Positions 1-64,000 of a stretch of 64,000 nt of DNA are shown here, piece by piece (within the stretch, counting starts at the first letter, position 1; every line of letters starts with the position of its first letter). A program made the translations under genes and the position numbers. This DNA is from Escherichia coli (GTDB taxonomy: Bacteria > Pseudomonadota > Gammaproteobacteria > Enterobacterales > Enterobacteriaceae). Under the pieces are notes generated by a model. That model did no database searches, was not told the DNA's origin, and saw nothing but the letters and a program-made list of their open reading frames with translations. Where the stretch lies: assembly GCF_044324785.1 (NCBI RefSeq), contig NZ_CP172127.1; one strand, 5' to 3'.

Positions 1-203
1 AGGAAGGTCTGGCGCTGGTCGCGTTGATTGGCAATGACCTGTCAAAAGCCTGCGGCGTTGGCAAAGAGGTATTCGGCGTACTGGAACCGTTCAACATTCG
101 CATGATTTGTTACGGCGCATCCAGCCATAACCTGTGCTTCCTGGTGCCCGGCGAAGATGCCGAGCAGGTGGTGCAAAAACTGCATAGTAATTTGTTTGAG
201 TAA
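1..203 (+). CDS. lysC: Aspartokinase III, C-terminal fragment (5' end lies outside the window)
   Basis: In-frame translation ends ...CFLVPGEDAEQVVQKLHSNLFE with stop at 201-203, matching the LysC C-terminus; truncated by window edge. Confidence 0.8.
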   Translation, partial: EGLALVALIGNDLSKACGVGKEVFGVLEPFNIRMICYGASSHNLCFLVPGEDAEQVVQKLHSNLFE

Positions 204-455
204 ATACTGTATGGCCTGGAAGCTATATTTCGGGCCGTATTGATTTTCTTGTCACTATGCTCATCAATAAACGAGCCTGTACTCTGTTAACCAACGTCTT
301 TATCGGAGAATAATTGCCTTTAATTTTTTTATCTGCATCTCTAATTAATTATCGAAAGAGATAAATAGTTAAGAGAAGGCAAAATGAATATTATCAGTTC
401 TGCTCGCAAACGAATTCCCGTACACTGAACTCTCTGGCTCACTGAGGGCACCATC

Positions 456-728
456 ATGGCACTCCCCCGTATTACCCAAAAAGAGATGACTGAACGCGAG
501 CAGCGTGAACTTAAAACACTGCTGGATCGGGCGCGGATTGCGCATGGTCGCGTACTGACCAACTCCGAAACCAACAGCATTAAGAAAGAGTACATCGATA
601 AATTAATGGTCGAGCGTGAGGCTGAAGCGAAAAAAGCCCGCCAGTTAAAGAAAAAGCAGGCTTATAAACCGGATCCTGAGGCGTCATTTAGCTGGTCAGC
701 AAATACGTCGACGCGCGGCAGGCGCTGA
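456..728 (+). CDS. yjbD: DUF3811 family small basic protein
   Basis: 90-aa ORF MALPRITQKEMTEREQRELK...; conserved position between lysC and rluF. Confidence 0.75.
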   Translation: MALPRITQKEMTEREQRELKTLLDRARIAHGRVLTNSETNSIKKEYIDKLMVEREAEAKKARQLKKKQAYKPDPEASFSWSANTSTRGRR

Positions 729-1601
729 TTAACGCCCCTTCTTTTTACGCCCCGGCGAGGTAAAACGCTTACCGTTGGACGCCGGGCGACCGCCTTTTTC
801 CGCCGTTTTTTCCATCTTAACGACTGGACGTTTGATGCCTACCGTTTTCGGTTTGGCCTTCGCTTTAGGTTTTGCCTCGGAAGAGGAATTTTCAATGTGC
901 TTAAAGAGATCGATTAACTCATCGTCGGTTAAATCGCGCCACTCACCCAGCGGAATGCCGCTTAAGCTGACGTTCATAATGCGCGTACGTTCCAGCTTTT
1001 TCACTTCGTAACCAAAGTGCTCGCACATGCGACGAATCTGACGGTTCAGCCCCTGCACCAGGGTAATGCGGAAGACAAACGGCGCTTCTTTTTTGACTTT
1101 GCACTTTTTCGTCACCGTCCCGAGGATCGGCACCCCCGCCCCCATACCACGAATAAATTCATCGGTAATCGGTTTATCGACCGTCACCAGATACTCTTTC
1201 TCATGATCGTTACCCGCACGGAGGATCTTATTCACCAGATCGCCGTGATTGGTGAGGAAAATCAGCCCCTGAGAGTCTTTATCCAGGCGGCCAATCGGGA
1301 ACACGCGTTTGCTGTGGTTAACGAAATCGACAATGTTATCGCGCTCGCCATCTTCGGTGGTGCTGACAATACCGACGGGCTTGTTCAGGGCGATAAGTAC
1401 CAAATCTTCGGCTTCCCGAGGCTCAATCAACTGACCGTTTACTTTCACAACGTCGCCGGGTTTCACCTGATCGCCAATGGTGGCTCGCTTGCCATTAAGG
1501 AACACATTGCCTTGCTCGATATAGCGATCCGCTTCGCGGCGTGAGCAAATTCCGCTTTCGCTGATGTATTTATTTAAACGGACTGATGAGTCGGGCAGCA
1601 T
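729..1601 (-). CDS. rluF: 23S rRNA pseudouridine synthase RluF
   Basis: 290-aa ORF with S4 domain and RluA/RsuA-type pseudouridine synthase motifs ([10 protein letters not shown]). Confidence 0.9.
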
Positions 1602-1948
1602 AAATTCTCCTGTAAAACGCGGAATATACCGTACCTCTTAGCGGGGAAAAACAGGGTTATGCGGCAACGTCGAAATTAAATGTGATCTGCCACGCCTTTT
1701 ATCACAAAAGTGTCTCCGGAAGTACGATGCAAATTTGCCTGGCAAAATAAGGATAATCAACATATTACGAATCGCTGCACACCTGTGCTGATGACTACTA
1801 CGCAGAGAAACAAATGTGCAAGAGAAAGCGCTATTTCTCCCCATGCAAAGAGTGAAAAATCGCTTTGAAAGGCCATCATGATGGGGTTATATCAGATCAA
1901 GCGGTGAGAAAGCGTATTTGCACAAATGTGCAGAACCAGGAGGCGGCA

Positions 1949-2896
1949 ATGGAAAACAGTGACGATATCCGTTTGATTGTGAAGATTGCCCAACTCTATT
2001 ACGAACAGGATATGACGCAGGCGCAAATCGCGCGCGAACTGGGTATTTACCGCACCACCATCAGCCGCTTGCTTAAACGAGGCCGCGATCAGGGAATTGT
2101 CACCATCGCCATCAACTATGACTACAACGAAAATCTCTGGCTGGAGCAGCAACTGAAGCAAAAGTTTGGCCTGAAAGACGTTGTGGTGGTGTCGGGAAAT
2201 GATGAGGATGAAGAGACTCAACTGGCGATGATGGGGTTACACGGCGCGCAACTGCTGGATCGCTTGCTGGAGCCTGGCGATATTGTCGGTTTTTCCTGGG
2301 GTCGCGCGGTGAGCGCACTGGTTGAAAACTTGCCGCAGGCGGGGCAATCGCGGCAGTTAATCTGCGTACCAATTATTGGCGGACCGTCCGGTAAACTCGA
2401 AAGCCGCTATCATGTAAACACATTAACCTACAGCGCGGCAGCGAAGTTGAAAGGGGAATCGCATCTCGCGGATTTTCCGGCTCTACTGGATAACCCATTA
2501 ATTCGTAATGGGATCATGCAGTCTCAGCACTTTAAAACCATCTCTGCCTACTGGGATAATCTGGATGTCGCCCTGGTGGGAATTGGCTCACCGGCCATTC
2601 GCGACGGCGCTAACTGGCATGCGTTTTATGGTGGTGAAGAGAGTGACGACCTGAATGCCCGCCAGGTTGCTGGCGATATTTGCTCGCGCTTTTTTGATAT
2701 TCACGGCGCAATGGTTGAAACGAATATGAGCGAAAAAACACTCTCTATCGAAATGAATAAATTAAAGCAGGCGCGATATTCCATTGGCATTGCCATGAGC
2801 GAAGAAAAATACAGTGGAATTGTTGGTGCACTGCGTGGAAAATATATTAATTGTCTGGTAACGAATAGCAGCACAGCTGAACTATTACTGAAATAA
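1949..2896 (+). CDS. sorC: SorC-family transcriptional regulator of the sorbose operon
   Basis: 315 aa from ATG 1949 with AGGAGG RBS at 1937-1942; N-terminal HTH (MTQAQIARELGIYRTTISRLLKRG) plus sugar-phosphate binding domain; the ORF track's longer form uses an upstream TTG that I consider less likely. Confidence 0.8.
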   Translation: MENSDDIRLIVKIAQLYYEQDMTQAQIARELGIYRTTISRLLKRGRDQGIVTIAINYDYNENLWLEQQLKQKFGLKDVVVVSGNDEDEETQLAMMGLHGAQLLDRLLEPGDIVGFSWGRAVSALVENLPQAGQSRQLICVPIIGGPSGKLESRYHVNTLTYSAAAKLKGESHLADFPALLDNPLIRNGIMQSQHFKTISAYWDNLDVALVGIGSPAIRDGANWHAFYGGEESDDLNARQVAGDICSRFFDIHGAMVETNMSEKTLSIEMNKLKQARYSIGIAMSEEKYSGIVGALRGKYINCLVTNSSTAELLLK

Positions 2897-2965
2897 AAAT
2901 CTTCCCGATGTTTACCGTAATAAAAATTACGGCGGGTCCCTATTATCTAAAATCAGGAGTCTGTT

Positions 2966-3772
2966 ATGCAAACGTGGTTAAATTTGCAGGATAAAATCAT
3001 TATCGTCACCGGCGGCGCATCCGGTATTGGTCTGGCGATTGTAGAGGAATTATTAGCACAAGGCGCAAATGTACAGATGGTCGATATTCACGGTGGCGAT
3101 GGTCAATATGAAGGTCATAAAGGCTATCAGTTTTGGCCGACCGATATTTCCAGCGCCAAAGAGGTAAATCATACGGTAGCGGAAATTATCCAGCGTTTTG
3201 ATCGCATCGACGGTCTGGTCAATAACGCCGGGGTCAATTTCCCGCGTCTGCTGGTCGATGAGAAAGCGCCTGCCGGGCAGTATGAACTCAACGAAGCTGC
3301 ATTCGAAAAAATGGTCAATATCAACCAGAAAGGCGTTTTTCTGATGTCACAGGCGGTGGCGCGACAGATGGTCAAACAACATGATGGCGTGATTGTGAAT
3401 GTTTCCTCAGAAAGTGGACTGGAAGGCTCAGAAGGCCAAAGCTGTTACGCCGCGACCAAAGCCGCGCTTAATAGCTTCACGCGCTCCTGGTCGAAAGAGC
3501 TGGGTAAGCACGGTATCCGTGTGGTCGGTATCGCGCCGGGGATTCTGGAAAAAACAGGACTGCGCACGCCGGAATATGAAGAAGCGCTGGCGTGGACGCG
3601 CAATATCACCGTCGAGCAGCTGCGTGAAGGCTATACCAAAAATTCCATTCCTATTGGGCGCGCCGGAAGATTAGCAGAAGTGGCTGATTTTGTTTGTTAT
3701 CTGCTGTCTGAACGCGCCAGCTATATCACCGGAGTAACCACTAACATTGCAGGCGGCAAAACGCGCGGTTAA
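2966..3772 (+). CDS. sorD: Short-chain dehydrogenase, D-glucitol(sorbitol)-6-phosphate dehydrogenase type
   Basis: 268 aa; SDR Rossmann motif TGGASGIGLA and catalytic YAATKAA; second gene of the operon. Confidence 0.8.
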   Translation: MQTWLNLQDKIIIVTGGASGIGLAIVEELLAQGANVQMVDIHGGDGQYEGHKGYQFWPTDISSAKEVNHTVAEIIQRFDRIDGLVNNAGVNFPRLLVDEKAPAGQYELNEAAFEKMVNINQKGVFLMSQAVARQMVKQHDGVIVNVSSESGLEGSEGQSCYAATKAALNSFTRSWSKELGKHGIRVVGIAPGILEKTGLRTPEYEEALAWTRNITVEQLREGYTKNSIPIGRAGRLAEVADFVCYLLSERASYITGVTTNIAGGKTRG

Positions 3773-3781
3773 GGAGGCTTT

Positions 3782-4189
3782 ATGGTCAATGCCATTTTTT
3801 GCGCCCACGGCAAATTAGCCTGCGCCATGCTGGAATCGGTTCAGATGGTGTACGGCGATGCCAGGGTCGAGGCCGTTGAATTTGTGCCCGGCGAGAACGC
3901 CGGAGACATTGTGGCAAAGCTGGAGAAGTTAGTGAGCATTCACAATCATGACGAGTGGCTAATCGCCGTGGATTTACAGTGCGGCAGCCCGTGGAATGCG
4001 GCAGCGATGCTTGCGATGCGCAATCCTCGCCTGCGGGTAATCAGCGGCCTTTCTCTGCCGCTGGCGCTCGAACTGGTTGATAACCAGGACAGCATGAATG
4101 TTGATGAACTGTGTGAACACCTGACGCAAATCGCAAAGCAAACCTGCGTCGTCTGGAGACAGGTGGCAACAGCAGAGGAGGATTTCTGA
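3782..4189 (+). CDS. sorF: PTS mannose/sorbose-family EIIA component
   Basis: 135 aa; N-terminal AHG active-site histidine region typical of EIIA-Man; stop overlaps sorB start (ATGA). Confidence 0.8.
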   Translation: MVNAIFCAHGKLACAMLESVQMVYGDARVEAVEFVPGENAGDIVAKLEKLVSIHNHDEWLIAVDLQCGSPWNAAAMLAMRNPRLRVISGLSLPLALELVDNQDSMNVDELCEHLTQIAKQTCVVWRQVATAEEDF

Positions 4190-4683
4190 TGAACATTACG
4201 CTCGCCCGCATTGATGACCGCCTGATCCACGGCCAGGTCACTACCGTCTGGTCTAAAGTGGCTAACGCCCAGCGCATTATTATCTGCAATGACGAAGTTT
4301 ATAACGATGAAGTTCGCCGGACATTATTGCGTCAGGCTGCGCCACCGGGAATGAAGGTTAACGTGGTCAATATTGAAAAAGCCGTCGCGGTTTATCACAA
4401 CCCGCAATATCAGGACGAAACCGTTTTTTATCTTTTCACTCGCCCACAGGATGCCTTAGCGATGGTTCGCCAGGGGGTAAAAATAGGCACCCTGAATATT
4501 GGCGGCATGGCCTGGCGGCCCGGTAAAAAACAGTTAACCAAAGCGGTTTCATTAGATGATGATGATATTAACGCATTTCATGAGTTAAATAATCTTGGCG
4601 TCATACTGGATTTACGCGTCGTAGCGTCAGATCCCTCAATCAATATTATCGACAAAATAAACGAACAGTTAATCGCAAATTAA
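4189..4683 (+). CDS. sorB: PTS mannose/sorbose-family EIIB component
   Basis: 164 aa; RIDDRLIHGQV motif (phospho-His of EIIB-Man). Confidence 0.8.
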   Translation: MNITLARIDDRLIHGQVTTVWSKVANAQRIIICNDEVYNDEVRRTLLRQAAPPGMKVNVVNIEKAVAVYHNPQYQDETVFYLFTRPQDALAMVRQGVKIGTLNIGGMAWRPGKKQLTKAVSLDDDDINAFHELNNLGVILDLRVVASDPSINIIDKINEQLIAN

Positions 4684-4748
4684 ATAATAGCGCCTGTGTA
4701 CATATGCTTTAACAGGCAGGGATGACGACACTTAAAAGGTGACAAATC

Positions 4749-5546
4749 ATGGAAATAAGTACCCTACAAATCATTGCTATATTTCTTTTTTCCTGTATTG
4801 CCGGAATGGGCAGCGTGCTGGATGAATTTCAGACTCATCGCCCATTAATTGCCTGTACGGTGATTGGTTTAATTCTCGGTGATTTAAAAACCGGAATAAT
4901 ACTCGGTGGTACGCTGGAATTGATAGCTCTCGGCTGGATGAACGTCGGCGCGGCGCAATCTCCGGATTCCGCGCTCGCCAGCATTATCTCCGCCATTCTG
5001 GTTATCGTTGGTCAGCAAAGCATCGCCACCGGTATCGCCATCGCGTTGCCTGTGGCTGCTGCAGGCCAGGTACTGACGGTGTTTGCCCGCACCATCACCG
5101 TAGTGTTCCAGCACGCGGCGGATAAAGCAGCGGAAGAAGCACGGTTTCGCACTCTCGATATTCTGCATGTCTCCGCGCTTGGCGTGCAGGCGCTGCGCGT
5201 TGCTATTCCGGCACTAATTGTCTCGCTGTTCGTCAGCGCTGATATGGTGAGCAATATGCTGAGCGCCATTCCCGAATTTGTGACCCGTGGACTGCAGATT
5301 GCTGGCGGTTTTATCGTGGTGGTCGGTTACGCCATGGTGCTTCGCATGATGGGCGTGAAATATTTGATGCCTTTCTTTTTCCTCGGTTTCCTCGCAGGTG
5401 GCTACCTCGATCTCAGTCTGCTGGCGTTCGGTGGCGTCGGCGTGATCATGGCCCTGCTCTACATCCAGTTAAATCCACAGTGGCGTAAAGCTGAACCACA
5501 TCCCCAGACCACCACTATCACCGCCCTTGACCAACTTGATGATTAA
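4749..5546 (+). CDS. sorA: PTS mannose/sorbose-family EIIC permease
   Basis: 265 aa, strongly hydrophobic multi-pass membrane protein; operon position. Confidence 0.8.
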   Translation: MEISTLQIIAIFLFSCIAGMGSVLDEFQTHRPLIACTVIGLILGDLKTGIILGGTLELIALGWMNVGAAQSPDSALASIISAILVIVGQQSIATGIAIALPVAAAGQVLTVFARTITVVFQHAADKAAEEARFRTLDILHVSALGVQALRVAIPALIVSLFVSADMVSNMLSAIPEFVTRGLQIAGGFIVVVGYAMVLRMMGVKYLMPFFFLGFLAGGYLDLSLLAFGGVGVIMALLYIQLNPQWRKAEPHPQTTTITALDQLDD

Positions 5547-5556
5547 CGGAGCCATC

Positions 5557-6381
5557 ATGGAACAGAGAAAAATTACACGCAGCGATCTGGTGAGCATGTT
5601 TCTGCGCTCCAACCTGCAACAGGCGTCCTTCAACTTTGAACGCATTCATGGGCTGGGCTTTTGTTACGACATGATCCCCGCCATCAAACGACTTTACCCA
5701 TTAAAAGAGGATCAGGTTGCGGCGCTCAGGCGACACCTGGTGTTCTTCAATACCACGCCAGCCGTATGTGGCCCGGTCATCGGCGTCACTGCCGCCATGG
5801 AAGAGGCGCGGGCCAACGGCGCGGAAATTGATGACGGTACCATTAACGGCATCAAAGTCGGTCTGATGGGACCATTGGCAGGAGTTGGCGATCCACTGGT
5901 CTGGGGAACGCTGCGCCCGATTACCGCCGCGCTCGGCGCATCTCTGGCACTTTCGGGCAACATTCTCGGCCCGCTGCTGTTTTTCTTTATTTTCAATGCG
6001 GTGCGTCTGGCGATGAAGTGGTATGGCCTACAGCTCGGCTTTCGCAAAGGGGTGAATATCGTCAGCGATATGGGCGGGAATGTGCTGCAAAAACTCACCG
6101 AAGGCGCGTCGATTCTCGGACTGTTTGTGATGGGCGTGCTGGTGACCAAATGGACGTCAATCAACGTACCGTTGGTGGTTTCACAAACGCATGCCGCCGA
6201 TGGCTCCACCGTCACCATGACCGTGCAGAACATTCTCGACCAACTTTGCCCTGGTTTGCTGGCGCTCGGTCTGACGCTACTGATGGTTCGTCTGCTCAAC
6301 AAAAAAATTAACCCGGTATGGCTGATTTTCGCCCTGTTTGGCTTAGGGATTATCGGCAATGCGCTGGGCTTCCTGTCCTGA
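5557..6381 (+). CDS. sorM: PTS mannose/sorbose-family EIID permease
   Basis: 274 aa from ATG 5557 (MEQRKITRSDLV...); EIID-Man-like membrane protein; the ORF track start at 5527 would overlap the sorA 3' end. Confidence 0.8.
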   Translation: MEQRKITRSDLVSMFLRSNLQQASFNFERIHGLGFCYDMIPAIKRLYPLKEDQVAALRRHLVFFNTTPAVCGPVIGVTAAMEEARANGAEIDDGTINGIKVGLMGPLAGVGDPLVWGTLRPITAALGASLALSGNILGPLLFFFIFNAVRLAMKWYGLQLGFRKGVNIVSDMGGNVLQKLTEGASILGLFVMGVLVTKWTSINVPLVVSQTHAADGSTVTMTVQNILDQLCPGLLALGLTLLMVRLLNKKINPVWLIFALFGLGIIGNALGFLS

Positions 6382-6432
6382 TTCTTCGCCCCGGCACGAC
6401 TGCCGGGGCCATCGCTCAACATGAGGTGGTTT

Positions 6433-7662
6433 ATGAAAACAACAGCTCTGCGTCTTTATGGTAAACGTGATTTACGCCTGGAAACCTTTGATCTTCCTGA
6501 AATGCAGGAGGATGAAATCCTCGCGACGGTGGTCACTGACAGCCTGTGCCTCTCTTCCTGGAAAGAGGCCAACCTGGGTGAAAACCATAAAAAAGTACCC
6601 GACGATGTGGCGACCAACCCAATCATCATCGGCCACGAGTTTTGCGGCGATATTCTGGCCGTGGGTAAAAAGTGGCAGCACAAATTCCAGCCGGGTCAGC
6701 GTTATGTGATTCAGGCCAACCTGCAACTCCCCGACCGCCCGGACTGCCCCGGCTACTCCTTCCCGTGGGTGGGCGGCGAAGCCACGCATGTGGTTATCCC
6801 AAATGAGGTTATGGAACAAGATTGCCTGCTGGCATACGACGGCGAAACCTATTTTGAAGGCTCGCTGGTTGAACCGCTTTCCTGCGTGATTGGCGCGTTC
6901 AACGCCAACTATCATCTTCAGGAAGGTAGTTATAACCACACGATGGGGATTCGCCCGCAAGGGCGCACGCTGATCCTCGGCGGCACCGGACCAATGGGAC
7001 TGTTGGCGATTGATTATGCGCTGCATGGACCCGTTAACCCGTCGCTGCTCGTCATTACCGATACCGACAACGACAAATTGAGTTATGCGCGCAAGCACTA
7101 TCCATCAGAACCGCAAACACTGATTCATTATCTCAATGCCGCCGATGCAGCATTTGATACGTTAATGGCACTGAGTGGCGGTCACGGCTTCGATGATATT
7201 TTCGTCTTTGTGCCTAATGAAGGACTGGTGACTCTCGCCTCTTCCTTGCTGGCGACAGATGGTTGTCTGAATTTCTTCGCCGGACCGCAGGATAAGCACT
7301 TCAGCGCGCCAATTAATTTCTACGATGTGCATTATGCATTTACCCACTACGTGGGCACGTCAGGCGGCAATACCGACGACATGCGCGCAGCGGTCAAATT
7401 GATTGAAGAGAAAAAAGTGCAGGCCGCAAAAGTGGTAACACATATTCTTGGGCTGAATGCCGCGGGCGAAACCACGCTTGAATTGCCTGCCGTCGGCGGC
7501 GGCAAAAAGCTGGTGTATACAGGGAAATACCTGCCGCTGACGTCACTCACGCAGATTCAGGATCAAGCACTGGCGGCGATTCTGGCGCGTCATCAGGGGA
7601 TCTGGTCCGGTGAGGCGGAGCAATACCTGCTCGCCCATGCAGAAGCAATTTCCCATGATTAA
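6433..7662 (+). CDS. sorE: Zn-dependent dehydrogenase, L-sorbose-1-phosphate reductase type
   Basis: 409 aa from ATG 6433 (MKTTALRLYGKRD...); MDR/alcohol-dehydrogenase family with GHEFCG zinc motif; last gene of the operon. Confidence 0.75.
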   Translation: MKTTALRLYGKRDLRLETFDLPEMQEDEILATVVTDSLCLSSWKEANLGENHKKVPDDVATNPIIIGHEFCGDILAVGKKWQHKFQPGQRYVIQANLQLPDRPDCPGYSFPWVGGEATHVVIPNEVMEQDCLLAYDGETYFEGSLVEPLSCVIGAFNANYHLQEGSYNHTMGIRPQGRTLILGGTGPMGLLAIDYALHGPVNPSLLVITDTDNDKLSYARKHYPSEPQTLIHYLNAADAAFDTLMALSGGHGFDDIFVFVPNEGLVTLASSLLATDGCLNFFAGPQDKHFSAPINFYDVHYAFTHYVGTSGGNTDDMRAAVKLIEEKKVQAAKVVTHILGLNAAGETTLELPAVGGGKKLVYTGKYLPLTSLTQIQDQALAAILARHQGIWSGEAEQYLLAHAEAISHD

Positions 7663-7822
7663 TCGCGCTACTTAACTCTGCATGTCGCTGGCTGGTCGCC
7701 GCGGCAACTTCGCGACCTGATGTGCGGCTGATTGCAGAAGCGGCACAATGTGCACGAGAAGGATAAAAAACATCAGCGCCTTAAGGGGCGCTCAAATTGG
7801 TGGCAAAGTGCACATTGTTTAT

Positions 7823-7920
7823 GCCGGATGCGGAATGAAGCCTTATTCGGCCTACAAAATCGCGAAAATTCAAGACATTGCAATTAGCTTGTAGGCCTGA
7901 TAAGCGTAGCGCATCAGGCA
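7823..7920. repeat. REP/BIME-type palindromic units (two inverted REPs) downstream of sorE
   Basis: gccggatgcggaatgaagccttattcggcctac and gtaggcctgataagcgtagcgcatcaggca, typical REP consensus. Confidence 0.7.
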
Positions 7921-8043
7921 ATGCTGTGTTTGTCATCAGGCTCAACGCCCGGTGCAATACGTGACATCGTGAGCCATGTCAGTAAGTGGTTAAATTCGCA
8001 GTGGTAGCATGCCTTCCGTGATTTCTTACTAACCGGAGAAGTA

Positions 8044-8733
8044 ATGGAACTGCTTTTATTGAGTAACTCGACGCTGCCGGGTAAAGCCTGGCTGGAACAT
8101 GCACTGCCGCTAATTGCTGAACAGTTGCAGGGTCGCCGCTCAGCGGTGTTTATCCCTTTCGCTGGCGTAACGCAGACCTGGGATGATTACACAGCGAAAA
8201 CGGCTGCGGTTCTCGCTCCGCTGGGTGTTTCTGTCACCGGTATTCATAGCGTTGTCGATCCCGTTGCCGCGATTGAAAATGCTGAGATCGTGATTGTCGG
8301 CGGCGGTAATACTTTCCAGTTGCTGAAACAGTGCCGCGAGCGCGGGCTGCTGGCACCAATTACTGACGTGGTTAAACGTGGCGCGCTGTATATTGGCTGG
8401 AGCGCTGGCGCTAACCTTGCTTGCCCAACCATTCGTACCACCAACGATATGCCGATTGTCGATCCGCAAGGTTTCGATGCGCTGAATCTGTTCCCGTTGC
8501 AAATCAACCCGCACTTCACCAACGCGCTGCCGGAAGGCCATAAAGGTGAAACCCGTGAACAGCGTATTCGCGAACTGCTGGTCGTCGCGCCAGAACTCAC
8601 AATTATTGGTCTACCGGAAGGTAACTGGATCACAGTGAGTAAAGGTCACGCAACGCTGGGTGGCCCGAACACCACTTATGTGTTTAAGGCTGGTGAAGAA
8701 GCGGTTCCGCTGGAAGCGGGTCACCGTTTTTAA
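8044..8733 (+). CDS. pepE: Peptidase E (alpha-aspartyl dipeptidase)
   Basis: 229-aa [32 protein letters not shown]..., S51 peptidase. Confidence 0.9.
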
Positions 8734-8740
8734 ATGAATT

Positions 8741-8810
8741 GCCGGATGCATAATCCGGCATCTTGTTCATCGTGCCTGATGCGACGCTTTACGCGTCTTA
8801 TCAGGTCTAC
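8741..8810. repeat. REP elements between pepE and yjbB
   Basis: gccggatgcataatccggca ... gcctgatgcgacgctttacgcgtcttatcaggtctac. Confidence 0.65.
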
Positions 8811-8822
8811 AGGGTCACGGTA

Positions 8823-10454
8823 TTAATACTCGTCCCGTCCTTCGTCTTCATCCGGCTGTTCCAGCACACTGTAAGCCACCGAACAAAACAGCGAGTTCAG
8901 ACGCTGCATATCTCCCAGTAAGCCTAAATGTAGCGAACTGGTTTCAATGCTTTGCACGTTTTGCTGATGCAGGCGATCGACGTGAGCATGGGAATAACGG
9001 CGATTAAGAATGCGAAAACGATGCTTGCTGCGGCGCAAACGACGGGCGCTGGTAACATCGCCAGAGAAGAAAACCGACATTGCCAGTTTTAAATTACTGA
9101 GCAATTGCTCATAGAGCGCATCCAGTTCCTTCAAGCCATCAAGCGAAAATGCCCGCCGTGCTGCCAGCGATTTATCGGCAATTTCGCTCCCCATGCGCTC
9201 GACGATATCGGAGGCCTGTTCAAGGTTGAGCGACATTTCGATGATCTCCGCCCAGCGGCGCGACTCTTCCTCCGCCAGCTCTTCTTTTGGCATCCGCGCC
9301 AGATACAGCTTAATGGCGGTATAGAGAACGTTGATATCATCAGCCAGCTTACGCAGCTCTTTCTCCTGCCGTGGCTCGCCGTGCATCACTTTATTCAGCC
9401 CTTCCATCATCTGTTCCATGGCGTCGCCAATGCGCAGGGTTTCGCGGGCGGCGTTCGCCAGAGCAAGCGTGGGCGTATCCAGCGCGCTGACATCCAGATG
9501 TTTAGGCCGTAGCTGGGTATCCAGTTCCGGTTCATCGCGAATAATCGTTTTGCAAAACCGTGCCATCGGGTCAACAAATGGCAGCATGACCAGGCAACGT
9601 ACAAGGTTGTAGAAGACATGGAAATAGATCACCAGTTCCGCTTTTGGCAATGGCAACTTCCCCATTGTCTCTGCCAGCAAATGAACAAACGGCAGGATAA
9701 TCAGGCTACCCACCAGCTTAAACAGCAGACTACCCAGCGCGACACGGCGGGCTGCGGCATTGGCGGCACTGTTGTTGAGCATCGCCAGCAGGCCGGAACC
9801 GAGGTTAGCACCAATCACCAGACAGAGCGCCACGGGGAAGGAGATAATGCCTGCGGCGGTCAGAGTCGCGGTCAGCAGTACAGCAGCAAGGCTGGAGTAG
9901 CTGATAATGGCGAACATCGCGCCAATCAGCGCATCCAGCAGAATATCGCCGGTCAGCGAGGCAAAGATCACCTGAACGCCGTTTGCCTGGGTGATCGGCG
10001 TTACGGCCTGCACAATCAACTCCAGCGCCAGCAAAATCAGCCCAAGACCAATACCGACGCGGCCCAGTTGCCCGGCGCGTGACTGTTTGCGTCCGAGGAA
10101 AAAAATCACGCCGATAAAAATAAGTAACGGTGACAGCCAGGATAAGTCGAAGGTGAGAATACGCGCCATTAGCGCCGTCCCGACATCTGCACCCAGCACA
10201 ATCACCAGAGCCGGTGCGAGGGCAACCAAATCCTGAGCGACGAACGAGGTCACCAGCATGGTGGTGGCATTACTGCTCTGCACCAGTGCGGTAACGCCGA
10301 TCCCCGCGCAAAAGGCAAGCGGCTTCTTTTCGACGCTTCGGCTAAGAACAGTACGCAGACGCGCGCCGAAGACGCGCATTACGCCTGTTCGAACAATATG
10401 CGTCCCCCAGACCAACAGGGCGACGGCAGAAAGCAGGTGAAGCAGCGTTAACAC
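8823..10454 (-). CDS. yjbB: Na+/phosphate cotransporter family membrane protein
   Basis: 543 aa; hydrophobic N-terminal half plus PhoU-like C-terminal domain; conserved downstream of metH. Confidence 0.85.
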   Translation of the reverse strand: MLTLLHLLSAVALLVWGTHIVRTGVMRVFGARLRTVLSRSVEKKPLAFCAGIGVTALVQSSNATTMLVTSFVAQDLVALAPALVIVLGADVGTALMARILTFDLSWLSPLLIFIGVIFFLGRKQSRAGQLGRVGIGLGLILLALELIVQAVTPITQANGVQVIFASLTGDILLDALIGAMFAIISYSSLAAVLLTATLTAAGIISFPVALCLVIGANLGSGLLAMLNNSAANAAARRVALGSLLFKLVGSLIILPFVHLLAETMGKLPLPKAELVIYFHVFYNLVRCLVMLPFVDPMARFCKTIIRDEPELDTQLRPKHLDVSALDTPTLALANAARETLRIGDAMEQMMEGLNKVMHGEPRQEKELRKLADDINVLYTAIKLYLARMPKEELAEEESRRWAEIIEMSLNLEQASDIVERMGSEIADKSLAARRAFSLDGLKELDALYEQLLSNLKLAMSVFFSGDVTSARRLRRSKHRFRILNRRYSHAHVDRLHQQNVQSIETSSLHLGLLGDMQRLNSLFCSVAYSVLEQPDEDEGRDEY

Positions 10455-10616
10455 GAGTTCAGGTTCTCCTTATCGTTATATGTTCCTGAAGCAATTGAAT
10501 GACCAAAGGACCGGAAACACACTGACTGGCATCTTTACTGTGCCTTTTGACCTTCGTTTTTCCGGCTAAGATTATTCCAGCCTGATTCCAGTATAAGTGT
10601 TTCATATTAATAAAGA

Positions 10617-10641
10617 GACAGGGCACTCATTGAGCGCCCTG
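10617..10641 (-). terminator. Candidate intrinsic terminator downstream of metH
   Basis: Perfect inverted repeat acagggcactcattgagcgccctgt about 30 nt after the metH stop; the trailing tract is only weakly T-rich. Confidence 0.5.
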
Positions 10642-10673
10642 TTTGTTGTAAGGAAAAGTGACAGATTTGTGAA

Positions 10674-14357
<3,684 letters not shown>

Positions 14358-14518
14358 ACTTGCTCCCGACACGCTCAACCCAGATTTAATAAAAATTCAA
14401 CAAACCATACTGGCATAAACGCATCTGTGGTAAAAGCGACCACCACGCAACATGAGATTTGTTCAACATTAACTCATCGGATCAGTTCAGCAACTATTGC
14501 ATTAGCTAACAATAAAAA

Positions 14519-14533
14519 TGAAAATGATTTCCA
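14519..14533. promoter_or_regulatory. IclR autoregulatory operator in the iclR promoter
   Basis: Near-palindrome TGAAAATGATTTCCA about 25 nt upstream of the iclR ATG. Confidence 0.55.
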
Positions 14534-14556
14534 CGATACAGAAAAAGGAGACTGTC

Positions 14557-15381
14557 ATGGTCGCACCCATTCCCGCGAAACGCGGCAGAAAACCCGCCGT
14601 TGCCACCGCACCAGCGACTGGACAGGTTCAGTCTTTAACGCGTGGCCTGAAATTACTGGAGTGGATTGCCGAATCCAATGGCAGTGTGGCACTCACGGAG
14701 CTGGCGCAACAAGCCGGGTTACCCAATTCCACGACCCACCGCCTGCTAACCACGATGCAACAGCAGGGTTTCGTGCGTCAGGTTGGCGAACTGGGACACT
14801 GGGCAATCGGCGCACATGCCTTTATGGTCGGCAGCAGCTTTCTCCAGAGCCGTAATTTGTTAGCAATTGTTCACCCTATCCTGCGCAATCTAATGGAAGA
14901 GTCTGGCGAAACGGTCAATATGGCGGTGCTTGATCAAAGCGATCACGAAGCGATTATTATCGACCAGGTACAGTGTACCCACCTGATGCGAATGTCCGCG
15001 CCTATCGGCGGTAAATTACCTATGCACGCTTCCGGTGCGGGTAAAGCCTTTTTAGCCCAACTGAGCGAAGAACAGGTGACGAAGCTGCTGCACCGCAAAG
15101 GGTTACATGCCTATACCCACGCAACGCTGGTGTCTCCTGTGCATTTAAAAGAAGATCTCGCCCAAACGCGCAAACGGGGCTATTCATTTGACGATGAGGA
15201 ACATGCACTGGGGCTACGTTGCCTTGCAGCGTGTATTTTCGATGAGCACCGTGAACCGTTTGCCGCAATTTCTATTTCCGGACCGATTTCACGTATTACC
15301 GATGACCGCGTGACCGAGTTTGGCGCGATGGTGATTAAAGCGGCGAAGGAAGTGACGCTGGCGTACGGTGGAATGCGCTGA
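14557..15381 (+). CDS. iclR: Glyoxylate-shunt repressor IclR
   Basis: 274 aa from MVAPIPAKRGRKPAVATAPATGQVQSL...; IclR-type HTH plus effector domain. Confidence 0.95.
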   Translation: MVAPIPAKRGRKPAVATAPATGQVQSLTRGLKLLEWIAESNGSVALTELAQQAGLPNSTTHRLLTTMQQQGFVRQVGELGHWAIGAHAFMVGSSFLQSRNLLAIVHPILRNLMEESGETVNMAVLDQSDHEAIIIDQVQCTHLMRMSAPIGGKLPMHASGAGKAFLAQLSEEQVTKLLHRKGLHAYTHATLVSPVHLKEDLAQTRKRGYSFDDEEHALGLRCLAACIFDEHREPFAAISISGPISRITDDRVTEFGAMVIKAAKEVTLAYGGMR

Positions 15382-15697
15382 CTTTTTCTGGCGGGCAGAG
15401 GCAATATTCTGCCCATCATACCTGAGTGGCAATAGAATAAGGGTGTCTGTTAATCGCATTGATGCCAAAATAACTTAATGTCATACACTTCACACACTTT
15501 TATTAACTCAGTATTATTTTTAAACATCAAACCACTTAATTATTAACAAAATCGCAAGATCTCATTCCACCGAAACTTTTACGGCTGCATTATGAGATTG
15601 AGCGATTTATGATATTTCTTTACTTGTAATCATATTAAATTTTTTCACTGTTCTGATAGTTAAAATTCAAGACATCAATAAACAATGAGATATTTAA

Positions 15698-19598
<3,901 letters not shown>

Positions 19599-19637
19599 TT
19601 AATTCGCCCCTCGCCTTACGGAAAGGGGCGTTGGTTG

Positions 19638-20942
19638 TTAGAACTGCGATTCTTCGGTGGAGCCGGTCAGAGCAGTAACTGAAGACGTACCGCCCTGAAT
19701 AATGGTCGTCACTTTATCGAAATAACCTGTGCCCACTTCCTGCTGGTGAGAAACGAAGGTGTAACCATCTTTCGCGGCGGCGAATTCCGGTTGCTGCACT
19801 TTCTCAACATAGTGCTTCATACCTTCGCCCTGGGCATAGGCGTTTGCCAGGTCGAACATGTTGAACCACATGCTGTGGATGCCTGCCAGGGTGATGAACT
19901 GGAACTTGTAGCCCATATCCGACAGCTGCTGCTGGAAGCTGGCAATAGTTTTGTCGTCGAGGTTTTTCTGCCAGTTGAACGACGGCGAGCAGTTATAAGC
20001 CAGCAGTTTGCCCGGATATTTCGCGTGGATGGCTTGTGCAAAGCGACGCGCCAGTTCCAGGTCTGGCGTGGAGGTTTCACACCATACCAGGTCAGCATAT
20101 GGCGCATACGCCAGGCCACGGCTGATCGCTTGCTCAATGCCCGCATGAGTACGGAAGAAGCCTTCGCTGGTACGCTCGCCGGTAATAAATTCGCTGTCAT
20201 ACGGGTCGCAATCGGAGGTAATCAGATCCGCCGCATCGGCATCGGTTCGAGCAACCAGCAGGGTTGGAACGCCCGTCACGTCAGCTGCCAGACGCGCCGC
20301 GACCAGTTTCTGAATAGCTTCCTGAGTTGGCACCAGCACTTTGCCGCCCATGTGACCACATTTCTTCACTGATGCCAGCTGATCTTCGAAGTGAACTGCC
20401 GCTGCACCGGCTTCAATCATCGCTTTCATCAGTTCAAAGGCATTCAGGACACCGCCAAAACCGGCTTCCGCATCGGCAACGATCGGCAGGAAGTAATCCA
20501 CATAGCGCGGATCACCCGGCTCAATGCCCGCGGACCATTGGATCTGATCCGCACGGCGGAAGGTATTGTTGATCCGCTCCACCACCGCTGGCACCGAGTT
20601 TGCCGGATAGAGCGACTGATCCGGATACATGCTGGCCGCCAGGTTAGCGTCCGCCGCTACCTGCCATCCCGACAGATAGACCGCTTCAATACCCGCTTTC
20701 GCCTGTTGCAGCGCCTGACCGCCAGTCAGTGCACCGAGGCTGTTGATGTAGCCTTTTTTCGACTCGCCGTGCAGCAGACGCCACATTTTCGCCGCGCCCA
20801 GTTGCGCCAGGGTGCATTCAGGATTGACTGAACCGCGTAATTTCACCACATCTTCCGCGCTGTAGGGGCGAGTAATGCCTTCCCAACGCGGTTGAGTCCA
20901 CTCTTTCTGTAATTCTTCAATTTGTTGTGTACGGGTTTTCAT
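19638..20942 (-). CDS. aceA: Isocitrate lyase
   Basis: 434 aa from [27 protein letters not shown]...; catalytic KKCGH motif. Confidence 0.95.
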
Positions 20943-20971
20943 GTGCAGATGCTCCATAGTTATGTGGTGGT

Positions 20972-22573
20972 TTACGCTAACAGGCGGTAGCCTGGCAGGG
21001 TCAGGAAATCAATTAACTCATCGGAAGTGGTGATCTGTTCCATCAAGCGTGCGGCATCGTCAAAACGCCCCTGGGAGAATCGTTCTTCGCCCAGTTCGCT
21101 GGCAATGACTTTCATCTCTTCGCCCAGCATCTGGCGGAACAAGGCTTTGGTCACCGGTTTGCCATTGCTCAACGTTTTTTGATGATGGATCCACTGCCAG
21201 ATTGAGGTACGGGAAATTTCAGCCGTCGCCGCATCTTCCATCAGGCCATAAATCGGCACGCAGCCGTTGCCAGAGATCCATGCTTCGATGTACTGCACAG
21301 CCACGCGAATGTTGGCGCGCATACCTTCTTCGGTGCGTTCACCATCACAAGGTGCCAGCAGCTGATCGGCAGTAATCGGCGCGTCTTGTTCGCGCATCAC
21401 TTCAAGCTGATTTTTACGGGAGCCGAGAATGTCGTTGAATACCGCCATTGCCGTATCCGCAAGGCCTGGGTGGGCAATCCATGTACCATCGTGACCGTTA
21501 TTAGCTTCCAGCGATTTATCCGCTTTTACTTTGTTGAGCACCTGGTTATTGCGCTCTTCATCTTTGCTCGGAATAAATGCCGCCATACCGCCCATCGCAA
21601 AAGCACCGCGTTTATGGCAGGTTTTAATCAACAGGCGTGAGTAAGCATTCAGAAATGGTTTATCCATCGTCACTGCCTGTCTGTCTGGCAGGACGCGATC
21701 GGGATAGTTTTTCAACGTTTTGATATAACTGAAGATGTAATCCCAACGACCGCAGTTCAGACCAACAATATGGTCACGCAGCGCGTGAAGGATTTCATCC
21801 ATCTGGAACACGGCGGGCAGCGTTTCAATCAGCAACGTCGCCTTGATGGTGCCGCGCGGCAGATTAAAGCGATCTTCTGCATAGCTGAAGACTTCGCTCC
21901 ACCAGGCCGCTTCCTGCCAGGACTGGGTTTTCGGCAGATAGAAATAGGGACCACTGCCCTTTGCCAACAGTGCCTGATAGTTGTGGAAGAAATAGAGCGC
22001 AAAATCAAACAGGCTACCGGGGATTGCCTCACCACGCCAGGTGACATGTTTTTCCGGCAAGTGCAGACCGCGTACCCGACAAATCAACACCGCTGGATTG
22101 GGCTTGAGCTGATAAATTTTGCCTGCTTCATTGGTATAGCTGATGGTGCCGTTAACCGCATCGCGCAGGTTAATTTGCCCGTCGATCACTTTGTTCCAGT
22201 CTGGTGCCAGTGAATCTTCGAAATCGGCCATAAAGACTTTCACATTGGCGTTGAGCGCGTTGATCACCATCTTGCGCTCAACCGGGCCGGTAATCTCTAC
22301 CCGACGATCTTCTAAGTCCGCAGGAATCCCGCGAATTTTCCAGTCAGCATCACGAATGGAAGCTGTTTCCGAAATAAAATCAAGCAACGTTCCGTTATCG
22401 ATATCCTGCTGCTGCTGAATGCGCGCTGCCAGAAGTTTATTGCGTTGTGGCGTAAAATGCGTCACCAGCTCAGTCAGAAATTCTACCGCTTCGGCAGTAA
22501 GAATTTGCTTCTCCTGCTCGCCATACGGCCTTGTGAAAGCCAATTCATCGGTTGTTGTTGCCTGTTCACTCAT
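20972..22573 (-). CDS. aceB: Malate synthase A
   Basis: 533 aa from [20 protein letters not shown]...; ORF track shows a longer upstream extension. Confidence 0.95.
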
Positions 22574-22659
22574 CGTGCAGCTCCTCGTCATGGATCCGAA
22601 AACTTCCCACTGTGAACGAAGGATCGTTGTGCGCTTTTCGTTCAGCACAACTAAGACTA

Positions 22660-22700
22660 CTCATTTAAAATGCAAAATCAAAAACAATTTCCATTTTAAT
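22660..22700 (-). promoter_or_regulatory. aceBAK promoter region with IclR operator
   Basis: Reverse complement reads aatggaaattgtttttgattttgcattttaaatgag, an IclR-box-like sequence upstream of aceB. Confidence 0.55.
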
Positions 22701-22771
22701 TAAAAATATCTGATAACTTATTGATAACAATATGAATAAAATTTATTCACCTGCTGAGGTGTGTGTCGGAA

Positions 22772-22797
22772 ATAAAAAAGGCACCCGAAGGTGCCTG
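22772..22797 (-). terminator. Intrinsic terminator of metA
   Basis: Hairpin ggcaccttcgggtgcc followed by a T-tract on the minus strand, about 45 nt after the metA stop. Confidence 0.7.
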
Positions 22798-22840
22798 AGG
22801 TAAAGTGCTGAATCGCTTAACGATCGACTATCACAGAAGA

Positions 22841-23770
22841 TTAATCCAGCGTTGGGTTCATGTGCCGTAGATCGTATGGCGTGATCTGGTAGACGTAATA
22901 GTTGAGCCAGTTGGTAAACAGCAAATTACCGTGACTACGCCAGCTCGCTCGCGGTGTATTTTGCGGATCATTATGCGGGAAATAGTTATACGGTACATCC
23001 GGGTCTAGTCCGGCTTCCACATCGCGGAAAAACTCCTGCGCCAGCGTTTGCGCATCATATTCGGGATGGCCCGTCACAAAGGCAATGCGCTTATCTTTGC
23101 TGGCAAACAGATAGGCATCCCCTTCTTCTGTCTCCGCCAGAATTTCCAGATCGGTATAATCACGAATCAACGCTGCCGGAAAGTCAGCATAGCGCGAATG
23201 TGGTGCCAGGAATGAATCATCAAAGCCACGCGTCAGAAGCGCATGAGGATGGAGAATATGATGCTCGTAAACGCCAGAGAGTTTGTCGGTGCGGGTTTGC
23301 TTAGGAATGCCGTAGAGGATATTGAGCGCGGCCTGGACAGCCCAACAGACAAACAGCGTCGAGGTGACGTGATCTTTCGACCACTCCAGCACCTGTTTGA
23401 TCTGCGGCCAGTAAGCGACATCATTAAACTCCACCAGGCCCAGCGGCGCGCCGGTAACTATCAGACCGTCAAAGTTTTGTTCCTGAATATCTTCAAAGTT
23501 ACAGTAGAAGTTATTCAGATGCTCTGCGGGCGTGTTGCGCGATTCACGGGAATCGATGCGCAACAGCTGAATATCGACCTGCAAAGGTGAGTTTGAAAGC
23601 AGGCGCAGAAACTGATTTTCAGTTTCGATCTTCTTCGGCATCAGGTTAAGGATAAGCACCTTTAGCGGACGAATTTCCTGACCAGACGCGCGAGAAGTTG
23701 TCATCACAAAGACGTTTTCTTCACGCAAGAAATTGACGGCGGGTAGCTCGTCCGGCACACGAATCGGCAT
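22841..23770 (-). CDS. metA: Homoserine O-succinyltransferase
   Basis: 309-aa [48 protein letters not shown]... Confidence 0.95.
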
Positions 23771-23784
23771 AACCTGATTACCTC

Positions 23785-23825
23785 ACTACATACGCTTATA
23801 CGTTTAGACATCCAGATAGCTGAAG
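23785..23825 (-). promoter_or_regulatory. Possible tandem MetJ boxes in the metA leader
   Basis: Minus-strand sequence ggATGTCTaaACGTATaaGCGTAT gives three 8-mers resembling the AGACGTCT met-box consensus. Confidence 0.35.
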
Positions 23826-23926
23826 ATAACCAGAAAATTTGCCAATGTCGAGCCTGCATGTTGAAGGTGAGAAAGTTTCAAGGAAAAGACTACGTTAGAA
23901 TATAAGAATGACTAAAAGGAGAGAAA

Positions 23927-24370
23927 ATGGTTATTAGTATTCGCCGTTCACGGCATGAGGAAGGGGAGGAACTGGTTGCGATTTGGTGCCGTTCTGTCGA
24001 TGCCACTCACGATTTTTTATCAGCAGAGTATCGGGCCGAGCTGGAAGAGCTGGTGCGTTCCTTCCTGCCGGAAGCACCGTTGTGGGTCGCGGTTAATGAG
24101 CGGGATCAGCCAGTTGGGTTTATGCTGTTAAGTGGGCAGCATATGGATGCGCTTTTTATCGATCCTGATGCACGCGGCTGTGGCGTGGGCCGGATGCTGG
24201 TGGAACATGCGCTCTCGATGGCACCGGAACTGACAACCAATGTTAATGAGCAAAATAAGCAGGCTGTTGGGTTCTATAAGAAGATGGGTTTTAAGGTTAC
24301 GGGACGCTCTGAGGTGGACGATTTGGGGAAACCGTATCCGTTGCTGAATCTGGCGTATGTGGGGGGATAA
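23927..24370 (+). CDS. yjaB: GNAT-family N-acetyltransferase
   Basis: 147-aa ORF with acetyl-CoA binding motif (RGCGVGRMLVEHAL). Confidence 0.85.
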   Translation: MVISIRRSRHEEGEELVAIWCRSVDATHDFLSAEYRAELEELVRSFLPEAPLWVAVNERDQPVGFMLLSGQHMDALFIDPDARGCGVGRMLVEHALSMAPELTTNVNEQNKQAVGFYKKMGFKVTGRSEVDDLGKPYPLLNLAYVGG

Positions 24371-24400
24371 TGCGGATATTTACACTCGCCGCAACTCTTC

Positions 24401-24437
24401 GTAGGTCGGGTAAGACGCGCCTGCGTCGCATCCGGCC
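24401..24437. repeat. REP element between yjaB and the rRNA operon terminators
   Basis: gtaggtcgggtaagacgcgcctgcgtcgcatccggcc. Confidence 0.6.
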
Positions 24438-24454
24438 TTTTTCTGCACCAGCGC

Positions 24455-24483
24455 AAAAAGGCCCAGTCTTCCGACCGGGCCTT
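24455..24483 (-). terminator. rRNA operon distal terminator (T2-like)
   Basis: Reverse complement matches the rrnB T2 hairpin as I recall it; GC stem plus T-tract. Confidence 0.7.
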
Positions 24484-24616
24484 CTGCTTAATTTGATGCC
24501 TGGCAGTTTATGGCGGGCGTCCTGCCCGCCACCCTCCGGGCCGTTGCTTCGCAACGTTCAAATCCGCTCCCGGCGGATTTGTCCTACTCAGGAGAGCGTT
24601 CACCGACAAACAACAG

Positions 24617-24660
24617 ATAAAACAAAAGGCCCAGTCTTTCGACTGAGCCTTTTGTTTTAT
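24617..24660 (-). terminator. rRNA operon terminator T1
   Basis: Reverse complement ataaaacaaaaggctcagtcgaaagactgggccttttgttttat immediately 3' of 5S. Confidence 0.8.
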
Positions 24661-24663
24661 TTG

Positions 24664-24783
24664 ATGCCTGGCAGTTCCCTACTCTCGCATGGGGAGACCC
24701 CACACTACCATCGGCGCTACGGCGTTTCACTTCTGAGTTCGGCATGGGGTCAGGTGGGACCACCGCGCTACGGCCGCCAGGCA
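24664..24783 (-). rRNA. rrfE: 5S ribosomal RNA
   Basis: Reverse complement matches E. coli 5S over 120 nt (TGCCTGGCGGCCGTAGCGCGGTGGTCCCACCTGACCCCATGCCGAACTCAG...). Confidence 0.95.
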
Positions 24784-24875
24784 AATTCTGTTTCATCAGA
24801 CCGCTTCTGCGTTCTGATTTAATCTGTATCAGGCTGAAAATCTTCTCTCAATCCGCCAAAACAGCTTCGGCGTTG

Positions 24876-27781
<2,906 letters not shown>

Positions 27782-27974
27782 TCACAACCCGAAGATGTTT
27801 CTTTCGATTCATCATCGTGTTGCAAAAATTTGAGAGACTCACGAACAACTTTCGTTGTTCAGTGTTTCAATTTTCAGCTTGATCCAGATTTTTAAAGAGC
27901 AAATATCTCAAACATCACCCGAAGATGAGTTTTGAGATATCAAGGCAGGTGACTTTCACTCACAAACCAGCAAG

Positions 27975-28050
27975 TGGCGTCCCCTAGGGGATTCGAACCC
28001 CTGTTACCGCCGTGAAAGGGCGGTGTCCTGGGCCTCTAGACGAAGGGGAC
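27975..28050 (-). tRNA. gltV: tRNA-Glu(UUC) in the 16S-23S spacer
   Basis: Reverse complement GTCCCCTTCGTCTAGAGGCCCAGGACACCGCCCTTTCACGGCGGTAACAGGGGTTCGAATCCCCTAGGGGACGCCA. Confidence 0.95.
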
Positions 28051-28135
28051 GTATCAGTCTGCTTCGCAAGACGCCTTGCTTTTCACTTTCTATCAGACAA
28101 TCTGTGTGAGCACTACAAAGAACGCTTCTTTAAGG

Positions 28136-29677
<1,542 letters not shown>

Positions 29678-29807
29678 AAAAGTTTGATGCTCAAAGAATT
29701 AAACTTCGTAATGAATTACGTGTTCACTCTTGAGACTTGGTATTCATTTTTCGTCTTGCGACGTTAAGAATCCGTATCTTCGAGTGCCCACACAGATTGT
29801 CTGATAA

Positions 29808-29824
29808 ATTGTTAAAGAGCAGTT
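29808..29824 (-). promoter_or_regulatory. rrn leader boxA antitermination element
   Basis: Reverse complement contains TGCTCTTTAACAATTTA in the 16S leader. Confidence 0.6.
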
Positions 29825-29861
29825 GCGACGCGGCTTTCAGCTCACTATCGCGAGGTGGCGT

Positions 29862-29889
29862 ATATTACGCTTTCCTCTTTAAGAGTCAA
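29862..29889 (-). promoter_or_regulatory. rrn P2 promoter
   Basis: Minus-strand TTGACT(-35) N16 TAATAT(-10). Confidence 0.7.
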
Positions 29890-29972
29890 CCCTGAATTTC
29901 AGGATTTTTTCTCTTCAACCGAACCGGCTGTTTGTGTGAAGTGATTCACATCCGCCGTGTCGATGGAGGCGC

Positions 29973-30060
29973 ATTATAGGGAGTTCTCCGCAGGCCGCAA
30001 TAGAAAAATTGCAGAAAAATGACTGACTGCTGCATTCCCCAGCAAAACCCCGCTTTATAC
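29973..30060 (-). promoter_or_regulatory. rrn P1 promoter with upstream A/T-rich UP element region
   Basis: Minus-strand TTGCGG(-35) N16 TATAAT(-10), with an A/T-rich tract further upstream. Confidence 0.65.
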
Positions 30061-30171
30061 CTTTTTACGCACAGAGTTATCCACAATCATCAATGTAATT
30101 TCTGTATTTTTCCCACGGTAACCACTGTCAAAATTGTGATCACCATTGAAAGAGAAAAATTCGCGAGCGTT

Positions 30172-30187
30172 GCGCAAACGTTTTCGT
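30172..30187. promoter_or_regulatory. PurR operator (pur box) of purHD
   Basis: GCGCAAACGTTTTCGT, close to the palindromic consensus ACGCAAACGTTTGCGT, directly upstream of a TACAAT -10-like hexamer. Confidence 0.65.
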
Positions 30188-30294
30188 TACAATGCGGGCG
30201 AAAAATAAGGATGCCCCGTTAGGGGCGTTAGCTGAGTTTTTCGCGAAAAATTCAGCTAACGCTCTCTGTAATAGTCAAATCCAGGGGATTTACC

Positions 30295-31884
30295 ATGCAA
30301 CAACGTCGTCCAGTCCGCCGCGCTCTGCTCAGTGTTTCTGACAAAGCCGGTATCGTCGAATTCGCCCAGGCACTTTCCGCACGCGGTGTGGAGCTGCTGT
30401 CTACAGGGGGCACTGCCCGTCTGTTAGCAGAAAAAGGTCTGCCGGTAACCGAAGTTTCCGATTACACCGGTTTCCCGGAGATGATGGATGGACGCGTGAA
30501 GACCCTGCATCCGAAAGTACATGGTGGCATTCTGGGCCGTCGCGGCCAGGACGATGCCATTATGGAAGAACATCAGATCCAGCCTATCGATATGGTGGTT
30601 GTTAACCTGTATCCGTTCGCCCAGACCGTTGCCCGTGAAGGCTGCTCACTGGAAGATGCGGTTGAGAACATCGATATCGGCGGCCCAACGATGGTGCGCT
30701 CCGCCGCCAAGAACCATAAAGATGTCGCAATCGTGGTGAAGAGCAGCGACTACGACGCCATTATTAAAGAGATGGATGCCAACGAAGGATCGCTGACGCT
30801 TGCAACCCGTTTCGACCTTGCCATCAAAGCCTTCGAACACACTGCCGCCTACGACAGCATGATTGCGAACTACTTCGGCAGCATGGTTCCGGCTTACCAC
30901 GGTGAAAACAAAGAAGCCGCTGGTCGCTTCCCACGCACGCTGAACCTGAACTTCATTAAGAAGCAGGATATGCGTTACGGCGAGAACAGCCACCAGCAGG
31001 CTGCCTTCTATATAGAAGAGAATGTGAAAGAAGCCTCCGTTGCCACCGCAACCCAGGTTCAGGGTAAAGCCCTCTCTTATAACAACATCGCCGATACCGA
31101 TGCGGCGCTGGAGTGCGTGAAAGAGTTCGCCGAGCCGGCATGTGTGATTGTGAAGCACGCCAACCCTTGCGGCGTGGCTATCGGCCATTCCATTCTTGAT
31201 GCTTACGATCGCGCGTACAAAACCGACCCAACCTCCGCATTCGGCGGCATCATTGCCTTTAACCGCGAGCTGGATGCGGAAACCGCACAGGCCATCATTT
31301 CTCGTCAGTTTGTCGAAGTGATTATTGCGCCTTCCGCCAGCGAAGAAGCCCTGAAAATCACCGCCGCCAAGCAGAACGTACGCGTTCTGACCTGCGGTCA
31401 GTGGGGCGAGCGTGTTCCGGGTCTTGATTTCAAACGTGTTAACGGCGGTCTGCTGGTTCAGGATCGCGATCTGGGCATGGTCGGTGCAGAAGAACTGCGC
31501 GTCGTCACCAAACGTCAGCCGACCGAACAGGAACTGCGTGATGCGTTGTTCTGCTGGAAAGTGGCGAAGTTCGTGAAATCCAACGCCATTGTCTATGCCA
31601 AAAACAATATGACCATCGGTATTGGCGCAGGCCAGATGAGCCGCGTGTACTCCGCAAAAATCGCCGGTATTAAAGCGGCCGATGAAGGCCTGGAAGTGAA
31701 AGGTTCCTCGATGGCTTCTGACGCGTTCTTCCCGTTCCGCGACGGTATTGATGCCGCCGCCGCTGCGGGCGTGACCTGCGTAATCCAGCCTGGCGGTTCT
31801 ATCCGTGATGACGAAGTGATTGCCGCCGCCGACGAGCACGCTATTGCGATGCTCTTCACCGACATGCGCCACTTCCGCCATTAA
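30295..31884 (+). CDS. purH: Bifunctional AICAR transformylase / IMP cyclohydrolase
   Basis: 529-aa [43 protein letters not shown]... Confidence 0.95.
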
Positions 31885-31895
31885 TGGAGCGACAG

Positions 31896-33185
31896 ATGAA
31901 AGTATTAGTGATTGGTAACGGCGGGCGCGAGCACGCGCTGGCCTGGAAAGCGGCCCAGTCGCCGCTGGTTGAAACTGTTTTTGTTGCTCCGGGTAATGCA
32001 GGCACTGCGCTGGAACCCACACTGCAAAACGTCGCTATCGGCGTAACCGATATCCCGGCGCTGCTGGATTTCGCGCAAAACGAAAAGATCGATCTAACCA
32101 TCGTCGGCCCGGAAGCGCCGCTGGTGAAAGGCGTAGTGGATACCTTCCGCGCCGCCGGGCTGAAAATCTTCGGCCCAACCGCAGGTGCCGCGCAGCTGGA
32201 AGGCTCGAAAGCGTTTACCAAGGATTTCCTGGCCCGCCATCAGATCCCTACGGCGGAATACCAGAACTTCACCGAGGTAGAACCTGCGCTGGCGTATCTG
32301 CGTGAGAAAGGCGCGCCAATCGTCATTAAAGCTGACGGTCTGGCTGCCGGGAAAGGCGTTATCGTGGCGATGACGCAGGAAGAAGCGGAAGCGGCTGTTC
32401 ACGATATGCTGGCGGGCAACGCTTTTGGCGACGCGGGGCATCGCATCGTTATCGAAGAGTTCCTCGACGGCGAAGAAGCGAGCTTTATCGTGATGGTGGA
32501 CGGTGAGCATGTGCTGCCGATGGCCACCAGCCAGGATCACAAACGCGTAGGCGATAAAGATACCGGGCCGAACACCGGCGGGATGGGCGCTTACTCCCCT
32601 GCGCCAGTAGTGACCGATGAGGTTCATCAGCGCACGATGGAACGAATCATCTGGCCAACCGTGAAAGGCATGGCGGCAGAAGGCAACACCTACACCGGTT
32701 TTCTCTACGCGGGCCTGATGATCGACAAACAGGGCAATCCGAAGGTTATCGAATTTAACTGCCGCTTTGGCGATCCGGAAACCCAGCCGATTATGCTGCG
32801 CATGAAGTCCGATCTGGTTGAGCTCTGCCTGGCAGCCTGTGAAGGTACGCTTGACGAGAAAACGTCCGAGTGGGATGAACGCGCTTCTCTCGGCGTGGTG
32901 ATGGCTGCGGGTGGATATCCGGGCGATTACCGCACCGGCGATGTGATCCACGGCCTGCCGCTGGAAGAAGTGTCTGACGGCAAAGTGTTCCACGCGGGCA
33001 CGAAACTGGCGGATGACGAGCAGGTAGTGACCAGCGGCGGGCGCGTACTGTGCGTCACCGCGCTGGGTCATACTGTGGCAGAAGCGCAGAAACGCGCTTA
33101 TGCCTTAATGACCGATATCCATTGGGACGACTGCTTCTGCCGGAAAGATATCGGCTGGCGCGCTATCGAACGCGAGCAGAACTAA
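31896..33185 (+). CDS. purD: Phosphoribosylamine-glycine ligase
   Basis: 429 aa from MKVLVIGNGGREHALAWK...; ATP-grasp fold. Confidence 0.95.
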   Translation: MKVLVIGNGGREHALAWKAAQSPLVETVFVAPGNAGTALEPTLQNVAIGVTDIPALLDFAQNEKIDLTIVGPEAPLVKGVVDTFRAAGLKIFGPTAGAAQLEGSKAFTKDFLARHQIPTAEYQNFTEVEPALAYLREKGAPIVIKADGLAAGKGVIVAMTQEEAEAAVHDMLAGNAFGDAGHRIVIEEFLDGEEASFIVMVDGEHVLPMATSQDHKRVGDKDTGPNTGGMGAYSPAPVVTDEVHQRTMERIIWPTVKGMAAEGNTYTGFLYAGLMIDKQGNPKVIEFNCRFGDPETQPIMLRMKSDLVELCLAACEGTLDEKTSEWDERASLGVVMAAGGYPGDYRTGDVIHGLPLEEVSDGKVFHAGTKLADDEQVVTSGGRVLCVTALGHTVAEAQKRAYALMTDIHWDDCFCRKDIGWRAIEREQN

Positions 33186-34507
33186 CGCGACAGTTTTGCC
33201 AAGAGCGTTTTGCGCGTGATCCCTAACTGACGGGCGGCTTCGGTTTTGTTGCCGCCCGTTTTCTCCAGTGCCGCAAGAATCACCTCTTTTTCGACTTCCA
33301 CCAGCGGCTGAATATCCTGACTTTGTACCAGCGGGATCGGCGTACTCGCAATCGCCAGCGGCAGCTCGCGTTCGGAAATATATTCCCCGGTCAGCAGCAC
33401 CACCGCCCGTTCCACCGCGTTTTCCAGTTCACGAATATTTCCCGGCCAGTCGTAGTGAATCAGCAGATCCATCGCCTGGGGCGTAAAACCTTTTACCGCC
33501 TTGCGATTACGCTCGGCAAAGCGCTGAAGAAAATGGTTTGCCAGCAGAGGAATATCTTCCCGCCGCTGACGCAGCGACGGAACTTCAATCGCCACCACGT
33601 TCAGGCGATAGTAGAGATCCTGGCGAAAACGCCCGGCATTCACCTCTGCGGCAAGATCGCGATGAGTCGCCGCAATCAGCCGGACATCAACCGAGATGGT
33701 CTGGTTGCTGCCGACACGCTGAACTTCGCGCTCCTGAATCGCACGCAGCAGACGAACCTGCATCATCGGCGAGATATCGCCAATTTCATCGAGAAACAGC
33801 GTGCCGCCGTCCGCCTCAACAAAGCGCCCTTCCCGGCGTTTGTCGGCTCCGGTAAACGCCCCTTTTTCGTGACCGAACAATTCAGATTCCAGCAAGGATT
33901 CGTTGAGTGCCGCACAGTTGAGCGTTACCAGTGGTTTTTCACTCCGTGCGCTACTGGCGTGAATCGCCCTGGCGACCAGCTCTTTACCGGTGCCGGAATC
34001 GCCGTGGATCAGCACTGTGGCTTCCGATGGCGCGACGAGGGCGATTTCACTGAGCAGGTGTTGCATCGCCGGGCTTTTACCGACCATACCGAACTGGCTG
34101 GCAGACACCGCAGGCGTTTCAGCGTCAATACTGTGCGTATGCGCGAGCACCTTTTCCAGCGTCGCCTGCAGGTTATCGAAATCCAGCGGCTTGATGAGAT
34201 AATCCAGCGCCCCGGTTTTCAGTGCCTCTACCGCCGTCTCGACGCTGGAGTATGCGGTCATAATCAGTACCGGAATCGCCGGATTTAACGCTTTGATCTC
34301 TTTTAGCGTGGCAATGCCGTCCATCTCCGCCATTCGCACATCGCAAAGCACAAGATCAAAAACTCGCTCCCGCACCTGTTCCAGCGCCTGTCGCCCGCTG
34401 TTCGCCAGCGCGACGTTATAGCCCCAGCCGCGCAGTAAAGCCTGCAAAATAGTGCAGTGGCTAATGTCATCATCCACCACCAGAATATCGATATTATCGT
34501 GCGTCAT
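33182..34507 (-). CDS. zraR: Sigma-54-dependent response regulator ZraR (HydG)
   Basis: 441 aa; receiver domain, AAA+ sigma54-activator domain (GESGTGKE, GAFTGA) and C-terminal HTH. Confidence 0.95.
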
Positions 34508-35880
34508 CCTTGTGGGTCCTTACGCGTAATATTGACCGGAAGCCAGAGGGTGAACGTTGCGCCTTTTCCCTCCTGGCTTGCGACCTGAATTGTACCACCG
34601 TGTTGTTCAACAATATTATGCACGACCGCCAGCCCCAGTCCGGTACCTTCGGCTTTGGTGGTGAAGTACGGGGTGAAGATGGCTTCAAGCTGATCTGCCG
34701 CAATTCCCTTACCGCTGTCGGTAACGCTGATTTTCACGCCCGCGCCGCTTTCGCTGGCCGTCACGCTAATCACGCCATGCTGACCAATCGCCTGAATAGC
34801 ATTGAGATAGAGATTCAACAGGACCTGAGTCAGCCTGTCCGGATCGGCCTGAATTTCCGGTAATGTGTCGTTGGCGGTAAAGCGTAACTGGATCTCCCGG
34901 CTGTTTGCATCCTGGCTTACCAGCTGTAATGAGTGGTTAATCAGCGTGTTGAGATCCACCGCCTGCAAAGCCAGATGCGTTGGCTTGACCAGTTCCAGCA
35001 ACTCGCTTACCACGCGGTTTAAACGGTCGGCTTCTTTCGCCATCACCTGCGCCAGTTGATGCGCTTCTCCCCCTGCTGGCGCACGTTCGGCAAAGTATTT
35101 CGCCAGCCCTTTAATCGAGGAAAGTGGGTTACGGATTTCGTGGGCGACGCCTGCCGCAAGATGCCCCAGTGCCACCAGCTTCTCTTTGCGCTTCATTTCA
35201 TCCTGCAATAGCTGCCGCGAGCGCAGATATCGGCGATACCAGAAGAATGACAACACGCTTGCCAGCAAGACCGTCGCCAGAGCGAAGAGGATAATCAGGG
35301 TATTTCTCTGCTCACGATCCTCAGCACTCACAATGTTACTGGCGTCGAAAGCGATAAAAATTGCTTGTGGTGTCGCGGCATACTGCTGCATATGGCGCAT
35401 CCGGTGCATTCCAGCAGCAAACATCGGTTGAAACTGGCGATAAATTTCCAGAACAGGCTCGCCGTCTGCGCTATCGATCCGCCGCCACGCTTCTTCATCT
35501 CCCGGATGTAACTGCTGCATTTTCTGCGGGGAATAAAGCTGTTTTCCCACCATGCCGGAGTTGCTATGCATCACGATTGTTCCTTGTTCATCCGTGACCG
35601 CAAACCAACGTACACCAGGCTGCCCGGCCATTTCTTCCAGTAATGCCTGCTGCTGCGCATGATGCATGCGCATCCCCATGCCGACGCGCGAGCCGGATTC
35701 GAGAGCACGGATAAGTACACTGCCTTTTTCCAGCTGCGTTTGTCTGGCGGCGGCAGTCTCGCGCCCATAATCGCGAATCACTGTCACCGCAAACAGCCCC
35801 ACCAGCCCAACAATGACCACGGGGAGGATCGCGCTTAACCATTTAGCTAAGGAATCTTTAGAACGTTGCATAAAACGCAT
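34504..35880 (-). CDS. zraS: Sensor histidine kinase ZraS (HydH)
   Basis: 458 aa; transmembrane sensor, H-box (HEIRNPL) and ATPase domain; start overlaps the zraR... stop region. Confidence 0.9.
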   Translation of the reverse strand: MRFMQRSKDSLAKWLSAILPVVIVGLVGLFAVTVIRDYGRETAAARQTQLEKGSVLIRALESGSRVGMGMRMHHAQQQALLEEMAGQPGVRWFAVTDEQGTIVMHSNSGMVGKQLYSPQKMQQLHPGDEEAWRRIDSADGEPVLEIYRQFQPMFAAGMHRMRHMQQYAATPQAIFIAFDASNIVSAEDREQRNTLIILFALATVLLASVLSFFWYRRYLRSRQLLQDEMKRKEKLVALGHLAAGVAHEIRNPLSSIKGLAKYFAERAPAGGEAHQLAQVMAKEADRLNRVVSELLELVKPTHLALQAVDLNTLINHSLQLVSQDANSREIQLRFTANDTLPEIQADPDRLTQVLLNLYLNAIQAIGQHGVISVTASESGAGVKISVTDSGKGIAADQLEAIFTPYFTTKAEGTGLGLAVVHNIVEQHGGTIQVASQEGKGATFTLWLPVNITRKDPQG

Positions 35881-35911
35881 CTTCTTCTTTGCCTGCTCAT
35901 CCCTTTCTGAC

Positions 35912-35929
35912 AGCAGAAATCATGCCATC
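35912..35929 (-). promoter_or_regulatory. Sigma-54 promoter for zraSR
   Basis: Minus-strand TGGCATgatttCTGCT with GG-N10-GC spacing. Confidence 0.6.
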
Positions 35930-35978
35930 TTTTAGCAGCGCTTACCCTGCGCTGTAACACAAAGACTTAAGTTTCAAT

Positions 35979-36024
35979 GAGTAAAAATGACTCGCCACCC
36001 ACAGCAGGCGAGTCATTTTTACTC
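35979..36024. promoter_or_regulatory. ZraR upstream activator site: large inverted repeat
   Basis: gagtaaaaatgactcgcc-N10-ggcgagtcatttttactc, perfect 18-bp arms between the divergent sigma-54 promoters. Confidence 0.7.
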
Positions 36025-36065
36025 GTTTATCATGCCAGATTACCCGTCATATCAGCGTTTCGTTG

Positions 36066-36082
36066 TTGGCACGAAAGATGCA
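36066..36082 (+). promoter_or_regulatory. Sigma-54 promoter for zraP
   Basis: TGGCACgaaagaTGCA, near-consensus -24/-12 elements, about 35 nt upstream of the zraP ATG. Confidence 0.75.
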
Positions 36083-36117
36083 ATACCCAAAGTAAGACAA
36101 CCACTGGAGGATTAACC

Positions 36118-36543
36118 ATGAAACGGAACACGAAAATTGCCCTGGTGATGATGGCGCTTTCAGCAATGGCGATGGGATCGACATCTGCATTTGCTCACGG
36201 CGGACACGGGATGTGGCAACAAAATGCCGCGCCCTTGACCAGCGAACAACAAACAGCGTGGCAGAAAATCCATAATGACTTTTACGCTCAAAGCAGCGCA
36301 CTGCAACAGCAACTGGTGACGAAGCGTTATGAATACAATGCCCTGTTAGCCGCGAACCCACCGGATAGCAGCAAAATTAACGCGGTCGCCAAAGAGATGG
36401 AGGCTTTGCGTCAGTCGTTAGATGAGTTACGGGTGAAACGGGATATTGCGATGGCTGAAGCGGGTATTCCGCGCGGAGCCGGAATGGGCATGGGCTACGG
36501 CGGCTGCGGTGGTGGCGGTCATATGGGTATGGGCCACTGGTAA
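36118..36543 (+). CDS. zraP: Zinc-resistance-associated periplasmic chaperone ZraP
   Basis: 141 aa from MKRNTKIALVMMALSAMAMG... with GGAGG RBS; signal peptide; Gly/His/Met-rich C-terminus. Confidence 0.9.
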   Translation: MKRNTKIALVMMALSAMAMGSTSAFAHGGHGMWQQNAAPLTSEQQTAWQKIHNDFYAQSSALQQQLVTKRYEYNALLAANPPDSSKINAVAKEMEALRQSLDELRVKRDIAMAEAGIPRGAGMGMGYGGCGGGGHMGMGHW

Positions 36544-36544
36544 A

Positions 36545-37246
36545 TCAGAACGTTTTCTCGTTGGGTTGCCAGCGACAGAAATCAGAGTTTGCCACTAACA
36601 GTAATTGCGAACCTTCGGGCGCTTCCAGCCATGCCACGCTGACATCAACAGAAGAGCGGCTCTGGCGGCGCTCGATATGCGCTATCGCCTGCGAATCTAA
36701 ATCAGGTTTAATGGTTTGCCCTTCGCAGGTGGTCACGGTCTGTTCCATCGCATGCCAGCGCCCCTGGCGCAGCACGACTCTTCCCTGACGTAAGGCATCG
36801 CTAATCTGGCGGATCTGATCAGCACGATAACGGTATAAATCGATTTGGTCGTTAGAAAGCTGCTGCTTTTCCCCATCGGATTCACGTTGCATAAAGCTCA
36901 GATCGCCGCGATCGTCAAAACGCGCGCGAATGTTCACCGGCGGTTTGCTGTAAACATTGATATTGATGAGCGTGAGGTTATCGCCCTGCCAGCGATACTC
37001 TCGCGTCGTGGTATCGCCACTGCGCCACGGGCTAAACACGGCAAGCAGATGCACATTATCGCCACTGTCTTTTCGCCAGATGCGTACCGCGCCCTGGTCT
37101 TCAGCAAATCCACTGGCGGTAAAGGGAGGAAGTGAAGAGTTGTGACTACAGGCAGTGAGAAACAGAGCGCCAGCCAGCATCAATGATCGACGCCAGAAAG
37201 ACAAAAGGGGTGAAACCACCCCTTCGTTAAAACTGTTCACTGCCAC
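36545..37246 (-). CDS. yjaH: DUF1481 family protein
   Basis: 233-aa ORF; conserved neighbour of hupA. Confidence 0.75.
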   Translation of the reverse strand: MAVNSFNEGVVSPLLSFWRRSLMLAGALFLTACSHNSSLPPFTASGFAEDQGAVRIWRKDSGDNVHLLAVFSPWRSGDTTTREYRWQGDNLTLININVYSKPPVNIRARFDDRGDLSFMQRESDGEKQQLSNDQIDLYRYRADQIRQISDALRQGRVVLRQGRWHAMEQTVTTCEGQTIKPDLDSQAIAHIERRQSRSSVDVSVAWLEAPEGSQLLLVANSDFCRWQPNEKTF

Positions 37247-37252
37247 GCAATC

Positions 37253-37525
37253 TTACTTAACTGCGTCTTTCAGTGCCTTGCCAGAAACAAATGCCGGTAC
37301 GTTAGCTGCGGCAATTTTGATTTCTTTACCGGTCTGCGGGTTGCGGCCAGTACGCTCAGCGCGGTGGTTCACTTTGAAGGTACCGAAACCAACCAGTTGT
37401 ACAGCATCGCCTTCTTTCAGAGACTCAGTAATTGCAGCCAGAGTGGACTCCAGAGCAGCTTTAGCCTGGGTTTTGGACAGTTCTGCTTTCTCTGCAATTA
37501 CATCAATCAGTTGAGTCTTGTTCAT
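37253..37525 (-). CDS. hupA: Nucleoid protein HU-alpha
   Basis: 90-aa [93 protein letters not shown]. Confidence 0.97.
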
Positions 37526-37711
37526 AAGTTATCCTTACAATGTGTTTATCGCTTGCTAAGCATCGAGTGCGACGGAAATGCCAGAATAGCACTCTCCTGC
37601 ATACACGCACCGATAGCCACTTTTTTTCGCCCCCCAAATGTAGACCAGACGGGGGGCGAAAGGGAAGACTCCAGGTACGACAAATCAGGCGTTAAATCAC
37701 GTTTTCTGGTC

Positions 37712-38302
37712 TTATTGCTGAAAAATTATACCAATATTGCTCTCACCCGCCTCACGCAGGTCTGCCCTAAGGCCTTTTATCAGCTCGATATCGCGTTCTT
37801 CGCACTCAGCTAAAAGTCGGAATATTTCCCACTGAATATCCCATTCTTGCTCTACAGCTGGGTTTTCTTTGAGCTCTTCATCGCTCATTTCGCGACCAGC
37901 CTGAGTCATTTCCAGCATCGCAACGGTCGTGATGGAGGTCTTACTCACTTCCACCGCGTGTTCGAGCGTTTCACCACTCAAACGCGAATGGACCAGTTCA
38001 CTTAACGCCACGCATGCATCGATTGCCGGATAAACGCCGTACAGATCGAAATCGTCGGCTGAAGGAATCGCTTCTTCAAATTTCTCCAGTTGGCTGTCGA
38101 AATTTACTTTTGCGTCTTTAACGGTCAGCGTTTCCCAGATGAGATCGAGAATACGGCGGTAAATTTGCCCATCACCAAAACCGGTTTGCTGGCAGAACAT
38201 GGCGTAATTGGGGTACATGCGTTCGCATAAGCAAGCCATGAAAGTGACATGCTGCCAGCTTTCCAGGCGCTCCAGACGCAGATGAATTGGGTTTTGTAAC
38301 AT
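37712..38302 (-). CDS. yjaG: DUF416 family protein
   Basis: 196-aa ORF; conserved position between nfi and hupA. Confidence 0.8.
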   Translation of the reverse strand: MLQNPIHLRLERLESWQHVTFMACLCERMYPNYAMFCQQTGFGDGQIYRRILDLIWETLTVKDAKVNFDSQLEKFEEAIPSADDFDLYGVYPAIDACVALSELVHSRLSGETLEHAVEVSKTSITTVAMLEMTQAGREMSDEELKENPAVEQEWDIQWEIFRLLAECEERDIELIKGLRADLREAGESNIGIIFQQ

Positions 38303-38344
38303 GTTGAGTTCTCAAATACGGAAATTATCCGCAGTTTACCTGAA

Positions 38345-39016
38345 TTAGGGCTGATTTGCTGTATAGCGCACGAACGCCGGACGTTCCGAGGCCACCGCGT
38401 CCGCCCAGCGCGTTGGCTCCGGCAGACGATAGCCTTTCATGCAGCGTTGTACCCACGCCAGCGCGCTGTCCACGCTGACCCGATGGCCGGTAGTGATAAA
38501 CAACGGGTTACAGCGCGCTTTGCTGCGCCAGACCCAGGCCAGCTGCTCGCCTTTATCCATCAGAGGGGCCAGCGCGCCCGGTTCGCTGGAGAGCGGTTCG
38601 AATTTACCGCAGAGCCGTTTTTTCGCCACGCCAATGGTCGGCACATCCACCAGCAAACCAAAGTGGCTGGCGACGCCAAGACGGCGAGGATGCGAGATCC
38701 CGTGACCATCGACAAACACTAAATCCGGCTTTTGCGACAGCATCTCCCACGCTGCCAGCAGCGCAGGATATTCGCGGAAGGAAAGAAAACCTGGAATGTA
38801 AGGCATGGTGGTGGCGATGCGGGCCACTTTATACTCCACCAGCTCAAGCGAGGGGTATTTCAGCAGCACCATCGCCGCTCGCGTCACTTCTCCGCCCTGC
38901 TCAAACCCAACATCGGCTCCGGCGATCAGATCCGGCGGATCTTTATCGAGTCGATCCTCACGGATCACAGAAGAAGCCAGTTCAATTTGTTGAGCGCGTA
39001 ATGACGCGAGATCCAT
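38345..39016 (-). CDS. nfi: Endonuclease V
   Basis: 223-aa [43 protein letters not shown]... Confidence 0.92.
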
Positions 39017-39025
39017 AATCGCTCC

Positions 39026-40090
39026 TTAGCGGTGATATTGTTCAGACAAGCGATGCACTGCCTCCACAAACACGCCAGCATGTTCTGGCGGCACATCCTG
39101 ATGAATGCCGTGACCAAGGTTAAAGACATGACCTTCGCCGTGACCGAAACCTGCAAGTATAGTCGCTACTTCTTCTTCAATGCGGGCTGGCGGCGCGTAC
39201 AGCATCGACGGATCCATATTGCCCTGCAACGCGACTTTATTGCCCACGCGGCGGCGCGCATCGGCGATGTCCGTTGTCCAGTCGAGGCCCAGCGCATCGC
39301 AACCGGTTTCTGCCATTGCTTCCAGCCACTGTCCGCCGCCTTTGGTAAACAGCGTGACCGGTACGCGGCGACCGTCGTTTTCACGCAGTAAACCATCAAC
39401 AATTCTATGCATGTAATAGAGCGAGAACTGTTGATAATCGCGCCCGGTAAGCACGCCGCCCCAGGTGTCGAAAATCATCACTGCCTGAGCACCGGCTTTA
39501 ATCTGCGCATTCAGATACAAAGTGACGCTTTTCGCCAGTTTATCGAGTAGCGCGTGCAGCGCCTGCGGATCGGCATACATCATTTTTTTGATCACGGTGA
39601 AGGCTTTGCTGCTGCCGCCTTCCACCATATAGGTCGCCAGCGTCCACGGGCTGCCGGAAAAACCAATCAGCGGCACTTCGCCTTTCAGTTTGCGACGAAT
39701 GGTACGCACCGCGTTCATCACGTAACCCAGCTCATCTTCCGGGTCCGGAATTGGCAGTTTATCGACGTCGGCTTTGCAGGTGACTGGCGAGGTAAAACGC
39801 GGACCTTCTCCGGCTTCAAAATAGAGCCCTAACCCCATCGCGTCCGGCACGGTGAGGATATCGGAAAAGAGGATCGCCGCATCCAGCGGGTAGCGACGCA
39901 GCGGTTGCAAAGTCACTTCGCACGCCAGCTCGGCGTTTTTGCACAGCGACATAAAATCGCCCGCCTGGGCGCGCGTGGCTTTATATTCCGGTAGATAGCG
40001 ACCCGCCTGGCGCATCATCCATACTGGAGTGACATCAACGGGCTGGCGCAGCAGCGCCCGCAGATAACGATCGTTTTTAAGTTCGGTCAT
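39026..40090 (-). CDS. hemE: Uroporphyrinogen decarboxylase
   Basis: 354-aa [39 protein letters not shown]... Confidence 0.95.
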
Positions 40091-40129
40091 TTTGGCTGTT
40101 CCTTAGTGCGTCAGGCGGTCAGTGTATCA

Positions 40130-40903
40130 TCACTCATACTCTGCCCGACACATCGCCACCGTATCTTCTATCAGACGGCGCGCTACGGTGCCGGGCGGCG
40201 GGAGTAACGGCAAATCGTCATAGCGATACCAGTTCGCCTCGAGCAATTCTTTCGGGTCGATAACGATCTCGCCGCTGTCGTATTCTGCCATAAACGCGGT
40301 CATTAAAGACTGAGGAAACGGCCACGGCTGGGAAGTCACGTAACGCAAGTTTTTAACTTTAATTCCGCTCTCTTCCATCACTTCCCGCGCGACAGCCTGC
40401 TCGAGGGTTTCGCCCACTTCGACGAATCCGGCAAGTACCGTATGGACACCGTTACGATGGCGGGTATGCTGGGCGAGGAGGATCGAATCATCGCGACGGA
40501 TGGCAACAATAATGCAGGGGGCGATTTGCGGATAGTAACGCTCACGGCAATGGCTGCACAGCATCGCCCATTCGGTTTTGCTTGGATACATTTCATGCCC
40601 GCAGTAACCACAGTATTTATGCGATCGGTAAAACTCCGCCAGTTGCACGCCACGTCCGGCCAGTTGAAACAGCCCAACATCGAGATCAATGACCTGACGT
40701 ACCGACCCCATATCGTGACGACGCTGCTGTTGTATTAACCAAACAGGTTCCCCCTGCCATTCGCCGATTTGTATTGCGCGCTGACCCACAAGATCGAAAT
40801 TTGCCGCTTCGCCATATGGCAATTCTCCCTTCGGCAACCATAATTTTTGTTCATGGCTGACGACCCACCAGCCGTGATCTAATTTTTCAATTATACGATC
40901 CAT
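40130..40903 (-). CDS. nudC: NADH pyrophosphatase (Nudix hydrolase)
   Basis: 257 aa; zinc ribbon (CGYCGH...CSHC) and Nudix box ([22 protein letters not shown]). Confidence 0.92.
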
Positions 40904-40997
40904 AGCTCTTGCACTACCTTTGCATCACTGGCATGTTTAACATGGTTTTTACATTTCTCACTGAGCAGTTTTTGAATACAAACTTGCGGAGTCAATC

Positions 40998-41474
40998 ATG
41001 CTTAACCAGCTCGATAACCTGACGGAGCGCGTCAGAGGAAGTAACAAACTGGTTGATCGCTGGCTACATGTACGTAAGCATCTGCTCGTGGCTTACTACA
41101 ATCTGGTTGGCATTAAGCCTGGCAAAGAATCGTACATGAGGCTAAACGAAAAAGCCCTTGATGATTTTTGTCAGAGCCTGGTCGATTACTTGTCTGCCGG
41201 GCATTTCAGTATTTATGAGCGCATTCTTCATAAGCTGGAAGGCAACGGGCAACTCGCGCGCGCCGCGAAGATTTGGCCGCAACTCGAAGCCAATACCCAA
41301 CAGATTATGGATTACTACGATTCCAGCCTGGAAACCGCCATCGATCACGATAATTACCTTGAGTTTCAACAGGTTTTATCTGACATCGGCGAGGCGCTGG
41401 AAGCACGCTTTGTGCTGGAAGATAAGCTGATTCTGCTGGTGCTTGACGCCGCCCGCGTCAAACATCCTGCTTGA
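40998..41474 (+). CDS. rsd: Regulator of sigma D (anti-sigma-70)
   Basis: 158-aa ORF MLNQLDNLTERVRGSNKLVDRWLHVRKHLLVAYYNLVG... Confidence 0.92.
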   Translation: MLNQLDNLTERVRGSNKLVDRWLHVRKHLLVAYYNLVGIKPGKESYMRLNEKALDDFCQSLVDYLSAGHFSIYERILHKLEGNGQLARAAKIWPQLEANTQQIMDYYDSSLETAIDHDNYLEFQQVLSDIGEALEARFVLEDKLILLVLDAARVKHPA

Positions 41475-41504
41475 GTTCTGCGCTGTTAACGCGTAATTTA
41501 CATT

Positions 41505-41620
41505 CAACGCCCCGTTTGTGGGGGCTAATTTCTTGTCGGAGTGCCTTAACTGGCTGAGACCGTTTATTCGGGATCCGCGGAACCTGATCAGGCTAATACC
41601 TGCGAAGGGAACAAGAGTTA
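41505..41620 (+). promoter_or_regulatory. TPP (thi-box) riboswitch in the thiC leader
   Basis: Conserved thi-box elements ggggctaa..., CTGAGA, GGAACCTGATCAGGCTAATACCTGCGAAGGGA. Confidence 0.85.
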
Positions 41621-41704
41621 ATCTGCTATCGCATCGCCCCTGCGGCGATCGTCTCTTGCTTCATCCGTCGTCTGACAAGCCACGTCCTTAACTTTTTGGA
41701 ATGA

Positions 41705-44230
<2,526 letters not shown>

Positions 44231-44238
<8 letters not shown>

Positions 44239-44968
44239 CCGTGATTTTATGCGTTATAGCCGCCAAATCCTGCTCGACGATATCGCTCTTGACGGGCAGC
44301 AAAAACTGCTCGACAGCCAGGTGCTGATTATTGGTCTTGGCGGGCTGGGTACACCTGCTGCGCTGTACCTGGCGGGTGCTGGCGTCGGGACGCTGGTACT
44401 GGCAGATAACGACGATGTGCATTTAAGCAATCTGCAACGACAAATCCTCTTTACCACTGAAGATATCGATCGCCCGAAATCGCAGGTCAGCCAACAGCGA
44501 CTGACACAGTTGAATCCCGATATTCAACTGACAGCACTACAACAACGGTTAACGGGTGAGGCGCAAGCCGATGTGGTGCTCGACTGTACCGACAATATGG
44601 CGACTCGTCAGGAGATTAATACCGCCTGCGTGGCACTCAACACGCCGCTTATCACCGCCAGCGCGGTCGGATTTGGCGGTCAGTTGATGGTACTGACGCC
44701 GCCCTGGGAGCAGGGGTGTTACCGCTGCCTGTGGCCAGATAACCAGGAGCCTGAACGCAACTGCCGCACGGCGGGCGTGGTTGGCCCGGTGGTCGGGGTT
44801 ATGGGCACTTTGCAGGCACTGGAAGCCATTAAGTTATTAAGCGGTATAGAGACGCCTGCGGGAGAACTCCGACTGTTCGACGGTAAGTCGAGCCAGTGGC
44901 GCAGCCTGGCTTTGCGCCGCGCCAGTGGTTGCCCGGTATGCGGAGGAAGCAATGCAGATCCTGTTTAA
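44231..44968 (+). CDS. thiF: ThiS adenylyltransferase
   Basis: 245 aa from [15 protein letters not shown]...; E1-like Rossmann fold GLGGLG; the ORF track's longer form overlaps thiE. Confidence 0.9.
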
Positions 44969-45152
44969 CGATCAACCGATGCAGTGCGCCGCCGGGCAAA
45001 CGGTTCACGAACTACTGGAGCAACTCGACCAACGACAAGCGGGCGCGGCTCTGGCGATTAATCAGCAAATCGTCCCGCGTGAGCAGTGGGCGCAACATAT
45101 CGTGCAGGATGGCGACCAGATCCTGCTTTTTCAGGTTATTGCAGGGGGTTGA
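44952..45152 (+). CDS. thiS: Sulfur-carrier protein ThiS
   Basis: 66 aa [24 protein letters not shown]...[11 protein letters not shown] with C-terminal Gly-Gly. Confidence 0.92.
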
Positions 45153-45153
45153 G

Positions 45154-45924
45154 ATGTTACGTATTGCGGACAAAACGTTTGATTCACATCTGTTTACCGG
45201 CACCGGGAAATTCGCCTCTTCACAACTGATGGTGGAGGCGATCCGCGCTTCCGGCAGCCAGCTGGTGACACTGGCGATGAAACGCGTCAACTTGCGCCAG
45301 CACAACGACGCAATCCTCGAACCGCTTATCGCGGCGGGTGTGACCCTGCTGCCGAATACTTCCGGGGCGAAAACAGCGGAAGAAGCCATTTTCGCCGCCC
45401 ATCTGGCACGTGAAGCATTAGGCACAAACTGGCTAAAATTAGAGATTCACCCTGACGCCCGCTGGCTGTTGCCCGATCCCATCGAAACCCTGAAAGCCGC
45501 CGAAACGCTGGTACAACAGGGATTTGTCGTGCTGCCTTACTGCGGGGCCGATCCGGTATTGTGTAAACGTCTGGAAGAAGTCGGCTGTGCAGCGGTGATG
45601 CCGCTCGGCGCGCCGATTGGCTCGAATCAGGGACTGGAAACCCGCGCCATGCTGGAGATTATTATCCAGCAGGCCACCGTTCCGGTGGTTGTCGATGCTG
45701 GCATCGGCGTTCCCAGCCATGCCGCGCAGGCGCTGGAAATGGGGGCCGACGCGGTGTTAGTGAATACGGCGATTGCCGTCGCGGACGATCCCGTCAACAT
45801 GGCGAAGGCATTTCGTCTGGCGGTAGAAGCAGGCCTGCTGGCACGTCAGTCCGGACCGGGCAGCCGCAGTCATTTTGCTCATGCCACCAGCCCGCTGACT
45901 GGATTTCTGGAGGCATCGGCATGA
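45154..45924 (+). CDS. thiG: Thiazole synthase
   Basis: 256 aa from [20 protein letters not shown]... Confidence 0.92.
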
Positions 45925-47054
45925 AAACCTTCAGCGATCGCTGGCGACAACTGGACTGGGACGACATCCGCCTGCGTATCAACGGCAAAACGGCTGCTGA
46001 CGTAGAGCGGGCGCTAAATGCCTCGCAACTCACCCGCGACGATATGATGGCGCTGTTATCGCCAGCCGCCAGTGGCTATCTGGAACCACTGGCCCAACGG
46101 GCGCAGCGTCTGACCCGTCAGCGATTTGGCAACGTCGTCAGCTTCTACGTCCCGCTTTATCTTTCCAATCTTTGCGCTAACGACTGCACGTACTGCGGAT
46201 TTTCCATGAGCAATCGCATCAAGCGCAAAACGCTGGATGAAGCGGATATTGCCAGGGAAAGCGCCGCTATACGGGAGATGGGCTTTGAACATCTGCTATT
46301 AGTCACTGGTGAACATCAGGCGAAAGTGGGGATGGATTACTTTCGTCGTCATCTCCCTGCCCTGCGTGAACAGTTCTCTTCACTACAGCTGGAAGTGCAA
46401 CCGCTGGCGGAGGCGGAATACGCCGAGTTAAAGCAACTTGGTCTGGATGGCGTGATGGTTTATCAGGAGACATATCACGAGGCGACTTATGCCCGCCATC
46501 ATCTGAAAGGCAAAAAACAGGACTTCTTCTGGCGGCTGGAAACGCCGGATCGGCTGGGGCGTGCGGGGATTGATAAGATAGGCCTCGGCGCGCTAATTGG
46601 CCTTTCCGACAGCTGGCGCGTTGACTGCTATATGGTTGCCGAACATTTGCTATGGCTGCAACAGCATTACTGGCAAAGCCGCTACTCTGTCTCCTTCCCT
46701 CGTCTGCGTCCGTGTACTGGCGGCATTGAGCCGGCGTCGATTATGGATGAACGCCAGTTAGTGCAAACCATCTGCGCCTTCCGGCTGCTTGCACCGGAGA
46801 TTGAACTGTCACTCTCCACGCGGGAATCACCGTGGTTTCGCGATCGCGTTATTCCGCTGGCAATTAATAACGTCAGCGCTTTTTCGAAAACGCAGCCAGG
46901 GGGTTATGCCGACAATCACCCCGAGCTGGAACAGTTCTCACCACACGACGATCGCAGACCTGAAGCGGTTGCCGCCGCGTTAACCGCTCAGGGTTTGCAG
47001 CCGGTATGGAAAGACTGGGACAGCTATCTGGGACGCGCCTCGCAAAGGCCATGA
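45921..47054 (+). CDS. thiH: 2-iminoacetate synthase (tyrosine lyase), radical SAM
   Basis: 377-aa ORF; [10 protein letters not shown] radical-SAM motif. Confidence 0.92.
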
Positions 47055-47247
47055 GACAGAATGTAAGAACGTAAATTTATTCCGAGCCGCTACGGAAGAT
47101 GAAAAACGCAAGGTTGTTGAAAGCGTTGTGTTTTTTTATGGTAGTGCCGTCAGCAGGAATGTTGTCCAGGGCGAAAAGCTTCTTCCTCGTTTCGCCCTGC
47201 CTTTCTTAATATTTCCCGTGAAGACTTTGCCCTCTGAATAACTCCCA

Positions 47248-47276
47248 TAAAAAAACCCGCCGAAGCGGGTTTTTAC
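47248..47276 (-). terminator. Intrinsic terminator of the rplKAJL-rpoBC operon
   Basis: Minus-strand cgtaaaaacccgcttcggcgggttttttt hairpin plus U-tract, about 20 nt after the rpoC stop. Confidence 0.85.
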
Positions 47277-47295
47277 GTTATTTGCGGATTAACGA

Positions 47296-50200
47296 TTACT
47301 CGTTATCAGAACCGCCCAGACCTGCGTTCAGCAGTTCTGCCAGGCTGGCAGATGCGTCTTCTGCAGTCACCTGCGGTGCAGCCGGAGCTTCACCCGCAGC
47401 ACGGCGACGCATACGATCCTGGTGATACGCGTAACCGGTACCAGCCGGGATCAGACGACCCACGATAACGTTCTCTTTCAGGCCGCGCAGTTCGTCGCGT
47501 TTGCCCGCAACGGCTGCTTCGGTCAGCACGCGAGTGGTCTCCTGGAACGATGCCGCGGAGATGAAGGACTCGGTTGCCAGAGACGCTTTGGTGATACCCA
47601 GCAGATCGCGGGAGTAAGTTGCCCCCACTTTGCCGTTCGCTTCCAGTTCGCGGTTTGCGATCTTGACGCGAGAGTATTCAACCTGTTCGCCTTCCAGGAA
47701 GTCGGAGCTGCCCGCGTTAACGATGGTAGCTTTACGCAGCATCTGACGAACGATAACTTCGATGTGTTTATCGTTAATCTTAACGCCCTGCAGACGGTAT
47801 ACGTCCTGTACTTCGTTAACGATGTAACGAGTAACAGCATGAACACCACGCAGACGCAGAATGTCGTGCGGCGCTTCCGGACCGTCGGAAATTACGTCAC
47901 CACGTTCTACACGTTCACCTTCGAACACGTTGAGCTGACGCCATTTCGGAATCATCTCTTCGTACGGATCGCTACCGTCTACCGGGGTGATAACCAGACG
48001 ACGTTTACCTTTGGTTTCTTTACCGAAGGAAACGATACCGCTGATTTCAGCCAGGATTGCCGGCTCTTTCGGACGACGTGCTTCGAACAGGTCCGCAACG
48101 CGCGGCAGACCACCGGTGATGTCCTTGGTACCGCCGGATTCCTGCGGAATACGCGCCAGGGTGTCACCAGAGCTGATCTGTACGCCATCTTCCAGCTGAA
48201 CAATCGCTTTACCTGGCAGGAAGTACTGCGCAGGCATATCGGTACCCGGGATCAGAACGTCGTTACCCTGAGCATCAACGATTTTCAGTGCCGGACGCAG
48301 ATCTTTACCACCTGCGGTACGTTCTGCGGAATCCAGAACCACCAGCGAAGACAGACCGGTCAGTTCGTCGGTCTGACGCGTAATGGTCTGGCCGTCGATC
48401 ATGTCAGTAAAGCGTACAAAACCGCTTACTTCGGTGATAACCGGCATGGTGTGCGGGTCCCAGTTTGCAACGGTTTCGCCGCCAGCAACCTGTTCGCCAT
48501 CGCCTTTCGCCAGTACCGCACCGTAAGGTACTTTGTAGCTTTCTTTGGTACGACCGAATTCGTCGATCAGTTTCAGTTCGGTGTTACGGGAAGTGATAAC
48601 CAGTTTACCGCTGGAGTTCACAACCGACTTCACGTTGCTGAGCTTGATGCTACCTTTGTTTTTCACCTGGATGCTGGATTCAGCAGCCGCACGAGATGCC
48701 GCACCACCGATGTGGAACGTACGCATGGTCAGCTGTGTACCCGGTTCACCGATGGACTGTGCCGCGATAACACCGATTGCTTCACCTTTGTTGATGATGT
48801 GGCCACGCGCCAGGTCACGACCGTAGCAGTGCGCACATACACCAAAGTCGGTGTCACAAGATACAACAGAACGTACTTTAACCGCGTCGACAGAGTTCTC
48901 TTCCAGCAGGTCACACCACTGTTCGTGCAGCAGCGTGTTGCGCGGAACGAGGATATCAGCAGTACCCGGCTTCAGAACGTCTTCAGCAGTTACACGACCC
49001 AGTACGCGATCGCGCAGCGGCTCTTTAACGTCACCACCTTCGATAACCGGAGTCATCATGATACCTTCATGAGTACCACAATCGTCTTCGGTAACCACCA
49101 GGTCCTGCGCCACGTCAACCAGACGACGAGTCAGGTAACCGGAGTTCGCAGTTTTCAGTGCGGTATCCGCCAGACCTTTACGCGCACCGTGGGTGGAGAT
49201 GAAGTACTGGAGTACGTTCAGACCTTCACGGAAGTTCGCGGTGATTGGCGTTTCGATGATGGAGCCATCCGGCTTCGCCATCAGACCACGCATACCAGCA
49301 AGCTGACGAATCTGTGCCGCAGAACCACGCGCACCGGAGTCGGCCATCATGTAGATGCTGTTGAAGGAAACCTGCTTCTCTTCCTGACCGTCACGGTTAA
49401 TCACGGTTTCAGTTTGCAGGTTATCCATCATCGCTTTGGATACACGATCGTTCGCCGCAGCCCAGATATCGATAACTTTGTTGTAGCGTTCGCCCGCAGT
49501 TACCAGACCAGACTGGAACTGCTCCTGAATTTCAGCAACTTCTGCTTCTGCCTCGGAGATGATTTCGTGTTTCTTCTCCGGGATGACCATGTCATCGATA
49601 CCAACAGATGCACCAGAACGCGCTGCATAGGCAAAGCCGGTATACATGATCTGGTCCGCAAAAATAACAGTCGGTTTCAGACCGAGAATGCGGTAGCAGG
49701 TGTTCAGCATTTTGGAGATTGCTTTTTTACCCAGCGCCTGGTTGACGATGGAGTAAGGCAGACCTTTCGGTACAATCATCCACAGAATGGCACGGCCAAC
49801 AGTCGTGTCTTTCAGGCTGGTTTTCGCTACTAATTCACCGTTAGCATCTTTTTCATACTCGGTGATACGCACTTTAACGCGCGCATGCAGAGAAGCCAGA
49901 CCAGAGCGATACAGACGTTCTGCTTCTTTCGGGCCAGTCAGCACCATGCCTTCGCCTTTGGCGTTAACACAGTCACGGGTCATGTAGTACAGACCCAGTA
50001 CAACGTCCTGAGACGGAACGATGATTGGTTCGCCGTTCGCCGGGGACAGGATGTTGTTGGTAGACATCATCAGCGCACGCGCTTCCAGCTGGGCTTCCAG
50101 CGTCAGCGGTACGTGAACTGCCATCTGGTCACCATCGAAGTCGGCGTTATATGCCGCACAAACCAGCGGGTGCAGCTGGATAGCTTTACCTTCGATCAGT

Positions 50201-51519
50201 ACCGGTTCAAATGCCTGGATACCCAGACGGTGCAGAGTCGGTGCACGGTTCAGCAGTACCGGGTGTTCGCGGATAACTTCGTCCAGGATATCCCAAACGA
50301 CAGCTTCTTCGCGCTCAACCATTTTCTTCGCAGCTTTAATGGTGGTAGCAAGACCACGCAGTTCCAGCTTGCCGTAGATGAACGGTTTGAACAGCTCCAG
50401 CGCCATTTTCTTCGGCAGACCGCACTGATGCAGACGCAGGTATGGACCTACGGTGATTACAGAACGACCGGAGTAGTCAACACGCTTACCGAGCAGGTTC
50501 TGACGGAAACGACCCTGTTTACCTTTGATCATGTCGGCCAAAGATTTCAGAGGACGCTTGTTAGAACCGGTGATCGCACGACCGCGACGACCGTTATCCA
50601 GCAGGGCGTCTACCGCTTCCTGCAGCATACGTTTTTCGTTACGTACGATGATGTCCGGCGCAGCCAGATCCAGCAGACGTTTCAGACGGTTGTTACGGTT
50701 AATGACGCGACGATACAGATCGTTCAGGTCAGAAGTCGCGAAACGACCACCATCCAGCGGAACCAGCGGACGCAGATCTGGCGGCAGTACCGGCAGAACG
50801 GTCAGGATCATCCACTCTGGTTTGTTACCAGACTGAACGAACGCTTCCAGCAGTTTGATACGCTTGGTCAGCTTTTTACGCTTGGTTTCGGAGTTGGTTT
50901 CGTTCAGCTCTTCACGCAGCTGTTCGCACTCTTGCTCCAGATCCATGCTCTTCAGCAGGGCCTGAATTGCTTCCGCACCCATTTTCGCGTCGAATTCGTC
51001 ACCGAACTCTTCCAGCGCGTCCAGATACTGCTCTTCAGTCAGGATCTGCTGGCGTTCCAGGTTGGTCATACCGCCTTCAATAACCACATAGGATTCGAAG
51101 TACAGTACGCGTTCGATATCGCGCAGCGGCATATCGAGCAGCAGGCCGATACGGGACGGCAGCGATTTCAGGAACCAGATGTGCGCAGTCGGGGAAGCCA
51201 GTTCGATGTGGCCCATACGCTCACGGCGTACTTTAGTCTGGGTCACTTCAACGCCGCACTTCTCACAGATGACGCCACGGTGTTTCAGGCGCTTGTACTT
51301 ACCGCACAGGCACTCGTAATCTTTTACCGGCCCAAAGATACGGGCGCAGAAAAGGCCGTCACGTTCTGGTTTGAACGTACGGTAGTTGATGGTTTCCGGC
51401 TTTTTAACTTCACCGAAAGACCATGAACGGATCATGTCTGGCGAAGCCAGAGCAATTTTGATCGCATCAAACTCTTCGGTTTTAGTCTGCGCTTTCAGAA
51501 ACTTTAATAAATCTTTCAC
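47296..51519 (-). CDS. rpoC: RNA polymerase beta' subunit
   Basis: 1407-aa [67 protein letters not shown]...; catalytic NADFDGD. Confidence 0.98.
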
Positions 51520-51595
51520 GGATTTGCTCCCGTCGGAGTTAGCACAATCCGCTGCCGGGTTTTACCCCGACAGCAGTGACCTGTTTGAGCGAGAA

Positions 51596-54500
51596 TTACT
51601 CGTCTTCCAGTTCGATGTTGATACCCAGCGAACGAATCTCTTTCAACAATACGTTGAAGGATTCTGGCATGCCCGGCTCCATCTGATGGTTGCCGTCCAC
51701 GATGTTCTTATACATCTTGGTACGACCGTTCACGTCATCAGACTTAACGGTGAGCATTTCCTGCAGGGTGTATGCTGCGCCGTATGCTTCCAGCGCCCAC
51801 ACTTCCATCTCCCCGAAACGCTGACCACCGAACTGTGCCTTACCACCCAGCGGCTGCTGAGTAACCAGGCTGTAAGAACCGGTGGAACGCGCGTGCATCT
51901 TGTCGTCGACCAGGTGGTTCAGTTTCAGCATGTACATGTAACCAACGGTTACCGGACGTTCGAACTGTTCACCAGTGCGACCGTCGTACAGGCGGATCTG
52001 ACCAGAAGTCGGCAGGTCGCCAAGTTTCAGCAGCTCTTTAATTTCTGCTTCTTTCGCACCGTCGAACACCGGCGTTGCGATTGGCATACCTTTGCGCAGG
52101 TTTTCAGCCAGACGCATAACTTCTTCATCGCTGAAGGTACTCAGGTCAACTTTCTGACGAACGTCAGCGCCCAGATCGTACGCACGCTGGATGAATTCGC
52201 GCAGTTTCGCGACTTCTTGCTGCTGTTTCAGCATGGCGTTGATCTTGTCGCCGATACCTTTCGCAGCCATACCCAGGTGGGTTTCGAGGATCTGACCGAT
52301 GTTCATACGAGACGGTACGCCCAGCGGGTTCAGTACGATGTCTACCGGCGTACCGTTTTCATCGTAAGGCATATCTTCGATCGGGTTGATCTTAGAAATT
52401 ACACCCTTGTTACCGTGACGACCTGCCATCTTGTCACCAGGCTGGATACGGCGTTTAACCGCCAGATATACCTTAACAATCTTCAGCACGCCCGGTGCCA
52501 GATCGTCGCCCTGGGTGATTTTGCGGCGTTTCGCTTCGAGTTTCTTCTCAAACTCGTGTTTCAGTTCGTCATACTGCTCAGCCAGCTGTTCCAGCTGATT
52601 TTGTTTCTCTTCGTCGGTCAGGCCCAGCTCCAGCCAGCGATCGCGCGGCAGTTTGTCGAGCTTCTCAGCTTCAACGCCACCGGCTACCAGCACAGCACGG
52701 ATACGGCTGAACAGACCCGCTTCGAGGATCTGCAGTTCTTCAGACAGGTCTTTCTTCGCCTGTTTGAGCTGCATTTCTTCGATTTCCAGCGCACGTTTGT
52801 CTTTTTCTACGCCATCGCGAGTAAAGACCTGAACGTCGATAACCGTACCGGATACACCGTTTGGTACGCGCAGAGAAGAGTCTTTAACGTCAGACGCTTT
52901 CTCACCGAAGATCGCACGCAGCAGTTTTTCTTCTGGGGTCAGCTGGGTTTCACCTTTCGGCGTTACCTTACCAACCAGAATGTCGCCACCGGTTACTTCC
53001 GCACCAATGTAAACGATACCGGATTCATCCAGTTTGGAGAGCGCAGCTTCACCCACGTTCGGGATGTCAGCGGTGATCTCTTCTGGCCCCAGCTTGGTGT
53101 CACGGGACACACACGCCAGTTCCTGAATGTGGATGGTGGTGAAACGGTCTTCCTGAACAACACGCTCGGATACGAGGATGGAGTCTTCGAAGTTGTAACC
53201 ATTCCACGGCATGAACGCTACGCGCATGTTCTGACCCAGCGCCAGTTCACCGAGGTCGGTGGACGGACCGTCTGCCAGCACGTCGCCACGTTCAACCGGT
53301 TCACCCAGAGACACACACGGCATCTGGTTAATACAGGTGTTCTGGTTAGAACGGGTGTATTTGGTCAGGTTGTAGATGTCGATACCTGCTTCACCCGGAT
53401 ACATCTCGTCTTCGTTAACTTTGATAACGATACGGGAAGCATCCACGTACTGAACGACACCACCACGTTTAGCAACCGCAGTTACACCGGAGTCAACGGC
53501 AACAGCACGTTCCATACCAGTACCAACCAGCGGCTTATCAGCACGCAGAGTCGGAACGGCCTGACGTTGCATGTTCGCACCCATCAATGCACGGTTGGCG
53601 TCATCGTGTTCCAGGAACGGGATCAGGGACGCACCGACGGATACCACCTGCTGGGTGGATACGTCCATGTAGTCAACCTGGTCACGGCTGAACAAGCTGG
53701 ATTCGCCTTTGCTACGGCAAGTTACCAGGTCTTCTACGAAGTGGCCTTCTTCATCCAGGTTGGAGTTCGCCTGGGCGATAACGTAGTTGCCTTCTTCGAT
53801 AGCAGACAGGTAGTGAATTTCGTCAGTTACAACACCGTCGGTCACTTTACGATACGGAGTCTCAAGGAAGCCGTATTCGTTAGTCTGCGCGTATACAGAC
53901 AGGGAGTTGATCAGACCGATGTTCGGACCTTCAGGGGTTTCGATTGGACATACGCGACCGTAGTGAGTCGGGTGTACGTCTCGAACTTCGAAGCCTGCAC
54001 GTTCACGGGTCAGACCACCTGGGCCGAGTGCGGAGATACGACGTTTGTGCGTAATCTCAGACAGCGGGTTGTTCTGGTCCATAAACTGAGACAGCTGGCT
54101 GGAACCGAAGAACTCTTTCACTGCTGCAGAAATCGGCTTGGCGTTGATCATATCCTGAGGCATCAGGGTATCCAGATCGCCCAGAGACAGACGCTCTTTC
54201 ACCGCACGCTCTACACGTACCAGGCCAACGCGGAACTGGTTTTCCGCCATTTCGCCAACGGAACGGATACGACGGTTGCCGAGGTGGTCGATATCATCGA
54301 CTTCGCCTTTACCGTTACGGATATCAATGAGCTTTTTCATAACATCAATGATGTCGTCTTTGCTCAGGATACCGGAACCTTCGATTTCTTCGCGCAGCAG
54401 AGAACGGTTGAACTTCATACGACCAACCGCAGACAAGTCATAACGGTCTTCGGAGAAGAACAGGTTCTCGAACAGGCTTTCAGCTGCTTCACGAGTCGGC

Positions 54501-55624
54501 GGCTCGCCAGGGCGCATCATGCGGTAGATTTCTACCAGTGCGCTCAGACGGTCGTTAGTTGGGTCGACACGTAAGGTTTCAGAGATATATGGGCCGTGAT
54601 CCAGGTCGTTGGTGAACAGCGTTTCGATACGCTTGTGACCAGACTGGCTCAGCTTAGCCAGCAGATCCAGACTCAGCTCCATGTTCGCTGCGCAGATCAG
54701 CTCGCCGGTAGACTCATCAATATAGTCTTTAGCAACCACTTTACCTGCGATGTACTCAACCGGGACTTCGATCAGTTTGACGTCGTCTTTTTCCAGCTGG
54801 CGAATATGGCGCGCAGTAATACGGCGGCCTTTTTCTACGTACACTTTACCGTTAGCTTCGATGTCAAAAGATGCGGTTTCACCACGCAGGCGTTCCGGCA
54901 CCAGTTCCATCTGCAGCTTGTTATCACGGATTTCAAAGATAACTTTTTCAAAGAACAGGTCGAGGATCTGTTCAGTAGTGTAGTTCAGGGCGCGCAGAAT
55001 GATGGTCGCAGGCAGTTTACGGCGACGGTCGATACGTACGAACAGGTTGTCCTTCGGATCGAATTCGAAGTCCAGCCAGGAACCACGGTAAGGGATGATG
55101 CGCGCGTTATACAGCACTTTACCCGAAGAGTGGGTTTTACCTTTGTCGGAGTCAAAGAAGACGCCCGGACTACGGTGCAGCTGGGAAACGATAACGCGCT
55201 CAGTACCGTTGATAACAAAGGTACCGTTGTCAGTCATGAGCGGAATTTCGCCCATGTAGACTTCTTGTTCTTTAATGTCTTTTACGGTGCCTTCCGGCGC
55301 TTCGCGCTCATAGATCACCAGACGCAGTTTAACGCGCAGCGGTGCGGAATAGGTCACGCCACGGATTTGACATTCCTGGACGTCAAACACCGGTTCGCCA
55401 AGGCGGTAGCTGACGTATTGCAGCTCGGAATTACCGCTGTAGCTCTGAATCGGGAATACGGAACGGAAAGCAGCTTCCAGACCATACTGCCCTTCAGGAT
55501 CTTGCTCGATAAATTTCTGAAACGAGTCAAGCTGGATAGAAAGGAGATAAGGTACATCCAGAACTTGTGGACGTTTACCAAAATCCTTACGAATACGTTT
55601 TTTCTCGGTATAGGAGTAAACCAT
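51596..55624 (-). CDS. rpoB: RNA polymerase beta subunit
   Basis: 1342 aa from [38 protein letters not shown]...; ORF track extends 11 codons upstream. Confidence 0.98.
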
Positions 55625-55943
55625 AGGGTTCCTCAGCTCGCTGACAAGTCGACCCATCTGTCCATTGAGCGGACAGTTTGTGCAACACTATTTTGTTGAC
55701 CGGAAAATGGAACACTTTCCGCAATGCCTGTTGCTATCACGCTTAAACCATTTCATTGCGATTTACACAGAACGGGCGTCCTGTCGCAGTATATTAAGTC
55801 GTCGATAGAAACAAGCATTGAAAGGCACAGCAGTAGTCAAACAGTGTGAAACGCTACTGGCGCCTTACAGCGCAAAAAGGCTGGTGACTAAAAAGTCACC
55901 AGCCATCAGCCTGATTTCTCAGGCTGCAACCGGAAGGTTTGGC
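55625..55943 (-). promoter_or_regulatory. rplL-rpoB intercistronic region (attenuator / RNase III processing region)
   Basis: 319-nt non-coding spacer between rplL and rpoB; function assigned from knowledge of the operon, not from motifs resolved here. Confidence 0.5.
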
Positions 55944-56309
<366 letters not shown>

Positions 56310-56375
56310 TTAAATTGTTCCTGAATATCAGAATAAGTTTATACGTAAGCGAATGCGTTAAAAAGATAACTGCGA

Positions 56376-56873
56376 TTAAGCAGCTTCTTTCGCATCGCGT
56401 ACAGCAGCCAGAGTACGAACCAGTTTGCCAGCCGAAGCTTCTTTCATGGTTGCCATCAGGCGTGCAATTGCTTCTTCGTAGGTCGGCAGAGTTGCCAGGC
56501 GGTCGATCTGAGACGCCGGGATCAGCTCACCTTCAAAGGCAGCGGCTTTGACCTCAAATTTTGCATTCGCTTTCGCGAACTCTTTGAACAGACGAGCAGC
56601 AGCGCCCGGGTGTTCCATAGAGTATGCAATCAGGGTCGGACCAACAAACGCGTCTTTCAGGCACTCGAACGGAGTACCTTCAACAGCACGGCGCAGCAGG
56701 GTGTTACGAACAACACGCATGTATACGCCAGCTTCGCGACCTGCTTTACGCAGTTCAGTCATTTTATCTACAGTTACGCCACGGGAATCCGCAACTACTG
56801 CAGACAGCGCGCCTTTGGCTACTTCGCTGACTTCAGCAACAATCGCTTGTTTGTCTTGAAGATTTAAAGCCAT
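56376..56873 (-). CDS. rplJ: Ribosomal protein L10
   Basis: 165-aa [46 protein letters not shown]... Confidence 0.98.
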
Positions 56874-57285
56874 TAGCTTTGCTCCTGGATGTTTGCCAGA
56901 GAAAATCTCTGGAACTCACTTCACTCCTCCAAACGGAGAGAGCGTCTTAATTACGGTGAGCAGAAACAAGCCAGAATATAAAAGAATAATCTTAGCGTTC
57001 TGTCACCGTCTACGCAGGGGATTAAGTTTCTTGCGAAACTCCTGCGGTCTTCGACGGAGGCCTGGATAGGCCAGGCTCCAACGAACAAATCTTTTCTATC
57101 CGTCGCTATTCAGCTTGTGGCGGCGTTGGCTTCCTTCGTTCGCACCAGTCACATAGTTAGCTATGCTCCTGGCGACTCACTCAGTTGCCGCCTTGCCACA
57201 ACCCGAATATCTCGGATATACGTCTGCATTAAGCATTATACGTGGGGGTAAGATTGTAGACAAAATCACCGCCCACGTAAAGGCA
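56874..57285 (-). promoter_or_regulatory. rplJ leader (L10 promoter and L10-L12 autoregulatory leader region)
   Basis: About 410-nt untranslated leader between rplA and rplJ; role assigned from operon knowledge. Confidence 0.5.
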
Positions 57286-58485
<1,200 letters not shown>

Positions 58486-58580
58486 TTACGGGCAAGGCCC
58501 ATAAAAACAAAAGGCGCGAAATTGTATTCCAATCTCGCGCCTTGTGCAACGATTAAATCGCCGCTTTTTTGATCGCTGGG

Positions 58581-59126
58581 TTAGGCTTTTTCAACCTGGC
58601 TGAAGTCCAGCTCTACCGGGGTCGCACGACCGAAGATAGAAACAGACACTTTCAGACGAGACTTCTCGTAATCCACCTCTTCAACGACACCGTTGAAGTC
58701 AGCGAACGGACCATCATTAACACGGACCATTTCACCCGGTTCAAACAGCGTTTTCGGACGCGGCTTATCACCAACCTGCTGCAGGCGGTTCATAATCGCA
58801 TCGACTTCTTTATCGCTGATTGGCGCAGGACGATCGGAAGTACCGCCGATGAAGCCCATCACACGCGGTACGCTGCGCACCAGGTGCCAGCTCGCGTCGT
58901 TCATCACCATCTGAACGAGGACGTAGCCAGGGAAGAATTTGCGTTCGCTTTTGCGACGCTGACCGCCACGGATTTCAACCACTTCTTCGGTTGGTACCAT
59001 GACTTCACCAAACAAATCTTCCATGTTGTGTAATTTGATATGCTCACGCAGCGACGTTGCTACGCGGCCTTCAAAACCGGAAAACGCCTGAACGACGTAC
59101 CAGCGCTTTTTAGGAGCTTCAGACAT
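58581..59126 (-). CDS. nusG: Transcription termination/antitermination factor NusG
   Basis: 181-aa [43 protein letters not shown]... Confidence 0.97.
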
Positions 59127-59127
59127 C

Positions 59128-59511
59128 TCAGAACCTCAGGCCAGTGATAAAGGATACCAGGCGAACCAGAATACCATCCAGTCCCCACAGGATCAGTGAC
59201 ATTACTGCGGTAACCGCAGCCACAATCAGCGTGGTGTGCAATGTTTCCTGGCGAGTCGGCCAAATGACCTTACGGACTTCGGTACGCGCTTCACGGGCAA
59301 AAGCAACGGTAGCTTTACCTTTTGTCGTTAACAGCGCGACACCACCCGCTGCAGCAATCAGAATTACTACGGCCAGCGCACGCAGCGGCAGCATAATGTC
59401 GCGATAAAGGTAGTTGCCGACAATCGCCACCAGGAGCAATGCCACCACAACGACCCACTTCATCGCTTCCAGGCCGCGCCCGCTTCCTTGAGCTTCGGTA
59501 TTCGCACTCAT
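59128..59511 (-). CDS. secE: Preprotein translocase subunit SecE
   Basis: 127-aa hydrophobic [39 protein letters not shown]... Confidence 0.95.
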
Positions 59512-59684
59512 AAACCAACCTGTCAGAAGTATTCTACAAACATTTTCACCCCGCGATCGCGAGGCAAACCAAATCGAAACGCGTATTAGCTTTTCGGATT
59601 ATACGCCCTCAACAGAGCCTGTCTCAGCAATGATTATGACAAAGAAAATCACTGATGAGCCAGGTTCTGGTACGAAAGCGTGCA

Positions 59685-59710
59685 AAAAGGGCATCAAATG
59701 ATGCCCTTTT
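59685..59710 (-). terminator. Intrinsic terminator downstream of tufB
   Basis: Hairpin aaaagggcatcaaatgatgccctttt about 30 nt after the tufB stop. Confidence 0.75.
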
Positions 59711-59740
59711 AGTGCGCATTGCGTCAAATGTTATCGGCAA

Positions 59741-60961
<1,221 letters not shown>

Positions 60962-61039
60962 TCACCACATCAACCAGGCAACATGCCCGACTTGTTGAAT
61001 GCAATAAACAGAAGGAAAAAACAGGGAGGAGAAAAGAAG

Positions 61040-61115
61040 TGGTGCTGATAGGCAGATTCGAACTGCCGACCTCACCCTTACCAAGGGTGCGCTCTACCAA
61101 CTGAGCTATATCAGC
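61040..61115 (-). tRNA. thrT: tRNA-Thr(GGU)
   Basis: Reverse complement GCTGATATAGCTCAGTTGGTAGAGCGCACCCTTGGTAAGGGTGAGGTCGGCAGTTCGAATCTGCCTATCAGCACCA. Confidence 0.95.
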
Positions 61116-61121
61116 ACATCT

Positions 61122-61196
<75 letters not shown>

Positions 61197-61312
61197 ATCC
61201 TGGAACTCGGCTACCTGATTTTCATTCTGCACTGAATATCGAGAGAAGCTCTCTTTATTCGAGCCGGTAAGCGAACTTATCGTCTCGGGCTACGCCATCG
61301 CGTGGCCGAAAT

Positions 61313-61397
<85 letters not shown>

Positions 61398-61405
61398 GGA
61401 CTTGA

Positions 61406-61481
<76 letters not shown>

Positions 61482-61842
61482 ATCAAGTAGCGCGCATTCT
61501 ATGGAGACATGCGAGTTCATGCAACTAAAAAATTGCATAATTTGTTTTATTGGTCACATTTTATGCGACACGATGAAGAAACAGCCGAACGGAAGGCAGA
61601 TTAGCACACTTTTTCAACATCATTGTGCTCAACAATGCGCTCCTGCTAAACCATAATTCTTTTTATCAGATGGAATATCTGTCACATTGCTTTTCAACGA
61701 TAGCTTCCTGGGAGAGATTTTTTCTTATTATTCCTCCCCATCTGGTGTTACCCTCCTGCCCATTAACCCATTCAACAGAACTGTGACGCGCCATGGCAAA
61801 TATCGCTTTGCCGATAGAGCTATGACCGCCAGAAACATGCTT

Positions 61843-62793
61843 ATGAGTATAAAAGAGCAAACGTTAATGACGCCTTACCTACAGTTTGACCGCAACCAGT
61901 GGGCAGCTCTGCGTGATTCCGTACCTATGACGTTATCGGAAGATGAGATCGCCCGTCTCAAAGGTATTAATGAAGATCTCTCGTTAGAAGAAGTTGCCGA
62001 GATCTATTTACCTCTGTCACGTTTGCTGAACTTCTATATAAGCTCGAATCTGCGCCGTCAGGCAGTTCTGGAACAGTTTCTTGGTACCAACGGGCAACGC
62101 ATTCCTTACATTATCAGTATTGCTGGTAGTGTCGCGGTGGGGAAAAGTACAACCGCCCGTGTATTGCAGGCGCTATTAAGCCGTTGGCCGGAACATCGTC
62201 GTGTTGAACTGATCACTACAGATGGCTTCCTTCACCCTAATCAGGTTCTGAAAGAACGAGGTCTGATGAAGAAGAAAGGCTTCCCGGAATCGTATGATAT
62301 GCATCGCCTGGTGAAGTTTGTTTCCGATCTCAAATCCGGCGTGCCAAACGTTACAGCCCCTGTTTACTCGCATCTTATTTATGATGTGATCCCGGATGGA
62401 GATAAAACGGTTGTTCAGCCTGATATTTTAATTCTTGAAGGGTTAAATGTCTTACAGAGCGGGATGGATTATCCACACGATCCACATCATGTATTTGTTT
62501 CTGATTTTGTAGATTTTTCGATATATGTTGATGCACCGGAAGACTTACTTCAGACGTGGTATATCAACCGTTTCCTGAAATTCCGCGAAGGGGCTTTTAC
62601 AGACCCGGATTCCTATTTTCATAACTACGCGAAATTAACTAAAGAAGAAGCGATTAATACAGCCATGACGTTGTGGAAAGAGATCAACTGGCTGAACTTA
62701 AAGCAAAATATTCTACCTACTCGCGAGCGCGCCAGTTTAATCCTGACGAAAAGTGCTAATCATGCGGTAGAAGAGGTCAGACTACGCAAATAA
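61843..62793 (+). CDS. coaA: Pantothenate kinase (type I)
   Basis: 316 aa from [25 protein letters not shown]...; P-loop GSVAVGKST; ORF track shows an upstream in-frame extension. Confidence 0.95.
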
Positions 62794-62821
62794 TTTTCAG
62801 GGGAGCTAATGCTCCCCTATC

Positions 62822-63787
62822 TTATTTTTCCGCACTACGCAGGGATATTTCACCGCCCATCCAGGGTTTTATTATTCCATCCTGCTCAAGCAATAAAGCG
62901 CCCTGTTTGTCTATTCCGCGCGAAATGCCAAATATTTCTTTATCACCAATGATAAGTTTCACTGGGCGATTAATAAAATTATCCAGCTTTTCCCAGCGCG
63001 AAAGATAAGGTGCCAATCCTTCTTGCTCGAAGAGTTCCAGCGCCGCGCGTAATTCACGTATGAGCATGGCCGCCAACGTATTACGATCGAGATTGATTCC
63101 CGCTTCCTGCAGCGTGATCCACCCTTGATTAACGACACTCTCTTCAACACGACGCATTGCCATGTTGATCCCGGCACCAATGACTATTTGCGCCGCATCG
63201 CCGGTTTTGCCAGTTAGCTCCACAAGAATGCCTGCCAGCTTGCGATCCTGCAGATAGAGGTCATTAGGCCATTTAACACGAACTTTATCAGCACCCAGCT
63301 TGCGTAATACTTCCGCCATCACGATACCGATAACCAGACTTAAACCAATCGCCGCCGCCGGGCCTTGTTCCAGACGCCAGAACATCGACAAATATAAGTT
63401 TGCGCCAAAAGGCGAAAACCATTTCCGCCCCCGGCGACCACGGCCAGCCTGCTGGTATTCTGCAATGCAAGCATCGCCCGATTTAAGCTCTCCGATACGA
63501 TCAAGAAGGTACTGATTCGTGGAGTCAATCACTGGCAGCACGGCTACACTACCGCCATCCAGCTGACTCAATATCTGTTCTGCATTAAGTAACTGAATGG
63601 GCTCAGGCAGGCTGTATCCTTTACCCGGAACGGTAAAGACATCAACGCCCCAGTCACGCAGTGTCTGAATGTGTTTATTAATGGCCGCCCGGCTCATTCC
63701 TAACGTTTCACCCAACTGCTCACCAGAGTGAAATTCGCCATTCGCTAACAGCGCGATTAATTTCAGCGGAACGGTATTATCCTTCAT
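62822..63787 (-). CDS. birA: Biotin-protein ligase / biotin operon repressor BirA
   Basis: 321-aa [53 protein letters not shown]... Confidence 0.95.
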
Positions 63788-64000
63788 GAAATCGTCTCCA
63801 CTGCGCTAACTTCACCTGATGCACCAATAAAGCGAACTTCAGGCTCAAGCCAGACATTAAATTTTTCACCCACTTTTTGTCTTACATGGTGTGCCAGTTG
63901 CACCACATCTTCGCTTTTTGCATTGTCTTCATTAATGAGAACTAACGCCTGTTGACGGTGCACCGCTGCGCCCCCCATTTGCCCCCCTTTTAGCTGGCAC
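63784..64000 (-). CDS. murB: UDP-N-acetylenolpyruvoylglucosamine reductase, C-terminal fragment (5' end outside window)
   Basis: Translation ...[33 protein letters not shown] ending 4 nt into birA start; truncated by window edge. Confidence 0.85.

What the first reader, a model, noticed from the sequence alone, without database searches (positions are those of the whole stretch)
47055..47295. Short rpoC-thiH interval: yjaZ/htrC appears to be missing
As I recall the K-12 map, a ~180-codon gene (yjaZ/htrC) sits between the rpoC terminator and thiH. Here the interval is only 241 bp and holds the rpoC intrinsic terminator plus a second hairpin (ggcgaaaagcttcttcctcgtttcgcc, 47172-47198), with no ORF of appreciable length on either strand. 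This could be a strain-specific deletion or my mis-recollection of K-12.
Basis: inference. Interest (0 to 1): 0.3.

Follow-up and report, generated by a model that had tools for sequence, protein, structure and literature searches.

The report
Ancestral, cargo-free rpoC–thiH spacer
The short gap between rpoC and thiH is not a deletion: it is the original Escherichia arrangement, shared by about 30% of E. coli, and K-12-type strains later gained a small plasmid-related cassette (yjaZ plus the sRNA sroH) there.

Summary
thiH ends at 47054, rpoC (minus strand) ends at 47296, and the 241-bp gap has no yjaZ. In K-12 the same gap is 1161 bp. The "strain-specific deletion" reading fails. The short junction occurs in 1630 of 5426 complete E. 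coli genomes (CFT073 and Nissle 1917 among them). E. albertii-, E. fergusonii- and E. ruysiae-labelled loci have the same 241-bp interval with the same 27-bp spacer. The cassette is AT-rich and lacks IS-type ends. Its yjaZ-sroH pair recurs on plasmids of Escherichia, Enterobacter and Serratia. The window therefore keeps the ancestral empty state of a gene-turnover hot spot between two convergent terminator regions; other genera carry 1-5.6 kb of unrelated genes there. This is ordinary and largely known, since sroH absence in B2/D strains is published. One thing is less expected. The "second hairpin" belongs to a three-hairpin module at a fixed distance after thiH, conserved with compensatory changes across Enterobacteriaceae, absent from Rfam, and of unknown function.

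The parts
47052..47054 (+). thiH stop codon (TGA); left edge of the interval
   Evidence: ORF 45921-47054; 98-99% identical to E. coli ThiH clusters; annotated thiH at the same position in strains AST215 and N3
47102..47137 (.). Hairpin H1: A-tract, stem 47106-47113/47124-47131, T7 run. Probable intrinsic terminator of thiCEFSGH, and bidirectional by sequence
   Evidence: Sequence. Salmonella and C. koseri have a perfect GC-rich stem plus T7 at the aligned position. 8 of 9 pairs show compensatory changes across 35 sequences. The simple scan did not flag it because the loop exceeds 8 nt. Terminator function is inferred
47149..47166 (+). Hairpin H-mid: GUCAGCA-GGAA-UGUUGUC, with GGA in the loop (one U-U mismatch in Escherichia)
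   Evidence: RNAalifold consensus; 92% of cells paired. There is no compensatory change, and in the metagenome set its sequence was fixed by the search pattern
47167..47199 (+).
   Evidence: Fold -15 kcal/mol. Identical in four Escherichia species. Compensatory changes in Trabulsiella, Salmonella and metagenome contigs, 3 of 9 pairs, 94% of cells paired. No U-tract follows it in most genera
47217..47243 (.). 27-bp spacer; the site where K-12-type genomes carry the 947-bp sroH-yjaZ cassette instead
   Evidence: Pairwise alignment with K-12: window 46955-47216 = L001 1752-2013, and window 47244-47396 = L001 2961-3113. The spacer is orthologous in E. albertii, E. fergusonii and E. ruysiae loci. 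It has no significant similarity to the cassette ends
47244..47281 (-). rpoC (rplKAJL-rpoBC) intrinsic terminator: hairpin 47251-47274 with U7 on the minus strand
   Evidence: Terminator scan; fold; 100% identical in K-12 and in Trabulsiella, Citrobacter and Pseudescherichia loci
47296..47298 (-). rpoC stop codon (TAA); right edge of the interval
   Evidence: ORF 47296-51519. Its translation is an exact match to RpoC found on thousands of public contigs

Best explanation
The 241-bp interval is the ancestral, cargo-free form of the rpoC-thiH intergenic region of the genus Escherichia. It consists of four parts: (i) a three-hairpin module tied to the 3' end of thiH, comprising H1 (the thi-operon terminator), a GGA-loop hairpin, and H2 with a CUUCCUC loop; (ii) a 27-bp spacer; (iii) the rpoC terminator; and (iv) 14 bp (47282-47295) between that terminator and the rpoC stop codon. 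In the allele carried by K-12 and about 69% of E. coli, a 947-bp AT-rich cassette replaced the 27-bp spacer. The cassette encodes YjaZ and, convergent to it, the sRNA SroH. The replacement was probably by illegitimate recombination, and the cassette belongs to a yjaZ-sroH module otherwise found on plasmids. The slot between the two convergent terminator regions is a neutral landing site that holds different cargo in different Enterobacteriaceae. What is shown: the coordinates, the allele frequencies, the outgroup states, and the plasmid homologs. What is inferred: the direction of the event (a gain), the donor type, the recombination mechanism, and any function of H-mid and H2. My best guess for H-mid and H2, at low confidence (about 0.3), is a structured 3'-UTR element of the thi mRNA that affects 3'-end formation or stability or binds a protein.
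For: Alignment with K-12 gives exact breakpoints and a 27-bp versus 947-bp replacement. The 947 bp contain sroH (Rfam RF00372, 201 bits) and yjaZ (NCBIfam NF007263, E=7e-130). The short junction is in 1630 of 5426 complete genomes, including CFT073 and Nissle 1917; the cassette is in 3717-3741. Loci carrying ThiH proteins labelled E. albertii, E. fergusonii and E. ruysiae all have a 241-bp interval. Those loci are more divergent from the window than E. coli loci are (thi operon 93.8-94.6% versus about 97%; rpoC 97.5-98.8% versus 99.2-99.5%). They share the 27-bp spacer. Cassette GC is 41.5% against 52% for the window. YjaZ homologs occur on 559 plasmid records. The closest non-coli homologs (78% and 70% identity) sit on plasmid-like contigs beside RdgC, Dam, HigB and UmuDC genes. 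sroH lies convergently next to yjaZ homologs on those contigs and on Enterobacter pS51A and Serratia pE46_1. None of 42 metagenome contigs and none of the Salmonella, Citrobacter, Trabulsiella or Pseudescherichia loci has YjaZ at this site; their thiH-rpoC gaps range from 1.0 to 5.6 kb and hold other genes.
Against: A genome labelled E. coli E69 has an rpoC 3' end closest to the E. ruysiae locus (98.9%), yet it carries the cassette at the same junctions, with yjaZ only 91.3% identical to K-12. The cassette is therefore old and crosses species lines. Both alleles may have coexisted for a long time, so the ancestral state rests on parsimony from a few outgroup loci. Species labels come from protein names in the source databases, not from whole-genome typing. 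Skippington & Ragan (PMC3318445) scored sroH as lost in B2+D. The four genomes closest to the window over 17 kb (98.5%) carry the long allele, so the window's lineage could have regained the short allele by recombination. The rest of the source genome could not be searched.
Confidence: 0.85

Rival explanations
1. Lineage-specific deletion: an ancestor of this strain had the K-12-type yjaZ-sroH cassette and lost it by deletion.
For: Published parsimony analysis lists sroH as lost in B2+D, E. coli ATCC 8739, S. flexneri and S. sonnei. The cassette is old enough to be present in a non-coli Escherichia lineage.
Against: A deletion would not recreate a 27-bp spacer that is orthologous to the spacer of E. 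albertii, E. fergusonii and E. ruysiae loci and has no significant similarity to the cassette ends. There is no cassette remnant. The junction is shared by 1630 genomes.
Confidence: 0.05
2. Allelic replacement: the lineage once carried the cassette and later re-acquired the ancestral short allele by homologous recombination across the conserved rpoC and thi flanks.
For: The alleles are distributed as a mosaic. Over 17.3 kb the four best-matching genomes (98.5%: 19KM1776, 7CC, SCU-102, PCN033) span about 920 bp more than the query, consistent with the long allele, whereas N3 and AST215 (98.2-98.3%) have the short one. Short-allele locus L014 has the K-12-like left flank TTAAAAATTCC.
Against: There is no direct evidence of a recombination tract, and the window has no close relative among 5426 genomes (none at 99% or above), so its history cannot be traced here. 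Even if true, the allele present is still the ancestral one.
Confidence: 0.15
3. Assembly or collapse artefact that removed about 0.9 kb.
For: None.
Against: The identical arrangement is found in 1630 complete genomes and in three other species. The junction carries its own conserved 27 bp.
Confidence: 0.01

Closest known systems
rpoC-thiH interval of E. coli CFT073, Nissle 1917 and other genomes with the short junction
   Same: Same 241-bp (or 239-bp) interval, same 27-bp spacer, no annotated feature between thiH and rpoC. The 121-bp junction is 99-100% identical.
   Different: Only point differences. Overall the window is at most 98.5% identical to any complete genome over 17 kb.
E. coli K-12 MG1655 rpoC-yjaZ-sroH-thiH region
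   Same: Flanks are collinear and 97-100% identical. H1, H-mid, H2 and the rpoC terminator are all present.
   Different: K-12 has 947 bp (sroH at L001 2099-2259; yjaZ at 2261-2800) where the window has 27 bp.
sroH RNA (Rfam RF00372) and YjaZ (NCBIfam NF007263, Pfam PF27200)
   Same: These are the two genes that define the alternative allele. SroH function is unknown: a deletion mutant is reported as envelope-stress sensitive, and kbl mRNA binding was shown in vitro (PMC5389530, PMC6172242). The htrC functional designation of yjaZ has been retracted (PMC11551758).
   Different: Neither is present in the window.
rpoC-thiH region of other Enterobacteriaceae (Citrobacter, Trabulsiella, Pseudescherichia, Salmonella)
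   Same: The same convergent thiH and rpoC genes and the same rpoC terminator. Most have the same three-hairpin module after thiH.
   Different: The slot holds other cargo: a PTS IIB/IIA pair, with or without a cold-shock gene, an AraC-type regulator and a hydrolase, or small unannotated ORFs. Gaps are 1.0-5.6 kb.

Membership tests
K-12-type yjaZ-sroH cassette allele | YjaZ coding sequence (NF007263 / PF27200) between rpoC and thiH | tested here: not met
   tblastn of K-12 YjaZ against the window: best E=0.28. No ORF longer than 43 aa in the interval.
K-12-type yjaZ-sroH cassette allele | sroH RNA (RF00372) convergent to yjaZ | tested here: not met
   Rfam E-value scan of 46000-48000 finds no sroH. 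The same model scores 201 bits in K-12.
Ancestral Escherichia short rpoC-thiH allele | Interval of about 241 bp from the thiH stop to the rpoC stop | tested here: met
   47055-47295 = 241 bp. The gene coordinates give 241 bp in L023-L027 and L029-L031 (L028 ends before rpoC).
Ancestral Escherichia short rpoC-thiH allele | Orthologous 27-bp spacer between H2 and the rpoC terminator | tested here: met
   Seven-sequence alignment, 98% mean column identity. The spacer is alignable in all, with substitutions roughly tracking species.
Deletion derivative of the cassette allele | Cassette remnants, or a junction formed from cassette-flanking sequence only | tested here: not met
   The 27 bp at the junction are absent from K-12 and not significantly similar to the cassette ends (135 and 452 of 1000 shuffles score as well).
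IS, transposon or integrase-mediated insertion (for the K-12 cassette) | Terminal inverted repeats, target-site duplication, or a recombinase gene | tested here: not met
   No terminal inverted repeat or direct repeat across the junctions. The cassette encodes only YjaZ and sroH.
Rho-independent terminator | GC-rich stem followed by a U-tract | tested here: met
   rpoC terminator 47251-47274. H1 has a covarying stem plus T7 in Escherichia, Salmonella and Citrobacter. About six metagenome lineages and Trabulsiella lack the U-tract after H1.
   The tail is UGCCUUUCUUAAU in Escherichia and is not U-rich in Salmonella, Citrobacter, Klebsiella-like or Trabulsiella sequences. The conserved loop is not expected of a plain terminator.
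Any described RNA family (Rfam 15) | Score at or above the family gathering threshold | tested here: not met
   The only hits are rsmX, Trp_leader, istR and Leu_leader on the rpoC terminator, at 20-31 bits against thresholds of 41-56.
RelE/ParE-superfamily toxin (YjaZ, the protein absent here) | Significant fold match and a catalytic or antitoxin partner | tested here: inconclusive
   [not shown]

The most novel reading that the evidence does not exclude
The interval is not just two terminators. The module H1, H-mid (GGA loop) and H2 (CUUCCUC loop) at 47102-47199 would be an undescribed, family-wide structured RNA attached to the thiH 3' end, for example a 3'-UTR-derived regulatory RNA or a protein-binding or 3'-end-forming element. 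It also marks one border of a gene-turnover hot spot. Into that hot spot K-12-type E. coli received a plasmid-type YjaZ-SroH pair, whose protein has a RelE/ParE-like fold and which may be a toxin-antitoxin-like protein-RNA module.
Probability: 0.3. Interest if true: 0.5.

Novelty: already known. Interest (0 to 1): 0.2.

Why it matters
For annotation, it means yjaZ and sroH should not be reported as "lost" or "deleted" in this genome or in B2-type strains. They are accessory genes that K-12 gained, so results on SroH or YjaZ from K-12 do not transfer to about 30% of E. coli. It reverses the published "loss" reading for sroH in B2/D strains. It also flags two leads that could be tested cheaply: a conserved structured element after thiH that is in no RNA database, and the constant pairing of sroH with yjaZ on plasmids. 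The pairing is the first contextual clue to the function of two long-uncharacterised K-12 genes.

Tried and rejected
Outgroups were obtained instead through ThiH cluster members and exact-protein look-ups.

(2) Similarity of the 27-bp spacer to either end of the cassette, terminal inverted repeats, and direct repeats across the junctions: none significant. A global alignment with cheap gaps only scattered the 27 bp spuriously.

(3) A 36-codon ORF at 47099-47209 (MKNARLLKALCFFMVV...) is not a gene. Only 13 of 35 homologous sequences have a start codon at the aligned position, 11 have an early stop, and the frame shifts between genera.

(4) H2 loop CUUCCUC pairing with the GGAGGAAG Shine-Dalgarno sequences of thiE and thiS: present in Escherichia, but GAGGAAG is missing from many contigs that keep H2, so there is no consistent co-conservation.

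(5) H2 as the 5' UTR of the PTS IIB/IIA operon of relatives: rejected. In C. koseri and Trabulsiella a CRP-like and operator-like promoter region lies between H2 and the PTS genes (reading of the sequence).

(6) A minus-strand sRNA with its own promoter: a TATTAA box is suitably placed in Escherichia but is not conserved in other genera (reading of the sequence), so this is unsupported. The promoter scan found none.

(7) Weak Rfam hits (rsmX, Trp and Leu leaders, istR) are the rpoC terminator only and fall below threshold.

(8) Literature searches for thiH 3'-UTR or intergenic RNAs and for htrC/rpoC returned nothing.

(9) Pfam (local copy), PHROGs and PADLOC give no family for YjaZ.

Full report
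**What is in the window.** thiH (45921-47054, + strand) and rpoC (47296-51519, - strand) converge on a 241-bp interval, 47055-47295. Only chance-size ORFs of 43 aa or less touch it. The surrounding genes are thiCEFSGH and rpoC of an Escherichia coli-like genome. A 1-kb query across the interval matches 5420 of 5426 complete E. coli genomes at 95-99% identity. The RpoC translation is an exact match to a protein found on thousands of public contigs.

**Comparison with K-12.** In K-12 MG1655 the same interval is 1161 bp and contains yjaZ, annotated as "heat-shock protein C". Pairwise alignment is collinear on both sides: window 46955-47216 matches K-12 locus L001 1752-2013 at 97.3%, and window 47244-47396 matches L001 2961-3113 at 100%. 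In between, 27 bp of the window (47217-47243, CGTGAAGACTTTGCCCTCTGAATAACT) stand opposite 947 bp of K-12.

The 947 bp hold yjaZ (L001 2261-2800; NCBIfam NF007263, E=7e-130). Convergent to it and ending one base from its stop codon is the sRNA gene sroH (Rfam RF00372, 201 bits; gathering threshold 80). The window has neither gene. YjaZ tblastn gives no hit better than E=0.28, blastn with the 947 bp finds nothing, and Rfam finds no sroH.

**It is not strain-specific.** A 121-bp probe centred on the 27-bp spacer is covered at 80% or more in one piece in 1630 of 5426 complete genomes. These include CFT073 and Nissle 1917, which are phylogroup B2 strains by my own knowledge. In the other genomes the two halves of the probe match as separate places. 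The 947-bp K-12 segment is present in 3741 genomes, at 80% coverage or more in 3717, including K-12, B/BL21, O157:H7 and O111. The two counts sum to 5371 of the 5420 genomes that match the flanks, so the two states are almost complementary. Absence of sroH from B2 and D strains has been published, where it was scored as a loss (Skippington & Ragan 2012, PMC3318445).

**Direction of the change.**
- ThiH cluster members labelled E. albertii, E. fergusonii and E. ruysiae were found, and their encoding contigs were fetched. Every locus that reaches rpoC has thiH and rpoC 241 bp apart.
- These loci are more divergent from the window than E. coli loci are. The thi operon is 93.8-94.6% identical against about 97% for E. 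coli loci, and rpoC is 97.5-98.8% against 99.2-99.5%. This is consistent with their being other species.
- The interval aligns base for base with the window, including the 27-bp spacer, whose substitutions roughly follow species.
- A deletion from a cassette-bearing allele cannot recreate this spacer. It has no significant similarity to either end of the cassette, and the cassette has no terminal inverted repeats or flanking direct repeats.
- The cassette is AT-rich, 41.5% GC against 52% for the window.
- YjaZ homologs occur on 559 plasmid records from Klebsiella, Enterobacter, Serratia, Pseudomonas, Vibrio and others.
- The closest non-coli homologs (78% and 70% identity) lie on plasmid-like contigs next to RdgC, Dam methylase, HigB/HTH and UmuDC genes, not next to rpoC.

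I conclude that the window carries the ancestral allele and that K-12-type strains carry an insertion. More exactly, 947 bp replaced 27 bp, with no IS-type or integrase-type signature, so illegitimate recombination is inferred.

**A complication.** The genome labelled E. coli E69 (locus L003) carries the cassette at the same junctions. Its rpoC 3' end is closest to the E. ruysiae locus (98.9%, against 97.3% to E. coli). Its yjaZ is only 91.3% identical to K-12, while its sroH is 98.8% identical. The cassette is therefore old and occurs in more than one Escherichia lineage. Both alleles have probably coexisted for a long time and moved by homologous recombination across the conserved flanks. 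The mosaic pattern among the window's nearest relatives agrees with this: the 98.5% matches have the long allele, and N3 and AST215 have the short one. This leaves open that the window's lineage regained the short allele by recombination. It does not change the conclusion that the allele present is the ancestral one.

**The site is a hot spot.**
- Trabulsiella, C. koseri, C. braakii, Pseudescherichia and an unnamed relative carry a PTS IIB/IIA gene pair between thiH and rpoC, with or without a cold-shock gene, an AraC-type regulator and a hydrolase.
- A Salmonella enterica locus has 1.46 kb with small unannotated ORFs.
- S. arizonae has more than 3.4 kb of AT-rich ORFs after rpoC.
- In the 20 of 42 metagenome contigs from diverse Enterobacteriaceae (ThiH 84-93% identical) that reach rpoC, the thiH-rpoC gap ranges from 1.0 to 5.6 kb; none of the 42 encodes YjaZ.

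The Escherichia 241-bp form is the empty version of this slot.

**What the 241 bp contain.** Besides the rpoC terminator (hairpin 47251-47274) there are three hairpins after thiH.
- H1 has its stem at 47106-47113 and 47124-47131, an A-tract before it and a T7 run after it. It corresponds to a perfect GC-rich stem plus T7 in Salmonella and C. koseri. This is the likely thi-operon terminator, and by sequence it is bidirectional.
- H-mid (47149-47166) has GGA in its loop.
It has a 10-bp stem and a 13-nt loop containing CUUCCUC.

The 162 bp after thiH differ by only a few positions between Escherichia species, while the thi genes differ by about 6%.

A pattern based on H-mid and the 5' arm of H2, written to exclude Escherichia, retrieved 88 metagenome stretches. 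Of these, 43 distinct sequences have the full module, and in all 42 that include the thiH end it starts 104-106 nt after ThiH codon 375.

On a 35-sequence alignment the three-helix structure has 86.4% of cells paired, against 33-46% when the partners are slid. The covariation score is 0.211, against 0.05-0.09 for slid partners, and 0 of 500 shuffles reach it. Eight of 9 pairs in H1 and 3 of 9 in H2 show compensatory changes.

Two caveats apply. The search pattern fixed H-mid and part of H2, so their invariance in the metagenome set is partly by construction. Among loci found independently of the pattern, the module is present in seven (four Escherichia, Salmonella, C. koseri, Trabulsiella) and absent in three (Pseudescherichia, C. 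braakii, L022).

H2 is not followed by a U-tract in most genera, and its loop is conserved, so it is not a plain terminator. No Rfam family matches and I found no paper describing it. A conserved small ORF, pairing with the thiE or thiS ribosome-binding sites, a PTS-operon leader, and a minus-strand sRNA with a conserved promoter were all examined and are not supported. Its function remains unknown. A structured 3'-UTR element of the thi mRNA is my best guess.

**What the cassette is (outside the window).** sroH lies convergently, within 1-11 nt of the stop codon, next to YjaZ homologs in four settings: the 88-kb replicon CP099330.1 (144 bits), two further contigs (144 and 102 bits), the Enterobacter cloacae ColE1-type plasmid pS51A (89 bits), and the Serratia marcescens conjugative plasmid pE46_1 (133 bits). 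It is not found next to a 29%-identical Klebsiella homolog. DNA similarity between K-12 and the 88-kb replicon covers exactly the yjaZ ORF plus sroH nt 30-161, 687 bp at 78.6%. yjaZ-sroH is therefore a conserved mobile protein-RNA pair.

From the literature: SroH has no known function, its deletion mutant is reported as envelope-stress sensitive, and kbl mRNA bound it in vitro (PMC5389530, PMC6172242). The htrC functional designation of yjaZ has been retracted (PMC11551758). The ΔyjaZ::kan allele is used as a linked marker for rpoC alleles (PMC4666387).

**Verdict.** The finding is real but ordinary. The window shows the ancestral, common short allele, and the gene "missing" from it is an accessory cassette that K-12 gained. 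Interest is low (0.2) and the arrangement is already known. The conserved three-hairpin module within the interval and the plasmid-borne yjaZ-sroH pairing are the only parts that deserve follow-up.

Noticed in passing
window 47102-47199: Three-hairpin module after thiH: H1 (terminator), H-mid (GGA loop) and H2 (CUUCCUC loop). It sits at a fixed distance from the thiH stop in Escherichia, Salmonella, C. koseri, Trabulsiella and 42 metagenome contigs, has compensatory changes, is not in Rfam, and has no known function.
   Followed up: partly
L001 2099-2800; L017 6001-6693; L020; L021 5600-6331; L125 2392-3130; L126 3992-4688: sroH is always convergent and immediately adjacent to yjaZ homologs, including on plasmids of Enterobacter and Serratia and on an 88-kb replicon. 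yjaZ-sroH looks like a mobile protein-sRNA module.
   Followed up: partly
[not shown]
   Followed up: partly
L003 (CP089930.1, 'E. coli' E69): The rpoC 3' end is closer to the E. ruysiae locus (98.9%) than to E. coli (97.3%), so the genome may be mislabelled. It carries the cassette at the same junctions with yjaZ 91.3% and sroH 98.8% identical to K-12. sroH is much more conserved than its neighbour.
   Followed up: partly
window 44567 (thiF, 44231-44968): In-frame 18-bp deletion in thiF (LKDAVAR to Q, giving 245 instead of 251 aa). It is absent from 11 other Escherichia loci examined. The effect on ThiF is unknown.
   Followed up: partly
L005 7518-8517; L022 7459-9679; L034 8132-10232; L035 8147-11156; L036 8135-10316; L033 8135-9593; L006 1-3523: The rpoC-thiH slot holds different cargo in each genus: a PTS IIB/IIA pair, a cold-shock gene, an AraC-type regulator plus hydrolase, small ORFs, or AT-rich ORFs. 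The PTS pair may be the older occupant that Escherichia lost.
   Followed up: partly
window 30000-47300: No complete E. coli genome among 5426 is 99% or more identical over 17.3 kb (best 98.5%). The window comes from a lineage without a close complete relative in that collection.
   Followed up: no
window ~39025 (nfi-hemE intergenic): The window lacks about 140 bp that strain N3 has between nfi and hemE (L032 9525-9663), possibly a REP-type intergenic element.
   Followed up: no
window 47099-47209: A 36-codon ORF (MKNARLLKALCFFMVVPSAGMLSRAKSFFLVSPCLS) overlaps the hairpins. It is open in Escherichia, but the start codon and reading frame are not conserved in other genera, so it is not a gene.
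   Followed up: yes
L004 (NZ_JAGWDK010000421.1, 240 bp): A 240-bp contig in a Bradyrhizobium assembly carries the exact E. coli-type rpoC 3' end. It is probably contamination of that assembly.
   Followed up: no
PMC3318445, gain/loss table: The published analysis lists sroH as lost in B2+D. The outgroup loci examined here indicate that its absence there is the ancestral state.
   Followed up: partly
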